Below, piece by piece: positions 1 through 64,000 of a DNA stretch of 64,000 nt. How positions within the stretch are numbered: position 1 is the first letter of the stretch; the number at the start of each line of letters is the position of its first letter. Made by a program: the position numbers and the translations under genes. The notes under the pieces are model-generated. The model saw only the letters and a program-made list of their open reading frames with translations, made no database searches and was not told the origin of the DNA. Source of the stretch: Candidatus Poribacteria bacterium (GTDB taxonomy: Bacteria; Poribacteria; WGA-4E; PCPOR2b); contig OZ242351.1 in the NCBI GenBank assembly GCA_965208675.1, positions 4,096,001-4,160,000 of the forward strand, in the 5' to 3' direction.

Positions 1-170
1 GAAAGTTTGAAGCATATTATCGTCGCCCCGTAGTCATCTGCATTCTGTAGAATCTCGTACACAAAGTGTGTAGAATCTGAGTACATAGAGACCTGTGTTT
101 TCCGAGAGGCGGTATCTTCCCCCAATTGTTTTTCGTTATGTGCTGTTATTGCTTTGTAATCACTCGGAAT
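1..170 (-). CDS. 5' part of a sacsin-like/NOV-type GHKL ATPase (truncated by window edge)
   Basis: Not in ORF track. Minus strand reads (I)PSDYKAITAHNEKQLGEDTASRKTQVSMYSDSTHFVYEILQNADDYGATIICFKL; HFVYEILQNADD matches the GHKL motif-I ExxQNAxD of sacsin-like ATPases. AAGGAGA lies 7 nt upstream of an ATT codon at 168-170, with an in-frame stop 7 codons further up. Confidence 0.75.
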   Translation of the reverse strand, partial: MPSDYKAITAHNEKQLGEDTASRKTQVSMYSDSTHFVYEILQNADDYGATIICFKL

Positions 171-236
171 GTGATCATCTCCTTGCAGGTGTCATAGACG
201 TATTCATTGCACTTCTACAAATAAAAATCTAAATTT

Positions 237-3200
237 TCAGGCGTTTCTTTGCACTTCCAAAATACCATTCGCTACTGGCTCCGCGGTAATGTCGGCTTTC
301 TCCATTGCAGATTCTAGCTCCCGAATTCGTCGATTGTAATTTGCCTTAGCTCTGTCAATCAGGGATTGCTTCATCCGACGGATGTTTTCCGAGGTCGCCT
401 GTTGTAGTTGTTCACGTAACAGCGCAACTTGCGCCTGATGACTCGTTGATAGACTTTCTTTGCGGTAAGCAGCAAGTTCTTGAGTGCGTTGTCGATGGTC
501 ATCGCGCGCCGCCGTCCATAGTTGCTGGTGCAAAGCTTCTAATACATCCTGCATTGGAGGTCGATTGGTTTCCTGCACATCACTATCCACCGCTTCCTCT
601 AGTAATCGGCTAAGATGCGGCGTCAACTCGCGGGATGACGCAATCGGCTTCAGAATCATGTCTTCCTTGACACCGTGGAACTGCCACTGGTAAATTGCAA
701 AATCGTAGCGTCCCGCGGGAACATCGTCGGTTTTCACTTTAAGAGTAGCGACGACGTTGTGTTCCTTCTCTAGCGTTAGTGCCGCTTGTTTCACTAAGGG
801 ATGTATTGGCATAATGAATGCGGCTTTGGGATGTTGAGACGCGCCTTCTGCCGCAAACGCAACGGGTAGATGCTGATCGTCGCCCTTTAGCCAATTCTCC
901 CACTCTCTAAAAACCGGACTCCTTTCTCTCGGAAGTTGCTGCAAATCGCTCAATAACGTACCTCTCGCGATTTCCGATAGCCGCAGCGTTTTCAGCGACC
1001 TTTCACCAAGAATGTATTCGCGCTCAGGCTCCAATCTCGATTTAAGATAGAGTGTGACGAGTCGCTGTATTGATTCTGGGGACAACCAAAAACTAGAAGC
1101 ATCTTTAACCTCTCTTTCTATTCTGTTATCAGGGAATCGGATGCCGAATAGTTCCAACTGCTGATTCTCCAGCCGCTCTTTTTCCTGTATCAGCCGAATT
1201 TGGTTGTCTGCCAACTGCTGCAACTTGGTTCCTCGTTCTGCCTCGGTCAATGTGTAATTCTCGGCGATTTCCCGGAGTTTCGTCGTGATTTCACCGAGGA
1301 TTTCTTCGCTGCCTCCCAGCGCGCTTTCGAACACACCGATCCGGAGCAGGCAGCGTTCATAGATGTCGGCATCGACGGTCCCGGGCGTAATCAGATTGAT
1401 AATTGTAACGTGATGGCTTTTTTGCCCTTTCCTATCAATCCGGCCTATCCGTTGTTCGATTTTCATCGGGTTCCACGGCAGGTCATAGTTGACAATACAG
1501 TCGCAGAACTGGTAATCCAATCCTTCGCACCCGATTTCTGAAAACAGCATGATGTCAAGAGCGTTGGTTTCTTCTTTCGACTTCTCAAAACGATCTCTCA
1601 GTTCAATTCGTTCGTCATCCGGTGTCCCGCCGTGCACCATTCCTACACGAAAACCATCCGACCCCAAGTGTTTGTAAAGATAGGCAAGCGTATGACGGAA
1701 ACTGCTAAACACCATCAACTTATTATTGGGGCGGTTTTGCCTTTCGCGTATGATTTGTCGAAGTGCTTCTAGTTTGCGATCTGGCGAGGTTATGGTTCGC
1801 ACTTTTTCATGAATTACTTCAATCTGATCTTGTATACGATTCACGGTATCTTCTTGTGGTATGGATTCCGTAGAATCCGCTTCTCCCCAAGCAAGCTCGT
1901 CGAGATGGCGGCTCAGAATCTCTTCAAGCAGTGGTTCAAGTCCGTATAGACAACTCGCGAGTTGTCGGCGGATTGTTGTCATAAGGAATTTGACATGCTG
2001 ATCGCCGTGCAACCGCCGGAATATCTCCGCTTGCGTCTCAAGCACCATTTCATGGATCTGTTCTTGGGCATCGGTTAATTCAACCTCTACCGTCTGCGGG
2101 CGGCGTATTGTGAACTCACCGATATCGCGGCGGCGAGTTCTGTTGATTATCCCTGAAAAAGTATGTAGCGCCTCTATGTCTGTGATAAGTTGGACGCGTT
2201 CGGCGTGGGTGACAGATCTGCCTGCAATTTTACTTAGAATTAGCTTAAATTCGGGATTATCGTTGAGGATGGATTGCCCCCACGGGGTTTCTGCGGCTTG
2301 CTTCAGGGCTAGCTTTGCCTGACGCAACCATCCCTGTTCCTGCGAGCGTGCGGCGTCAATCGATTGGTTGATAAATAGGTTTGGCTCCGCCATGTGATTG
2401 AAGGCTTCCTCATCTCGAATCAAATCCGGACGAAGTACGTTGAGCAGCACAAACAGGTCATGGCTGCCGAGTTGGATTGGGGTAGCGGTAAGAAAGACAG
2501 CGGCTTCCGCATGGTCACAGAAAAACCGGACCGCATCGTGATTGGCGGTGTTCTGGTTTCGGATGTGGTGCGCCTCGTCCACAATCACTAGATCGAAACG
2601 CGGCGGCGGGTCTAAATCCAATAACCCTTTTGTCCGCCGTCGTCTTTGATTCCCGTCACGACCATTAAGAAGCTCTTTGTCGAACAACGAATAAGGAAGA
2701 ATGACCTTATGATATTGCTCTGGCCACTCCCCATCCAAATTTGTCTCCTTGATGCAATGTTGCAGGAGTCGCCCGTCAAGATGAGTGAAATTTTCGTCAA
2801 ACCGTTTCATCTCCCTAAGCCACTTTTGCTCGGTAACTAGGGGACGAGGACAAATAATGAGAACAGATTTGATGTCGCGACGGGCTTGCAATTCGCGCAG
2901 AATCAACCCGGCTTCAATGGTTTTTCCGACGCCGACGCTGTCGGCGATTAGCAATCTGGGTCGGTCGGAACGGATGAATCTCAGGACAGGTCGGTATTGG
3001 TAGGGAACGAAGTCTACACGCGCCGCGTTAAGCGAATACAAAGTCGACAAACCGGGATAGCGAATCTGTAAGGCAGTCAGGTAGGCGTGAAACTGGTCGC
3101 ATGTAAGAGGTTGCGGGGCGTCGTCACGCTCGGTTTCGACTTGCAACTGAGATGCATAAAAGGTCTGAACGTCCCTGTCAACAAAAACGCCAATCCTGTC

Positions 3201-3314
3201 TTCTGGCGTTCCAGGCGTCACACTAACAACTGCACCGCGAACGGAAGGATCTGATCTCAAGATGACAATCTGACCCGGTGAGAACTCTTGCGAAGGATTT
3301 GGTCTGACATCCAT
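237..3314 (-). CDS. SNF2-family (RapA/HepA, DrmD-like) helicase
   Basis: LLIADSVGVGKTIEAG (Walker A), DEAH, LTATP and NYDLPWNPMKIEQRIGRIDR motifs; C-terminal coiled-coil-like region. Confidence 0.92.
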   Translation of the reverse strand: MDVRPNPSQEFSPGQIVILRSDPSVRGAVVSVTPGTPEDRIGVFVDRDVQTFYASQLQVETERDDAPQPLTCDQFHAYLTALQIRYPGLSTLYSLNAARVDFVPYQYRPVLRFIRSDRPRLLIADSVGVGKTIEAGLILRELQARRDIKSVLIICPRPLVTEQKWLREMKRFDENFTHLDGRLLQHCIKETNLDGEWPEQYHKVILPYSLFDKELLNGRDGNQRRRRTKGLLDLDPPPRFDLVIVDEAHHIRNQNTANHDAVRFFCDHAEAAVFLTATPIQLGSHDLFVLLNVLRPDLIRDEEAFNHMAEPNLFINQSIDAARSQEQGWLRQAKLALKQAAETPWGQSILNDNPEFKLILSKIAGRSVTHAERVQLITDIEALHTFSGIINRTRRRDIGEFTIRRPQTVEVELTDAQEQIHEMVLETQAEIFRRLHGDQHVKFLMTTIRRQLASCLYGLEPLLEEILSRHLDELAWGEADSTESIPQEDTVNRIQDQIEVIHEKVRTITSPDRKLEALRQIIRERQNRPNNKLMVFSSFRHTLAYLYKHLGSDGFRVGMVHGGTPDDERIELRDRFEKSKEETNALDIMLFSEIGCEGLDYQFCDCIVNYDLPWNPMKIEQRIGRIDRKGQKSHHVTIINLITPGTVDADIYERCLLRIGVFESALGGSEEILGEITTKLREIAENYTLTEAERGTKLQQLADNQIRLIQEKERLENQQLELFGIRFPDNRIEREVKDASSFWLSPESIQRLVTLYLKSRLEPEREYILGERSLKTLRLSEIARGTLLSDLQQLPRERSPVFREWENWLKGDDQHLPVAFAAEGASQHPKAAFIMPIHPLVKQAALTLEKEHNVVATLKVKTDDVPAGRYDFAIYQWQFHGVKEDMILKPIASSRELTPHLSRLLEEAVDSDVQETNRPPMQDVLEALHQQLWTAARDDHRQRTQELAAYRKESLSTSHQAQVALLREQLQQATSENIRRMKQSLIDRAKANYNRRIRELESAMEKADITAEPVANGILEVQRNA

Positions 3315-3678
3315 GTTTTACCTCGTCGAAAGATATTAAAGATGGCGGGATAAGCTCGCTAATCACCGTATAAGGATTATCCGAGTAGGTAAATTCCTTC
3401 ATTTGACCTGATGTAAATGGTTGTGTTTGGCTTCAGCGTGGGGTTGTAAGACGGTGCGCGGGTAAGTAGATTGACATACGCGTTTGGCGGATATTCAGTA
3501 ACTTCAAGGGTATTCCGCAGGTGATTTTTCGATTTTTTCCTTTTCATTGGCGAGGCCTTCATCTGAAGGTCAGCGGTTGATAGGCAGTTAATCGCCGCCT
3601 CGCTGCAGGTCAGAGTACGATGTTTAGTATATCACAAAATTGCTGCGAATGGAAAAAATCAGTTTTATTCGCATTTAC

Positions 3679-3717
3679 TTGACACAGGGAAAAACTGTAT
3701 GATATATTATCATACAG
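3679..3717 (+). promoter_or_regulatory. sigma70-type promoter overlapped by a perfect palindromic operator (probable YtrA/GntR site)
   Basis: TTGACA at 3679-3684 and TATATT at 3703-3708; CTGTATGATA-TAT-TATCATACAG (3695-3717) is a perfect 10-bp inverted repeat just upstream of the GntR gene. Confidence 0.75.
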
Positions 3718-3737
3718 ACCGCACAGATGAGGTGCCG

Positions 3738-4127
3738 ATGTTTTTCCGCATTGATTATAACAGCAGCCAGCCAATTTATCAGCAGGTGATTGAGCAGATT
3801 AAGCTCACCATTGTCAATGGCGGGTTAAAGCCCGGAGAGCGCATGCCCTCTATACGCGAGTTGGCGAAAACGTTGAAGATTAATCCAACTACCGCGGCGA
3901 AAATCTACAACGAGTTGGCGCACCAAGGGGTGCTCGTACTGCGTCAAGGCCAGGGGGCATTCGTCGCCCCAAAGGTGGTTTCGCTTGCGAGTGAAGAGAT
4001 TCAACGGATTGTTTCGGAATACGCGAAGAAAATGCTGGTGGAAGGGCTGCGGTTTGGATTGACACGCGAGGAGATTGACTTAATTATTGATGCGGAGTAT
4101 CAAAGTATCAAGAAAGGGGAGCAATGA
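3738..4127 (+). CDS. GntR family (YtrA subfamily) transcriptional regulator
   Basis: PIYQQVIEQIK...GERMPSIRELAKTLKINPTT wHTH with a short C-terminal domain; ATG 3738 follows GAGG; overlaps the ABC ATPase start. Confidence 0.92.
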   Translation: MFFRIDYNSSQPIYQQVIEQIKLTIVNGGLKPGERMPSIRELAKTLKINPTTAAKIYNELAHQGVLVLRQGQGAFVAPKVVSLASEEIQRIVSEYAKKMLVEGLRFGLTREEIDLIIDAEYQSIKKGEQ

Positions 4128-5053
4128 GCGAGAACGTCATTCAAACACACAATCTCACAAAGGACTTCGAGCGCGAAAGAGCCGTGGATTCACTGAGTTT
4201 GACGGTGCCGCAGGGCTCGGTCTTTGGATTCTTGGGGGTCAACGGTGCCGGAAAAACAACGACGGTTCGGATGATAATGGGGCATCTGCATCCCACCAAA
4301 GGAGAGGTCGAGCTACTCGGTAAGAATCCGTGGAAACATACCGAAGTTGAACGGCGTCGTGTAGCTTACGTTTCAGACAACATGCACCTGCCGGGCTGGA
4401 TGACGCCGAAGCAGGCGATACGACTCAACGCGTCTCTTTATCCTAGCTGGGACGCCGCGCTCGCGGAGCGTCTACTTTTCGATCACGATTTGAATCGATG
4501 GAAAAAATACCGGTTGTTCTCGAAAGGCGAGAAACGGCGGCTCTGCCTGCTACTTGCAATTTGCCAGAACGCCGATGTCCTAATCCTTGACGAACCCGCG
4601 TCGGGGCTAGATGTGGTTGCACGGCACAAATTCTTAGATCTCATCCTTGATCGGGTTTACGATGGACGACGAACCGTTTTCCTATCGTCGCATCTGTTGA
4701 GCGACCTAGAACGAATCGTTGACAGGCTAGTGGTTATCCATCGCGGTCGATTGCATCTGTCGGGTACGCTTGATGATTTAAAAACGGAGGTCCGAGAAAT
4801 CCGCTTGCCGGACGCAATACCCCGTGAATCGCTTGATTGCCACTTCGAAATTTTACAATATGAGTCAAATGAACAAGGGACGGTAGTCATCGTCCGAAAC
4901 TTCGACGAAGCGCGTTTTCAAGCATTTTGCCAGCAATTCAATGTGGACGAAACCGCTCAAGTTAACGGTTTCAACCTGGAAGACCTGTTTGTGAGGCTCG
5001 TCGGCACAAAAGGGAACAGAAATCGTCTGAATCGCCAAAAGCGCAAATCATAA
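4124..5053 (+). CDS. ABC transporter ATP-binding protein (ABC-2/YtrB-like)
   Basis: GVNGAGKTT Walker A, FSKGE signature, ILDEP Walker B, SSH H-loop. Confidence 0.93.
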   Translation: MSENVIQTHNLTKDFERERAVDSLSLTVPQGSVFGFLGVNGAGKTTTVRMIMGHLHPTKGEVELLGKNPWKHTEVERRRVAYVSDNMHLPGWMTPKQAIRLNASLYPSWDAALAERLLFDHDLNRWKKYRLFSKGEKRRLCLLLAICQNADVLILDEPASGLDVVARHKFLDLILDRVYDGRRTVFLSSHLLSDLERIVDRLVVIHRGRLHLSGTLDDLKTEVREIRLPDAIPRESLDCHFEILQYESNEQGTVVIVRNFDEARFQAFCQQFNVDETAQVNGFNLEDLFVRLVGTKGNRNRLNRQKRKS

Positions 5054-5169
5054 CACTCCATCGCTTAGTGTGGAGGAGGTTGCTTCCACGGAATAGGTCG
5101 GAAGGCCGACCTGCGCTATTTCAGGAATCCATTATGTCTCGCTGTCAGATGAATCAACGAGAGAAGTAT

Positions 5170-5895
5170 ATGTCCATCGAAATACTAAAAATGGACGCAC
5201 GGAAAGTCTTGCCCTACTATGCACCCGTTCTGTTACTAACCGTTGGGTACGTTCTCATTCAGGAAACGCCGTTAGCGAGTGCCGATTGGAAATTGAACTT
5301 GATAGCCTGCCTACAGGGCATGGTCATCGCTTGGGTGCTTTTCAGCGATTCGGCAGGGACTGAAGTATTTGTCTTTTCGCGCCCATTATCCCGCGTGCGG
5401 TTGTTCTTCACACGCTGGATGTTCGGGATTTCGTTTCAGTTGCTGACGATTGTCGTGGTTTTCCTCACGGTTGCCATAGGGTTACGAAGCGCAATTCAGG
5501 TGTTGATGAACTCGCCTTATCAGCCGATGGTCAAATGGTATGAACTGTCTATACTGGGTTCAATTGCACTGTATTCAATTTTGAGCTACGTAATTGTCAT
5601 GTTCCTAAAACTGCGCCATCGCGTTGTAAGTGTTCGTCTACCAACGTGGCGCGATTTCATCTGGATTGTGTTAATCTGCGTGCTCGTCGGAATGATTTTA
5701 ACTGGTCTCTTTTCAAACATTGGCCCAATACCATATCAGATGATGTCCTGGGCGCTAATGACAAAGTTAGTGTTAACGCGTTTCTTTGCAATCTCGGGAC
5801 CGATTCAAAATCAACTGATTTACGTTGTGCTCGTGACAATCGTGGGAACATTGGCATCGCTCCACTGTTATAAAAACCTTGAAATAGAGTCTTAA
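5170..5895 (+). CDS. ABC-2-type permease-like membrane protein, copy 1
   Basis: About six hydrophobic segments and an FVFSRPLSR motif typical of ABC-2 permeases; start set at MSIEILK by match to the paralog at 8224. Confidence 0.75.
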   Translation: MSIEILKMDARKVLPYYAPVLLLTVGYVLIQETPLASADWKLNLIACLQGMVIAWVLFSDSAGTEVFVFSRPLSRVRLFFTRWMFGISFQLLTIVVVFLTVAIGLRSAIQVLMNSPYQPMVKWYELSILGSIALYSILSYVIVMFLKLRHRVVSVRLPTWRDFIWIVLICVLVGMILTGLFSNIGPIPYQMMSWALMTKLVLTRFFAISGPIQNQLIYVVLVTIVGTLASLHCYKNLEIES

Positions 5896-5912
5896 GCCGT
5901 GCCGAGGTAAGC

Positions 5913-8066
5913 GTGATGAGAAATGACAATCGAGCAAATCGGTGGGTGCTGAATGCGGCGGTGTTTGTAATATTTTTGCCGGTGCTGCTACATCCGGAAT
6001 TGATCCTGGTCATCAGACCGGGTTACATTCAAGTACTAATTGAAGGCGGTCATTGGATGGGTTTGTCGTTCGTTGCTGTCATCATAACACTCTATTTCAC
6101 AACAATCATCTTAGTTCTCTGGAAAGGTCGTCTGCGCTTAGCGGTTTTTACGGCGTTCTTCATTTTTTGTGCGCTCGCGGCCCCGTTCTTCGTGCAACTA
6201 GAAAAGGGCGCCGATTTCCCGCGTCAACTCGCATTATTTAATAGTGTAGCCGGAATAGACGTTTACTGCAACGATGTGTCTCTAGGAAAAACACCGCTCC
6301 AGTTATCGGAATCAGGATTTCACGCGAAGGTGAAACCGTGGGATACACCTCCCCGCCAAAAGATGGTTATTGGAGAGACGTTACTTGATAAGATTAAATC
6401 AAAACGTTACGAATCGGAGCTAGGATGGTTCTACATTCCTTACGACTATTTCGACAGACCTTACGAATTCAGTAGTCCGAGGTCCTTCAGTTATAACAAT
6501 GCAGTGAAATCCGACTACTGGTGGCGTTTCGAGAGAGATGGATGTACAGGACTCGCGCAAATTGGTGATATGGTCTGGTTTGCTCATAGCTTTAGACAAT
6601 ATTTTAGCATCTGGTCATCTCCGGCGTTGCAATACCCCTCCATCGATCCGTATGTGAAACATCTGCTGCACGAATTAGTAAAGTTAAACTACCAGCCTTC
6701 CCTCGAATGGAAAAGGCACGTCGCCGAATCTTCAGGTCTACTTTTCCAACATCTGTACGAGGCGGGTCAACGTGATTCACGTGTAATGCAAGCGCTTGAC
6801 GCAGTAGTTCGTGCGGAGTTCGGCATCCACGACGGAATGCTCGCGCACGAGTGGGAGGAGGTCTTGAATAAGATCGTGTTACGAGTTAGGCAGCGGTATG
6901 CGTTTCGGACGCCCTCGCTAGAATCCATGGCGATGGACTTAATCGTACAAGGCCACACGAAATTGATTGAAACCCATTTTTTCGAACGGCTTTCCCCGAG
7001 TATGTGGGAGTACGCTGCTTTGAAGAGTCAGCCACAGGCACTGTTCAAACGATTCGTTTACGAATCCCGAAACGGCGGGCAGTTTCTGGTCATGGCCGGC
7101 AACTATTCGCGTTCGGAAGCCTTGCGGCTTGTCAGACGGTATCTCCGCGATGTCAATATCTATCAATCGGCCGAGGGCTTCGCCGATACTGCAAATCTCA
7201 GTCAGCGCCGGTCTGAGGCACTAATCACCGCCGCGCAGTTGCAGAATCCGCTTGTTGAACCAGAACTACGTGATTTTGTTCTCAATCTTGTGAACGCACA
7301 TCCGAATGAGTTCGAGCGCGAACTCCGGATGTTTATTGATGCGAGGTTGAAACGCCCCCTCACCGAAGGGGAGGCTGATTCATTTGCCGAGTGGGTGGCT
7401 GAAGCGGTCCCACTTGCTGAAGACGAAAGACTAAAATTCTTGGTTCGTCTAAGTTCAACCTGCACACACCGATATGTCCGGGATATCCTCCGCCGCCATC
7501 CGACATATCAAGAGACAGTTTTACAGACGCTGACAGAAAACCCAAACCCATCGTTGGATGGCTTTCTACTCGAAACATATCAGTCTGTTTCGGGAGTTTC
7601 CCCGATTGACGTCCCACCCGCACTGCTTCGCGCCATGATACTCTGCAGTACACCGCGCATGCATGCATTCTTGGATGAAATGTGGAATGCCGGCGACAGC
7701 AACAGGATTACTCTGTTATCGGCTATGAAGTACGACGAACCGAATTACAATCCTCAACTGCATCCGTGGACAGCGCCTATCTCGCAAATCGAGGATGCCG
7801 GCATACGCCTCGCTGCGATTCCGGTGCTCGACCAAATCGACACGCCGGAATCAGCCGAAATCCTGGGAGATTGGGCGTTGAGCTCAGATGCGGCGGTCAA
7901 GCGTGAGGCGGTATTGGCACTTGCAAATTACCGCGAGCGAAGTCGCCGGGCCAAAGCGCTCTTAGCGGGTAACATCACACCGGATGATCTGATTGTCGGT
8001 CAAACAGCGTATGTTTGGGATGGAAAGGATTATGTGCCGGAGGTGGAAACGGACGAGGACGGATAA
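5913..8066 (+). CDS. large membrane-anchored protein (N-terminal TMs, PEGA-like segment, C-terminal HEAT-like repeat), copy 1
   Basis: Three N-terminal hydrophobic stretches, GIDVYCNDVSLGKTPL (PEGA-like), and DAGIRLAAIPVLDQIDTPESAEIL (HEAT-like); paralog at 8894-11173. Confidence 0.65.
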   Translation: MMRNDNRANRWVLNAAVFVIFLPVLLHPELILVIRPGYIQVLIEGGHWMGLSFVAVIITLYFTTIILVLWKGRLRLAVFTAFFIFCALAAPFFVQLEKGADFPRQLALFNSVAGIDVYCNDVSLGKTPLQLSESGFHAKVKPWDTPPRQKMVIGETLLDKIKSKRYESELGWFYIPYDYFDRPYEFSSPRSFSYNNAVKSDYWWRFERDGCTGLAQIGDMVWFAHSFRQYFSIWSSPALQYPSIDPYVKHLLHELVKLNYQPSLEWKRHVAESSGLLFQHLYEAGQRDSRVMQALDAVVRAEFGIHDGMLAHEWEEVLNKIVLRVRQRYAFRTPSLESMAMDLIVQGHTKLIETHFFERLSPSMWEYAALKSQPQALFKRFVYESRNGGQFLVMAGNYSRSEALRLVRRYLRDVNIYQSAEGFADTANLSQRRSEALITAAQLQNPLVEPELRDFVLNLVNAHPNEFERELRMFIDARLKRPLTEGEADSFAEWVAEAVPLAEDERLKFLVRLSSTCTHRYVRDILRRHPTYQETVLQTLTENPNPSLDGFLLETYQSVSGVSPIDVPPALLRAMILCSTPRMHAFLDEMWNAGDSNRITLLSAMKYDEPNYNPQLHPWTAPISQIEDAGIRLAAIPVLDQIDTPESAEILGDWALSSDAAVKREAVLALANYRERSRRAKALLAGNITPDDLIVGQTAYVWDGKDYVPEVETDEDG

Positions 8067-8223
8067 CGTCAGCGCTTAAAGCCCTTTTTGAAACATCCTA
8101 ATCTGTCTTAGATGGAGGGCATTCTGGGGAAAATGCCTTGAATATCCGATGATTTTGACCCTCATTACGCCAGGAAGTGGTTATGCTAACTGCTTTTCAA
8201 ACATGTTCTGAAGGAGGAGAAAA

Positions 8224-8874
8224 ATGTCCATCGAAATACTTAAAATTGACGTTAGAAAGGTCTTGCCGTACTATGCGCCTTTTCTATTGCTAACCGTTGG
8301 TTACGTTCTTTTTCGGAAAACGCCGTTGGAGAGTGAAGATGGGAAAGTATTCCTAATTGCCGGTCTGCAGGGCATGGTAGTCGCTTGGATGCTTTTCAGC
8401 GATGCTGCGGGAACCGGTGCGTTCATCTTCTCACGTCCGCTATCGCGAAAGCGGTTGTTTCTGATACGCTGGGGGTTTGGGATTTCACTTCAGTTGCTGA
8501 CGGTCGTTACCGTATTTGTTACCATTGCAATCGGATTAAGGAGTGGGGTACAGGTGCTGATGAATTCGCCGTATCAACCGCTGATCAAATGGTATGAACT
8601 GGCCGTTCTAGAGTCAATCGCACTCTATTCGATTTTGAGCTACCAGATTGCGGTATTCTTAAAACTGCGCCTGTACGTTATAAGTGCGCATCCACGAAGG
8701 TGGCGAAATCTCCTCGGAACCGGGCTGGTCGTTTTACTCTGTCTTCAATCTTTGAATACACTGGATGTGTTCAGATTCCGAGATCAAGTATTGGTCGTCT
8801 ACGCTGCGCTTGTAACAATATTGGGAACGTTGGCATCGCTCTACTGTTATCGTCACTTGGAAATCGAGGTTTAG
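8224..8874 (+). CDS. ABC-2-type permease-like membrane protein, copy 2
   Basis: Clear paralog of 5170-5895 (MSIEILK, FIFSRPLSR, NSPYQP..KWYEL, LEIE); AAGGAGG RBS. Confidence 0.78.
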   Translation: MSIEILKIDVRKVLPYYAPFLLLTVGYVLFRKTPLESEDGKVFLIAGLQGMVVAWMLFSDAAGTGAFIFSRPLSRKRLFLIRWGFGISLQLLTVVTVFVTIAIGLRSGVQVLMNSPYQPLIKWYELAVLESIALYSILSYQIAVFLKLRLYVISAHPRRWRNLLGTGLVVLLCLQSLNTLDVFRFRDQVLVVYAALVTILGTLASLYCYRHLEIEV

Positions 8875-8893
8875 CTTCCCGGAGGTGAATACA

Positions 8894-11173
8894 ATGAAGA
8901 ATGACAATCGGGCAAATCGGTGGGTTCTGAATGGCATGGCATCCCTTATCCTCATACTTCTGCTACTTGCGCCTTTGTAGTTGATACTGCTCGACCAGCG
9001 GATAGGCATTGGATTACTGTTCAACATCGGAAACTGGTTTGGATTGCTAGTAATAGTCGTAACGATAGTTCTCTATGTGACGAGTTTTATCTTAGTACTC
9101 TGGAAAGGCCGTTTGCTGTTAGCGAGTATAACCTTGATGCTTACTGTGATTGCCTTGGGCATCTACATCCCGATGCTCCAAAAGAGCGGTGATTCGGGAC
9201 CGCGTCAGCTTGGAATTCGACTCGAATCAGGAGTTAAGGTGTATTGCAACGATGTATATTTGGGCGAAACGCTCCTTGAGATTTCGGATACAGAGTTTCA
9301 TCGCAAAGTGAAGCCGTGGAACACGCCGCCCCGTCAGAGGATAGTTATTGGGCAGGGGTTCCTTGAAGATATCAAAAATCATGGCGACGAAATAGCGGGC
9401 TCACAACTCCGGTGGTTCTATACGCCTTACAATTATTTCGACCAACCGGGGTTCTCTAACTACGACAATGCAGTTGCATCCGGTTACTGGTGGCGTTTCG
9501 AGAGAAATGGCTGTACGGGGTTTGCGTCAATTCAGAATATGGATTCGCGTTATTTTAGCGATGAACGACCTCTTAAAATCTGGGTCCGCCCACATTTACA
9601 GTATCCGTCCATTCAACCGCATCTGAGGCATCTGCTACACGATTTGAAACACTCAAATTACCGACCGTCCGTGGAATGGAGGGCGCATGTTGGCAGTTCC
9701 TCAAGGATGCTATTCGAACATATATATGATATAGGTTGCCGGGATTCACGGGTGATGCGGGCTCTTGAGATGGCGGTCAAAACGGGGTTTGGCATCCGCG
9801 AAGGAATGCCCGCTGAGGATTGGGACATGGTTTTGGACAAGGTAATGTCGCGAGTTAGAAATGATGCCGCATTTCACACACTATCACCAGAGACTATGGT
9901 GATGGACTTTATGAGAGCGCACAACATGGAACTCATTGAAACCAGTTTCCTTGAAGGTCTCCCTAAAATAATATTTTCACAGACTCCTCTTGGTTTTGAG
10001 GACACGTGGGTTGAATCGGTGAATGGGGGCGTAACACATCGGGTACAGTTGGAATTTAGGCTCTTGGAATACGCTGTGTTGAAAAGCTCCCCACCGGCAT
10101 TGTTCAAAAGACTCGTTTACGAATCTCGACGAGGCGAGCGGTTTCTAAACATGGTCGGTAGCTATTCTCACCTGGAAGCATTGCAGCTTGTCAGACAGTA
10201 CCTCAACAGCTTCGTTCACTCCAATCCAGTTGGTAACTTCATTAGTCCTTCGATGAAGAGCGTCTCTCGGTGGGGAGCCGTGAACCTTGTGACTGAGATG
10301 CGAAATTCGCCGTTAGAGCCAGAACTGCGCCGTTTTGTGCTTGAACAGGCGCAGGACGACCCGGAGACATCAGAGCACTATTTACGCAGTTTTATCAATG
10401 CGCGATTGGAGCGTCCCCTGACGGCGGTGGAGGCTGATTCACTCGCCGAGTGGATAGCTGAAACAGTACCTCTCCCTGAATTCGACAAATTTCAATTCTT
10501 AACACGCATAAATTCAAAACGCGTGTACCGTTATGTCCGGGACATAGCCCTGCGCCATCCGTCCTATCTACGTGATCTGGCGTATACTTTCATAACCTAC
10601 CCAAACCCCTCATTGGATCTCTTTCTCATTGAGGCATACCAAGCCGAGTCTGCGAACGTGAAATTCGGGGGATTTGCACCAATCACCACTCCCCAGAAAT
10701 ACCTCGGTAAACCACGCAACCTGAACAAGCTGATTCGAGGGATGCTGCTCATTGATACATCACGTATGCACGCCTTTTTGGAAGGAATGTGGAATTCCAA
10801 CGACGGCAACAAAATCTTGCTGCTTGAGGCGATAAAACAGGAGGCACCAAACCACTATCCTCATTTGTATCGATGGATAACGCCTATCTCGCAAATCGAG
10901 GATGCGGACACGCGCCTCGCTGCGATTTCGGTACTTGACCAAATCGACACGCCGGAATCGTCCGAAATTTTGAGGGATTGGGCGGTGGGTTCGGAGGAGG
11001 CGGTAAAGCGTGAGGCGGAACGGGCACTTGAAAATTACCGCGAGCGAAGCCGTCTGGCAAGGGAGCTTCTGGCGGGAAACGTCAAACCGGACGATCTGCT
11101 CACCGGTCAAACAGCGTATGTTTGGAATGGGGAGAAATATGTGCCGGAGGCGGCAACTTCGGGGAGTAGATGA
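8894..11173 (+). pseudogene. large membrane-anchored HEAT/PEGA-like protein, copy 2, with in-frame TAG at codon 29
   Basis: GGAGG RBS then ATG 8894 MKNDNRANRWVLN (matches the copy-1 N-terminus), TAG at 8978-8980, then the same frame continues as the 730-aa ORF 8981-11173. Confidence 0.7.
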
Positions 11174-11271
11174 GCGTTGCCTGAATCAAAGATTGAGTGT
11201 ATACCGCAAAGAACGCGATTCGGATTCATCCATGACTTTCACAGGTGTCGCAATATCCCGGTACAGCATCT

Positions 11272-11304
11272 AGAAACCGAAATTTTGGCAAAAACTCGGT
11301 TTCT
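11272..11304. repeat. palindromic REP-like hairpin between convergent genes (possible bidirectional terminator)
   Basis: AGAAACCGA-N15-TCGGTTTCT inverted repeat. Confidence 0.5.
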
Positions 11305-11328
11305 TGCCGCCATGACTGATAACTGCTC

Positions 11329-12405
11329 TCAACGACATTGCGGGTTTACAACAGCGGCTTCGTCAACTGAGATGCGGCGCGAGGCAGAATTGATACGAAC
11401 CTGTAATCCGTAAGGTATAACAAACACGGGGTCGGTATGTCCAAAGTCCATATTGGTGACAATTGGCAAATCGCTTAACCCATGTTCTACTCTGACTGTA
11501 TTGCAAAGCGCGTCGTCGTAGCTTTGAAATGTCTCTGGTGGAATCTGTCCACCGGGTCTTCCGAATAAGATACCGCCGAGCCTTTCAAGAACGCCCATCG
11601 CCGCAAGAGATCGAATAAACTCAGTAATTCGTGATGGCGGCGGCGCTTCTTCGGAGGTTTCGAGGAAAAGAACTGCGCCGTTAAGCGATTCTAACGGCGG
11701 CCAATATGGCGAGCCGCGAAGCCAGTCCAAGACTTCAAGGCACCCACCAAATAACCTCCCATTGACCTCACCGTAATCTTGATGAAATACCCAACCTGTG
11801 GGTGGATTCAGTTTTCGTTTTATCGACTGATTTTCCGGGTCAGACCAGTCCAAATGCTCGACAGTCCATTCCGTCTGGTTCGGTTCGATAAGCCCAATCG
11901 GCTGAGCGGAGAATAGCGTCTTGCGGATAGAATCAATGGTATAAGGAAACATCCCCCCATTTTCGGCGAATCCAGTCATTAACGCGGGGCCGTAGAATGA
12001 AACAAGCCCCGCCTTAAAACAGGCAGCGTGCGATATGGTTGTGTCCGAAAAGCCCATAAATATCTTTGGATTATCCCGAATGATGCCCAAATCCAAGTGT
12101 GGAAGGATGCGGATAGAATCTTCTCCGCCGATAGTAGAGAAGATTCCGTCAATTGAATCATCGGCGAAGGCAGCCGTCAAATCGTCTGCGCGCGCTTTTG
12201 GATTCTTGGAAAGCCAGTCCGGGTAGCGCAACGCGTGCTCGGTTTCGATAACGGTTACGCCAAATTCTTCCTCGAATTGCCGTTTCCCCATTTCATAGCG
12301 GTATCGGAATAATCCCGGCCCGCCCCAAGACAGTGAAATTCCGGCAACGCGACTGCCATGACGCAGCATTTGGGGCTTAATCATATCCATTACTTTTTTA
12401 ACCAA
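11329..12405 (-). CDS. S66 family peptidase (LD-carboxypeptidase/MccF-like)
   Basis: IGGEDSIR, KIFMGFSDTT (catalytic Ser), LFLETSEE, DFGHTDP (catalytic His). Confidence 0.9.
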   Translation of the reverse strand: MVKKVMDMIKPQMLRHGSRVAGISLSWGGPGLFRYRYEMGKRQFEEEFGVTVIETEHALRYPDWLSKNPKARADDLTAAFADDSIDGIFSTIGGEDSIRILPHLDLGIIRDNPKIFMGFSDTTISHAACFKAGLVSFYGPALMTGFAENGGMFPYTIDSIRKTLFSAQPIGLIEPNQTEWTVEHLDWSDPENQSIKRKLNPPTGWVFHQDYGEVNGRLFGGCLEVLDWLRGSPYWPPLESLNGAVLFLETSEEAPPPSRITEFIRSLAAMGVLERLGGILFGRPGGQIPPETFQSYDDALCNTVRVEHGLSDLPIVTNMDFGHTDPVFVIPYGLQVRINSASRRISVDEAAVVNPQCR

Positions 12406-12460
12406 CCATTAGACGAAATTCCCCATCGAGTTCCGAAACTGGCGTGGGCATGTCTGCTTT

Positions 12461-13117
12461 TCACGATTTTTCCCCCTCTCTTTTCCACTCTATCTTACTG
12501 TTGCACTTCGGGCACTGTCCGGTTCTTGCGCGTCGACTCAAGCGCAACCGCTTCCATTTTTGACCGCACTCACACTTCCCGCGCCATCGCGGCGGAGTGT
12601 GATCGACTTGGTGGCACCGTTTGGCTGTACATCCAATCCGCCGTGCCGCTGTTTTCCATGTATCATCGTGTCCGTGATTCGGTCCAACAATGGCATGTGC
12701 GATTTCGTGTAGAATCGTATCGACAATGCCTTCCTTTGGTGCTTTCAGGCAGAACGTGACCGAGAGCGTTATCTGCTTTGTCCTGTGGCGGCATATACCG
12801 CCGCGTGCAGGCGCGAGGTCAAATGCAAACTGCCATCCCGAGTTGAGACCGCTTTTGACTTCGTGTTCGCGGATAAGGCGCACACCCAAGGTTTCAATTT
12901 CGTGTAGCGTCATTCCAGAAATTTTTGTAGGTTTTTTAACCGTTAAGGCGTTGTATGGCACGTTCCACAGCGTTCCGTGCCGCGTTGCCACCCGTGCCTG
13001 GCGGCGTAACAGTATTTGTACGGTGCCTTGCAGAGTGTGCGTCTTATTCGTAAATGACACGATTGTCCCCGGCGGAAATTTCGCTCCCGCAAAGTCAGCT
13101 GTCACTATGCTCGTCAA
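12461..13117 (-). CDS. SprT-like zinc metalloprotease domain protein
   Basis: TILHEIAHA (HExxH), HGHDDTWK, and a C-terminal CxC...CxxC zinc ribbon. Confidence 0.85.
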   Translation of the reverse strand: MTSIVTADFAGAKFPPGTIVSFTNKTHTLQGTVQILLRRQARVATRHGTLWNVPYNALTVKKPTKISGMTLHEIETLGVRLIREHEVKSGLNSGWQFAFDLAPARGGICRHRTKQITLSVTFCLKAPKEGIVDTILHEIAHAIVGPNHGHDDTWKTAARRIGCTAKRCHQVDHTPPRWRGKCECGQKWKRLRLSRRARTGQCPKCNSKIEWKREGEKS

Positions 13118-13136
13118 TCCTTTGCTCCTTGTCGCG

Positions 13137-15983
13137 CTATTTCACGATAACCATTCTCCGAGGCGGCGTTGGTTCCGGGGTGATTAACCGGTAGAAATAA
13201 GTACCTGAAGCCAACCGCTCGCCAAAATCGTTGCGGCCATCCCAGTAGGCGGCACGTGACTGTCCAATGTAATATCCCGCGCTCTTAAATCCAAGGTCAA
13301 GGTGCCGAACGAGATGCCCTGTCGGGGTGTAGATATGAATTGCGGCATCAGCATCGTTCGCCAGCTGGTACGGCATCCACGTTTCCGGATTGAACGGGTT
13401 CGGGTAATTGGCGAGCAGCGCGGTATGCCTCGGCATGATATCGTCTGGTGTCAGTTGTAATTCTGCGAACGCTCGCCGTATAGCCGCGGCGTCAATTTCG
13501 TGCTGAAACGTGCGAATTAGCCCGTCATTTGCGTCAAATACTTCGACCGTCATCCTATCGCCGACGGCAGCCACAGCGCGGAGGTTCATGTCTGCCCAGA
13601 CGGCGTGTGGTTGGTTCACGTCAACCAATTGGGTGACGCCGGTGCGTCCGTTATGAACGGCGAGTGACAAAACTTCGACCCCTTCGAACCGGGCGTGAAA
13701 AACAAACGCCCACACGCCGGCAGTCTGAGCCGGCGTCGGCGCGGCTGCGGCCATTGCCTGAGAGTTTTCCCAGGCGCGGCCGGTGAAGCTAAAAATCTTC
13801 GAGTTGTTAACATTGACAATGTAACCTTTCCCACCCTCAATGGGGAAGCCGACGCCGGAGGAATTTGCGGTGAATCCGATGAACCCTCTAACAGATGGAT
13901 TGTACTCAATGACGATTGTCGCGTCGAGTTTTTCCATGAAGGAACGTGCTGTGTAAGGTTTATCGGGCATCAAGGGTAAACTAATCATGTTCAAACCCGC
14001 GCTGAGGTGTGTGTCGAATGTGGCGGCGGTTGGCGGTGTTAAAATCAGGCTGTCCGTCCGAAATGCGAGATTCTGAATGCGTTCATCACTTTCAACACCA
14101 ACATCGGTAATTGAAAACGGTGTTTCCGAGAAGTTCGCCGCAAGGTATTCTGCGAGCGCATCCTGCTCCGTACCGGGTGCGGCAAAGGACGCTTGTCCAC
14201 CTGACTGTTCTTCCGTCATCACCGCGGGAAGGTCTACACGACTCGTATTTGGAAAATTCGGAAAGGGATAGTCGTCGCCGCCACTCGCAAGGAAATTGAG
14301 TGTGACGATGCGGAAGGATTGCTCGGTATCGACGACCAACTCACCATATTGTGCAACGATGTCTGTGGGGTTCCCATTGGCATCGGTGAGCACGAGCGAC
14401 CTGACTCTTGAACCTGCTGGTTGCGATACGTCAAAACTGAAGGCGAGTCCAGCGATTTGGGCGAATTGCCCGGGCGTCGAACCCGGCTGGGACCGAGCGA
14501 CAGCGTGTTCGATAACCGTTAGCAGTTGCCCTGCCGTGAGTGTTAATAGACTCAATTCGTTGTTGAAGCGGAGTGTATTTTCGATATCAATCTGCGAAAT
14601 CTGACCGGCAGCTTTCCCGACTAACGGGTTCCCCGGCGGCGGCAGTGTAACGCCGCCTACGGCGACGCCGATAGGCGCTCGGATGCCTCCGCCGTTTTTC
14701 AGTGAGACAACCACCGTGGGGTCAACCTGCCGTGCCGCGTACAAGTTGGCGTCAGCGCTTAAGTTGCCGAGATTCGTTTCTTCAGTGCGAACAGAAGCGC
14801 GGTTCCCATTCAGATAAACGCTCGTTTGTCCAAAAATGTTGCCATCCTTTTCGACAACCACCTTTCGGATGGCTTCGATGATTTCAACGACGTGCGGGTT
14901 TGGTTCGGCGTCACCGGTATCCACGACACCACGTTCGTCCGCAGCGAAGGCGCCGCTTACCTCAACGTCAATTGTGTTTGGTAACAGTAGGCCCGCCTCG
15001 TCAAAACCGACAACTAACCGGCCGACGTACCTATAATTGCCGTCTGTGCCGACAATTGCGACCGGTTGATTTGCTGCGGAACTGGTCAGAATCGGATAGG
15101 CGCCGCCGTGGACATCGCCGTCGCGCAGCCGATCTGTATCATCTGCCAGAAGTGTGTTAGAACCGCCAGCGATGATGATGTCAACATCGCGCAGCTGGGC
15201 TGCCATCATCTCATCAAGGCGAATTTGCTGAAGATGGCTAGCGATAATGACCTTGTTTATTCCGGTTTCCGTTAACTCATCAACGGATTCTTGGACGATT
15301 GCCGCCAATGCCGCAACATTATCCGGATCTTCAGGTGAAATCCCGACGTTTCCCGGTGAAGAAATGCTGCCGATCCGTGGCGTAGTTACACCCACAACGC
15401 CAACCCTTTCGCCCGAATGCGTCGTGATAATTGCACTTTTACTGATACTGTTCGGAATAGTGTGTGCCTCCTGCCCGGCATCAACAACAAGATTGGCAAG
15501 GTTGCTATCAAGACCGAAATCCAAGTTCGCGCTCAGAATTGGGAATGCGGTGCCGACGTATCCCCTGCCATCGTTCCGAATCAATCCTGCCAGTGCGCCG
15601 GTGCCCGCATCAAATTCGTGGTTGCCGATGCCTGATGCCATAAAGCCCATGGCATTGAGAATTAAAATATCCGCGCGTCCCGATCCTTCACGTCCCAAAA
15701 CATTGCGAAGGCTTCGATCGTTGCCTGCTGCGAAAAACGGTCCGGGGATGTAGCTATCGCCCGCTCCGATAATAACAGTGTTTTCAAACTCGGCGCTGAG
15801 TGCGTTGAGCACTGATGAAAACCGAGGGGCATTGTCGAGCGCTTCAATGCCGCCTTCCATGTCTGCCGCGTGAAGTAGTTGAAGTGTGAAGTTTTGAGAG
15901 AAGGCAGGCCTGAAGATGCCTAGAATTAAAATAATAAGAACAATGAATACAGATAGTGAAAAGAGGCGTCTCTTGCTACACAT
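13137..15983 (-). CDS. secreted bifunctional metallophosphatase/5'-nucleotidase with C-terminal FlgD-Ig/T9SS-like domain
   Basis: Signal peptide; LQLLHAADMEG, GD, GNHEFD; ETNLGNLSADA and NGGGIRA (5'-nucleotidase C-domain); C-terminal NYPNPFNPETWMPYQL...WDGRNDFGERLASGTYFY. Confidence 0.9.
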   Translation of the reverse strand: MCSKRRLFSLSVFIVLIILILGIFRPAFSQNFTLQLLHAADMEGGIEALDNAPRFSSVLNALSAEFENTVIIGAGDSYIPGPFFAAGNDRSLRNVLGREGSGRADILILNAMGFMASGIGNHEFDAGTGALAGLIRNDGRGYVGTAFPILSANLDFGLDSNLANLVVDAGQEAHTIPNSISKSAIITTHSGERVGVVGVTTPRIGSISSPGNVGISPEDPDNVAALAAIVQESVDELTETGINKVIIASHLQQIRLDEMMAAQLRDVDIIIAGGSNTLLADDTDRLRDGDVHGGAYPILTSSAANQPVAIVGTDGNYRYVGRLVVGFDEAGLLLPNTIDVEVSGAFAADERGVVDTGDAEPNPHVVEIIEAIRKVVVEKDGNIFGQTSVYLNGNRASVRTEETNLGNLSADANLYAARQVDPTVVVSLKNGGGIRAPIGVAVGGVTLPPPGNPLVGKAAGQISQIDIENTLRFNNELSLLTLTAGQLLTVIEHAVARSQPGSTPGQFAQIAGLAFSFDVSQPAGSRVRSLVLTDANGNPTDIVAQYGELVVDTEQSFRIVTLNFLASGGDDYPFPNFPNTSRVDLPAVMTEEQSGGQASFAAPGTEQDALAEYLAANFSETPFSITDVGVESDERIQNLAFRTDSLILTPPTAATFDTHLSAGLNMISLPLMPDKPYTARSFMEKLDATIVIEYNPSVRGFIGFTANSSGVGFPIEGGKGYIVNVNNSKIFSFTGRAWENSQAMAAAAPTPAQTAGVWAFVFHARFEGVEVLSLAVHNGRTGVTQLVDVNQPHAVWADMNLRAVAAVGDRMTVEVFDANDGLIRTFQHEIDAAAIRRAFAELQLTPDDIMPRHTALLANYPNPFNPETWMPYQLANDADAAIHIYTPTGHLVRHLDLGFKSAGYYIGQSRAAYWDGRNDFGERLASGTYFYRLITPEPTPPRRMVIVK

Positions 15984-16471
15984 TAATGATTCTTCCTTTA
16001 GTCATGTTGAATTAATTGTAACCTAAAATTTCGCACAGATGTAGATAAAGTTAAGTTTAAACGCGGCGTTTTCGCAAATCACGTCCATATCCTCGTAACT
16101 GTGAAAGAAATCGGAATTGTAGGAGTGCCTCAACACTGAAAATTATAACCCAAGCATTTTACATGGTGTTGTCGAATTCTAGATTTTTTTACCCAAGAAG
16201 TAATAAAAAAGAACGCCGTTCCCATCAAATTGCCCATTCGACGTTAATTTACCGCCGACAGGGGCTCAAAAAAATTGACCGGAAGGCGTTCAACATTGCT
16301 TCAATTCGTCTTCTACTAAGTGAGTTTTAAAATTTCCGTAAGATGGGTAATTAAGAGAGAATCCTGCATGATGTATTGTAGATTCGCTTATTTCACTTAA
16401 TGGATATTCGCGCGAATCTGATGATTTGAAAGGAAGTGCCGTGGAAGCGTATCGGAGTCTGATTTGGTAAG

Positions 16472-19252
16472 TTAATTTCCATCAGGTTTATCCAGCGCGA
16501 TTCGATGCACACCGCCCTCGCCAATGCCGACGTATAGCGCCGAGCCTGCAACCGCCAGCGTAGTCATATACGTGCTATACGGAGGAAACGGTTTAACAAA
16601 CACCCATGAATCCTGACCGGCGTTTGGCCGAAAAATGCCTTTTGACCCTGTTGCATAGAGTGTGTTGCCAACCAAGTGGAGATCCCAAGAATATGACCCC
16701 GGCAACCCGTGGTTGAAAGATTTCCACGTCGCACCGTGGTCTGCAGACCGTAAAACTCCCGACTCAGAATCTATGATGTAAGTAGATTTTCCCAAAACGA
16801 CTATGCTTTTAATTTCACGACTGTACACATCGCCCCGTGGGAAAGCCTCGATTTTCGACCATGTCTTGCCCTTATCATCTGACCGCATGAATTTTCCCTC
16901 GTGATAAACATAGACGTTTTCTCCTGACACTGCAAATCCGCGATCGGTTAAATTAACATAATCATCGGAGACCAACCCTATATCGGGACTGATATGCGTC
17001 CAATGCTGCTCTCCTATCTGCCATCGAAAAAGGAGGTAGTTCATTCCCGCCCCCAAAAATGCGTAGAAGGTATCATCTGAAACTTCAAGCTTGGCAACAT
17101 CGTAAATACTGTAATACTTTTTGCGCTGATTGTCTTCTATGAAAGGTGCGCGTATCGCTGTTTGCACCGGAATCCATAGATCCCGGTTATCAGCCAAACG
17201 ATATAAACTTGTGTCAATAAAGTTATCTTCACAGACTGCGAGGTAAAGTTTGCCGCCAGAAACGGCGAGCGCCCCGACATGTCCCGCAGGCAATCCCCGA
17301 TGAATTGGAGTCCATCGGTTGCCGCCGTCTACGGATTTGAAAATTCCGTCGCGAATGTGGGTCGAGGCATAGAGTGCGTTCTCAAAATATACGAGACTAT
17401 CCACCGTCGTACCGATCAGCCCGTCATTGATTGGCGTCCACGATGTTCCGCTGCCCGCCCAGCGAAATACCCCAGCGATGTTGTAGATACAAACCTCGTG
17501 TTTTGACAGTGCGACGATGTTGCCAGGGGAAATGTAGTAATTGTTCAATCCGGACGTTTCGACTGTCACCCACGACCGCCCATTATCCGTAGAACGCAGT
17601 AACTTGCCGTCGTTGAGCAAAACGTAAACTGAGTCTCTGAACGCCGTGACGCCTACGATTATGGAATCTTGGTTCGCCAATTCCCGTATCATCGGGGTCC
17701 AAGTTTCGCCTTCGTCCGTGGAACGGCGCAGATCGGTATTGTTTCCGATGACCAAGGCTTTAGGTTCAGCGACGAGAAAGCGGAATTCTGGAAGATTGGC
17801 GATTTTCGTCCACGACGTTTCATCCGTTTTTAGCCGAAAGAGGTCGTCGCCCACCTTCGCGAAGAGGGTAATTCCAACTGCCATAAGTTTGTCGGGCGGT
17901 TCCACCGGTAAACCGTCTCGAATGGCCGTCCAGGATTCGCCGTAATCATCCGAGTATGCGACGCCATCTTTTTCACGACTGATGTAGATTCGCGATCCAA
18001 TGACGCTGAACGCGCCGATTGCGATGTCATTCTTGTATCTAGGATAACTGCCCCATTGCCAGGATTCCCCTTGATTGTTTGAATAACAGAATCCCATAGA
18101 CCCGCTGGCGTATAGCAAGCCGTTTGCCTCTGTAATGCTGCTCGGATTAATAGGAGTACCTACGTTAGAACGGGTATCCACCTCGTTGTAGATTCGCGCC
18201 CATGAATCGCCGTTGTTACGCGAGCGAAAGATGGACGGCCCTACGATTGTGTAGAGTGTGCCATCAAACCCTCGAAATAGAATCTTGATTCTACCTCCGT
18301 ATGGACCGTTTGTCTGCGTCCAATCGGTGTCATTGCGCCCTATACCTGCTTCGGCAATCGTCGCTGTCGAGAAGGAGGTTCCATTCGATTGATTGCCTTT
18401 CATGCCGTCTCGCGGATTCAGATTGCCCGGTCGATTGACAAGCGCAGGGTTCGTTTTCTGTAGATGGATTATCGGCGCGTCAATAAGTTCGACCATTTGT
18501 GCCGGTTCAGGTGCGTCAAAGCTGTACGGTTCCTGAAACCGCATCATTGATCGCTGCCCCAATCCAATGCATAGCGCAACGACAAGCATTGCTGTCGCAG
18601 CAATCCACGGCAGAATTGGTTTGCCTTCTGGTGACGTTGTTGGGGATTTACGGGGCATTCGATTCATCATCTGTTGCGTGAATGTAGGCGGCAACTGGAA
18701 TGCGCCCAGTGTATGCTCCATCATCGGTATCATCTCCTTCTTTAACTGTAATCGGGCGCGATAGAGCCGATCGAGCACCGCACCGCGCGACGTGCCGATG
18801 AACCGCGCAATCTCCTCGCACGTCATCCCGCCGAGATAGTGCAGCGTCAAGACCGTGCGTTGGCTCTCCGGCAGGGCTTCCAACCCGTCACGTACCGATT
18901 GTCGGGTTTGCTGGTCAGTGTGCTTCACCCACGCCAAGGCATCCATGTGACCGCTCTCAACTTTATCGAGCGGTTGCGGTACCACCCGCCGTTTTCGATG
19001 CCACATCAAGCAGAATCGGTGCGCTATTCTGTAGAGCCAGCCGGGGAAATGCCGCCAATCCTTGAGCGTGTGGAGTTTTTGGTAAGCTCGGAGGAATGTG
19101 TCCTGCGTAATGTCTTCTGCGGTGTGGAAGTTCCCGGTTTTTCGGTAGGCGAGGGCGTGGACTGCGCCTTTATATTTATCGACCAGGAACCCGAACGCAG
19201 TATCATCGCCATCCAAAGTGCGTTGGATGAGTTCGGCATCGCTGTTAGCCAT
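16472..19252 (-). CDS. ECF sigma factor fused via a TM helix to an Asp-box (BNR) beta-propeller
   Basis: Sigma region 2 (AEDITQDTFLRAY...GWLYRIA), region 4 (LPESQRTVLTLHYLGGMTCEEIA), TM ILPWIAATAMLVVALCIGLG, and eight SxDxGxxW-like repeats; ATG 19252 is 6 nt after GGGAGGG. Confidence 0.9.
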   Translation of the reverse strand: MANSDAELIQRTLDGDDTAFGFLVDKYKGAVHALAYRKTGNFHTAEDITQDTFLRAYQKLHTLKDWRHFPGWLYRIAHRFCLMWHRKRRVVPQPLDKVESGHMDALAWVKHTDQQTRQSVRDGLEALPESQRTVLTLHYLGGMTCEEIARFIGTSRGAVLDRLYRARLQLKKEMIPMMEHTLGAFQLPPTFTQQMMNRMPRKSPTTSPEGKPILPWIAATAMLVVALCIGLGQRSMMRFQEPYSFDAPEPAQMVELIDAPIIHLQKTNPALVNRPGNLNPRDGMKGNQSNGTSFSTATIAEAGIGRNDTDWTQTNGPYGGRIKILFRGFDGTLYTIVGPSIFRSRNNGDSWARIYNEVDTRSNVGTPINPSSITEANGLLYASGSMGFCYSNNQGESWQWGSYPRYKNDIAIGAFSVIGSRIYISREKDGVAYSDDYGESWTAIRDGLPVEPPDKLMAVGITLFAKVGDDLFRLKTDETSWTKIANLPEFRFLVAEPKALVIGNNTDLRRSTDEGETWTPMIRELANQDSIIVGVTAFRDSVYVLLNDGKLLRSTDNGRSWVTVETSGLNNYYISPGNIVALSKHEVCIYNIAGVFRWAGSGTSWTPINDGLIGTTVDSLVYFENALYASTHIRDGIFKSVDGGNRWTPIHRGLPAGHVGALAVSGGKLYLAVCEDNFIDTSLYRLADNRDLWIPVQTAIRAPFIEDNQRKKYYSIYDVAKLEVSDDTFYAFLGAGMNYLLFRWQIGEQHWTHISPDIGLVSDDYVNLTDRGFAVSGENVYVYHEGKFMRSDDKGKTWSKIEAFPRGDVYSREIKSIVVLGKSTYIIDSESGVLRSADHGATWKSFNHGLPGSYSWDLHLVGNTLYATGSKGIFRPNAGQDSWVFVKPFPPYSTYMTTLAVAGSALYVGIGEGGVHRIALDKPDGN

Positions 19253-19467
19253 ATTCATCCCTCCCGATGTTGTGCGGCTTAATGCGGCAATGACATCAGC
19301 CTCATTGCCTTCTACTATATTATGATGCACGTTGAGGGGAAGAGATCAGATGCTGACGTAATTATTTTGGAATAAGCGGTGGGAGAAATTGTAACGCCGT
19401 CAGCTAGATTAGGGACAGTGCGCCATGCATTGATTGTCAGGATATTCGTTTCACATCAATGGAAAGT

Positions 19468-20178
19468 TTAATGGAGTCGAAACTCGACAGATGCGGCAAT
19501 GTTATCATAAACCGGCAACAATTCCTCATACCGGTCGCCCGGACACCAGAAACTAATCTGGTATATGTTAGATACGCTGTTGACATTTCTGAAGAATACC
19601 GTCCGTTTGATTCGACTGTCATCGGCAAGTCTCATCTCAAAATAGTGAGCAGGTCTGCCGTCTTTAGAGAAGTGGCTTCCCTGCTGAGTCACTTCGAAAC
19701 TGTCCGGGGGATTAATAATGGCATTAATTTCTAAAAAGATTTCAACGTACTCTCTCGGTGACCTAATCTCAATGGTATGCTGTTTTTCGATGAAAATGTA
19801 AATTAAAGGGATCTGTTTTTCAACTGCTTCTAAAATCGTACTCGCAAAATTCTGCTCTGGAGTTAGCTGCATGAGCAGAAGGGAGACGATTGGGTTAAAT
19901 TTTCCACGCTCACCAACCGCCGCGATCCAAGCCTCTTTCCAAATCTTGTCTATCTCCCGCCGTGCTGCATTGGATATTTCCAAGACAGTCCAATCATCAA
20001 CAGGGAGGTTAGACACTCTGAATACGTACCGTTGATGCTGATACGTATCTCCGTGAAGCCCGTAAACCACGGCGGGCGGTTCTGTTTTCAATGGCGAAGG
20101 CACATCTTCTTCGTCACCGCCGCACGCGGCAAAAAAGACAGTTGTTAGCAGACTCAACAGCTTCAGAAGCTTGAACAT
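19468..20178 (-). CDS. putative lipoprotein, function unknown
   Basis: MFKLLKLLSLLTTVFFAAC lipobox with GGAGA RBS upstream; the C-terminus loosely resembles PsbP-like folds (weak). Confidence 0.65.
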   Translation of the reverse strand: MFKLLKLLSLLTTVFFAACGGDEEDVPSPLKTEPPAVVYGLHGDTYQHQRYVFRVSNLPVDDWTVLEISNAARREIDKIWKEAWIAAVGERGKFNPIVSLLLMQLTPEQNFASTILEAVEKQIPLIYIFIEKQHTIEIRSPREYVEIFLEINAIINPPDSFEVTQQGSHFSKDGRPAHYFEMRLADDSRIKRTVFFRNVNSVSNIYQISFWCPGDRYEELLPVYDNIAASVEFRLH

Positions 20179-20368
20179 TTTCGATTCTCCCGCGTCGAGT
20201 AAAAAAGCTTCTGCGAACATGAGCATTCTAAGCCGATTTCAAATTTGGGTCAAGCAGAAAACTTGGTCTAGTAAAGACTTGTGTGCCCTATTTACAAAGA
20301 ATATCCAGCTATGCTATTATTGCACAATCAATAAACTGGCGTTGATATTCCAGCACATGGACGGGAAA

Positions 20369-21304
20369 ATGTTACATTTGAATAATTCATCGCAAAAAAA
20401 CAATGGTGAAAGTATCGCAACGACATCGCTTCAACCGATGGGGTTCACAGACATTCTAGACTCAACGTTCAGTCTGTATCGCAACCATTTCAGATTGTAT
20501 TTGGGAATCTGTGCTTTTCCTATTTTGTTGCGCATTGCCTTTTCTGCATTCTCGGATATGTGGACAGAGGTCTTCTGTGGTATCGTGCTATCTGTTTTAT
20601 GTTATGGGCTGCTTGTGTACGCCAGCGCTCAAGCGTATTTAGGCAAGGAAATCACACTCCTCGCCGCATTTATGCAGGTCGACCACCGGTTCTGGGCATA
20701 CATGGGTTGTGCGTTGCTCTGGTGTTTGTTTGTCGGAGGAACATGTGTAAATGGAATTGCCGTTTTAATATTGTGCGTGGCTGGGGCCACTGTTTCCGTC
20801 TATGGCCTGATATCGGCGATTTTCTGCCTCGGTTTCTCGACTCCCTATTTTGGAACGTTGTGGGGATTCTGTGCACAAGCTGTTTTAGTTGAGGGAAAAT
20901 CGGTGTGGAAAGCGCTGAGACGCAGCGGCGAATTGGTGAAGGGTGCGTGGCGGCGTGTCTTTGCTTGCGTATCAGCAATTGTTCTGCTCTATTTCATGAT
21001 TGAGTTGATACTCATAACTTCCTCAACGCTCATCTTTGGTACATGGGGGATTGTGGACGAAGGCGACCTTGTGGAGATGATTCTTGACGTACAAATAGTC
21101 CAGATAATTCGTATTGTGTTGGATCTTGGGCACAGAAGTTCTGAGATCTCCCCTTTGTTGTATGCCATCCACACGGCGATTAACATCCTTACACTACCAA
21201 TTCCGGCAATCGGTTTCACGCTGCTCTATTTTGATTTACGTATTCGTAAAGAGGGGTTCGATATTGAGATGAAAATTGCGAAGGACGAAGTGAAAGAATA
21301 TTGA
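20369..21304 (+). CDS. integral membrane protein (GDPD-membrane-domain-like), paralog 1
   Basis: QPMGFTDILD..FSLYR.HF, ALRRSGELVKGAWRR, TLLYFDLRIRKEGFDIE; start uncertain (ORF track extends to 20171, overlapping the divergent gene). Confidence 0.8.
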   Translation: MLHLNNSSQKNNGESIATTSLQPMGFTDILDSTFSLYRNHFRLYLGICAFPILLRIAFSAFSDMWTEVFCGIVLSVLCYGLLVYASAQAYLGKEITLLAAFMQVDHRFWAYMGCALLWCLFVGGTCVNGIAVLILCVAGATVSVYGLISAIFCLGFSTPYFGTLWGFCAQAVLVEGKSVWKALRRSGELVKGAWRRVFACVSAIVLLYFMIELILITSSTLIFGTWGIVDEGDLVEMILDVQIVQIIRIVLDLGHRSSEISPLLYAIHTAINILTLPIPAIGFTLLYFDLRIRKEGFDIEMKIAKDEVKEY

Positions 21305-21310
21305 AACCCC

Positions 21311-21385
21311 TGAATTGGCGCACATGCGCAAAATGCAACAGAATTACCACCTCACTACATCAACTATACAGGGTGGAGAGGCTAC
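21311..21385 (+). promoter_or_regulatory. duplicated upstream region/putative promoter of paralog 2
   Basis: TTGGCG-N18-CAGAAT followed by TACCACCTCAC; similar to 22277-22349. Confidence 0.45.
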
Positions 21386-22270
21386 ATGGCACAATCCAAC
21401 GCAGACAGCGGTGAATCCGCCACAACGACACCGCTTCAACCGATGAGGTTCACTGACCTCTTGGATGCAGCGTTCAGCCTCTATCGGAATCACTTCGGGC
21501 TGTTTTTGGGCATATCCGCTGTTTATTGCCTGCCGCATATTGTTTTTTCTGCTTTCCCAATTTGGATGGAACTGTTATGTGATATGTTTGTGGATATTAT
21601 TTGTTCCGGTGGGCTGGTATACGCTAGTGCTGAGGCATATTTAAGACGACGCATTTCTGTCCGCGCCGCATTCAGGCGAGTGAAAGACCGGATGTGGCCC
21701 TACCTTGGAAGCACATTCCTCTATTTGTTAGTCTTGTTCGCACTGTACGGTCTATTATACGTCGGATTCGAGTTGTTAGGAATTGATAAGTTACTGTTGA
21801 ATGATGAAATAGAATTCCTCATCGTTTTCCCTATTACTGTCTCTTTTATGGCACGGTGGGGTTTCTACGCACAGACTGTTTTGGTTGAGGAAACTTCGGC
21901 GAGGGACGCTCTGAGACGAAGCAGTGAATTGGTCAAAGGCGCATGGTGGCGTGTGTTTGGTATGATGTTTGGCATAATATTGCTCTCGAACGTCATAGAA
22001 CTGGTGCTTCAAATTTCTTCGGCATTGATCTTCGCGTTGTCGGGGATTGCTGGGGAGGTGGACCTTATGGAGATGCGGGAAGTTCTGTGGCACAATCACA
22101 CAGTCGAGGGCGTTTATCATGTGTGGCACGTCATGACCTCAGCCATCGAAACGCTTACAAAGCCAATTGCATATATTGGTTTCACGCTGCTCTACTTTGA
22201 CCGACGATTTCGTAAAGAAGGGTTCGATATTGAGATGATGGTACAGAACAAGGAGGTGGGACAGTTTTGA
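21386..22270 (+). CDS. integral membrane protein (GDPD-membrane-domain-like), paralog 2
   Basis: Same conserved N- and C-terminal motifs as its neighbours; GGAG RBS. Confidence 0.82.
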   Translation: MAQSNADSGESATTTPLQPMRFTDLLDAAFSLYRNHFGLFLGISAVYCLPHIVFSAFPIWMELLCDMFVDIICSGGLVYASAEAYLRRRISVRAAFRRVKDRMWPYLGSTFLYLLVLFALYGLLYVGFELLGIDKLLLNDEIEFLIVFPITVSFMARWGFYAQTVLVEETSARDALRRSSELVKGAWWRVFGMMFGIILLSNVIELVLQISSALIFALSGIAGEVDLMEMREVLWHNHTVEGVYHVWHVMTSAIETLTKPIAYIGFTLLYFDRRFRKEGFDIEMMVQNKEVGQF

Positions 22271-22276
22271 TTTTTT

Positions 22277-22349
22277 TGAATTGACCTGAAGGCACACAAT
22301 GCGATAGAATTACCATCTCACAACCTTATCTTCTGCACGGAGGGGAAAA
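22277..22349 (+). promoter_or_regulatory. putative sigma70 promoter of paralog 3 and the downstream operon
   Basis: TTGACC (22281-22286)-N18-TAGAAT (22305-22310), then TACCATCTCAC and GGAGG RBS. Confidence 0.55.
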
Positions 22350-23234
22350 ATGTCACAATCCGGTACAGGTAACGGTGAAACCTCGCTAACGACATCGCTC
22401 CGACCGATGGGTTTTACGGATATTCTGGATACAATATTTAACCTCTATCGCCACCATTTCCGACTATTTGTATGCATCTACACCGTCTATTTCGTTTTCA
22501 ACTTCGGGTTTAACCTGATTATAGGTTTTTTACCGTTTATGTTGCGCGGTGCCGGCGGATTGAGCGTAATGATAGCCATATCGGTGATAGGGACATTGAC
22601 TATACTTGTAGCTACGCTTTTCACTGTTGGGGGACTTATCTTTGCCAGTGCTCAGAGCTATTTGAGCAGACACATCACAGCGAGCACTGCATTCAGGCAC
22701 GTCAAACGCCGTTTCTGGCCTTTTTTGAGAGGCAATTTACTCTGGTTGTTGGTAGTCGGTGCCTTGACGGTAACCATCATCGGTATCCCGTTCGCCCTCT
22801 ATTTTGGTACACGCTGGGTTTTTTGGAGTCTAGCCGTTCTGGTGGAAGAAAACTCGGCTGTCAAAGCGTTAAGGCGAAGTAGTGAATTGGTCAAAGGTTC
22901 GTGGTGGCGTGTGTTTGGAATTATATTAGGGATTCTCCTGCTCGTTCTCATAATTCAATCAATACTTCAGTTCTCACTATTATTCGTGTTCGGAGTAACA
23001 CAGTCGACGGGTGGTGACGGAGATTTGTTGACGACATTACAGCGTATGTTCCTTCCGGAACTGACGACTTGGGCGGGCTTGGTAAGTTATGCGGTTCAAA
23101 ACTTCATCAACCATCTCGTTGCGAGTTTGATGCTCCCCATCGGGGTGATTGGTTCCACGCTGCTTTACTTCGACCAACGTATCCGGAAAGAGGGGTTCGA
23201 TATCGAGATGCGCGTGACCGACACGGCGGCGTGA
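22350..23234 (+). CDS. integral membrane protein (GDPD-membrane-domain-like), paralog 3
   Basis: RPMGFTDILD, IIGIPFALYF, ALRRSSELVKGSWWRVFG, LLYFDQRIRKEGFDIE. Confidence 0.85.
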   Translation: MSQSGTGNGETSLTTSLRPMGFTDILDTIFNLYRHHFRLFVCIYTVYFVFNFGFNLIIGFLPFMLRGAGGLSVMIAISVIGTLTILVATLFTVGGLIFASAQSYLSRHITASTAFRHVKRRFWPFLRGNLLWLLVVGALTVTIIGIPFALYFGTRWVFWSLAVLVEENSAVKALRRSSELVKGSWWRVFGIILGILLLVLIIQSILQFSLLFVFGVTQSTGGDGDLLTTLQRMFLPELTTWAGLVSYAVQNFINHLVASLMLPIGVIGSTLLYFDQRIRKEGFDIEMRVTDTAA

Positions 23235-23345
23235 GTACAGGGGAAATAGCATAGTTCAATCCGATGACGTTCTAACGTATTGAGCGAGTTTCCAATCGGA
23301 TATTCATGGTGACGATTGCCTTGACTTAGAATTTTCGGGACAGTC

Positions 23346-24050
23346 ATGAAAAAAGGGATACTGATGTGCGCGATACTCCTTTTCTCTACCACTTCTTTAC
23401 TACCGGCTGTAGTGACAGAGAAGGAACGATTCAGGCGGGAAGTGGAGGCGAACCGTACCGAGATGGTAGTTTCTTTTGAGGAATACCACGAGATTTTATC
23501 TAAATTGGACTCGCCTAACAAGCGCAGAACGGATAAACGACCGGACAGCAGGGATGACGAACCAGATGACCGGAGTATTGGTTTGTTACGGCATTTTTTA
23601 CGTAATACTCCAGGGAACGCACTGCTCTGGCTGGGATTCCTTGTGTTGGCGGGTGTTGCCTTCTTTTTTGTGCGGCAAATCCGCAGGAATCTCATCACCG
23701 AGGCGCAAGATTCGGCGGATGAATTTTCGAAGAGTGCTGTTGTGACAGAGCGGGCGGCGCTTAGCCAATCTGAAACGGCTGCCGCATCGCAAGACTTTCG
23801 GGATGCGCTCCGTTATCTCTATTTATCAGCGATTTTGCACCTTCAAGAGCGGGGTATACTCACCTACGATAAGAGCCTGACGAATCTCGAGTATCTTCAC
23901 GCGCTGCAGATGCGCGTTGAATTGCAGGACGCGCTGCGGCCGGTGATTCAGGTTTTTGACGATGTCTGGTACGGATACAAACCGTGCAACGCGGATACTA
24001 TCGAAAATTACCGAGAACTATTGCAAAAGGTGTATCTAATGAGCGTCTGA
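23346..24050 (+). CDS. DUF4129 domain membrane protein
   Basis: DFRDALRYLYL...TNLEYL...FDDVWYG motif; context next to DUF4350/MoxR. Confidence 0.85.
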   Translation: MKKGILMCAILLFSTTSLLPAVVTEKERFRREVEANRTEMVVSFEEYHEILSKLDSPNKRRTDKRPDSRDDEPDDRSIGLLRHFLRNTPGNALLWLGFLVLAGVAFFFVRQIRRNLITEAQDSADEFSKSAVVTERAALSQSETAAASQDFRDALRYLYLSAILHLQERGILTYDKSLTNLEYLHALQMRVELQDALRPVIQVFDDVWYGYKPCNADTIENYRELLQKVYLMSV

Positions 24051-24086
24051 GTCCTCTCGTACTCTTTATCCGGAGAGTTTCAACCG

Positions 24087-25214
24087 ATGAGATTTTCCAG
24101 AATTTGCCTCCTCAGCATTGCCCTGATTGCGTTTTCCTTCATTGGGGTTTCGTGTAGTCTACTCTATCAAGGCAGCACGCTCTACCGGGTCTTGCGAGCG
24201 TTAAAATTTCGCGTTTCAAGCATCGAATCAGAGCAGCCCACTCGGCTAGATAGGGTGGACGTACTATTTCTGTGGCGGCTGCGTGAGGCCTTAGATGGGG
24301 AAGAGATCGAGAAGATACGCAACTTTGTCGAAGGCGGCGGTACACTAATTGTCGCAGGGTACCATCATGCCCTCGATTCACTGTTACTCGATTACGGAAT
24401 AGAGATTCGCCCGGCATCAAAATCGTTGGAGACCTCAAAACGACTCACGAATTTCCCCATCTTTCCGATTCGACCGGTCAGCGAAATTCACTCCAGAACC
24501 ACCTATTCCATTCGACCAATAAAACGGGATGTAGCACCGCTCTATGGGCGGGGAGAAGACTATTCAGTTGTGACATTTCGTGTGGGGAACGGACGCGCCT
24601 TTTTCCTATCCTGCCCGCATATTTTCAGCTATTTCGGACTAAAAGATGGTGGGAGCGCAACATTCGTTTACAACCTGCTGACAACACTCCCCCGCCGTGC
24701 ACGTATTGCGTTGGCTGAATACCGATACTATCCATTCCGGCCAACACAATCCGCCGACCCACCGATTCACTTGCTGTTCAAAACACCGATCGGTTTGGGT
24801 GTTGTTTATGTCGGGCTAATCGTCTTCCTGTTTTTAGTTCTCCGGGGGAAGAGATTCGGGAAGCCTCTGACGGTTGAGGAGACACACAGGCGTTTCAGTT
24901 CAGAATATGTCTTTGCCATGACCGCCCTTTATCAAAAAAGCAACACCCGATCGGCGATTTTGAAGCAAATTCGCGACGCTTTTCGAACAGACCTCGCTGC
25001 GCGGTGGGATATTAACCCGAAGTTAGAGACCGTTAGCTTCGTGGAGGAGATTGCCATACGGAAGCCGATTAATACGGACGAACTTCGAGAGCTTCTGAAA
25101 AGACTTGAGCCGCATGAAGACATATCCGAGGCACATCTTCTCTCACTCGCAAAACGCGTTGAAGCCTTTTATGATAAGGAGAAAATTGATCGTACACGTC
25201 TGATGCAGCGTTGA
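24087..25214 (+). CDS. DUF4350 domain protein
   Basis: IRNFVEGGGTLIVAG GATase-like segment, TM followed by GKRFGKP, SEYVFAMTALY. Confidence 0.8.
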   Translation: MRFSRICLLSIALIAFSFIGVSCSLLYQGSTLYRVLRALKFRVSSIESEQPTRLDRVDVLFLWRLREALDGEEIEKIRNFVEGGGTLIVAGYHHALDSLLLDYGIEIRPASKSLETSKRLTNFPIFPIRPVSEIHSRTTYSIRPIKRDVAPLYGRGEDYSVVTFRVGNGRAFFLSCPHIFSYFGLKDGGSATFVYNLLTTLPRRARIALAEYRYYPFRPTQSADPPIHLLFKTPIGLGVVYVGLIVFLFLVLRGKRFGKPLTVEETHRRFSSEYVFAMTALYQKSNTRSAILKQIRDAFRTDLAARWDINPKLETVSFVEEIAIRKPINTDELRELLKRLEPHEDISEAHLLSLAKRVEAFYDKEKIDRTRLMQR

Positions 25215-25365
25215 ATGTATTTTGTCTATATGATTAGCAGTTAAGGCTGCTTAGCGATGGTCGGGTAATCTCTCGCTTGAGCGTAATTACATACGTTGTG
25301 CTTTTAGCCTTGGCATTATAGAATTCCATGAGCGTGTGCAAATATGAACGAAAGGATCACAACTC

Positions 25366-26196
25366 GTGGCAAATGAGATAAAATCTCTATTTCGATTGTC
25401 AGCCCCGACCAAGGCGGACATAGATTCCTTTCATAATGACGGCTACATTGTGTACCCCAACATCCTTTCTGACGATGCGAGAGAAAACCTAATATCGGAA
25501 ATTACGGGATACGAGCCTGTGCAGCATTACCTCAATGCGACGGCGCCAAATTTCGTAGAACCGAGCTCGTTTTTCATTCGCCCCTGGAACGAACGCAGCT
25601 TGTATAGCGGCCGGTTGATTGATGACCCCTTCATAACGTCGTTGTTACGATTCACAATCGGTGATGATTATCATTTTTGTCATTCTGCCCTAAATATCGC
25701 ACTACGCGGCACCGGCGCGATTCCGTATCATCAAGATCACCACCATTGGAGGCATGAAAACCCAATCAACCTTGATGAACGCGACAAATATTATGTGCAG
25801 ATTTTGTATTATCCCAATGGATTCATGCTCGGCGACCGAAATCTGAAGGTTATCCCTGGTAGTCACCGTGTTGCGCCGACTGAAACCGCGACACCGGAAC
25901 GGATGTTAGCGGGCGAGTTCGACGCCGAGGCCGGACGCCGGTTAGGCGAGAAACGGCTATCGCTACCGCCCGGAAGCATGGTCTATATTAACGCCCGGAT
26001 TTTTCATGCAGTTGAGGCGAAACCGTTAAATTCGCCTCAACCTTACCGAATCTTCAATATTGACATCTTCAAGGAAGCTGGGCCTCCACACCGTTATACC
26101 CAAGAGATTCCACCAGAATGGATGGTGCGCGCCGACGCGACTCGTAAGAAACTGTTTACCCGCCAGGCGTACACCGAGGGTTGCTGGGTTTCATGA
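25366..26196 (+). CDS. phytanoyl-CoA dioxygenase (PhyH) family Fe(II)/2OG oxygenase
   Basis: FHNDGYIV, YHQD (HxD), LKVIPGSH, distal IFHAV. Confidence 0.88.
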   Translation: MANEIKSLFRLSAPTKADIDSFHNDGYIVYPNILSDDARENLISEITGYEPVQHYLNATAPNFVEPSSFFIRPWNERSLYSGRLIDDPFITSLLRFTIGDDYHFCHSALNIALRGTGAIPYHQDHHHWRHENPINLDERDKYYVQILYYPNGFMLGDRNLKVIPGSHRVAPTETATPERMLAGEFDAEAGRRLGEKRLSLPPGSMVYINARIFHAVEAKPLNSPQPYRIFNIDIFKEAGPPHRYTQEIPPEWMVRADATRKKLFTRQAYTEGCWVS

Positions 26197-26270
26197 TGCG
26201 TTAATGGGTGGGCTCTGGGAATCTATCTTTCTGATGGCTGTATTAACTGCTCTAGTAGGATAGATTACGA

Positions 26271-27068
26271 TTGTTAGCACAGAATGTTGAGAAGAGTATG
26301 GCGACGACGAGTCCCAAGGCGTTTTTGATCGATTTGGATGGTACGCTCTATTTCAAGAATGAACCCTACCCTAAGGCAGTTCAAACCGTAAGGTATTTGC
26401 GTCAGGAAGGGTATCAGATTCGATTTCTTACCAACATCACCGCCAAGACCCCGAAAATGCTGCATGGGCAGATGTGCGCTATGGGGTTTGATGTCGATGA
26501 GCGTGAAATTTTTAATGCGAGCTACGCTTGCCTCCTTTATCTGCGGTCACAACCCCGCGCCCGTTGCTACTTTATGGTGGATGATGCCGTTAAAGCGTAT
26601 TTCAAAGAGATACCGACACACAGTGATTCTCCCGATTTTGTCGTCGTTGGCGACTATGGACACAGGTTTGATTTTAACTCTTTGAATCGTGCGTTTCGGT
26701 TGTTGATGGGCGGCGCCGAACTCATTGCGCTTCAAAAATCACCGTATTGGATTTCGCCGGAAGGGATGTTCTTGGACTGCGGCGCATTTGCGGCACTTCT
26801 CGAATATGCTTCAAATAAAACAGCGACACTGATGGGCAAGCCGAGTGAGCTATTTTTCAAAATCGCACTTGATGACCTACAACTTTCCCCAAGCGAAGTC
26901 GTTGTTGTAGGCGATGATATCGCCACCGATATCTTAGGAGCTGAAAGAATGGGACTGAGAAGCGTTTTAGTTAGGACTGGAAAGTTCCATCCCAATCAGG
27001 TAGAGAATCCAACCGCAAAACCGACGTGGGAAGTTGATAGTATATCAAGTCTACTCCTGATGTTTTGA
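26271..27068 (+). CDS. HAD-IIA family hydrolase (LHPP/HDHD2-like)
   Basis: DLDGTLY, LTN, GKPS, VVGDDIATDILGA, LVRTGKF. Confidence 0.9.
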   Translation: MLAQNVEKSMATTSPKAFLIDLDGTLYFKNEPYPKAVQTVRYLRQEGYQIRFLTNITAKTPKMLHGQMCAMGFDVDEREIFNASYACLLYLRSQPRARCYFMVDDAVKAYFKEIPTHSDSPDFVVVGDYGHRFDFNSLNRAFRLLMGGAELIALQKSPYWISPEGMFLDCGAFAALLEYASNKTATLMGKPSELFFKIALDDLQLSPSEVVVVGDDIATDILGAERMGLRSVLVRTGKFHPNQVENPTAKPTWEVDSISSLLLMF

Positions 27069-27251
27069 AGGGGATATCCGTATCCAAATAGCGGTCGGGG
27101 AACAGGGAATCAAGGCTTTTTCCGCAGATTGGCGTTGCCGATGGCAACAGTTTGGATTATTGATTTCCCGTTTCGGGAATTTGGTCTAACGGCAGGGTGT
27201 GGATGAAATACGGTTGCCGCTGATTTAATCCGGTTTCAAAATAGGAGAGGT

Positions 27252-28205
27252 ATGTCCAATTTAATTCAGAACGTCTTTGAAAAGTTGAAACAGGAAGCCC
27301 AAAAAGTGATTGTTGGGCAAGAGGAGTTGTTTGAACTGGTGGTGCTCGGATTCCTATCCGGCGGGCACGTTATGCTGGAAGGCGTTCCCGGCACCGCAAA
27401 AACGCTCGTAGCGAAAACATTGGCGATGGTGGTGTCCGGCGAATTCAGCCGCGTCCAATTCACGCCCGACCTAATGCCGTCCGACATTGTCGGAACTAGC
27501 GTGTACGATTTAGCGACGCATCAATTTAACCTCAAGCGGGGACCGGTTTTCACTAACGTTTTGCTCGCCGATGAAATCAACCGCGCCCCGGCGAAGACGC
27601 AATCGGCGCTCCTAGAATGTATGGAGGAGCGGCAGGTTAGCATTGACGGCGTCCGCCACGAACTGGCCGCACCCTTTATAGTATTGGCGACACAGAATCC
27701 CGTGGAATACGAAGGCACCTATCCACTCCCCGAAGCCCAACTAGACCGGTTTTTATTCAAACTTCGCGTCGATTACCCGGGACGGGAGGTGGAGCAACAG
27801 GTTTTGATTAACTATCACAACGGCTTTAATGCTGCGCAACTCGCTGAAGCTGGCGTTGAAGGAGTCATCGACAAAGATCTACTCGGACAATGCCAAGCAG
27901 CCGTTCAGGCGGTAACGGTTGAAGAATCTATTTTCGATTATATTGTCGGCATAGCCGAAGCGTCGCGCAGTTCTAATGACCTCATTTTGGGCGGGAGTCC
28001 GCGGGCGTCCATCTCGCTGTTGTTGGGAAGCAAAACTTACGCGGCGATGCAGGGGCGAGATTACATCTTGCCGGATGATGTCAAGCGGTTAGCCCCGCAC
28101 GTCTATCGCCATCGAATTCTTTTGAAACCGGAAGCCGAAATTGAAGGGCTATCCGCAGACGATGTGATAGATAGATTACTCGCCGAATTGGAAATCCCAC
28201 GTTAG
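27252..28205 (+). CDS. moxR: MoxR family AAA+ ATPase
   Basis: [64 protein letters not shown]. Confidence 0.96.
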
Positions 28206-28254
28206 TTGATATTCCTGGTTTAAGCCGTGGTTTAGGCAAGCGGGAGGTTACTCT

Positions 28255-29625
28255 GTGCGATTGAGCAACAAATTACTCGGCTTACTACTCGCGTCAGCGA
28301 TTCCCATTGTCCTTTACAATGTCTCTCCCAGCCTGTTGTTCGTTGATGCCGTTTATCTGGTGTTGCTATTGGTCGTCTGCGTCATCGATTACGTCAAAAC
28401 ACCGCTATTTGCAAGGGTTGAGGTGAGCCGCGAAATGAACTCCAAGTTTTCTTTGGGGGCGGAGAACGCGGTGACTCTGCGGGTTGTGAACCGTTCTCGT
28501 TACAGGTTGAGGTTGCGGCTGAAAGATGATTTTCCCCCGGCGTTTCAGTTTAATCGCGTCATCCACGAGGTTTTCATCGGTGCAGAAACCCAAGAGGTTC
28601 TAACTTACCAACTCACGCCACTGCGCCGAGGGGTTTTCCATTTTGCGGACATCCATGTACAGTGTTGGGGGATTCTTGGGCTGATTATCCGGCAGCGTCG
28701 GGTCGCGGCAGCCGCGGAAGTGAAGGTTTATCCCAATCTCCACGCCATCCGACAGTACGAGTTATTGGCAAGGCGCGGGATGCTCAGCCAACTTGGACTG
28801 AAAAATTCTAGACAGTTCGGCGAGGGAACAGAATTTGAGCGTCTGCGCGATTATGCTCCGGATGATGATACCCGCCGCGTTGACTGGAAGGCGACTTCGA
28901 GGCGCCAAAAACCGATTGTGAGGGAGTTTGAAACGGAACGGAGCCAGGACTTGGTGATTATGATGGACGCCGGTAGATTGATGGCCTCACCCATTTTAAC
29001 GGAACCAATCGAAGACCGCCAAGAGGACGCGTTCAGCCCAGAGTCAAGTCAGAAGCAGACGATGATTAAGCTCGATTATGCTATAAACACTACCCTTATG
29101 ACAACGTACGTCTCAACACTTAAAGGAGACAAAGTTGGTTTAATCGCTTTTTCAGACAGCGTTCACCGGTACCTAGACCCGAAGCCAGGAAAAAAGCAGT
29201 TCCTCGCAATGCTAGAAGCTACCTACGCCCTACAAGTTAATCCGGTCGAACCTGATTTTGAGACTGCATTCAAATTCCTAGCATCAAAACAGCGTAAACG
29301 GGCTTTAGTTATCCTTTTTACGGACATCCTAGATAAGTACGCGGCCGAAGGGTTTGTCCGTTATTCAGCGAAGCTAGCCAGACATCACCTTATCGCATGT
29401 GTAACTTTGACCGACTCCAGCATTTTTGCTCTCGCCGCGCAGAAATTGACAAATTCCAAAATCGTCTACCAAAGGGCGATTGCCGAGAAGTTATTGCAGG
29501 AGAAACATGCAACCTTGCAAATCCTTCGCAGGGGTGGTATTATCGCGGTTGATGTTCCCGCACATCAATTGACGATGACGGTGGTGAATAAATACCTGGA
29601 ACTCAAGGCGAAGTCTAAGATTTAG
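28255..29625 (+). CDS. DUF58 (vWA-like) domain protein
   Basis: GEGTEFERLRDYAPDDDTRRVDWKATSR, DAGRLM; follows moxR. Confidence 0.93.
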   Translation: MRLSNKLLGLLLASAIPIVLYNVSPSLLFVDAVYLVLLLVVCVIDYVKTPLFARVEVSREMNSKFSLGAENAVTLRVVNRSRYRLRLRLKDDFPPAFQFNRVIHEVFIGAETQEVLTYQLTPLRRGVFHFADIHVQCWGILGLIIRQRRVAAAAEVKVYPNLHAIRQYELLARRGMLSQLGLKNSRQFGEGTEFERLRDYAPDDDTRRVDWKATSRRQKPIVREFETERSQDLVIMMDAGRLMASPILTEPIEDRQEDAFSPESSQKQTMIKLDYAINTTLMTTYVSTLKGDKVGLIAFSDSVHRYLDPKPGKKQFLAMLEATYALQVNPVEPDFETAFKFLASKQRKRALVILFTDILDKYAAEGFVRYSAKLARHHLIACVTLTDSSIFALAAQKLTNSKIVYQRAIAEKLLQEKHATLQILRRGGIIAVDVPAHQLTMTVVNKYLELKAKSKI

Positions 29626-29761
29626 TTCGCGTCAGCGGGTGTATCTGCCATAAAGACTTTAGCAAATAATGGTGGGGCACATTGGTATTCGGCGGATATT
29701 GATATGTGAACTACCTATGCTGGCATGGATTTAACAGCTATTCCCAAATAAGGAGATGTAA

Positions 29762-30691
29762 GTGTTTCGAGAGACTATCGGTCAATTCATTCCTGAACAG
29801 CGACCGACGCTGTATGTACCAAAAAACAAGGGGCTGAACGAATATGTGATTAATCTTCTCAGAGAAATTGGCGTCAGCGATGCAGGTGGGTTCAATCGGA
29901 CGGATCAGACCAAAGGCGCCATCGACATTGTGTCAGCCCGCGGAGAAGATGTACCCCAACGTGTCGATGATTGCATCCGACGTGGAGAAATCGCCTATGG
30001 CCTCACCGGAGACGATCTGTTTGACGAATATATGTTAGGCGCAAGTAATTCCCCACTTCGAGTCCTAAATACGTATGACTGGTTCGATTCGAGTGCTCAG
30101 TTTAATCGGCCTGCCTTGTGCCTGTTGAATCGCGAAGGATTAATTCCTAATTCTTCGCCGCCTGTGTCCATTGCCGTAAACAGGAAATATGAACGCTCAT
30201 CTTGCTTATACCTGTCGCAGCGGCTAAAATCAAGAGGAATTCAGTTCAGTGTTGCCGCATATGCTGGCGACACTGAGAACACTGTGGTAGAAGGTACTCA
30301 CGACTGGTGTGTTGAGGTCGTGTATCGCGGCGATAAATCACCAGATAGCGCGATGTCTAGAGCAGGTCTCAAAGTAGCCGAAGTTGTGCGGTTTAGCGAT
30401 ATCTCGTTGATTGGACGGAAAATCATCAATCCATGGGAGGAGGAGTACCGTAGAATTACCTCGGTTGCTGAGAACCCAACGGGTTCGTCTACTTCAAAGC
30501 TTTTAAGGGACAAAAATGAGGTTTGTAAGAAATTAGGTGAGGAATCCGCCGAGTTTGTGAGAGCATTTACGCAGGAGGCGGGAATGCCCGAAGAGTTTAA
30601 CGATGTCGTGTATGCGTTGATGGTTGCAGCAGCAAAACTACAAATTCCCTGGGCAGAAATTGAGGCGGACCTGAAATCTAGATGGAAATAA
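29762..30691 (+). CDS. hisG: divergent ATP phosphoribosyltransferase (short HisG-like) fused to phosphoribosyl-ATP pyrophosphatase (HisE-like)
   Basis: N-part YVPKNKGL, RGEDVP, GLTGDDLFDE, RKYE, GDTE, GLKVAEVVRFSDISLI follows the HisG motif order; C-part GSSTSKLL..EVCKKLGEESAE..EEFNDVVY matches HisE. Confidence 0.75.
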   Translation: MFRETIGQFIPEQRPTLYVPKNKGLNEYVINLLREIGVSDAGGFNRTDQTKGAIDIVSARGEDVPQRVDDCIRRGEIAYGLTGDDLFDEYMLGASNSPLRVLNTYDWFDSSAQFNRPALCLLNREGLIPNSSPPVSIAVNRKYERSSCLYLSQRLKSRGIQFSVAAYAGDTENTVVEGTHDWCVEVVYRGDKSPDSAMSRAGLKVAEVVRFSDISLIGRKIINPWEEEYRRITSVAENPTGSSTSKLLRDKNEVCKKLGEESAEFVRAFTQEAGMPEEFNDVVYALMVAAAKLQIPWAEIEADLKSRWK

Positions 30692-30903
30692 GCTGTTTGT
30701 CTATTGATTGTAACAGGAAAATACATTGTGCTGTCAGAGTTTAGCAATATCGTGCCTTGGTCTTCAGCGGCGTCTCAACTCACATCAATTGCCTCAGCGG
30801 GCGGGGCAGGTTGACTCACCTACGATGCGTTGCAAGCCGTTGTCCATCTTCGTGAAATACGTACAGCGACTGTCATTAGAGACGGTCAATCGTAAGGAGA
30901 AAT

Positions 30904-31275
30904 ATGGAATTAGGTGCATTTTCAGTAAGTCTGAATGTCAAAGATATTCAAATTTCAAAGTCTTTCTATGAGAATCTTGGATTTCAGGTTTTTGGCGGCG
31001 ATGTATCCCAGAATTGGCTGATTATGAAAAATCGTAGTTGCACAATTGGGTTGTTTCAAGGAATGTTCGATAAGAACATTCTCACATTCAATCCCGGTTG
31101 GGATGAAAACGCCTCTGAACTAGATTCATTTACTGACGTAAGGGAGCTCCAACGGCAGCTTAAGGCAAATGGCATCAAAGTGGAGACTGAAGCAGATGAA
31201 GAAACTTCAGGCCCGGCAAGTTTTGTTGTGGTTGATCCGGACGGCAACCCCATTCTTGTTGATCAACATGTGTAG
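30904..31275 (+). CDS. VOC (glyoxalase/bleomycin resistance) family protein
   Basis: [18 protein letters not shown]...[13 protein letters not shown]. Confidence 0.9.
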
Positions 31276-31353
31276 GCCTTTGATAGACCCTCTGTTTTGT
31301 GTCATAAATGTGAATTGTAAACGACATGAGTCAGTGGGCAGGAGAATCCGACG

Positions 31354-31947
31354 GTGTACGATACACAAACCGTGATAACAGAGCCAGATGTCACGATACG
31401 TCCATTGCGGCTTAGCGACGCCGACGCAGTCCAGCGTTACGCTTCGGATGAGCGTGTAGCCGGTACGACGACTATCCCCGAACCCTATCCCGAAGATGGG
31501 GGTGAAACATTTGTCAAGCAGGCAATGGAATCGCACGCAAATGAGGAAGCGTTCTACTTTGGCATCCTTGCTGACGGCGAACTGATTGGAGCCATTGACC
31601 TTCGTTCAATTGAAAGCGAAAAGCGTACCGTCGAATGTGGTTATGCGATTGCCGCCTCCCACTGGGGCAAGGGAATTGCCACCAAAGCCGTTGCACTCGC
31701 ACTCCGCAACGCATTTTGCGAACTCAGAGTGGATATTGTTTATGCACACTGCTTGAAGCGAAACCCCGCATCCGCGCGTGTACTCAAAAAGAATGGTTTT
31801 CGGGAAACCGGGGATTTTGCGTCTAATTTACCCAAGTTCAAGGATGAGCCATCTCGCGCATTTCAACTGACAAAGCAGGAGTGGCTCGCCAATCATTCGG
31901 CTTCGCCCGTCCAGAGACAGCAAGAAGAATTCCTCAACAACAGCTAA
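31354..31947 (+). CDS. GNAT N-acetyltransferase (RimJ/RimL type)
   Basis: ECGYAI..HWGKGIAT, NPASARVLKKNGF. Confidence 0.9.
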   Translation: MYDTQTVITEPDVTIRPLRLSDADAVQRYASDERVAGTTTIPEPYPEDGGETFVKQAMESHANEEAFYFGILADGELIGAIDLRSIESEKRTVECGYAIAASHWGKGIATKAVALALRNAFCELRVDIVYAHCLKRNPASARVLKKNGFRETGDFASNLPKFKDEPSRAFQLTKQEWLANHSASPVQRQQEEFLNNS

Positions 31948-32241
31948 CACCATGTTTTCACTCCGACCGCGCGGTTACAATTGCAGTTCGGATTGCCGAC
32001 TGTTTGGACACACGAGGAAAAAACGCACGACCTTTACCAGCAAAGAACTAAATTCAACTCATCACGATTGGTAGAAAATGTTTGATGTCAAAGCTACTTT
32101 CATAGCATTTGAAGCGGCAGGAAATGACTGGTCGTTTACGTGGAGCGTGACTGCTCCATTGCTCCACGCACGGCAACCGACTTGGCGACGGGAATGGGTC
32201 GTATATGCGGCATATGGGATATTGAACGGAGGCAGTCTACG

Positions 32242-32337
32242 ATGCTTCTACAAGTCATAGTTCAAGGATACAAATCACTAGTGGATGTCGAGGTATATCT
32301 CAAACTCCGCCGGAAAGGAGCTGTTGCAGATAATTGA
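32242..32337 (+). pseudogene. possible N-terminal fragment of an AAA/ABC-type ATPase
   Basis: GGAGG RBS then MLLQVIVQGYKSLVDVEVYLK, resembling the 'I.GYKSL.DVE' start of AAA_21-type ATPases; ends before any Walker A. Confidence 0.35.
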
Positions 32338-32666
32338 TCTATCGGATGCGCATTTACAGGGCAGTTCCAGAGAACCTGCCCCAGTTTCATCGGTTCTTTT
32401 TAGAGAGATTGATGCCAATACAACTACGCCACGGTGCGAGGCTCGTTGGGCGTTGGGAAACACGAGACTGTCGTGTCGTTGCAGTTTGGGAATACGATAG
32501 CATGGAGGCGTACGAACAGATTCAGCAGTCCGTGCGCGATGATTCCGATTCAGTTGCAGCGCAAGCGCACCTAAGGACCGTACCTCCGCTGTATACAGAG
32601 CGAGAGGAAATCTTTATGACCTCTACAATCAAGGGAATTTGCTATGAATCAAATGATACAATCTGA
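32334..32666 (+). CDS. NIPSNAP family protein
   Basis: MIYRMRIY...HGARLVGRW...WEYDSMEAYE. Confidence 0.8.
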   Translation: MIYRMRIYRAVPENLPQFHRFFLERLMPIQLRHGARLVGRWETRDCRVVAVWEYDSMEAYEQIQQSVRDDSDSVAAQAHLRTVPPLYTEREEIFMTSTIKGICYESNDTI

Positions 32667-32705
32667 CGGCTTTTAATTATGCCCCGGTGACATTGGGCGT
32701 GACGG

Positions 32706-33248
32706 ATGATTAATTCAAGGAGCTATAGCGTGATTTTTCGAATTTCAACCAAAATAAGTAAGAAGATACACCTGACTCCGGACCAGACATTGCCAGTTGA
32801 CCGTAATCCATTTGCGGATTGGTCGGTTCATTTGTTCACTGTCGAACGGATTCAATACGTGCTCATCACGAATACAATCTCACTCTATTCCATGGTCATG
32901 TTCGGACGAGGACTGAAGGACGAGCAATCGTTCCGGGAGCGGGTTACAGACTATATGAGTGAATTCATTCGCACTGCCGGACATGAATCGATAGTTGAGA
33001 ATTTCATCGTCCCATCGATGGATACCGTCCGTTTTTCGAAGGCGCTAAACCGATCAGTAATCGGCTCAATGAACGACTTCATATGGCAGGCAAAGTTCCA
33101 TTTAACAGAGGACCATCTATCTCTCTTTGAAGTTGGGTTGCTCTTGAACGAAACGCCCATGTCGTATTTGAATCGTAGCGGTCCAATGGATGTCTTTCCG
33201 AAGCTTGCAATCACGGAGGCAATCGACATAACCCCTCCTGACTCCTAA
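32706..33248 (+). CDS. DUF6933-like hypothetical protein
   Basis: NPFADWSVHLF, SLYSMV, NRSVIGSMND, LNETPM motifs. Confidence 0.65.
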   Translation: MINSRSYSVIFRISTKISKKIHLTPDQTLPVDRNPFADWSVHLFTVERIQYVLITNTISLYSMVMFGRGLKDEQSFRERVTDYMSEFIRTAGHESIVENFIVPSMDTVRFSKALNRSVIGSMNDFIWQAKFHLTEDHLSLFEVGLLLNETPMSYLNRSGPMDVFPKLAITEAIDITPPDS

Positions 33249-33376
33249 CCCAGGAGGGCACACCTAGTCCATGGTTTGCGTTATGCCGTCTGCGGACGTT
33301 AAATCTTTGGGAACACCTCGAAAATCGCAGAGGAGTTTAAGCCGGCACTACGTTATCAAAAAAATGGTTCAAATTT

Positions 33377-34188
33377 ATGAAAGACTGTGTCAAAAGTCGG
33401 TCTGAAAGCAGCAATACCGCCCTCTACGATTATCCAGATTACTACGAGTTAGCATTTTCATTTCGTGACATCTCGCAGGAAGTAACATGTATTGAGCAAC
33501 TGATTGAGCGGTACGCCAAGACGCCAGTGCTGCGAGTGCTTGAGTTGGCGTGCGGTCCGAGCCCACACCTTCAGGAATTGTGCCAACGAGGTTACGAGTA
33601 TCACGGACTAGATTTGAATGAAAGAATGCTTGCTGCCGGTCGACACAAAGTCACTGAAGGTGCATGGACAACCGAATTTCACAAAGCCTCCATGATAGAC
33701 TTCAACCTGAACACAACATACCAGTTTGCTTTCGTGGCGCTCGGCTCGCTATACGCACGGAACACAGAGGAACTGTCTACTCATTTCAAATCAGTGGCAC
33801 GCGTCCTTGAGAACCTGGTGGACTCTACTTGTTGGACTGGTGTGTGCAGTTTGGACAATCGCCTGCTTTTGCAAAGGAAAGCCAGTTGTGGCGGATGGAA
33901 AGGGATGGCATTGCAATCAAAGTGAACGTCATATTGAGAGATGTAGATCCTGTTGAGCAGATTGTTCAGGAAGAGACGACCTTAAATGTGTCAGACCGCG
34001 GACAAACCTTAACGATATCTAATTGCGACCTACGTAGGGTGATTTATCCGCAGGAATTTCACCTGTTAATTGATGCTATGAATGAGTTCGAGTTTGTGGG
34101 ATGGTGGAACAATTGGGACTTGAACCAACCATTATCGCAGGTAACGGGTGAGATTAATCGGCCAATTGCGGTGGTTCGACGCGTCTAA
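33377..34188 (+). pseudogene. class I SAM-dependent methyltransferase split by a frameshift near 33810
   Basis: VLELACGPS motif in ORF 33377-33925; the expected 'VL.PGGLYLLDW' continues in another frame (CTTGAGAACCTGGTGGACTCTAC) into ORF 33829-34188. Confidence 0.8.
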
Positions 34189-34343
34189 CGGATTTGAACA
34201 ATTCAATCGCAAGAATACGGCGTCCGCCTGCCGAAAAGCCACGCTGCATCGGTTTGGTCTTCGGCAGTACCTCGACAAGATCGGAATTGCAGACAGCAAA
34301 AGCGATGGTTGCAATGTAGACCTCCGACATTCGAAGTTTATAC

Positions 34344-35270
34344 ATGAGCGACCGTTTCAACTTGGTTATCGGCGGTGCGATGGAATGCGCGGATGATGTA
34401 CGCACTGTCCTGACGAAGATGGGGCTTGACACCTCTCATCTAGGGACGGTCGAGCTTATTCGGGAAAGACATGGTAATCGCCTCTTTAGAATTGCGCTTG
34501 GAAGTGCCTCTTACGTACTAAAGGTATTCAGGAATCCGGCGACCTCAGCGGAGATAGGGGCGTATGACCTCCTGAAAAATCTTGGTGTTCCTACTCTTCA
34601 CACCATTGCGGCAACGGATGATGCGCTTCTGCTTGAAGATCTTAAAGTCAGCAGCGATTTCAGACTTGCGAGCGAGGATGATATCGAAAAGCCTGAAGTT
34701 GGCGCTGCACTAGCGCACTGGTATCGTATTCTTCACGACGCAGGCTCAAGGTTCCGGATAAGCCAGACTGAGACTACATTCTTGCGGCGTGAGATTGAGG
34801 AATTGACTCCTACGTCGATTTTGAATTTAGCCTCGAAGATTGGCGGCTCAAATCAGTCCGAGTGGAATAATCTAGCTGACAACATTGACAGAATTAAAAA
34901 CGCGGCGATGGCATCTGCCGAGACGTTGACCTACAATGACTTTCATTGGACCAATTTGGCACTGTCCCGCGCTGTGAAACCGATTGAGGCTATTGTGTTT
35001 GACTATCATCTTTTGGGTGTAGGATTGCGGTATTCGGACTACAGAAACGTGCTAAGTTCTCTTGGGAAAAATGCTGCGGCTGCATTCCGTTCTGAATTCG
35101 GTGAGACCGATCCGAGGGAGAAAGTTTTGGACGACTTGATGGCGCTTTTGAATGCTCTCGCGGTAGCCTTCCGCCGTCACAAATTCCCTTCTTGGGCGGA
35201 GGCGCCTCTCGAACTTGTAAAAACGGGGGAGATTCACAGCAGATTTAAAGCGGTCATGGAGATTCTGTAA
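34344..35270 (+). CDS. aminoglycoside phosphotransferase/choline kinase family protein
   Basis: YVLK, LLLEDL, TYNDFHWTN (Brenner-like), FDY. Confidence 0.8.
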   Translation: MSDRFNLVIGGAMECADDVRTVLTKMGLDTSHLGTVELIRERHGNRLFRIALGSASYVLKVFRNPATSAEIGAYDLLKNLGVPTLHTIAATDDALLLEDLKVSSDFRLASEDDIEKPEVGAALAHWYRILHDAGSRFRISQTETTFLRREIEELTPTSILNLASKIGGSNQSEWNNLADNIDRIKNAAMASAETLTYNDFHWTNLALSRAVKPIEAIVFDYHLLGVGLRYSDYRNVLSSLGKNAAAAFRSEFGETDPREKVLDDLMALLNALAVAFRRHKFPSWAEAPLELVKTGEIHSRFKAVMEIL

Positions 35271-35375
35271 GGGAAGCTGCCAGACTAGTTTTCTCGACAA
35301 GTGGTGATAGCGGGCTACCTGCAATTGACGCCTGTACCCACCGCATGAATTAACGAAACCATCAACTGAACTTGC

Positions 35376-36224
35376 TTGAGTGGACGGATGAGTTCTAAGC
35401 ACAGTTACTACAGTCCGGCGTGGGTAGCCGATTACTACGATGAATACGGCGAACAGGAATGCGAACGATATGATCGGAGACCTGCGAACGAGGTTAGTTT
35501 ATTCCTCCACACGCATTATCTGAAACAATTCGTAAAAACCGGTTCGCGAGTTTTGGATGTAGGCGCCGGCCCTGGGCGTTTCACCGGTATTATGGCTGAC
35601 ATGGGTTGCCGCGTTGTGGCAGCAGATATATCGCAGGTACAACTCGATTTACATCGAAAATCTGCGGAAGCGCTGGGCTTTGAAAGTGCCGTGGAGGAAC
35701 GCCTGCAACTAGATATTTGCGATATGAGTTGTCTGTCCAGCGATTCCTTTGATGCCGTTATCTGTTACGGCGGCCCTTTGAGCTATGTCTTCGACCGTGC
35801 GTCAACTGCAATGGCGGAATGTGCTCGGGTTTGCCGGAAAGGCGGCCACGTTCTAGCCAGCGTCATGTCTCTTTGGGGCGCGGCTCATCGGAACTTGGAG
35901 ATGGTGCTTTCGGTACCGCCGGAAAATAACCAGAAGATTACTGAGACCGGCGACTTAACGCCGGAGAATTGGGGTGATGTTCGCCATCGGTGCCACATGT
36001 TTCGGCCAGATGAAGTGCGGCGGATGGTGCGCCAAGCGGAGTTGGCGCTGGTTGCAATTTCCGCTTCAAACTGTGTTTCAAACTGTTGGGATAATCTACT
36101 CATTGACGTAAAGGCAGATCGAGAAAAGTGGCAGGAACTCCTCAGAATGGAGATTGCCGCTAGCAGCGAAGAGGGTTGTCTAGGCATGGGCTCCCATATC
36201 ATTGTGGTTGGGAGAAAGGAGTAG
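35376..36224 (+). CDS. class I SAM-dependent methyltransferase
   Basis: VLDVGAGPGRF, ADIS, SFDAVICYGGPLSY. Confidence 0.9.
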   Translation: MSGRMSSKHSYYSPAWVADYYDEYGEQECERYDRRPANEVSLFLHTHYLKQFVKTGSRVLDVGAGPGRFTGIMADMGCRVVAADISQVQLDLHRKSAEALGFESAVEERLQLDICDMSCLSSDSFDAVICYGGPLSYVFDRASTAMAECARVCRKGGHVLASVMSLWGAAHRNLEMVLSVPPENNQKITETGDLTPENWGDVRHRCHMFRPDEVRRMVRQAELALVAISASNCVSNCWDNLLIDVKADREKWQELLRMEIAASSEEGCLGMGSHIIVVGRKE

Positions 36225-36330
36225 GCAAGGTATAGGGATGTAATGATTTCTATTCCTGCTCATAATCCAATTCGCGCAATGGTTTCTAATTCCAAGCAAG
36301 CGGGGGCCGCCTGCATTAAGTTTAACTTGT

Positions 36331-36479
36331 TAGGAGTTACGCAGTTGAACGACTGAAGGTTTGTAGTAGGGCAATTTATTGCCCGTTTTTACATAAAACA
36401 TTTGTCAGGTCAAGGAAGTGAAAGACCTGTCGGACGCGCAATAAATTGTGCGACTACAAACTGAACTGCGTAAGTTCTA
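36331..36479. mobile_element. MITE-like element with TAGGA(G/C)TTACGCA-type ends enclosing an inverted GTAG-type REP pair
   Basis: Outer IR TAGGAGTTACGCAGTT / AACTGCGTAAGTTCTA; inner TTTGTAGTAGGGCAATTTATTGCCC / GCGCAATAAATTGTGCGACTACAAA; flanks CTTGT / CTTAT resemble a 5-bp duplication. Confidence 0.7.
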
Positions 36480-36520
36480 CTTATTTTAAGATGATAACTC
36501 CTGCCAAAGAGGATTTTCGG

Positions 36521-37249
36521 ATGTTAAAGCGGATTTCTACTACCGTATATATGTGGTCCGAGGGTCATGGGGCGGCTAGAAATGAACCGTATATTTGGAA
36601 CAGCTATCTCATTCAGGTGAAGGAACGGGGCGTTTTAATCCTTGTCGATCCGCTTCCACTTTCCGATGAAGAAATTCGAGAAGTTGAAGAAATCGGTGCG
36701 CCCTCTCACATTCTGCTTACATGCAACTGGCACTATCGAGAATCGGATGTATTCAGGCAAAAGTGGGGTTGTGAAGTTTACCTGCACGAAGACGGATTGA
36801 TGGACTCAGAGGTGCCAATAGATGAAACATTGCAGGATAGGGATGTGTTGTGGGACCTGATACAAGTGATTCATGTTCCGGATGTTCACTATGTCGAGGA
36901 AGTTGCGTTTCTGATTAAGGGTGATGGAAATACCATGATTGTCGGGGATTTGCTCTGCGGCGGAAGAAAAGACAGAGGTGTTCCTGACGGTGAACTTTGG
37001 ATAAATGCGCCGGAGTATATCTTGGACCTTCAAGATGCACGGAACTCCCTTCGAAAGTTGAATGAGTATTCTTTCGAGAAATTGTGTTTTGGTCACGGAA
37101 CCCCAATCACGCAAGCGGCTAACGCGGTGTTCAATGAATTTATCGAAAATGACGGCGCATGGGAGAAGTTGGAAGTTGAAAAGGTTGAGAGAGCGGGTGC
37201 TGCCTCGCGAGAATTTCTGAGGATCATGGAAACAAGAGGGTCGCGCTAA
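36521..37249 (+). CDS. MBL-fold metallo-hydrolase
   Basis: WNSYLI, ILVDP, HILLTCNWHYRES, VGDLL, FGHG; start reassigned downstream of the MITE. Confidence 0.8.
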   Translation: MLKRISTTVYMWSEGHGAARNEPYIWNSYLIQVKERGVLILVDPLPLSDEEIREVEEIGAPSHILLTCNWHYRESDVFRQKWGCEVYLHEDGLMDSEVPIDETLQDRDVLWDLIQVIHVPDVHYVEEVAFLIKGDGNTMIVGDLLCGGRKDRGVPDGELWINAPEYILDLQDARNSLRKLNEYSFEKLCFGHGTPITQAANAVFNEFIENDGAWEKLEVEKVERAGAASREFLRIMETRGSR

Positions 37250-37323
37250 GTGGTGCATCTTACACGGTTTTTTTGGGATTATTTCACGTGATTGACGTGC
37301 ATGCGCTTTAATTTTACGCTATT

Positions 37324-38046
37324 ATGGAGAAAATCTACGGCAAACATTCAGTAAATGCGGTTTTCCATACGCGCCCCCGCGCTGTTCGACGCATTATTCT
37401 TCTTGACGGTAGAAAGTCCTCGCTCAACGAAGAGTATATAGAACATGCACACCGCCACAGTATTCAACCTGAGATATTGCCGCGGGAAAAATTCTTGCGC
37501 GCTACAGAATTAACTGAAGACGACAAACATCAAGGTATTTGCATTTTTGCCGAGCCGCGGACGATTTACGGCGAGAAAGATTTGGAAATCCTTCGAGAAG
37601 GTCGGGTTATTCTTGCTCTTGACCAAGTTTCCAACCCTCAAAACTTAGGCACAATGCTACGGAATGCGGCATTTTTCGGTGCAGACGCGGTCATTTTATT
37701 GCGGAATCGTTCAACAGATATTACTCCGACCGTAACGCGAGTCGCGGTTGGCGCTGCGGAATTCGTGAAGATTTTCAAGGTAATAAACTTAGCGAGAAGT
37801 TTGGACGCACTAAAAAAAATCGGATTTTGGGTGTACGGCTTGGACGAAAGCGGTCAGAAAACTCTCGCAGAGACGGATTTTGATGAAAAAACAGTTTTCG
37901 TCGTCGGCGCAGAGGGAGAAGGACTTCGTCTCCGAACAAAGAAGTTTTGCGACGAACTTGTGCGTATCCCGGGCGGACAGCATGGCATAGAAAGTTTGAA
38001 TGCGGGAGTTGCTACGGCCGTGGCACTGGCGGAGTTTTTTCGCTAA
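37324..38046 (+). CDS. rlmB: 23S rRNA (guanosine-2'-O)-methyltransferase RlmB/TrmH family
   Basis: IYGKHSV, HQGI, LDQVSNPQNLGTMLR, VGAEGEGLR, ESLNAGVA SPOUT motifs. Confidence 0.88.
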   Translation: MEKIYGKHSVNAVFHTRPRAVRRIILLDGRKSSLNEEYIEHAHRHSIQPEILPREKFLRATELTEDDKHQGICIFAEPRTIYGEKDLEILREGRVILALDQVSNPQNLGTMLRNAAFFGADAVILLRNRSTDITPTVTRVAVGAAEFVKIFKVINLARSLDALKKIGFWVYGLDESGQKTLAETDFDEKTVFVVGAEGEGLRLRTKKFCDELVRIPGGQHGIESLNAGVATAVALAEFFR

Positions 38047-38170
38047 ATGAATGAATCATTCGAATGCGGCATTCTATCAAGCTGATTCTCGGAATTGATG
38101 GTTGCCAACCGTGGCTGGAGGATGGCTCGCCCATTCATAGAAGCATAGGATTAGAAGGGGGATAACGACT

Positions 38171-39904
38171 GTGAAAGATACTCTTCGGGGAAAAGATTCT
38201 TCCAGCGGCGATTCGCCGATGGACGCGGAAAGTATCTGCCAAGCAGCGCAGGCGGGTGACCTTCAGCGGGTTAAGGAGATACTCGCTGTCAAACCTGAAT
38301 TAGCCACGCAGGATCTCGGCTCAAATAATGAGCACCAGCCCATCCATTTTGCGGCGGAAGAAGGTCACGCTGAAATCGTGCGTGAGTTACTGGAAGCTGG
38401 CGCCGATCCGCACAATGGTATTTATCCGCACCGTGAGGCGACGAGTGCGCTGACCATGGCGACAGACCGCGGGCACACCTCCGTCATTGCGGTCATTGAG
38501 GCGTGGCTCAATGAACAGCATGGAACGACACCAAAGGGTGAAGCCTTTGCCCAGGCCGCGGCGCGCGGCGATATTGAACGTGTCCGCTCAATGCTTGACG
38601 AGGATGCCGAGCTAATCAATGCAACTGACATGGGCGGAGGAACTACGCTTTTCAGAGCGGTACATAGGGCTGATTTGCCGCTATTGCTTGAGTTGCTAGA
38701 CCGTGGTGCCGACGTAGACTATCGTGCCGCGGATGGGAGCCGGCCTATTCACCATTGCCTCGCGCACAGTTGGAAGGTGCCTGACGAGATGTACAAAACC
38801 TATGTGCTTATTGCGGGTGCGTTGATTGCCCGAGGCGCAGCGTATACCCTCTGGGTCGCCTGCGGCATTGGCGATGTTGAAGGTGTTAAACGAATATTGG
38901 ACGCGTGCGAGGACAGAAGCTCATTGTGCAAGAGTCGTCAGCCGTTTTGGACCGACTATGAAAACCCGCTTGTCGTTGCCTGTTTTCAAGGACATGCAGC
39001 AGTCGTCCAGTTGCTCATCGACGCTGGTGTGGATCCAGATTCGCCATTTGAAATCGACGTCGCCGGCGAGAAGGTAAAGCAATGGGGCCATCCGCTCTGG
39101 ATTGCGGCGAACCGTGGGCATTACGATGTTGTAAAATTGCTCCTTGAACGGGGCGCAAACCCGAACACGGCGGTCTATGCCGCCGGTAACGCTGTTTGTT
39201 GGGCATATCAATACGGGCACAAGCGTGTTGCCGATTTGATGTTTCAGCACGGTGCGGTCGCGGATCTGTTGAGTTATTGCCTGACAAACAATCTTCCTGC
39301 CATCTCGGAGATTCTTCATCGGGACACATCAGCACGCAACGGAATTCTGTGGGACGCAATTCTGGCGGGCAATGTTGATGTGGTTGCGATGGCACTGCGC
39401 GATAACCCACCGCATGATGAAGCAAACGGATTCAAGCTGTTAGAAGCGGCGGTACGCGGCTGGCGGCTAGGGGACCTGAAAATCAGCAACGAGGGATTCG
39501 ACCGCCGCAATGCCGTCACAATACTAGGTATGCTGCTTGAACATGGTGTGAACCCGAATCTGAGAAACCCACGAGATGAACGGTTCAATTTTACGATTTT
39601 GCATCATCTTGCGGGTAAAAGCTGCAACTCCCGAACATACGGGCATACGGAGGACGAGGTCGTTGAATTCGCTCGTCTGCTGCTTGACTACGGCGCCGAT
39701 GTCAATGCCATAGAAAACAAACTCAAGTCAACCCCGCTGGGTTGGGCAGCCCGTTTCGGATGCCAGAAGTTGGCTGCGTTCCTGCTTGACCGCGGCGCGG
39801 ACCCCAATCTAGCCGACGCGCCGTGGGCGACACCAACGGCTTGGGCGAAGAGAGAGGGACATGCCGCAATTGCCATGACTCTTCACGAACGTGGCGCAGC
39901 ATAG
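38171..39904 (+). CDS. ankyrin repeat protein
   Basis: Many PIHFAA..GH.EIV..LL..GADP-type repeats along the whole length. Confidence 0.9.
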
Positions 39905-40079
39905 TGCGTTCAAAGCTAGACGCCAAAGGATTTTGCAAAATAGTTTGCGGAATACCGATTGACTAAATCTAACTCGCAACGATGTTCCCTGCATCGGGAT
40001 GTATTAGCCCTTCGTTCAACGGCTCACGGCTCGGGCATAACCAAGTGATACCGTGGCTGTTACGATTGGTAATGTGCAT

Positions 40080-40197
40080 TATACTCACTTAGGTTCGTAT
40101 TTACACAAGGAGGGATTGACTGATTGATAATCGAGGCTAAGAAGCCTCTCCCACAAACCAATGAGTAAATGCACAATTTCTAGTTGCAATGACTATA
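40080..40197. mobile_element. degenerate MITE/REP-carrying repeat, second copy at 61918-62163
   Basis: Shares TTTACACAAGGAGG..AATCGAGGCTA.GAAGCCTCTCC.ACA.ACCAATGA.TAAATG with 61938-62009; ends TATACTCACT / AATGACTATA are imperfect inverted repeats. Confidence 0.6.
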
Positions 40198-40541
40198 GTA
40201 TAGACTCGATAGTAAAGGTGATAATTGACAGACCGATGGGATCTCGGCATCCCAATCACGGCTTTATCTATCCCGTGAACTACGGGTATGTTCCCGGAAC
40301 ACTCGCTGGGGATGGAGAGGAGGTCGACGCCTACATTCTAGGCGAGTTTGAACCGCTGGATTCGTTCGTGGGTAACGTTATTGGGCTTATCGTCCGCAAT
40401 GATGACGACGAGAATAAGTTAGTTGTCTCTAGATATGTGGACCGATATGGAGCAGATGCGATTAAGGCATTGACGGAATTCCAAGAGCGCTTTTTCGATT
40501 CCCACGTGATTTCATTTGTTGAGAAGCCTGCAACGGGATGA
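40161..40541 (+). CDS. small inorganic pyrophosphatase family protein
   Basis: IDRPMGSRHP..YPVNYGYVPGTLAGDGEEVDAY; the first ~12 codons lie inside the repeat element. Confidence 0.85.
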   Translation: MSKCTISSCNDYSIDSIVKVIIDRPMGSRHPNHGFIYPVNYGYVPGTLAGDGEEVDAYILGEFEPLDSFVGNVIGLIVRNDDDENKLVVSRYVDRYGADAIKALTEFQERFFDSHVISFVEKPATG

Positions 40542-40632
40542 TTTTGCACCTGTGTTTAACGTTTCTTAGGTAAGCAGAAAAAGAAATCCTCGCGCGTATC
40601 CTGTACAGGTGCTTTCTTCACGAGGCACATAG

Positions 40633-41214
40633 ATGTCTGATAGATTTAGAACCTGTTTGAAAAGTATGTAGCGGAGCCGGTTTTTGGTCATTTCAGGGCA
40701 ATAATCATCGGAATTTCAGGGCATTTACCCCAAAACAGCTTTTCCGGAAGACGGATTTGGACTTTTCAAACAGGTTCTTAAGCTTATTGCCACCGTCCAT
40801 GTATTTCTAACGAAAAATGACAGTGAAATTTTGCTCTTGAGGCGTTTCAATACAGGGTATGAGGACGGCAATTACAGCGTGATTGCCGGGCACATCAACG
40901 GTAACGAGGAGATTAAGGCAGCGGCAATCCGAGAAGCGAAGGAAGAGGCAGGAATCGAGATTCAGCTATCGGATATCAACGTGGTTGGGGTTATGCACAG
41001 GAAGGGAGAGGATGAACGGGTGGACTTTTTTCTTGCTGCCGCCAGATGGGACGGGCGCGTCGTCAATGCAGAACCGGAAAAATGCGACGATCTATCCTGG
41101 CATTCTGTCCACGATTTACCCGCCAATATGGTGCCTTATGTTAGGCGGGCACTCGAAAACTATCGGAAGGGCAAGTATTTTGAAAGTTTCGGCTGGGATG
41201 AAACGACCGAATAG
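40633..41214 (+). pseudogene. NUDIX hydrolase interrupted near its 5' end by a MITE
   Basis: Nudix box GHINGNEEIKAAAIREAKEEAG; removing 40649-40780 restores MSDRFKLIATVHVFLTKNDSEILLLRR; with the insert an in-frame TAG follows after 12 codons. Confidence 0.85.
40649..40777. mobile_element. 129-bp MITE with perfect 17-bp TIRs and TTA target duplication (IS5-like)
   Basis: GAACCTGTTTGAAAAGT ... ACTTTTCAAACAGGTTC flanked by TTA at 40646-40648 and 40778-40780. Confidence 0.9.
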
Positions 41215-41484
41215 GATTGAGCGCGTGAATGGCGAGCGCATTAGGGATTTCAGTGCGACAGAGAAGCCGCAGGTAAAGGGATTGATAGCAGGTGATAACA
41301 AAAACATGAAAAGCCTATTATTAGCGATTAAATTGCCTAGTCACCTACTATTCAAACAGGTTCTGACAGGCGCGCGGTTTGGTGTATGTGTACGTCCGCC
41401 CAACTGCAAGAGTTTCGCAACAGAGAGAACATAAGATGAGTAGGAACGGACATATCCCATCGGATGACGCGGCAGGAGTAAGGC

Positions 41485-42258
41485 ATGAGCATCAATGAAG
41501 CCGAATTAGAGCGATTTCATACCGACGGCCTTGTGACTTTGTCACCGAATTTTCCTCGTGGATGGCTCGAAGCTGCAAATGAAGCTATAGATGCGCTCGA
41601 CGATACCGATTTCAACCCCGAAGACGGGAGAGGTTTAGCCGGTTGGTATATGGGCGACGTCGTGCAATCCGGGTTATTGAGGCTTATCTACGATCCATTC
41701 TTCGAGGACGCTGCCAAGGGAGTCTTGCGTGCGGACGCAGTCGAATTGACGCTTGTGTCTCTGCGAGTGACGAAACCAAAGCCCAACGCCTCAGCGGCAT
41801 TTGAACCGCAACACGTTGATTTCAAATGTGGAACGGCCTCTTCCGAAAGCACGCCCGTTGCGATGCCCTGTGGCTTTTTTGTGTGGCTGACGGATGTCCA
41901 GGCGGATAATTGCCCTTTGTATTACCGCCCCGGCAGTCATTTACAGGTGATGCACTACATGGACAATCATCCGGACGACAATAATCATGAGATCCAACAA
42001 GCGCCGCCTAATCTTGAGTACGCGCCCGCGGTTCCGGTATTTGCGCAAAGTGGGCAAGTTTCCACGCTTTCAGGGACACTTGTCCACGGCGGATCTGTGA
42101 CGCCAGGGCATCGGGAACGTAGACTTCTCGTGATCGAGTTTAGAGCAAAAGGCACCGATTTTCCGTTGTACGCTCAGTTGGAGGAACGCAGCAGAAAATA
42201 CCTACAGGAGTTGAAGAATCACCTGCCATCCCACAGACTGCATCTGCTTCCTGAATAA
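41485..42258 (+). CDS. phytanoyl-CoA dioxygenase (PhyH) family protein
   Basis: FHTDGLV, QHVD (HxD), WLTDV, RPGSH, LVHGG. Confidence 0.85.
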   Translation: MSINEAELERFHTDGLVTLSPNFPRGWLEAANEAIDALDDTDFNPEDGRGLAGWYMGDVVQSGLLRLIYDPFFEDAAKGVLRADAVELTLVSLRVTKPKPNASAAFEPQHVDFKCGTASSESTPVAMPCGFFVWLTDVQADNCPLYYRPGSHLQVMHYMDNHPDDNNHEIQQAPPNLEYAPAVPVFAQSGQVSTLSGTLVHGGSVTPGHRERRLLVIEFRAKGTDFPLYAQLEERSRKYLQELKNHLPSHRLHLLPE

Positions 42259-42298
42259 GCCATGATATATTCTACTACGACACCGAAATTCTCACGCC

Positions 42299-42760
42299 AT
42301 GAAATTGAAAATTGAAAATCGTGATTGTGTTTTTTGTAGAATCGTAGGTGGTGAGACGGATTCTGCAACGGTATTTGAGGACGATGCGACTTTGGCATTC
42401 ATGGACCACCGGCAAAGCAACGAGGGGCACGTCTTGGTTGTTCCGAAAAGTCATTACGAACAAATCTATGACGTAGACGACGACACCGCATCGGCGCTTG
42501 CCAAAACGGTGCGGAATGTGGCACGTGCTGTGCGCCAAGTCTATGAACCGGAAGGCATATCCATTTGGCAGTCGAACGGCGCCGCGGCAAATCAGGAGGT
42601 ACCGCATGTTCATTGGCACGTTTTTCCGCGATACACCAACGATGGGCATCTTGTGGTGTATCCTGGGGGTACCGCCGGCAGACCGCGAAACAAACCGGTA
42701 GAAAATCTGAGAAGGATTTCTGTGCCTTTGATAGAAGCACTTAAGAATGGCATCGCTTAA
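42299..42760 (+). CDS. HIT family protein
   Basis: DCVFCRIV, GHVLVVPK.H, QEVPHVHWHVFPR. Confidence 0.93.
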   Translation: MKLKIENRDCVFCRIVGGETDSATVFEDDATLAFMDHRQSNEGHVLVVPKSHYEQIYDVDDDTASALAKTVRNVARAVRQVYEPEGISIWQSNGAAANQEVPHVHWHVFPRYTNDGHLVVYPGGTAGRPRNKPVENLRRISVPLIEALKNGIA

Positions 42761-42934
42761 CATTGCGGTTTAGTGCTATGTTATTGGGGCAGTTGTTTCC
42801 TTCGGACGATCCCTCTACAGCCTCTGAAATCGCTGACCCGCAGCGTGCAAACCAACAGCGCCTTGATTACAGATTGAAACCTTGTTTTTTTCCCTCAAAA
42901 ATAACTCAGTCAGCCGAACACATGGAGAACAGTA

Positions 42935-43633
42935 ATGGAAATCGGTTCAATTCATGACGCGGCAGCAAGCGGCGATTTGGACGCAGTGAAGAGATTCGTT
43001 GAACGAGACCCGCAGTTGGTCAATCAAGATGACGAATATGAATGGCGTCCGATTTTCCATGCCGGACTAAGACGCCATTATAATGTTGTCAAATATCTGA
43101 TAGATTCGGGTGCCGATTTGGCGGCTCATGACGGCTATGCCTTGCACTATGCGGGTGAAGTACCGGACAATAAGGATATCGTGTCGCTGCTCGTTTCCTA
43201 TGGTGGGTTGGATGCACACACCAAACCATCATCCGAGCCCGCTCGGCAGTTTATATATGCCGTTTTTTTAGCTAATGTGACGCGGGTAAAATCCATGCTC
43301 GGCGAAAATCCAGCGTTAGTACGGGAGCGCTACGCACGGGGTGATACCGCTTTGCACCATGCCGCTCGAAACGGTGACATTGAAATCGCAAAACAGTTGG
43401 TCTCCTGTGGTGCAGATGTTAATGCAACATCAGATCACGAGCATTTTCCTTTATACTGTGCAGCCGGACATGGACACTTAGAAACCACCCGATATCTAGT
43501 AGAAAACGGCGCAGATTTAAGGGCTAGACTTAGCGATGGAAAAACAGTTGGTGAATGGTTAAGACAGTATGCGGACGCCGACAGCCGATTTAGGTTATGT
43601 CTAGATTTTTTGGAAGCACAAGGTGCGACGTGA
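42935..43633 (+). CDS. ankyrin repeat protein
   Basis: IHDAAASGD, GDTALHHAARNGDIEIAKQLVSCGADVN, PLYCAAGHGH. Confidence 0.92.
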   Translation: MEIGSIHDAAASGDLDAVKRFVERDPQLVNQDDEYEWRPIFHAGLRRHYNVVKYLIDSGADLAAHDGYALHYAGEVPDNKDIVSLLVSYGGLDAHTKPSSEPARQFIYAVFLANVTRVKSMLGENPALVRERYARGDTALHHAARNGDIEIAKQLVSCGADVNATSDHEHFPLYCAAGHGHLETTRYLVENGADLRARLSDGKTVGEWLRQYADADSRFRLCLDFLEAQGAT

Positions 43634-43767
43634 TACGGGCTTTCGGAAATTCTTTCAGCAGCGTGTTCCTTGAACAGTTTCGGATGATAGGGTTGCCAAA
43701 CATTCCTGTTGCTCCAAAGACTGTATGCGGCACACGATTTTAGTAGAGATTCCCTCAGGGAGGTGTC

Positions 43768-44511
43768 ATGTCGATTGAATCTTTAGCCGACTTTGAAGGC
43801 ATGTCGCGGGTCGGAAAAGCTGTTGCGGCAACGTTGAGGGCAATGTCGGACTACGTTCGTCCGGGGGTTTCGACTGCAGAAGTAGATTTCGTTGGCGCGC
43901 AAGTTCTCAGGCAGCACGGGGCGCGGTCAGCACCACAGTATTTCTATGATTTCCCTGCAGTCAATCTGATTAGCGTCAACGATGAGGTCGTTCACGGTAT
44001 TCCCGGCGATCGGCTTTTGCGATCCGGGGATTTGGTAAGCCTTGACGTTACCGCAGAGTTAGATGGATACATCGCGGATGCGGCTACAACCATTCCGCTC
44101 CCACCGTATTCTAAAGAGGCCGCGAAGTTGTGCCGTTGTGCGGAAACAGCCTTTGAGAAGGCGGCGGCGGTTGCTCGTGCCGGAAGCCCCATCCATTGTA
44201 TTGGTAAAGCCGTTGAACGAGAGGCGGGCAAAGATGGGTTCGCCGTGATTAAGGAGTTAGGAGGTCACGGTGTTGGTAGACACATCCATGAAAATCCGTT
44301 CGTTGCCAACTTTTTCCATCCAACCGATACGCAGCCGTTGACTGACGGTCTGGTTATCGCGATTGAACCGCTGATTGCTGAACGTTCGGGGAAAATCTTT
44401 GAGGACGATGATGGCTGGACAATTCGAACAGTCGATGGCGGTCTATCTGCACATTATGAACACACCGTAGTGATTAGGGAAGGTAAACCTATTTTACTTA
44501 CGGTGGCGTAG
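43768..44511 (+). CDS. map: type I methionine aminopeptidase
   Basis: ISVNDEVVHGIPG, GDLVSLD, GYIAD, GHGVG..IHE, AIEP, SAHYEHT. Confidence 0.95.
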   Translation: MSIESLADFEGMSRVGKAVAATLRAMSDYVRPGVSTAEVDFVGAQVLRQHGARSAPQYFYDFPAVNLISVNDEVVHGIPGDRLLRSGDLVSLDVTAELDGYIADAATTIPLPPYSKEAAKLCRCAETAFEKAAAVARAGSPIHCIGKAVEREAGKDGFAVIKELGGHGVGRHIHENPFVANFFHPTDTQPLTDGLVIAIEPLIAERSGKIFEDDDGWTIRTVDGGLSAHYEHTVVIREGKPILLTVA

Positions 44512-44618
44512 CGGTTAGTGTTCTGTTGACGCACGTTTCTTGCTGCGGAAAATATGCGCTTCCGCCTTTCAGATTACGGCGAGCGTCATTTGAGAAGTGT
44601 CGCACGAAAGGCTTCAAA

Positions 44619-45458
44619 ATGAAGACCAACAGTCCGTTCCACGATGAAACCTACCTTCGAGCCAACCGGGAGAATTGGAATGAACGGGTCGAACACCACT
44701 ACGGCACGAAGTATTACGATGTTCAAGGATTTCTCTCTGGCAGATGCACGTTAAAGCCGGTCGAGTTCAAAGCACTTGGTGAAGTTACCGGAAAGCGAAT
44801 TCTCCATCTGCAATGCCACTTTGGTCTCGATACGCTTTCACTTAGCAGAATGGGCGGAATCGTGACGGGTATAGACTTTTCCGAGGCAGCAATTCGGAAA
44901 GCAAAGAATCTTAGCGAAATGACCAAGCTGAATGCCGAGTTCCATTGCGCTGATGTCCACTCTGTGTGTGATGTTCTGGATTGTGGTTCATTCGATCTCG
45001 TCTTTGCCTCTTACGGCGTGTTCTGCTGGATACAGGATCTCTATCGATGGTTTTCGGTTGCGAGCGCAATGTTGAAACCTGATGGCAGAATTTTCGTAAT
45101 CGATGGACATCCGGCACTCGACATGCTTAACTATGATGCCGCGGACGACTGGTTTTCGTTCAACGGACACTATTTCCACGAGGAGACCCCGGAACTATGC
45201 ACTGTAAAGGAGTCTTACACTGGTGAAGGCGGTAGTCTGGTGAATTCCACAACCTACCAGTGGTACCACCATCTTGGTGAATATGCCACCGCGGTTGGAT
45301 CCGCTGGTCTCATAATCCATTCGTTAGCGGAGTACCCCTATTGCCATTTTCGCAAGTTCCCGTGCATGGTTCAACGCTCCGATGGCTATTGGGAGATTCC
45401 GAATCACAGCTTACCCATCATGTTCTCCATGGATTGCAGGAAGGCGGCTATTGTGTAA
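44619..45458 (+). CDS. class I SAM-dependent methyltransferase
   Basis: NRENWNERV, ILHLQCHFGLDTLSL, GIDFS, LKPDG. Confidence 0.9.
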   Translation: MKTNSPFHDETYLRANRENWNERVEHHYGTKYYDVQGFLSGRCTLKPVEFKALGEVTGKRILHLQCHFGLDTLSLSRMGGIVTGIDFSEAAIRKAKNLSEMTKLNAEFHCADVHSVCDVLDCGSFDLVFASYGVFCWIQDLYRWFSVASAMLKPDGRIFVIDGHPALDMLNYDAADDWFSFNGHYFHEETPELCTVKESYTGEGGSLVNSTTYQWYHHLGEYATAVGSAGLIIHSLAEYPYCHFRKFPCMVQRSDGYWEIPNHSLPIMFSMDCRKAAIV

Positions 45459-45571
45459 CCGCACAGTTTTCGTTGCGGCGATACCGCACCTTTTCCCCGA
45501 CAACGCTCGACAAGCTTGGGGATCGCGGACCGGCGTAACGTATGCCAAAGGTAGGCAAGAACGGCAAACCA

Positions 45572-46396
45572 ATGCGTGAAGGTGATGTTTTCCAAAACAC
45601 AAAAATTCCCGTTACAGTCGAATCGTTGCAGTCCGATTTTCGTGCGCTTGGCGTTAGGGCGGGGCTGGTATTGATGGTACATTCATCCTTGAGCGCGATG
45701 GGATGGGTGTGCGGCGGAGCTGTGGCGGTCATACTGGCACTTCAGGAAGTCTTAGGCGCCGCTGGGACGCTTGTGATGCCCGCCCATTCAACGGACTTGA
45801 CAGAGCCAAGCGAGTGGCAAAATCCCTCTGTACCTGAGTCGTGGTGGCAGGTCATACGTGCGTACATGCCAGCCTACCATCCGGACCTGACGCCCACACG
45901 CTCAATGGGTGTTATTGCAGAGACGTTCCGAAAGCAAAATGGCGTTCTCCGCAGCGCACATCCGCACCACTCGTTTTGTGCACGTGGCCCTCAAGCGTCG
46001 CACATTACAGATAACCATCCATTGGCGTTTGGCATGGGAGAGGGTTCGCCGCTTGCGAGAATCTACGATTTGGACGGTTTTGTATTGCTTCAAGGTGTCG
46101 GTCATAACCGCAATAAATCAATGCACCTCGCAGAATATCGGGCGGCCTACCGAACCAAACACACGGTACAACAGGGGGCGCCGATTTCATCGTCGGGTTC
46201 AAGGAGATGGACCATCTTTGAAAATATCGATCTTGACAGTTCCGATTTTGAGCGTATCGGTGAGGACTTTCTTCAATCTGATGCGGGAAAACTGGTACGT
46301 CGCGGCACAGTTGGTCTTGCAGCGTGCCAACTCATGTCACAACGCGCCATCGTTGACTTCGCTGTTGATTGGCTTGAAGGGCATAGGACGCAGTGA
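45572..46396 (+). CDS. AAC(3)/YokD family N-acetyltransferase
   Basis: MVHSSLSAMGWVCGG, GTLVMP, MGVIAETFR, RSAHP..SF, SPLARIYDLDG, HLAE. Confidence 0.9.
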   Translation: MREGDVFQNTKIPVTVESLQSDFRALGVRAGLVLMVHSSLSAMGWVCGGAVAVILALQEVLGAAGTLVMPAHSTDLTEPSEWQNPSVPESWWQVIRAYMPAYHPDLTPTRSMGVIAETFRKQNGVLRSAHPHHSFCARGPQASHITDNHPLAFGMGEGSPLARIYDLDGFVLLQGVGHNRNKSMHLAEYRAAYRTKHTVQQGAPISSSGSRRWTIFENIDLDSSDFERIGEDFLQSDAGKLVRRGTVGLAACQLMSQRAIVDFAVDWLEGHRTQ

Positions 46397-46420
46397 ACCA
46401 GTCAGGAATTCGGTGATTCC

Positions 46421-46999
46421 GTGGATAATCCAAATATTGTTATCATCGGCGATGAATCGCAGGCTGGAACATACGTTCTGCGGATTCATCTCAATGCGGA
46501 CACTTCATTACGGTTCGGGCGATTCAAGCGTGGGAAATTGATTTCGCTGCCCGCCGGTGAATACGCCTATGTCGGCTCCGCGCTCTCGGAGAAAGGTTCG
46601 ACATCTCTGGCGCGGCGGCTGATACGACACGCAACTCGAAGTGAGGGTCAAGCACCGCACCGTATTCGAGAAGAGATGATGCGCCGATGCGTTGAATGCG
46701 GTTTGGGAAACGGCGACTTGCTGCCAAAGCGCGGTAAAACCTTATTCTGGAACATTGACTTCCTCTTGGATTTGGGTTCGGCGGAGATTGCGGGCGTCTA
46801 CGCCATTCGGTCAGGAAAACGATTGGAAAGCAGGCTTGCCAAACACCTTGAGCGGGATTCACACACGGAAGTTATCGAACGCGGTGTAGGTGCGAACGAT
46901 GTCCCAGGCAACACACATCTGTTGCTCGTCCGCGCGGAGGAGCGGTGGTGGGCGTCGCTCGCGGCGAAACTTGCTAACGTGGGTGACGGTAGTTCGTAG
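46421..46999 (+). CDS. DUF123/GIY-YIG nuclease family protein
   Basis: GTYVL, GEYAYVGSA, LARRLIRH, WNIDFLL. Confidence 0.8.
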   Translation: MDNPNIVIIGDESQAGTYVLRIHLNADTSLRFGRFKRGKLISLPAGEYAYVGSALSEKGSTSLARRLIRHATRSEGQAPHRIREEMMRRCVECGLGNGDLLPKRGKTLFWNIDFLLDLGSAEIAGVYAIRSGKRLESRLAKHLERDSHTEVIERGVGANDVPGNTHLLLVRAEERWWASLAAKLANVGDGSS

Positions 47000-47160
47000 T
47001 CGGCGTATGACGGAAGTATCCTATCGGCATCCTGAGCAGAGCGGAAGCTGGTTCGCGAATCAGCTAATTGCGCAGCACCGATGAATACATCGGGGGACAA
47101 CGTGTGGATACACGCTTCTGTATTCGTACCCGAAAACCGTATAGATAAAGAAAAAGGCGA

Positions 47161-47290
47161 GTTTGCACGTAAAGACAGATAAAACCATTTTCATATGGCG
47201 GGAACAGCAGACCACAAAAGAATTTAATTTTCCCGGTTTCTTTCTGTTAGTAGAATTATACTGTAAATCTATCTACATGTTTACACACTC
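47161..47290. repeat. direct repeat copy A flanking the lectin gene
   Basis: Aligns by eye with 48985-49132 (CACGTAAAGA.AGATAAA.CCATTT, GCAGACCACAA, TAATTTTCCCGGT, TGTAAA.CTATCTACA..TTTAC). Confidence 0.75.
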
Positions 47291-47313
47291 TTTGAATTAT
47301 GTGCCACGTTTAA

Positions 47314-48822
47314 TTACCTATCCCCCAACGGTGCTTTACCGTCAATCCGTTTTTCAAGGATGGCTACTCTAGGTAATGATGCACTTAAGTCTCCACCTGC
47401 AAGTTGCCCATGTGTACGCCACTGTCCACGTAAATTCCCGCCCATGCTACCATAAGTATCAGCCTCTGTATGCTCCGGTTGACTCCTCATCCAGTTGGTA
47501 TAGACAACTGGTTCCCCGCTGTTCCACTGCCATTCGCCCGCTTCAACTGAATAGGTCAACCCAATCCAATAGGAATGAAAGCCAAAGTGCTCGACCAGCC
47601 ATTCCTGCTCGGTACTGTCATTTATTGAAACGAGTTGTGCACCTTCTGTGCGTGCTTTGGTTTGGGCATCTTGCCAACTGCTGCAACGAATGCTTTTGTA
47701 AAGGCTTTCATTGGGAGCCCCAATCCACACGCCAAGCATGTTCGGTTCGGTGGGTGCCATCAATCCCATCATATCCCGAATTGGTGTGTCGTTGAGTGTG
47801 AAAACTACGTCTTTTCGTTCTTCCCCAGATTTGACCGTAAACTTCGATGTCGCAGAGAGTCCTTGATATTCTACGGAAGCGACATAGACTCCACGTTGTG
47901 GTAAATATTCGATAAAATAACCGGCATAATCGGTCACGGGCCGGCGACTTGAATGGTGGAGAGAATTTTTATCCGAACCGTCACTGCGTACGTCTAACAT
48001 GAACATTGCTTTCGGAAGGGCGGTGCCGTCCTCAAATACGATTCGTCCCCGCATTGACATGGAAGTTTCTTGGAGCGTGAAGACCAGATCTTCCCGCTGC
48101 TCTCCACCTTTTAGGGTAAACTCGGACGTTGCCGAAAGCCCTTGACATTTCACCGATACCTTGTAGGATGCGACCTCGAAATTAGGCTCATCAACGTATC
48201 TCACAAAGTAACCGTCGGAGTTCGTTCGCGTTGACCAATCTTTAAACTCTTTTCTGGCCAGCCTCCCAATGTCATACTCACGTTGCTCGTGGAGGTCGAT
48301 CTGTGCGTTAGCAAACTGTGTGCCATCCTTGGAAACCACCTTTCCCCGATACCGAGTACGAGGCCGCGCCGTGATTCTCACGTTTTCGAGATGTGTTCCC
48401 GGCTCAACCAAAAACTTAATCCCTTTTGGGTGCGACAGGATTGTTGGATAGACGGTTATCGCGCCGACTTTCATTGATAGCAATTCATAACTTTTCTGAG
48501 ATTCCTGCGGCGTTGAAGACGATCCAATCAGTTGAACCGGGCCGGACATTACGTGGGTGATAAAGAAGTGTCCCGCTTCATCGGTTTTATCGACAGATAT
48601 TATCGGAAGGCCGCCATTTTCCGCAACAGCATAGCCGTTGACAAGTTTTATGGGCTTCATGGTTAGAGGAAACCCGGCGACCGGGTTCCCTTCTACATCA
48701 ACTACACGCCCAGAGAGTGTGCTTGGGATTTTGGGCGTGATGCCGAGCGACACGGAGGTCAGCAACAACGCCACAATCCCGGTAATTGATGTCACGCTGA
48801 ATTTGAATATTGAACGATTCAT
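47314..48822 (-). CDS. secreted protein with carboxypeptidase-regulatory-like Ig repeats and a C-terminal C-type lectin domain
   Basis: Signal peptide; LSGRVVDVEGNPVAG; internal duplication (QGLSATSEFTLKGGEQREDLVFTL / QGLSATSKFTVKSGEERKDVVFTL); SWQDAQ..A...GAQLVSIND..EQEWL...YWIGL...WQWNSGEPVVYTNW. Confidence 0.85.
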   Translation of the reverse strand: MNRSIFKFSVTSITGIVALLLTSVSLGITPKIPSTLSGRVVDVEGNPVAGFPLTMKPIKLVNGYAVAENGGLPIISVDKTDEAGHFFITHVMSGPVQLIGSSSTPQESQKSYELLSMKVGAITVYPTILSHPKGIKFLVEPGTHLENVRITARPRTRYRGKVVSKDGTQFANAQIDLHEQREYDIGRLARKEFKDWSTRTNSDGYFVRYVDEPNFEVASYKVSVKCQGLSATSEFTLKGGEQREDLVFTLQETSMSMRGRIVFEDGTALPKAMFMLDVRSDGSDKNSLHHSSRRPVTDYAGYFIEYLPQRGVYVASVEYQGLSATSKFTVKSGEERKDVVFTLNDTPIRDMMGLMAPTEPNMLGVWIGAPNESLYKSIRCSSWQDAQTKARTEGAQLVSINDSTEQEWLVEHFGFHSYWIGLTYSVEAGEWQWNSGEPVVYTNWMRSQPEHTEADTYGSMGGNLRGQWRTHGQLAGGDLSASLPRVAILEKRIDGKAPLGDR

Positions 48823-48984
48823 AGTGAATATCCCCTTTCGGTTGGTGCGCTGTGAAAGATTGAAAAATAGAATCTACGCAAGAATCATCAAACCATCTCC
48901 ATATTACCATATTTCCCTTTTTTTGGATTGGGGTCATGAGTCTAGGTTTCCTCCCGTTAATCAAGAATTGTATAATCTTTGAGA

Positions 48985-49132
48985 GTTTTCACGTAAAGAT
49001 AGATAAAGCCATTTGCTGATAGCGGAGCATTTTCAGATGGCTGGAAATGCAGACCACAACCGGATCTAATTTTCCCGGTCTTTTTCTGTTTGTAAAATGA
49101 TATTGTAAACCTATCTACAAATTTACGCTCTC
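48985..49132. repeat. direct repeat copy B, upstream of the lectin gene
   Basis: Homologous to 47161-47290 with a short insertion; contains TGTAAA-N12-TTTACG. Confidence 0.75.
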
Positions 49133-49218
49133 GGAAATACGTCCGCGCGCGGTAAAACTGGGGCAAATGGACGCCGCTGTGATTTAGATGTCGTCGCTGG
49201 CCTCAAGTCAATCCCTCA

Positions 49219-52017
49219 TCATTGGTTTTCCAAATGACTCACATCTATCTTCCAACACTGAATGTTTGAATCACCCTGAGAAAATAAGATTGTTTTGCCG
49301 TTCGGTGCCATAAAGATAGGATTAGCGTTTACCGGTATGCTAAACGAGAACTCCTTGGAAATTGAGCCATCAAGCGAAACACGCTGGAATTTACCGAGAT
49401 ACGCATATGCAAGGTAAGTCTTACCGTCAGGAGACCAACTTAATCGGACACAATTCTTGCGTAGCTTTGTTGATTTTCCGCCATCTAAAGACGCCAGCCA
49501 GGTTTCTCTGTGTATTTCGAACGTCAGTTGCTTTCCATCAGGTGTCCAGCCAATCTGCATCTCATGTTCTGGAGTGTTGGTAATTCGCTTGGGTGCTCCA
49601 CCCGATGCAGAAAGAACGTACAGATCGCCTTCCATTTCAGGATAATGAAATGCTCCCTTCTCCCTCTCCAATCGAAGAAATGCCATACTTTTCCCATCGG
49701 GTGACCAAGCTACTTCTCCGACTACTCCTGGCTCTGTGAGTCGTTTTACGTGACCACTCGAAACAACAACAATACAGAGTTGAACCTGGTTAATGCCCTT
49801 GGCATCAAGAAATGCGATTCGTTGTCCATCGGGCGACCAGCGCGGCTTGCGGACATAGAAATCCCCTTGGATTAACTGTTTGGACCGTCCTCCTGACACT
49901 GGCATGATTTGAAGTGTGGAATTCTCGTAAAGCTTTTCACCTTGAGCAGACATTTTTAACTTTCGCCGTACGAACGCAATCCGCTTGCCATCAGGAGAAA
50001 AGGTGGATTCACCAAGCTCGATTCTCTTCGGGAGTGAAATAGGCACCGGTGTCAACTCGCCGGTTTCTACATTCAGGAGGCCGGGTTTTTGGTTGCCCGA
50101 CGATGGGAGACATAAATGTTTGCCGTCGGCTAGCCATTGTAAGGGTTCAGACTGCCACATTAAACTCGGGTCCAGGCTCATGGTTCGGTATTCACCGTTT
50201 TTGAGACTAAGAGCATAGGTTTTATCATTGAAAGACGTTTCCACCATGATAATTTCTCCTCCGGAAGTCCACCTGATTGGTCTGCCAAACATATCCGAAT
50301 CTGACATAACAGCCTTGAGAAGAATTGGTTTTCCCGAAAAATTTCCTTCCTTATTGACGCGAGAGGCGTAAAACCCTTTATGACTGTTTAAACTTTGGGT
50401 GAAGTTGGAATAATAAGCCATCCACCGTCCATCGGGTGAATATACGAGCGGCTTTAGTGCAGAACCATCTACTACGATCCTTTGCTTATCACCGTCTAAC
50501 GCGTGAATCCACCTGCGGCTACCAACCCCAACGCCTCGTCGCGATAAATAATTAATCCATCTTCCATCTCCCGACCAAATTGGGTTGGTATTCTCTTTGC
50601 CATCGGTCGTAAATGGACGAATCTTCCCCGTAGCGATTGATACGATGAAGATATCTGTGTTTTCACCGTTAACCCTTTCAAATGCGAGTTCCTTCCCGCC
50701 GGGCGACCAACTTAGGCCTTCTGGCCCCCTGTTGGAACCGGTTTCCGCTAGGAAACGAATTTTGCCTCCAGACACGGGAATAAGACATACGTCCATGTCT
50801 TCACCCGTTCCGGGACTCGTCCCAGTCGAAGGACTGTGACGATAAAATGCAATCCACCGTCCGTCCGGAGACCACTTCGGTACATAATAGACCGTTGGAA
50901 TACCCTCATCCACCAAAACCGTCGGTTTAACCGGCATATCTTGCGATGCGGATGTTACGGGCAAAACCAAAAGACCACGTGGAGTTGAAGAAGGCCCCCA
51001 ACTGAAGTAAGCCATTTTTGTTCCATCGGGCGAAAAATCCAGATTTCCATGAGGATTGACACCATCAGGAAGGTATACGCCCGTTAATGATACACCATTT
51101 TTCTGCGAGGATCTGAGTTGTCCATCTCCGGTTAGCAGTTTCCGTCGCGCCGGTTTCTGCCCAAAATCACCATTTTCCCCTTCAGCGCCGAGTATCGCAA
51201 CCCGAGTCGCTTCCACATCTACGGGAAGGTCGCCATCCTCGAAAACCTGTGTGTTCAGAGGCAGAGAGCCGCCGAGCCATTCGCCCAACGGATAAAGCGG
51301 GCTGTGCGGAAGGCTCAAACTCAAAAGCAAAAGAATTACCCCGCCTGCTGCGGATAGCCCCAAAGGCAGCGCGGTCTTGTGGGGTGCGGTTTGAATCTTT
51401 GCGTTACTGATTAACTCTACCACATGGGCGGTGAATCCCGGCTGTAATTTTCTTTCGGCAAAAGCAGTGCGTATCATTGGAATCATCTCCTCACTTAAGG
51501 CAGTTTTCAATTTTGCTCTGGCTCGCACGAGTCGCTGATCGATGGTGTTTGGAGACACTCGCAAAGTTTGGGCAATCTCCTTGCTTTTCATGCCTGCCAT
51601 GTAACGGAGCATTAACACTTGACGGTGCATCTCGGGGAGAGAAGCCAATGCGTCGTGAACCCGTTCATTTTTCAGTTTTTCCGAGTGTGCCTCAACGTCC
51701 ATTCGATGATTCTCGTCTTGCTCGGCAAGGTGCGCCGTGACGACCTGTCTTTTTTGGGCGCGGTGATAATTCTTGCACTGATTCGAAGCAATGGAATAGA
51801 GCCACGGATAGAAGTTGTCCCATCGCCGCAGAGTTGACAGGTTCTTATACGCTTCAAGAAAGACATCCTGAGTTAAATCTTCAGCGTCATGAAACTGTCC
51901 GACCTTCGCGTACACGAGCGCGAAGATGCGCTCTTTGTATTTGTCAACCAACAGGGCAAATGTCTCCGTGTTTCCCGAAAGACATTGATGAACGATATGA
52001 CCATCTCTAGTGTGCAT
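49219..52017 (-). CDS. ECF sigma factor-TM-TolB-like (PD40) beta-propeller fusion, array copy 1
   Basis: Region 2 AEDLTQDVFLEAY..PWLYSIA, region 4 LPEMHRQVLMLRYMAGMKSKEIA, TM LPLGLSAAGGVILLLLSLSL, and more than 10 W/FSPDG-type repeats. Confidence 0.93.
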   Translation of the reverse strand: MHTRDGHIVHQCLSGNTETFALLVDKYKERIFALVYAKVGQFHDAEDLTQDVFLEAYKNLSTLRRWDNFYPWLYSIASNQCKNYHRAQKRQVVTAHLAEQDENHRMDVEAHSEKLKNERVHDALASLPEMHRQVLMLRYMAGMKSKEIAQTLRVSPNTIDQRLVRARAKLKTALSEEMIPMIRTAFAERKLQPGFTAHVVELISNAKIQTAPHKTALPLGLSAAGGVILLLLSLSLPHSPLYPLGEWLGGSLPLNTQVFEDGDLPVDVEATRVAILGAEGENGDFGQKPARRKLLTGDGQLRSSQKNGVSLTGVYLPDGVNPHGNLDFSPDGTKMAYFSWGPSSTPRGLLVLPVTSASQDMPVKPTVLVDEGIPTVYYVPKWSPDGRWIAFYRHSPSTGTSPGTGEDMDVCLIPVSGGKIRFLAETGSNRGPEGLSWSPGGKELAFERVNGENTDIFIVSIATGKIRPFTTDGKENTNPIWSGDGRWINYLSRRGVGVGSRRWIHALDGDKQRIVVDGSALKPLVYSPDGRWMAYYSNFTQSLNSHKGFYASRVNKEGNFSGKPILLKAVMSDSDMFGRPIRWTSGGEIIMVETSFNDKTYALSLKNGEYRTMSLDPSLMWQSEPLQWLADGKHLCLPSSGNQKPGLLNVETGELTPVPISLPKRIELGESTFSPDGKRIAFVRRKLKMSAQGEKLYENSTLQIMPVSGGRSKQLIQGDFYVRKPRWSPDGQRIAFLDAKGINQVQLCIVVVSSGHVKRLTEPGVVGEVAWSPDGKSMAFLRLEREKGAFHYPEMEGDLYVLSASGGAPKRITNTPEHEMQIGWTPDGKQLTFEIHRETWLASLDGGKSTKLRKNCVRLSWSPDGKTYLAYAYLGKFQRVSLDGSISKEFSFSIPVNANPIFMAPNGKTILFSQGDSNIQCWKIDVSHLENQ

Positions 52018-52050
52018 TGGCGCTCCCTCGAATGAGATGATTGTTACTGC

Positions 52051-52084
52051 CTTTATAGTAACCGCTCAACCCCGAATTCTGACA
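52051..52084 (-). promoter_or_regulatory. putative ECF-type promoter of copy 1
   Basis: Minus strand TGTCAG-N17-TTACTATAAAG preceded by an A-tract; conserved upstream of copies 1-4. Confidence 0.55.
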
Positions 52085-52296
52085 TCGGGTTGATTTTTTT
52101 GAGGAGAAACGTCGCAACCGCTACAGGGGAATTGAAAGCGTTCCCGCGAATATTTTACTTTGTCTGAATCAGGATTGACAGGATTTTAGGATATTCAGGA
52201 TGTTGCATCCGCTCATACTGAAACTGATTGTGCACAGACGTGAACATTGGGGGACAGGAAATGGGGATGCACATGCAGTGGATGTTTGCCGTGTAT

Positions 52297-52346
52297 AGAA
52301 AAGAAAAAGGCGTCCATCTGCCGTGAAACTGGGGCAAATGGACGCC
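52297..52346 (-). terminator. intrinsic terminator after copy 2
   Basis: GGCGTCCATTTGCC-loop-GGCAGATGGACGCC then TTTTTCTTTTCT on the minus strand. Confidence 0.85.
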
Positions 52347-52399
52347 GTTATTAAACTCTCAAATTATGGGCGTGTCTGTTGTATACTTTGAGGAATCCG

Positions 52400-55321
52400 C
52401 TATTGATTGACGAGATGACTCACATCAATGCTCCAACACGACTTTACCGAATCGACCTGCCTTAGTAGGATTGTTTCGCCGTCGGGAGACATAGAGAGTG
52501 GTCGAGCATTCATCGGAGCACGAGCCGAGAGTTCGGAGGATATCGCGCCATTTGACGATACGCGTTGCAACTTCCCATGCGGTCCGAATGCATGATACGT
52601 TGCCCCATCCGATGACCAGCTCGACGGAATATAATTCCTATGCAACTTCTTCGGTTGCCCGCCGTTAATTGATATAACCCACCAAGCCCCGTCGTTTGTT
52701 TTGTACGTGAGTTGTTTGCCATTGGGCGTCCAATGGATTTCCGATTCCCCTTCGTTGCGAGTGTTGGTAATTTGCCTTGACTCCCCACCGGTTGCGGGTA
52801 CAATGTGGATGTCGTCAGGCGGCGATTTTTTGTACGCCAGTATTGTACCATCGGGCGACCAAGCTGGTTCGCCGAACCGGCCTGAATCTGCCATTAGTAT
52901 CTTCACTTTACCGTCCGATACGGAAACGACGCAAAGTTGCGACTCCGGGCCACTTTGCATCTCAGTTCTTCTCGTTATCCCATTGATGAAAGCGATTGTT
53001 TGACCATCAGGCGACCAGCGTAGATGGGAGGGCCACGATTCGCCATGCGTCAACTGTCTGGGTGTTCCACCTGGCACTGGTATGATGTACAATTGGCGTT
53101 CAGTGTCGGGGTGTTTAACCATAATCACAAATGCGATTTGTTTTTCATCAGGAGAAAGGGTAGATTCGTCAAAATTTATTTCTTTGAAAAATTCAAGAAG
53201 TTGACTGCGAGTAAAACGGTTGGTTTCAATGTCTAAAATCCCGCATCTCGCACCACTGCCAGGCAAGTTCACGCTAGATGGGAAAAACAGACGATTCCCG
53301 CCAGAGAGCCACTGTACACCTATAAGTTGCGGATCTGTAAGCGGAAAAAGCGGAATACTCGTCGGAAAACGCGGAACGTGGTAAATGCTCGTATCAGTAT
53401 TGAGGTAGCGTCGTGCGCCACGTTTTGTCTGGACGTTAAAATAGGCAGCTTCACTGCGGTAGCATAGTGTACCGCTTTTTGTTTTGAGAGCAGCGTAGGT
53501 AACCTTTATGCGATCCTCTTGTAGAATGATGATTTTTCCGCCCGGTGTCCACCGCAAAAGTTTCGGTGCATATTGAAATTTCTCCGGTTCAATTAAAATT
53601 GGATCTCCTGCTAAGTCGCCATGTTCGTTGAAGTGGTCAACAGCAATGCCGGGAAACGAGAAACTGCCGTTCGTAACGGCAATGTTGTTGCGGGCAACCC
53701 ATTTTCCGTTGGGTGAATAAACGAACTCGTCTTGTATGGCAACAACGTTTATCGGTGTTGTCCCACCGCCATCAACAGGTTGTTTCCAGACAGGCTTGCC
53801 GAGATATGTTTCCCGAGATGAAGGGCGTTGCGATAAATAGAAAATCCAGTTTCCATCAGGCGACCACGATGGCGAGGTATTCCCTTTTCCGTCCGTTGTA
53901 AATGGGCGTACTACTCCGGTGTCTAGCGACACGATGCTAATATCCGTATTCTCTCCTGTCCATTTGACAAACGCAATCTCTTTGCTATCAGGTGACCAAC
54001 TGAGTCCACGCGAGTGCTTTTGAGAGTCGGTCCGGGCGAGGAAGCGCATTCTGCCGCCTGCCGCAGGAATAAGATATAAATCAATGTCACTTCCATAACC
54101 TTCCGCCCTCGGATATTGATGTTCCTGACGATAAAAGGCGACCCACTTCCCGTTAGGCGACCACTTAGGTTGAAAATATTGTGTTGTTGCACCCTCTCCT
54201 TGCACTAGAACTGTTTTTTTAGGCGAGACATCGCTTGATGCGTCTACTAAAGGCGACACAATAAGTTGGAACTCATACCCTAAGGATGTAACTCCTCTGC
54301 CGAGGTAAACCATCTTCGTGCCATCGGGCGAAATGTCCATATCCCAAGAAGCATCATTTGGGAGATATATGCCCGTTGTCGTTATTTCCTCATTAGGATT
54401 GTCCATTTCCTCAGACTGGTTGATGGCTGTGGCTGCCTTTAACGGCTCCGGTCTCCGCCCAAAATCGCCATCTTCCCCTTCAGCGCCGAGTATCGCAACC
54501 CGAGTCGCTTCTGCATCTACGGGGAGGTCGCCATCCTCGACAACCTGTGTATTCAGAGGCAGAGAGCCGCCGAGCCATTCGCCCAACGAATAAAGCGGGC
54601 TGTGCGGAAGGCTCAAACTCAAGAGTAGGAGAATTACGCCGCCTGCTGCGGACAGTCCCAAAGGCAGAGCGGTCTTGTGGGGCGCGGTTTGAATCTTTGC
54701 GTTACTGATTAACTCTACCACATGGGCGGTGAATCCCGGCTGTAATTTTCTTTCGGCAAAAGCAGTGCGTATCATTGGAATCATCTCCTCACTTAAGGCA
54801 GTTTTCAATTTTGCTCTGGCTCGCACGAGTCGCTGATCGATGGTATTGGGAGACACCCGTAACGTCTGTGCAATCTCCTTGCTTTTCATGCCAGCCATGT
54901 AACGGAGCATTAACACTTGACGGTGCATCTCAGGGAGAGAAGCCAATGCCTCATGGAGTTGTTCGTCTCTCAATTTTTCCAAATGTGCTTCCATGTCTGG
55001 TCGCTGTGAGACACTCTCATCTTGGTCGGCAAGGTGTGCCGTGTCAACCTTTCTTTTTTGGGCATAGTGAAAATCCTTACATCGGTTTGAAGCAATCGAA
55101 TAGAGCCACGGATAAAAATTGTCCCATCGCCGCAGGGTTGATAGCTTCTTATAGGCGCTGAGAAAGACATCCTGAGTGATATCCTCTGCGTCTTGAAACT
55201 GGCCAACCTTTGCATACACGAGCGCGAAGATGCGCTCCTTGTATTTGTCAACCAACAGGGCAAATGCCTCCGTGTTGCCCGAAAGACATTGATGAACGAT
55301 ATTGCCATCTCCGGTGTGCAT
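52400..55321 (-). CDS. ECF sigma factor-TM-TolB-like (PD40) beta-propeller fusion, array copy 2
   Basis: Same architecture as copy 1; near-identical N-terminal ~290 aa, divergent propeller. Confidence 0.93.
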   Translation of the reverse strand: MHTGDGNIVHQCLSGNTEAFALLVDKYKERIFALVYAKVGQFQDAEDITQDVFLSAYKKLSTLRRWDNFYPWLYSIASNRCKDFHYAQKRKVDTAHLADQDESVSQRPDMEAHLEKLRDEQLHEALASLPEMHRQVLMLRYMAGMKSKEIAQTLRVSPNTIDQRLVRARAKLKTALSEEMIPMIRTAFAERKLQPGFTAHVVELISNAKIQTAPHKTALPLGLSAAGGVILLLLSLSLPHSPLYSLGEWLGGSLPLNTQVVEDGDLPVDAEATRVAILGAEGEDGDFGRRPEPLKAATAINQSEEMDNPNEEITTTGIYLPNDASWDMDISPDGTKMVYLGRGVTSLGYEFQLIVSPLVDASSDVSPKKTVLVQGEGATTQYFQPKWSPNGKWVAFYRQEHQYPRAEGYGSDIDLYLIPAAGGRMRFLARTDSQKHSRGLSWSPDSKEIAFVKWTGENTDISIVSLDTGVVRPFTTDGKGNTSPSWSPDGNWIFYLSQRPSSRETYLGKPVWKQPVDGGGTTPINVVAIQDEFVYSPNGKWVARNNIAVTNGSFSFPGIAVDHFNEHGDLAGDPILIEPEKFQYAPKLLRWTPGGKIIILQEDRIKVTYAALKTKSGTLCYRSEAAYFNVQTKRGARRYLNTDTSIYHVPRFPTSIPLFPLTDPQLIGVQWLSGGNRLFFPSSVNLPGSGARCGILDIETNRFTRSQLLEFFKEINFDESTLSPDEKQIAFVIMVKHPDTERQLYIIPVPGGTPRQLTHGESWPSHLRWSPDGQTIAFINGITRRTEMQSGPESQLCVVSVSDGKVKILMADSGRFGEPAWSPDGTILAYKKSPPDDIHIVPATGGESRQITNTRNEGESEIHWTPNGKQLTYKTNDGAWWVISINGGQPKKLHRNYIPSSWSSDGATYHAFGPHGKLQRVSSNGAISSELSARAPMNARPLSMSPDGETILLRQVDSVKSCWSIDVSHLVNQ

Positions 55322-55354
55322 CGGTGTTCCCTCGTATGAGATTGGTGTTACTAT

Positions 55355-55388
55355 CTATATAGAAGCCGCTTAACCCCGAATTCTGACA
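55355..55388 (-). promoter_or_regulatory. putative ECF-type promoter of copy 2
   Basis: TGTCAG-N17-CTTCTATATAG. Confidence 0.55.
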
Positions 55389-55596
55389 TCGGGTTGATTT
55401 TTTTGAGGAGAAACGTCGCAACCGCTACAGAAGAATTGAAGGGTTTCCTGTGAATATTGTACTCTGACTGAATCAGGATTTACAGGGTTAAAGGATTTTC
55501 AGAATATTATGCCTTCTCACACGGGAATCAATTGTGCAACAATGAAAACATTAGGGGTAAGCATGTGAGAATGCGCATTCAGTCATTAACCCATAC

Positions 55597-55646
55597 AGAA
55601 AAGAAAAAGGCGTCCATCTGCCGTAAATCTGGGGCAAATGGACGCC
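55597..55646 (-). terminator. intrinsic terminator after copy 3
   Basis: Same 14-bp stem and U-tract as 52297-52346. Confidence 0.85.
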
Positions 55647-55699
55647 GTTATTGAACTCCCAAAATACGGGCGTGGCAGTTGTGTACTTTGAGAGTCTCG

Positions 55700-58539
55700 C
55701 TACTGACTGACTAGATGACTCACATCAATGCTCCAGCACTGTGTTCCTGAATCAATCAGCCGATACAGAATGGTTTCACCGTCGGGCGACATTGAAAGCG
55801 GACGTGCGTCCGCCGGAACGCGAAACGGCAATTCGTCAATTGTCGTGCCGTCGAGAGTTACGCGCTGCAGTTCGCCGTTTCGTCCAATGGCGAGATAAGA
55901 CCTTCCATCCGATGACCAACTAGATGGGATATAATTTCTTCGCATTGGCTTCGGTTTCCCACCGTCGATTGACATGCCCCACGCTTGTCCGCCTATCTCG
56001 AACGTCAACCGCTTTCCATCGGGAGTCCACGAGAGTCTCCCGAAGGGTGTCCAAGACAGCAATATTTCCCCTTCGGGTGGACTATTGGGTGGAGCGGCTA
56101 TTCGCTTGGATTTTCCGCCCGTTGCCTGAACAAGATAGATGTCGACCTCTGTCTCATCGAAATCCAAATCTAAGACCTTTCCCTTACCCTTCAAGCGGAG
56201 ATACGCGAGCATTGTTCCATCGGGCGACCAAGCTGCTCCCATGCACCGTTCGGTATCTATGAATGTTTTCACCTGACCATCTGATACAGAAGCGACGCAG
56301 AGTTTTGACTTGAAACCTACTGAGGCAGCGAATTTCGCGTTGATGAACGCGATTTTTTGACCGTCGGGCGACCAGCGCGGATTCATACCATAAAACTCAG
56401 TTTGTGTCACCTTTTTGGATGTCCCGCCACCCACCGGCATGATGTGAAGATGCGCACTTACGTCAGGGGATATTCCCGCTAGTGCCGGATCCGTCTCCTT
56501 GGGTTGCAAGTGCACGTATGCCGCCCATTTTTCATCGGGCGAAAGGCTAGATAAACCGAAGAACGTCTCATCTGGAAGTTCTATGGGTAGCTCCGTAAAC
56601 TGACCCGTTTCGATGTCGAAAAATCCGGGGCGTCGGTTTCTGTCAGACACAAATAACAGACGATTCCCGTCGGATAACCACTGTGCATTTTTAAACCCAA
56701 ACTTCGAATCTGAATTCACGTGGCGTTTTTCACCGCCTTTTATGCGGAAGGCATAGGTCTTCTCAATATAATCCTCTTGCAGGACGATGATTTTCCCATT
56801 CGGTGTCCAGCGCAACGGTTTTGCCCCCACCTGGAGTCTCGCCGCTTTGAGTAGAATTGGCTTCCCTACCAGCTCGCCATGTTCACTGACGCGCGCTGCT
56901 ATGAAACCGCTCTGTCCATCGGGTAGGTATTTTGTATAGGCAATCCACTTTCCATCAGGTGAATGAATTGGAGGGCTAAGACCAACACGCTCGTTTACTA
57001 CTGCTTTTCCTCCAGCAACAGGCTGTCTCCACACGCGGCGGCTATCAATCCAGAGCCCTCGTTTTGATGAATAGAAGATCCATTCTCCATCAGGCGACCA
57101 AGATGGGTTAGTGTTCTCTTTCCCATCCGTTGTGAAAGGACGTGCTGCTCCGCTGTTGAGCGCGACTATCCAAATATCCGTTTTTTTCCCTTTCATCTTG
57201 ACATACGCGAGTTCCTTGCTGTCAGGGGACCAACTTAGTCTGTCATATTTTTCGGAATCGGTATGTGCAAGGAAGCGCATCTTACCTCCCGAAGCAGGAA
57301 TCAGACACACATCATAATGTCCGTAGTCTTTAAGGCCGTATTCGAGACGATAAAAGGCGATTAACTTTCCATTAGGTGACCATTTAGGTTGTACAGGCTG
57401 TACGCTCTCCGAACCATCTACATAGATAATTTTCCGCTCTACCGGTGTATTGGAGTCTAATTCGGTTAGTGGATAAACTGCAATCGACGGCTGTCGTAGA
57501 GCATGCTCCGCCGGAAACGGCACATAGGCGAATTGTGTGCCGTCAGGCGAAATATCAATGTCCCAGCCAAGATCCAAATCATCGGGTACGTGTATGGCGG
57601 TTACCGTTATTTCCTCATTGGGCTGGTCAGTTTCAGCCGACCGTACAATGGCGCTGGGCATCTTATGTGATTTCGGTCTCCGTCCAAAATCGCCATCTTC
57701 CCCTTCAGCACCGAGTATAGCGACCCGAGTCGCTTGCGCATTTACGGGGAGGTCGCCATCTTCGACAACATGTGTTTTTAGAGGCAGAGAGCCGCCCAAC
57801 CATTCGCCAAACGGATAAAGCGGGCTGTGCGGAAGGCTCACACTTAAGAGTAGGAGGATTATTCCACCTACAGCGGATAACCCCAAAGGCAGCGCGGTCT
57901 TGTGGGGCGCCGTTTGAATTTTGGTGTCGCTGATAAACTCTACCACGCGGGCGGTAAATCCCGGCTGTAATCTTCTTTCGGCAAAAGCAGTGCGTATCAT
58001 TGGAATCATCTCCTCGCTTAGGACAGTTTTCAATTTTGCTCTGGCTCGCACGAGCCGCTGATCGATGGTGTTTGGAGACACCCGCAATGATTCGGCGATC
58101 TCTTTACTTTTCATGCCAGCCATATAGCGGAGCATTAACACTTGACGGTGCATCTCAGGGAGAGAAGCCAATGCCTCATGAAGTTGTTCGACTCTCACCG
58201 CTTCCGAATCTGCATCAACAGCCGCTTGGTGATTGAGATTCCGAGCGAGAACGTTCATGGTTTCAACCTGCTCCTTTTGGGCGCGGTAAAAATTCTTGCA
58301 CCTGTTGGCGGCAATCGAATAGAGCCACGGATAGAAATTGTCCCATCGCCGCAGTGTCGACAGTTTCTTATAGGCGTTGAGGAAGATATCTTGTGTTAAG
58401 TCCTCAGCGTCTTGAAATTGCCCGACCTTCGCGTACACGAGTGCAAAGATACGCTCCTTGTATTTGTCAACCAACAGGGCGAATGCCTCCGTGTTGCCCG
58501 AAAGACATTGATGAACGATATACCGTCTCTGGTGTGCAT
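55700..58539 (-). pseudogene. ECF sigma factor-TM-TolB-like propeller fusion, array copy 3, with a 1-nt deletion at codon 7
   Basis: ATG CAC ACC AGA GAC GGT [-]AT ATC GTT CAT versus GGT CAT ATC GTT CAT in copy 1; 58539-55700 spans 2840 nt (not a multiple of 3); the rest (55700-58474) is open. Confidence 0.8.
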
Positions 58540-58574
58540 AAGCGTTCTCTCGTCATGAGATGACTGTTACTTCC

Positions 58575-58607
58575 CTATATAGAAACCGCTTACCCCGAAT
58601 TCTGACA
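58575..58607 (-). promoter_or_regulatory. putative ECF-type promoter of copy 3
   Basis: TGTCAG-N16-TTTCTATATAG (spacer 1 nt shorter than in the other copies). Confidence 0.5.
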
Positions 58608-58765
58608 TCGGGTTGATTTTTTTTGAGGAGAATGGTCACAATCGCTACAGTGAAACAGATTGTGTTCCTGTGAATATTGTAGCCCGCCTGAATCAGGATT
58701 GACAGGAATTTTGTGGTTTGTAGGATATGGGAATGCACATGCGGTGGAGGTTCCCGCGTGCGTAT

Positions 58766-58815
58766 AGAAAAGAAAAAGGCGTCCATCTACCGTAAATCTG
58801 GGGCAAATGGACGCC
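58766..58815 (-). terminator. intrinsic terminator after copy 4
   Basis: Same stem with one G-C to G-U change, followed by a U-tract. Confidence 0.85.
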
Positions 58816-58868
58816 GTTATTGAATGCCCAAAATCTGGGCGCGTCTGTTGTGTACTTTGAGAGGCCGG

Positions 58869-61673
58869 TTATTGATTGACGAGATGACTCACATCAATGC
58901 TCCAGCACTGTGTTCCTAAATCAGTCCGCCGAAACAGAATCGTGTCGCCGTCGGGCGACATTGAGAGTGGGCGAGCATCCGTCGGAACACGAAACGGGAA
59001 TTCGTCGATTGTCGTGCCGTCGAGAGATACTCGCAGCAATTCGCCGTTTCGTCCAATGGCGAGATAAGACATGCCGTCTGATGACCAACTCGACGGGATA
59101 TAGCCTCTTGGCAACTTCTTTGCTTCTCCGCCATTGATTGATGCAACCCATACCTCTTCTAGATTCACCGCTCCTTGAATCATCAAATTGAAGATTAGCT
59201 GCTTTCCATCGGGTGTCCAAGAAATGTTGATTTCCTTTCCAGGAGTGTTGGTTATCTGCTTGGCGTCTCCGCCCGCTGCCGGTACAACGTAGATATCACC
59301 TTCCATGTCTCCTTTTAAGTTGAGATAGGCGATTGTGATTCCATCCGGAGACCACGCAGGGCTCATGCACCGTTCCGAATCTGTGAGTTTTTTCATTTGA
59401 CCGTCGGACGCGGATACGACGCAGAGCTGCGACTTGTAACTCTCTGGCGAGCCAATCATCGCGTTGGTGAATGCGATGTTTTGGCCGTCCGGCGACCAGC
59501 GAAGTTCGTTCGCATAAAGCAGGCCGCTGGTCAATTGACGGATTTTTCCACCACTAATTGGTGCAATGTGGATATGAATGTTTCCTTTGGGCAAGCCGCT
59601 GGTTTGCTCTACATTTTTGAGATCGAACAGTGTGAACGCAACTTCCCTCTCGTTCGGCGATAGGGTAAGGGCACGTAGCAACATCCCCTTCGGAAGTTCA
59701 ATGGGGAGTTCGGTATATTGACTTGTTTCGATGTCGAAGAGTCCGGGGCGTATGTCTAGATCTTTTAAAGACGCCAGTAACAGACGTTTACCGTCGGATA
59801 GCCACTGTGCGCCTCCTTCAAACAATAGCGCCGGATTGGAACTCGTGCGGCGTTGTTCCCCGTTTTTTACGTTGAGGGCATAGGTCATCTCTCTGCGATC
59901 TTCTTGCACCACGATTATTTTTGCGTCCTGTCCCCACCGCAACGGTTTCGCGCTCGCCCCGAGTCCCATCGCTTTGAGCAGCATCGGTTCGCCCGACAAC
60001 TCACCCTGTTCGTTGACGCGACGTGTCAAAAAACCGAATTTAGCCTCGGGCAGATAGACGCCCGTGTAGACAACCCACTTGCCATCTGGTGAATAGATAG
60101 GAGACTGAACGATGGTGACATAATCATTTTCTATTACCGTCGCTTTACCGCCCTGAACCGGCTGTTTCCGCACGCGGTGGCTATCGTCCGAGGTGGATCG
60201 TCGCGATAAATAAGAAATCCACTTACCGTCCGGCGACCAGGATGGTTGAATATTCTCCTTTCCATCTGTTGTGAAGGGGCGAACCTCTTGGGTGTCGAGC
60301 GATACAATCCAAATGTCTGCTATCCTCTCCTTCCAGTTAATCCACTTGACAAACGCAAGATTCAAACTGTCAGGTGACCAACTCAATCCGCCAGACTGTT
60401 CAGAATTGGATTGCGGAAGCACGCGCATCTCGTCCCCTGACGCAGGAATAATGCAAACTTCATAGTGCTCACTATCTTCTTGATTGAGTTCGCTACGATA
60501 AAAAGCAATCCATCCTCCATCAGGCGACCATCGAGGTCGCGCTAACCGTACGTTGTTTGAACCATCGAGAAAGATGTCTTTCCGTTCTGCCGGTGCACTG
60601 GGGGCTAATCCTGTAAAAGGATAGAGTGCGAGAACCGGCTTCCATTGAGGCACATAGACAAATTGTGCACCATCGGGGGAGATGTCAATATCCCAAAGGT
60701 TAGAGCCCAAGTCATCGGGCATGGATATGGCGGATACCGTTATTTTCTCATTGGGGTTATCCATTTCATCTGGCTGCCCCACGGCCGCCTGCGTCTTGAG
60801 CGGCTCCGGTTTCTGCCCAAAATCGCCGTCTTTCCCTTCAGCACCGAGTATGGCTACCCGAGTCGCTTCTACATCTACGGGGAGCTCTCCGTCTTCGACA
60901 ACCTGTGTATTCAGCGGCAGAGAGCCGCCGAGCCATTCGCCCAACGGATAAAGCGGGCTGTGCGGCAGGCTCAAACTCAAGAGCAAGAGAATTACCCCAC
61001 CTACTGCGGACAGCCCCAAAGGCAACGCAGTCTTGTGGGGCGCGGTTTGAATCTTTGCGTCGCTGATTAATTCGACCACACGGGCGGTAAATCCCGGCTG
61101 TAATCTTCTTTCGGCAAAAGCAGTGCGTATCATTGGAATCATCTCCTCACTTAAGGCAGTTTTCAATTTTGCTCTGGCTCGCATGAGCCGCTGGTTTATA
61201 GCATTCGGAGACACCCGCAACGTTTCTGCAATCTCCTTGCTTTTCATGCCTGCCATGTAACGGAGCACTAACACTTGACGGTACATCTCTGGGAGGGAAG
61301 CCAATGCGTCGTGGACTCGTTCATTTCTCAGTTTTTCCGAGTGCGCATCCATGTCTGCCTGGTGATTCTCATCCGAGTCAGCAAGATACGCAGCGCCAAC
61401 TAGTCCTTTCTGATCTCGGTGAAAATTCCTGCATCGGTTTACGGCAATCGAATAGAGCCACGGATAGAAATTGTCCCATCGACGCAGGGTTGATAACTTC
61501 TTGTACGCTTTGAGAAAGACATCTTGGGTTAAGTCCTCTGCGTCCTGAAACTGCCCAACCTTTGCGTACACGAGCGCGAAAATGCGCTCTTTATATTTAT
61601 CAACCAACAGGGCAAATGCCTCCGTGTTACCCGAAAGACATTGATGAACGATTTGACCATCTGTGGTGTACAT
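58869..61673 (-). CDS. ECF sigma factor-TM-TolB-like (PD40) beta-propeller fusion, array copy 4
   Basis: Same architecture; region 4.2 reads SPNAINQRLMRAR versus SPNTIDQRLVRAR in copies 1-3. Confidence 0.93.
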   Translation of the reverse strand: MYTTDGQIVHQCLSGNTEAFALLVDKYKERIFALVYAKVGQFQDAEDLTQDVFLKAYKKLSTLRRWDNFYPWLYSIAVNRCRNFHRDQKGLVGAAYLADSDENHQADMDAHSEKLRNERVHDALASLPEMYRQVLVLRYMAGMKSKEIAETLRVSPNAINQRLMRARAKLKTALSEEMIPMIRTAFAERRLQPGFTARVVELISDAKIQTAPHKTALPLGLSAVGGVILLLLSLSLPHSPLYPLGEWLGGSLPLNTQVVEDGELPVDVEATRVAILGAEGKDGDFGQKPEPLKTQAAVGQPDEMDNPNEKITVSAISMPDDLGSNLWDIDISPDGAQFVYVPQWKPVLALYPFTGLAPSAPAERKDIFLDGSNNVRLARPRWSPDGGWIAFYRSELNQEDSEHYEVCIIPASGDEMRVLPQSNSEQSGGLSWSPDSLNLAFVKWINWKERIADIWIVSLDTQEVRPFTTDGKENIQPSWSPDGKWISYLSRRSTSDDSHRVRKQPVQGGKATVIENDYVTIVQSPIYSPDGKWVVYTGVYLPEAKFGFLTRRVNEQGELSGEPMLLKAMGLGASAKPLRWGQDAKIIVVQEDRREMTYALNVKNGEQRRTSSNPALLFEGGAQWLSDGKRLLLASLKDLDIRPGLFDIETSQYTELPIELPKGMLLRALTLSPNEREVAFTLFDLKNVEQTSGLPKGNIHIHIAPISGGKIRQLTSGLLYANELRWSPDGQNIAFTNAMIGSPESYKSQLCVVSASDGQMKKLTDSERCMSPAWSPDGITIAYLNLKGDMEGDIYVVPAAGGDAKQITNTPGKEINISWTPDGKQLIFNLMIQGAVNLEEVWVASINGGEAKKLPRGYIPSSWSSDGMSYLAIGRNGELLRVSLDGTTIDEFPFRVPTDARPLSMSPDGDTILFRRTDLGTQCWSIDVSHLVNQ

Positions 61674-61706
61674 GGGCGTCCTCTCGCAAAAGATGGTTGT
61701 TTTTAT

Positions 61707-61740
61707 CTATATAGAAACTGCCCACCCCCGAATTATTACA
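61707..61740 (-). promoter_or_regulatory. putative ECF-type promoter of copy 4 (variant -35)
   Basis: TGTAAT-N17-TTTCTATATAG; the spacer still starts AATTCGGGG. Confidence 0.5.
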
Positions 61741-61917
61741 CTTGGGGAATTTTTTTTATGAGAATAGCTGCAACTACTTAAGCAGTATTGAAGGTTTACC
61801 TGTGAATATTGTACTCTGTCTGAACCAGGATTTACAGGATTTTAGGACTTGCAGGATGTTGCATCGGCTCGCAGGCAATTGAAAATGCCACTAGTGAATA
61901 TATTGAGGGACAGAGAG

Positions 61918-62163
61918 TATAGTCGTTTTAGTTCAGATTTACACAAGGAGGAATGGACTATTTGAAAATCGAGGCTAGGAAGCCTCTCCTACACACCAAT
62001 GAATAAATGTATAATTCATGACTTGCGCAAATTGAAAAGAAAAGATGTGTTTTTTTGCTGAAAAAGTCGATATTGCGGTGTTTTTAACCCCCTAAATCCC
62101 CCTTATCAGGGGGACTTAAAGAGGAAGTGCGTAAGTCTTACAATTTTTAGTCCCATGGCTGTA
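61918..62163. mobile_element. MITE/REP-carrying repeat (homolog of 40080-40197) with a nested second element
   Basis: Homology to 40080-40197 on both sides of 62017-62140; absent from the other array spacers. Confidence 0.65.
62017..62140. mobile_element. MITE-like element with GACTT(A/G)CGCA ends and an internal CCCCCT/AGGGGG hairpin
   Basis: CATGACTTGCGCA ... TGCGTAAGTCTTA; flanks TAATT / CAATT resemble a 5-bp duplication; ends resemble those of 36331-36479. Confidence 0.65.
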
Positions 62164-62212
62164 GAAAAGAAAAAGGCGTCCATCTGCCGTGAAACTGGGG
62201 CAAATAGACGCC
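62163..62212 (-). terminator. intrinsic terminator after copy 5
   Basis: Same stem with one C-G to U-G change, followed by a U-tract. Confidence 0.85.
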
Positions 62213-62265
62213 GTTATTGAATGCCCAAAATGTGGGCGGGTTTGAAGTGAACTTTGAGTGACGAG

Positions 62266-64000
62266 CTATTGACTGACTAGATGACTCACATCAATGCTCC
62301 AGCACTGTGTTTCTGAATCAATCAGCCGATACAAAATGGTTTCACCGTTGGGCGATATTGAGAGCGGACGTGCATCCACCGGAACACGAAACGGTAATTC
62401 GTCAATTTTCGTGCCGTCGAGAGATACCCGCTGCAATTCGCCGTTTCGTCCAAATGCGAGATAAGATGTTCCATCCGATGACCAACTCGACGGGATAAAA
62501 TTTCTTTGCATTGGCTTCGGTTCCCCACCATTGATTGAAATAACCCACGCTTGCCCGCTTATCTCGAAGGTCAACCGTTTTCCGTCGGGTGTCCAACAAA
62601 GACTCCCATCAGGTGTCCAAGGCAGGAGTATCTCTCCTTCGGGTGGACTATCGGGTGGAGCACTGATTCGCTTGGATTCTCCGCCCGTTGCCGGAACAAG
62701 ATAGATGTCAACCTCTGTCTCATCGAAATCCAAATCTAAGACCTGTCTCTTACCCTTCAAGCGGAGGAACGCGAGCATCGTTCCATCTGGCGACCAAGCT
62801 GCTCCTGAGCACCGTTCGGTATCTGTGAATGTTTTCACCTGACCATCTGATACAGAAGCGACGCAGAGTTTTGACTCGAAACCAACTGATGCTGCGAGAT
62901 TAGCGTTGATAAACGCGATTTTTTTACCGTCGGGCGACCAGCGGGGGTTAATCCAAATAAACTCGGTTTGTGCCATCTGTTTGGAAGTTCCACCTGTTAC
63001 GGGCATGATGAGAAGATGCGCACTTACTTGGGGTACTCCGTCGACAAGTTTATGGGGCGTTTTGCGATGAATCTGCACATATGCAACCCACTTTTCATCG
63101 GGCGAAAGGGTGGCCCCGCTGAGCCATGTTCCCTCTGGGAGTTCGATGGGTAGCTCGGTGAATCGACCAGTTTCGATGTCCAAAAAACCGGGGCGCCGCT
63201 CTTTGCTAGAAACTAGAAAAAGCCGATTCCCGTCTGATTGCCACTGTGCGCCTTCAAACCAAAAGTCGGGATTGGAACTTACACGTCGTTGTTCGCCATT
63301 CTTTATATTGAGTGCATAGGTCATTTCTGTGTAGGCTTCTTGCAGTACGATTAGTCTTCCGTCTGGCGTCCACCGCAACGGTTTTGCGCCCACTTGGAGT
63401 CTCGCCGCTTTGAGGAAAATTGGTTCGCCTGTTAGCTCACCTTGTTCGTTGACTCGCGATGCAATAAAACCGCTTTTTCCATCGGGTAAGTAGTTCGTGT
63501 AGGCAACCCACTTTCCGTCGGGTGAGTGAATGGGTGGGTAGATGAGATGAAACCCTTCATTTACTGTTGCTTCACCATCCCGCACAGGCTGCCGCCATAC
63601 GCGGAGGCTATTTATCAAGAGGCCTCGTTTTGATGAATAGGCAATCCATTCACCATCAGGCGACCATGAGGGATCGGTGTTTTCTTTTCCATCCGTCGTG
63701 AATGGACGCACTGCGCCTGTTTCGAGCGAGACGATGTAAATGTCCGATTTCTTTCCTTTCGACCTAACAAACGCTAGTTCTTTGCTATCCGGAGACCAAC
63801 TTAACCAACCTGGGTGGTTGGTAGAATTGGTGTGCGCCAGGAAGCGTAATGCCCCGCCTGATGCGGAAACCAGATACACGTCCATATCTTTTCCATACGG
63901 ACCAATAGTCTCTCCCACACCGGGAACGTATGCAGTGTAAACATGACGATAAAATGCAATCCACTGACCGTCTGGAGACCATTTCGGCTGATAGTAATTC
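62266..64000 (-). CDS. TolB-like propeller part of array copy 5 (5' end outside the window)
   Basis: Frame is open to the window edge (NYYQPKWSPDGQWIAFYR...); same C-terminal CWSIDVSHLVSQ; most similar to copy 3. The sigma domain is inferred, not seen. Confidence 0.88.
   Translation of the reverse strand, partial: NYYQPKWSPDGQWIAFYRHVYTAYVPGVGETIGPYGKDMDVYLVSASGGALRFLAHTNSTNHPGWLSWSPDSKELAFVRSKGKKSDIYIVSLETGAVRPFTTDGKENTDPSWSPDGEWIAYSSKRGLLINSLRVWRQPVRDGEATVNEGFHLIYPPIHSPDGKWVAYTNYLPDGKSGFIASRVNEQGELTGEPIFLKAARLQVGAKPLRWTPDGRLIVLQEAYTEMTYALNIKNGEQRRVSSNPDFWFEGAQWQSDGNRLFLVSSKERRPGFLDIETGRFTELPIELPEGTWLSGATLSPDEKWVAYVQIHRKTPHKLVDGVPQVSAHLLIMPVTGGTSKQMAQTEFIWINPRWSPDGKKIAFINANLAASVGFESKLCVASVSDGQVKTFTDTERCSGAAWSPDGTMLAFLRLKGKRQVLDLDFDETEVDIYLVPATGGESKRISAPPDSPPEGEILLPWTPDGSLCWTPDGKRLTFEISGQAWVISINGGEPKPMQRNFIPSSWSSDGTSYLAFGRNGELQRVSLDGTKIDELPFRVPVDARPLSISPNGETILYRLIDSETQCWSIDVSHLVSQ

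Follow-up and report, generated by a model that had tools for sequence, protein, structure and literature searches.

Fusions of an ECF sigma factor to a membrane-crossing extension have been described before. In the portions of PMC8999054 drawn on here, one such case is IutY, a sigma/anti-sigma fusion that Prc and RseP activate, and another is SCO4117; for the group ECF57, Supplementary Text S2 of PMC7826278, drawn on in part, proposes release from the membrane. A reading of the present locus from its sequence alone had pointed to fused ECF sigma factors as a precedent, which we confirm. Here, we show that the locus is a five-gene tandem array encoding single-polypeptide transmembrane signalling proteins. 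Our reading, to which we give a probability of roughly 60%, is that these proteins are tethered sigma factors that would be released by proteolysis when their propellers sense ligands, with ancient sensors and an output module that evolves in concert; if true, the array would work as an OR gate with several inputs and a single regulon.

Coordinates are positions within the window, i.e., the whole 64,000-nt stretch of DNA analysed, unless called window-equivalent. The Candidatus Poribacteria host is sponge-associated. An ORF listing of the window and the whole genome gave five large ORFs, A to E, arranged head-to-tail on the minus strand, and a downstream neighbour:

62266..64000, continuing to window-equivalent 65127, minus strand: gene A, first in transcription order; 953 aa in full
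58869..61673, minus strand: gene B, 934 aa; sigma2, sigma4, linker, TM helix, stalk and double PD40 propeller
55700..58539, minus strand: gene C, ATG at 58539; long ORF from TTG at 58474, 924 aa
52400..55321, minus strand: gene D, 973 aa
49219..52017, minus strand: gene E, 932 aa; last in the array
47314..48822, minus strand: 502-aa neighbour downstream of the array; CarboxypepD_reg and C-type lectin domains, hydrophobic N-terminal segment (by eye)

The five head-to-tail genes previously noted are thus borne out. The count had been given as at least five with the fifth truncated by the window; the truncation is real, and the part of gene A inside the window encodes the C-terminal 577 aa, i.e., the propellers, in which Pfam detects PD40 repeats. 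Because A is complete just past the window edge and the whole genome contains no sixth copy beyond it, the number of copies is exactly five. The propeller region of D has two insertions compared with the other copies. As proposed earlier, no separate anti-sigma gene was seen in the array, because no ORF of at least 35 aa recurs in the four intergenic gaps. The 502-aa neighbour is part of the context and a possible target of the array.

Compared with the other copies, C lacks 1 nt after codon 6, between 58522 and 58521 (frameshift at codon 7), and its long ORF therefore begins at a TTG 22 codons in. The source-like run X1 supports the frameshift, with the extra base in 0 of a depth of 21.4. Zero-difference contigs from this run cover the unique sensors of E, D, C and B at depths of 26.7, 23.1, 20.7 and 20.6, respectively; the short-read contigs end at the repeated N-terminal modules, and consequently no independent contig spans two copies. 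A misassembly of strain variants was rejected based on the similar depth of the unique sensors, the tandem sets in the relatives G005 and G023, and the age of the copies, which have their own orthologues.

Each protein consists of a complete ECF (group 4) sigma factor (sigma2 and sigma4), a linker of ~40 aa, one hydrophobic helix, a stalk of ~50 aa and a double PD40 beta-propeller of ~620 aa. In B, these parts are as follows:

61405..61607, minus strand: sigma-70 region 2, residues 23-89 (PF04542, 54.2 bits)
61164..61322, minus strand: sigma-70 region 4, residues 118-170 (PF08281, 59.7 bits)
61029..61154, minus strand: linker on the cytoplasmic side, residues 174-215; two short helices predicted (H180-188, H195-203)
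60963..61028, minus strand: predicted transmembrane helix, residues 216-237 (Kyte-Doolittle 19-aa mean 2.24)
60804..60962, minus strand: juxtamembrane stalk, residues 238-290; conserved, predicted to be disordered (pLDDT 22-34)
58872..60731, minus strand: two tandem PD40-type beta-propellers, residues ~315-934; variable sensor

Pfam identifies Sigma70_r2, Sigma70_r4_2 and PD40 repeats in B-E, and the NCBIfam model TIGR02937 (sigma70-ECF) gives 90-101 bits against a cut-off of 42.9. The closest solved relatives are ordinary ECF sigma factors, which, together with the low dN/dS described below, argues that the sigma factor is functional. The topology is based on a hydropathy scan, charge bias and the requirement that sigma be cytoplasmic: all five copies have one Kyte-Doolittle hydrophobic segment (mean 2.0-2.3) located 40-45 aa past sigma4, with two to four K/R in the 20 aa before it and zero to two in the 20 aa after it (three and none, respectively, in B). 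In the AF2 model, the two propellers have pLDDT values of 80-94, and residues 208-313 are below 50, so the TM helix and the stalk are of low confidence; Foldseek returned double-propeller matches at an E value of about 1e-16 (2ymu, tricorn 1k32 and Aip1 1nr0). These lines of evidence support the proposal of an ECF sigma factor joined by a single TM helix to extracytoplasmic PD40 propellers. In the stalk, G249, L252, P253, G262, V266, D267 and L276 are kept in at least 90% of 75 sequences; the stalk is a candidate site-1 cleavage or docking region.

Pfam recognises no anti-sigma domain of the zinc-finger, RskA or FecR type in the array proteins. The linker is a candidate in-cis inhibitory, anti-sigma-like segment: the predicted interface between linker and sigma has an ipSAE of 0.54 (best of three controls, 0.00), a score that is inflated for adjacent parts of one polypeptide. 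The pass mark was met by 116 of 157 solved complexes and two of 215 mismatched pairs; at or below 0.60, just 18 of the 157 solved complexes passed, along with both mismatches. At least 87% of contacts are shared between runs, and the pLDDT of the partner is at least 63. The model thus hints that the linker may contact sigma.

The same two observations, i.e., the lack of an anti-sigma domain recognisable by Pfam and the hint of a contact between the short linker and sigma, could also point to signalling that bypasses proteolysis altogether. Here, a ligand would shift the conformation or oligomeric state, the linker would free sigma2/sigma4, and the polymerase would be recruited to the membrane as for membrane-bound activators of the ToxR/CadC type; in the part of PMC8999054 drawn on, conformational or protein-interaction control is listed for other extension-bearing ECFs and suggested for ECF57. 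However, the ~40 residues between sigma4 and the membrane look sterically hard to reconcile with holoenzyme formation, and Gly, Ser and Pro are abundant in the helix, a composition typical of site-2 protease substrates. Moreover, we know of no membrane-tethered active sigma factor, and we consider this mechanism unlikely.

Rather, we find a proteolytic release of sigma plausible. In this model, the sigma domain would be inactive at the membrane, perhaps aided by the linker folding back onto it, and each propeller pair would bind a different periplasmic ligand or partner. Binding would lay the shared stalk open to a site-1 protease, an RseP-type site-2 protease would next cut inside the Gly/Ser/Pro-rich helix, and the freed sigma fragment of ~25 kDa would steer RNA polymerase to one common promoter set. 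The genome encodes an RseP-like M50 protease (604 aa); an RseP-like protease is present in 14 of 14 control genomes and, being near-universal, discriminates nothing.

Residues 1-285 are 75-94% identical between copies and the propellers 24-65%. In sliding windows over all 10 pairs, identity is 0.78-0.94 for residues 1-75, 0.45-0.53 for the sigma2-sigma4 linker, 0.75-0.90 for residues 119-270 and 0.24-0.65 for the propellers, and nucleotide identity falls sharply near +857 nt. Divergence is therefore not uniform along the genes, and the suggested split into a constant output and a variable sensor is real. The constant block spans from about −160 bp to codon ~285 and, thus, includes the periplasmic stalk. 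The motifs EEMIPMIRTAFAER and LPLGLSA.GG.ILLLLS.SLPHSPLY are present in B-E; in A, they are more diverged (EDLVSMMPTALADR and LPVGLSAAGGLILLVLSLSLPQNPLH), and about 20% of the residues in its sigma module are different. Accordingly, the claim of almost the same sigma factor throughout holds for B-E (dN of 0.02-0.09 in sigma2 and sigma4) and is weaker for A, such that a single output may not cover all five copies.

The non-coding DNA is also shared between copies:

62175..62212, minus strand: hairpin terminator after A; 14-bp stem, 10-nt loop, U-run; −24.6 kcal/mol, z −6.5
58778..58815, minus strand: hairpin terminator after B; −24.9 kcal/mol, z −6.0
55609..55646, minus strand: hairpin terminator after C; −26.9 kcal/mol, z −5.4
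52309..52346, minus strand: hairpin terminator after D; −26.9 kcal/mol, z −7.5
61674..61835, minus strand: conserved upstream region of B, ~160 bp; common to C, D and E, not A

All four are strong hairpins of 14 bp, and the terminator 38-mer occurs four times in the genome, each time inside the array. The conserved upstream blocks of B-E occur nowhere else in the genome, and the region upstream of A is unrelated to them. With terminators after A-D and shared upstream DNA in B-E, the copies appear to be transcribed as separate units. No ECF-type promoter motif was identified upstream of the array genes; a sigma70-like CTGTCA-N18-TACAAT lies upstream of C and E, suggesting housekeeping rather than autoregulated transcription.

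The array had been taken for an amplifying repertoire, which the divergence of the copies contradicts. Pairs of copies differ by a dS of about 0.4-1.2 over the N-terminal module and of 0.8-2.3 over the propellers. In a tree of the C-terminal parts, each copy falls into a starred clade of its own, together with orthologues from other Poribacteria genomes, and tandem sets of three and four copies are present in other genera and families, including G005 and G023. High dS, a separate orthologue clade for each copy and tandem sets in relatives argue against a recent amplification; by these comparisons, the sensors are ancient paralogues, i.e., an old, maintained set with lineage-specific loss and gain. 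The N-terminal parts have a different history. Their tree groups sequences by lineage and not by sensor type, and AU tests on the N-terminal data reject an E-type (p = 1.4e-4) and a D-type (p = 1e-40) sensor clade. A run of 53 codons (alignment columns 160-212) is identical in D and E (permutation p = 0.0002), and dN/dS ranges over 0.01-0.08 for sigma2 and 0.06-0.20 for sigma4, at dS values from 0.4 to saturation. Together, these comparisons show that the sigma-TM-stalk module evolves in concert within a lineage, where strong purifying selection and repeated gene conversion keep its copies alike. This origin of the sameness of sigma was not foreseen in the sequence-only reading.

Concerted evolution also bears on a conserved site in the linker:

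61131..61148, minus strand: SD-like site GAGGAG ATG ATT CCA ATG in B, codons 176-181, after sigma4; hexamer 9 nt before an in-frame ATG

Translation could restart at the conserved in-frame ATG (Met181 or Met178) behind GAGGAG to give an additional, sigma-less TM-stalk-propeller protein. With its short cytoplasmic tail, TM helix, stalk and propellers, this product would be built like a classical single-pass anti-sigma factor. It could act in trans and hold sigma, either released or fused, or it could titrate ligand; the site may be what remains of an anti-sigma gene that was separate in an ancestor. The site is nucleotide-identical across B-E and kept in 10 of 11 copies from relatives. E176 and E177 are encoded by GAG in 11 of 11 genome records (one copy each; by comparison, all 8 of 8 codons for E188 are GAA, and those for E201 are split between 5 GAG and 5 GAA), synonymous conservation is highest at residues 176-191 (0.83 compared with 0.59 overall; permutation p = 0.008, 11 records), and the other-sensor paralogues L013 and L014 retain AAG GAG or GAG GAG ahead of Met. 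However, K/E-E-M-x-x-M-V/I after sigma4 is also kept in TM-less soluble ECF proteins of Planctomycetota and Lentisphaerae, so that protein-level constraint accounts for part of the conservation. Moreover, A has GAA GAT and lacks GGAG, the 11 records are relatives and not independent, and identical codons are also a product of gene conversion. We regard this second product, which is compatible with the release of a tethered sigma factor, as a tentative possibility.

We also considered that the propellers are not sensors but periplasmic scaffolds or peptide-binding modules, with a structural or degradative role. In that case, the fused sigma domain would report only the folding or turnover of the protein to which it belongs, i.e., generic envelope stress, and the diversity of the sensors would reflect different clients, not different signals. 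Indeed, propellers of the PD40 kind are similar to those in TolB, tricorn protease and the N-terminal domain of DPP-IV, many stand-alone PD40 proteins are encoded in the genome, and the propeller dN/dS of 0.20-0.30 gives no overall sign of diversifying selection. However, Pfam detects no peptidase catalytic domain in the array proteins, the TolB model scores 116-146 bits, far below its 343-bit cut-off, and for every sensor type there is a conserved orthologue clade spanning genomes, which would be expected if the specificities were distinct. In addition, ectodomains of the WD40, BNR/sortilin, LRR, M16-like, CarboxypepD_reg and lectin types are found on the same sigma-TM-stalk module, as in a modular family of receptors, and we consider a scaffold function very improbable. 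In total, 24 of the 44 ECF-like ORFs of the genome have the sigma-TM-extension layout, with many sensor types.

Altogether, the array is a lineage-specific form of a known, barely tested kind of one-protein signalling device. What is new are the old copies, the concerted module, the separate transcription units, the frameshift in C, the frequency of the layout in the genome and the constrained SD-like site. The sequence-only reading had named ECF57 (formerly ECF01-Gob), from which the array departs in three of four tested features. According to the parts of Casas-Pastor et al. 2021 (PMC7826278) drawn on here, ECF57 proteins resemble the array proteins in having a long membrane-crossing C-terminal extension, in part of the group with WD40-like (PD40) repeats, no separate anti-sigma factor and membrane release as the proposed mechanism; ECF57s3 has a CarboxypepD_reg protein nearby, as does the array directly downstream. 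By the same parts of that source, however, ECF57 is 100% Planctomycetes, while the array family is from Poribacteria; has about two TM helices on average rather than one; and invariably carries a pair of Cys residues, the first in sigma2 and the second in sigma4, while sigma4 of the array has no Cys. Repeats are present in just 21% of ECF57s2, compared with a full double propeller in five of five array proteins, and the portions describing ECF57 make no mention of tandem arrays, concerted evolution or a conserved stalk. SCO4117 (ECF52) and ECF48/ECF53 of Actinobacteria, as described in part of PMC8999054, similarly combine sigma, a membrane-spanning extension and an extracytoplasmic ligand-binding domain, with proteolytic activation proposed and partly supported; they differ in their zinc-finger anti-sigma domain, one to two TM helices and proline-rich and carbohydrate-binding ectodomain, and by Pfam neither this anti-sigma domain nor this ectodomain was found in the array. 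IutY of Pseudomonas putida (ECF243) is likewise a single polypeptide with an N-terminal ECF sigma factor, one TM helix and a periplasmic domain (PMC5411451 and PMC8999054, each in part), and in the latter source, as far as drawn on, it is the sole fusion with experimental proof of regulated proteolysis (Prc, then RseP), the mechanism proposed here for the array. From what these portions describe, IutY differs in being FecI/FecR-type and working with a TonB-dependent outer-membrane receptor (PMC8999054), while Pfam finds no FecR domain in the array proteins, whose ectodomain is a double propeller and whose linker falls far short of a FecR-type anti-sigma domain in length; and IutY is encoded by a single gene, while the array is a set of paralogues.

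Five large minus-strand ORFs, named A to E in the order of transcription, lie head to tail on the single contig of 4.89 Mb that makes up the genome (window: 4,096,001-4,160,000), in agreement with the sequence-only reading, which had described an array of at least five such genes; A is completed outside the window. Because the genes next upstream of A (199-aa, 252-aa and 777-aa WD40) are unrelated, the array comprises exactly five copies. As in that reading, no separate anti-sigma gene was seen in the array; no ORF of at least 35 aa recurs in the four gaps.

Genes of the array, its upstream neighbors and a related fusion (window positions unless marked with L038, a locus with flanks, where the span given is that of all three upstream genes together)
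49219-52017, minus strand: gene E, 932 aa
52400-55321, minus strand: gene D, 973 aa
55700-58474, minus strand: gene C, from TTG, 924 aa
58869-61673, minus strand: gene B, 934 aa
62266 to beyond the window end, minus strand: gene A, 953 aa when complete (whole genome)
L038:1256-5119, minus strand: just beyond the window end, upstream of A, lipoprotein-like gene, 199 aa, no Pfam match
L038:1256-5119, minus strand: upstream of A, 252-aa gene with a weak 3-keto-disaccharide-hydrolase/DUF1080-like match
L038:1256-5119, minus strand: upstream of A, 777-aa gene with 13 WD40 repeats
16472-19330, minus strand: sigma-TM-sensor fusion with a BNR/sortilin propeller, 952 aa

By eye, all three genes upstream of A encode a hydrophobic N-terminal segment, and they are possible partners or targets of the array. 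At the other end of the window, an SNF2-family helicase of 1025 aa (SNF2-rel_dom, Helicase_C, ResIII; 237-3314, minus strand) has no relation to the array.

Based on Pfam, each of B to E contains Sigma70_r2, Sigma70_r4_2 and PD40 repeats. The sigma part belongs to the ECF (group 4) sigma-70 factors, with 48-55 bits for PF04542 and 54-60 bits for PF08281 in B to E and 90-101 bits for the general ECF model TIGR02937 (NCBIfam; cut-off 42.9), and its nearest solved structures are ECF sigma factors. PF07676 (PD40) scores 92-138 bits in the array proteins. TolB orthology was rejected since TIGR02800 reaches 116-146 bits versus an equivalog cut-off of 343; by these scores, the array proteins carry TolB-like PD40 repeats, yet are not TolB. 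Neither FecR-type nor zinc-finger anti-sigma domains are among the Pfam matches at E ≤ 0.01. In a Kyte-Doolittle hydropathy scan, on which the helix count is based, all five copies have a single hydrophobic segment 40-45 residues past sigma4 (19-residue mean 2.0-2.3). The 20 residues that precede the segment contain 2-4 Lys/Arg, and the 20 that follow contain 0-2. This single predicted helix per protein, with its charge bias on either side, supports the earlier assignment of the segment as a TM helix.

An AlphaFold2 model built from a 75-row alignment (mean pLDDT 73) contains helical sigma2 and sigma4 domains (pLDDT 70-84), two short linker helices (residues 180-188 and 195-203), a stretch of very low confidence at residues 208-313 (pLDDT 22-34 in 210-310) and an all-beta part at residues 315-934 (mostly pLDDT 80-94); for the linker, TM helix and stalk the model is not usable. 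The top PDB matches in Foldseek are the double-propeller proteins 2ymu, tricorn protease 1k32 and Aip1 1nr0 (E ~1e-16, probability 1.00). Their TM-scores are low (0.13-0.39), which we attribute to a different placement of the two propellers in the target structures, and we took only the fold class from these matches. The ectodomain is thus predicted to be a tandem pair of PD40-type propellers. Contact prediction between the linker and the sigma domain gave an ipSAE of 0.54 (best control 0.00). Of 157 solved pairs, 116 attain the pass mark, as do 2 of 215 mismatched ones; those that attain it with a score of 0.60 or less comprise just 18 of the 157 solved pairs and both mismatches. At least 87% of contacts agree between runs and the partner pLDDT is at least 63, for chains that are adjacent parts of one protein. 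This prediction weakly suggests that the linker touches the sigma domain.

Divergence among the copies is far from uniform, as a sliding-window comparison makes clear. In 30-residue windows, mean pairwise protein identity is 0.78-0.94 over residues 1-75, 0.45-0.53 in the sigma2-sigma4 linker, 0.75-0.90 from residue 119 to ~270, and 0.24-0.65 across the remaining protein, including the propellers. At the nucleotide level, B to E are similar from ~-160 bp to +855 bp, after which the similarity falls abruptly; the likeness of copy A to B to E is limited to the coding part (70-88% nucleotide identity). The proposed split into a constant output and a variable sensor is therefore real, while the extent of this tract makes the constant module wider than originally drawn: it consists of upstream DNA, the sigma factor, a cytoplasmic linker of ~40 aa, the helix and an extracytoplasmic stalk of ~50 aa. 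Within the stalk, seven positions in residues 249-276 are kept in at least 90% of 75 homologues, all in or just past the motif G-E-W-L-G-G-x-L-P-L.

The sequence-only reading had described the repertoire as amplifying. This was not borne out. By the Nei-Gojobori method, the propellers have dS values of 0.84-2.3 with dN/dS of 0.20-0.30, sigma2 has dS from 0.64 to saturation with dN/dS of 0.01-0.08, and sigma4 has dN/dS of 0.06-0.20. These values argue that the copies are old duplicates under purifying selection that is strongest on the sigma domains. Trees were built from 76 sequences, namely the five window copies, 10 sequences of relatives, and 61 metagenome proteins of 900-1000 aa (those of P0007-P0073 within the length filter, duplicates removed). 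In the propeller-column tree, each window copy falls in a separate starred clade with outside orthologues: the clade of E holds the copy of genome G002, that of D holds P0041 (95% identical), that of C P0015, that of B P0007 and that of A P0027. Together, dS and trees rule out a recent amplification.

The N-terminal half has a different history. A tree of 292 N-terminal columns groups the sequences by lineage, in groups of 30 and 44 rows (SH-aLRT 95 each). When the sensor clades, which were defined from the C-terminal tree before the AU test, were forced on the N-terminal data, the E-type clade (15 rows) cost 676 log-likelihood units (AU p 1.4e-4) and the D-type clade (8 rows) 460 (AU p 1e-40). 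Moreover, D and E have an unbroken run of 53 identical codons in common at alignment columns 160-212 (permutation p 0.0002), B and D share 30 (p 0.013) and B and E share 30 (p 0.003); unlike the shared-codon tract, sigma2 is synonymously diverged. Purifying selection together with recurrent gene conversion thus keeps the output module alike, and the sensors retain their old identities.

Homologues bearing a name are from Candidatus Poribacteria. Among 26 genomes (G000 included) searched at E ≤ 1e-90, eight had matches among the 34 candidates scored per genome. The three genomes of the same genus have one PD40-type copy each, of which one is frameshifted and one lies beside a WD40-fused sibling. 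Tandem sets also occur in relatives, with four copies in genome G005 and three, the third split, in genome G023 of another family. Of the 17 loci with 4-kb flanks, eight hold at least two copies with scores of more than 300 bits. Both the 252-aa and the ~200-aa gene found upstream of A also lie upstream of the three-copy set (G023; L034), which indicates that a genome of another family has this locus including these neighbors. In L033, the four-copy array is followed by a related protein of 242 aa. In a scan of species representatives with two peptide patterns, an approach that will miss distant forms, all 16 full-length loci were titled Candidatus Poribacteria.

Matches in Planctomycetota, Phycisphaerae, Lentisphaerae, Chloroflexota and others are restricted to ~residues 1-204 at ~30% identity, and no hydrophobic segment was present in the ORFs of the eight best-scoring loci outside Poribacteria (L091-L098). 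Seven of these (L091-L097; Planctomycetota, Phycisphaerae, Lentisphaerae, Chloroflexota and untitled MAG records) encode ECF sigma factors of 380-673 aa in which, as in the Poribacteria module, sigma4 is followed by the motif LK-x-E-M-x-x-M-V...P..DF..RV. The presence of this motif in soluble proteins argues that the linker motif is older than the membrane-tethered form.

A misassembly of strain variants, which the sequence-only reading had itself raised against the array, is ruled out by the dS values of these old copies, their orthologue clades and the arrays in other genomes. In zero-difference contigs of the source-like sequencing run X1, the depth over unique sensor segments is similar, at 26.7 for E, 23.1 for D, 20.7 for C and 20.6 for B. 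None of the short-read X1 contigs (Logan) spans two copies, because the assembly breaks at the repeated N-terminal modules, and many of the apparent joints at ~3.1-3.2 kb and ~6.4-6.5 kb in X1 contigs stem from cross-mapping of paralogues at 90% likeness. Separately, the B-A spacer holds a ~53-nt element (62084-62136) that contains a CCCCCT...AGGGGG hairpin. The genome has 5 exact copies of the first 30 nt of this element and 20 copies at ≤6 mismatches, and its summed contig depth is extreme in all four sponge runs (up to 14181 vs ~25 nearby). The element resembles a dispersed REP/MITE-like repeat.

The array forms one subfamily within a modular sigma-TM-stalk-sensor family. Using an HMM of the sigma part, we found 44 ECF-like ORFs among 5247 ORFs of at least 120 aa; 29 exceed 340 aa and 24 have one hydrophobic segment soon after sigma4. 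The ectodomains include PD40 (the array), WD40, BNR/sortilin, CarboxypepD_reg repeats with AhpC or C-type lectin, and peptidase-M16-like domains, and several have no Pfam match. Two more ORFs have LRR and Reg_prop extensions with no hydrophobic segment in the hydropathy scan. The nearer paralogues resemble the array copies through the helix and stalk, with 42-44% identity over residues 1-300. Within the window, the BNR/sortilin fusion adjoins a protein of 948 aa (13137-15983) that carries 5'-nucleotidase C-terminal and FlgD-Ig domains. Outside it, sigma-TM fusions cluster at genome positions 2,755,226-2,779,196 and 1,537,227-1,551,663; one of these clusters encodes ~345-500-aa proteins with no Pfam ectodomain, and the other three proteins that have CarboxypepD_reg repeats and, in some cases, a C-type lectin domain. 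Runs of sigma-less PD40-repeat ORFs of ~330-660 aa at 3,170,183-3,179,392, 1,126,881-1,140,461 and 4,539,967-4,548,238 suggest a tandem expansion of stand-alone periplasmic PD40 proteins as well.

Each of the genes A, B, C and D has its own terminator, a hairpin with a 14-bp stem and a trailing U-run placed directly behind the stop codon (-24.6 to -26.9 kcal/mol, z -5.4 to -7.5), and its 38-mer occurs at four sites in the genome, all in the array. Upstream, ~160 bp are common to B to E and contain a GAGGGA-type ribosome-binding site. A consensus scan placed a sigma70-like CTGTCA-N18-TACAAT/TAAAAT upstream of C and E, and such sites are not enriched overall (22 vs 19.1 expected). By eye, the conserved upstream regions hold no convincing ECF-type -35/-10 pair. 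A look-up of RNA runs for window positions 52001-62000 returned none. Three conserved upstream blocks of 16-20 nt have no near-exact copies in the genome outside the array; a fourth, a 13-mer, has 250 genome matches at ≤2 mismatches vs ~108 by a hand estimate for random sequence, and part of this 13-mer looks like a dispersed repeat.

In copy C, a base present in A, B, D and E is missing after codon 6 (between 58522 and 58521), which leaves the ATG at 58539 out of frame. Run X1 agrees with the window, with 0 of a depth of 21.4 carrying an insertion. Contigs from three other sponge metagenome runs (X5-X7) have the extra base at 58521 at 90% likeness; because they may derive from paralogous copies, we did not count them as proof of an intact C elsewhere. 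In the long ORF from TTG, the Pfam sigma2 domain is still whole, and dN/dS is not raised. Copy C is either recently damaged or uses a later start.

After sigma4, B to E read GAG GAG ATG ATT CCA ATG, which is kept in 10 of the 11 copies shown from relatives. An internal ribosome-binding site and start at this position would yield a sigma-less, single-pass, anti-sigma-like product, a doubtful possibility that is compatible with the fused receptor described here. It would fit the observation that, in a set of one copy per genome record (11 records), Glu codons 176 and 177 are both GAG in 11/11, while Glu188 is GAA in 8/8 and Glu201 is split 5/5; likewise, codon identity at conserved residues peaks at 176-191 (0.83 vs 0.59 overall, permutation p 0.008). 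However, these records are relatives rather than independent samples, copy A is without the GGAG, and the peptide motif is also conserved in the soluble relatives of other phyla.

Of the original interpretation, the sigma-TM-propeller layout and its placement in a known kind of fusion stand; amplification does not. A more far-reaching model has, in our estimate, a probability of roughly 0.3. In it, gene conversion would homogenize one output cassette (promoter-proximal DNA, sigma, linker, helix and protease-docking stalk) over old paralogues whose propellers have distinct specificities, and many periplasmic signals would thereby feed one regulon through one protease pathway, as in an OR gate. 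The extra sigma-less, anti-sigma-like product from the internal start would set the threshold, and the fused design (24/44) would be the main transmembrane signaling mode of Poribacteria. As for how the array proteins most likely work, with an N-in/C-out topology, the propellers would bind ligand, the stalk would be the place of site-1 and the Gly/Ser/Pro-rich helix that of site-2 cleavage, and the sigma factor would be set free, the copies converging on one promoter set. Sequential proteolysis of this kind, by a site-1 protease and then RseP, activates IutY-type hybrids. An RseP-like M50 protease ORF is present in the genome; because such ORFs are near-universal, it is weak evidence.

The array offers a natural experiment, with five old sensors on one conserved output and concerted evolution that affects only the output half of a receptor gene. 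It suggests the stalk and helix as the site of processing common to all copies and predicts the convergence of the copies on one promoter set. With sensor and sigma factor in one polypeptide, the module is compact, could be tested heterologously and could find new use as an orthogonal one-protein switch. In sponge symbiosis, cues from the host or the environment may be received by members of this large family, which are candidate receptors for them.

Fusions of an ECF sigma factor with its own membrane sensor have been predicted in several phyla; to our knowledge, only IutY and, in part, SCO4117 have been put to the test. In Poribacteria, this design appears to have become the main route of sensing, in which a common ~290-residue sigma-TM-stalk module joins many ectodomain types. 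In titles and abstract openings on Poribacteria with sigma factor or ECF (a scope outside which bioRxiv supplements and subscription journals lie), we found no paper on the array proteins. In the accessible part of PMC7826278 (Casas-Pastor 2021), ECF57 is described as confined to Planctomycetes (100% of members), with two fully conserved Cys residues that form a pair across sigma2 and sigma4, about two TM helices in the C-terminal extension and PD40 repeats in 21% of subgroup 2; in the accessible part of its supplement, Poribacteria has 0 occurrences. The array shares the WD40-like (PD40) repeats in the extension. In contrast, its homologues are from Candidatus Poribacteria, its N-terminal Cys residues are only at 12 and 81 (59 in C) with none in sigma4 (~118-175), and the hydropathy scan finds one hydrophobic segment each. 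Membership in ECF57, as far as that account describes the group, thus fails on taxon, Cys pair and helix number, a separation made by described features rather than group HMMs. The fused sigma/anti-sigma proteins IutY (ECF243) and SCO4117 are described in PMC8999054, as far as accessible; unlike IutY-type or FecI-FecR hybrids, the array proteins have no FecR-type domain at the Pfam threshold used (E ≤ 0.01). The array's kind is therefore already known from ECF57, IutY and SCO4117, and what merits further attention is the concerted evolution seen in the output half, along with the possible second product.
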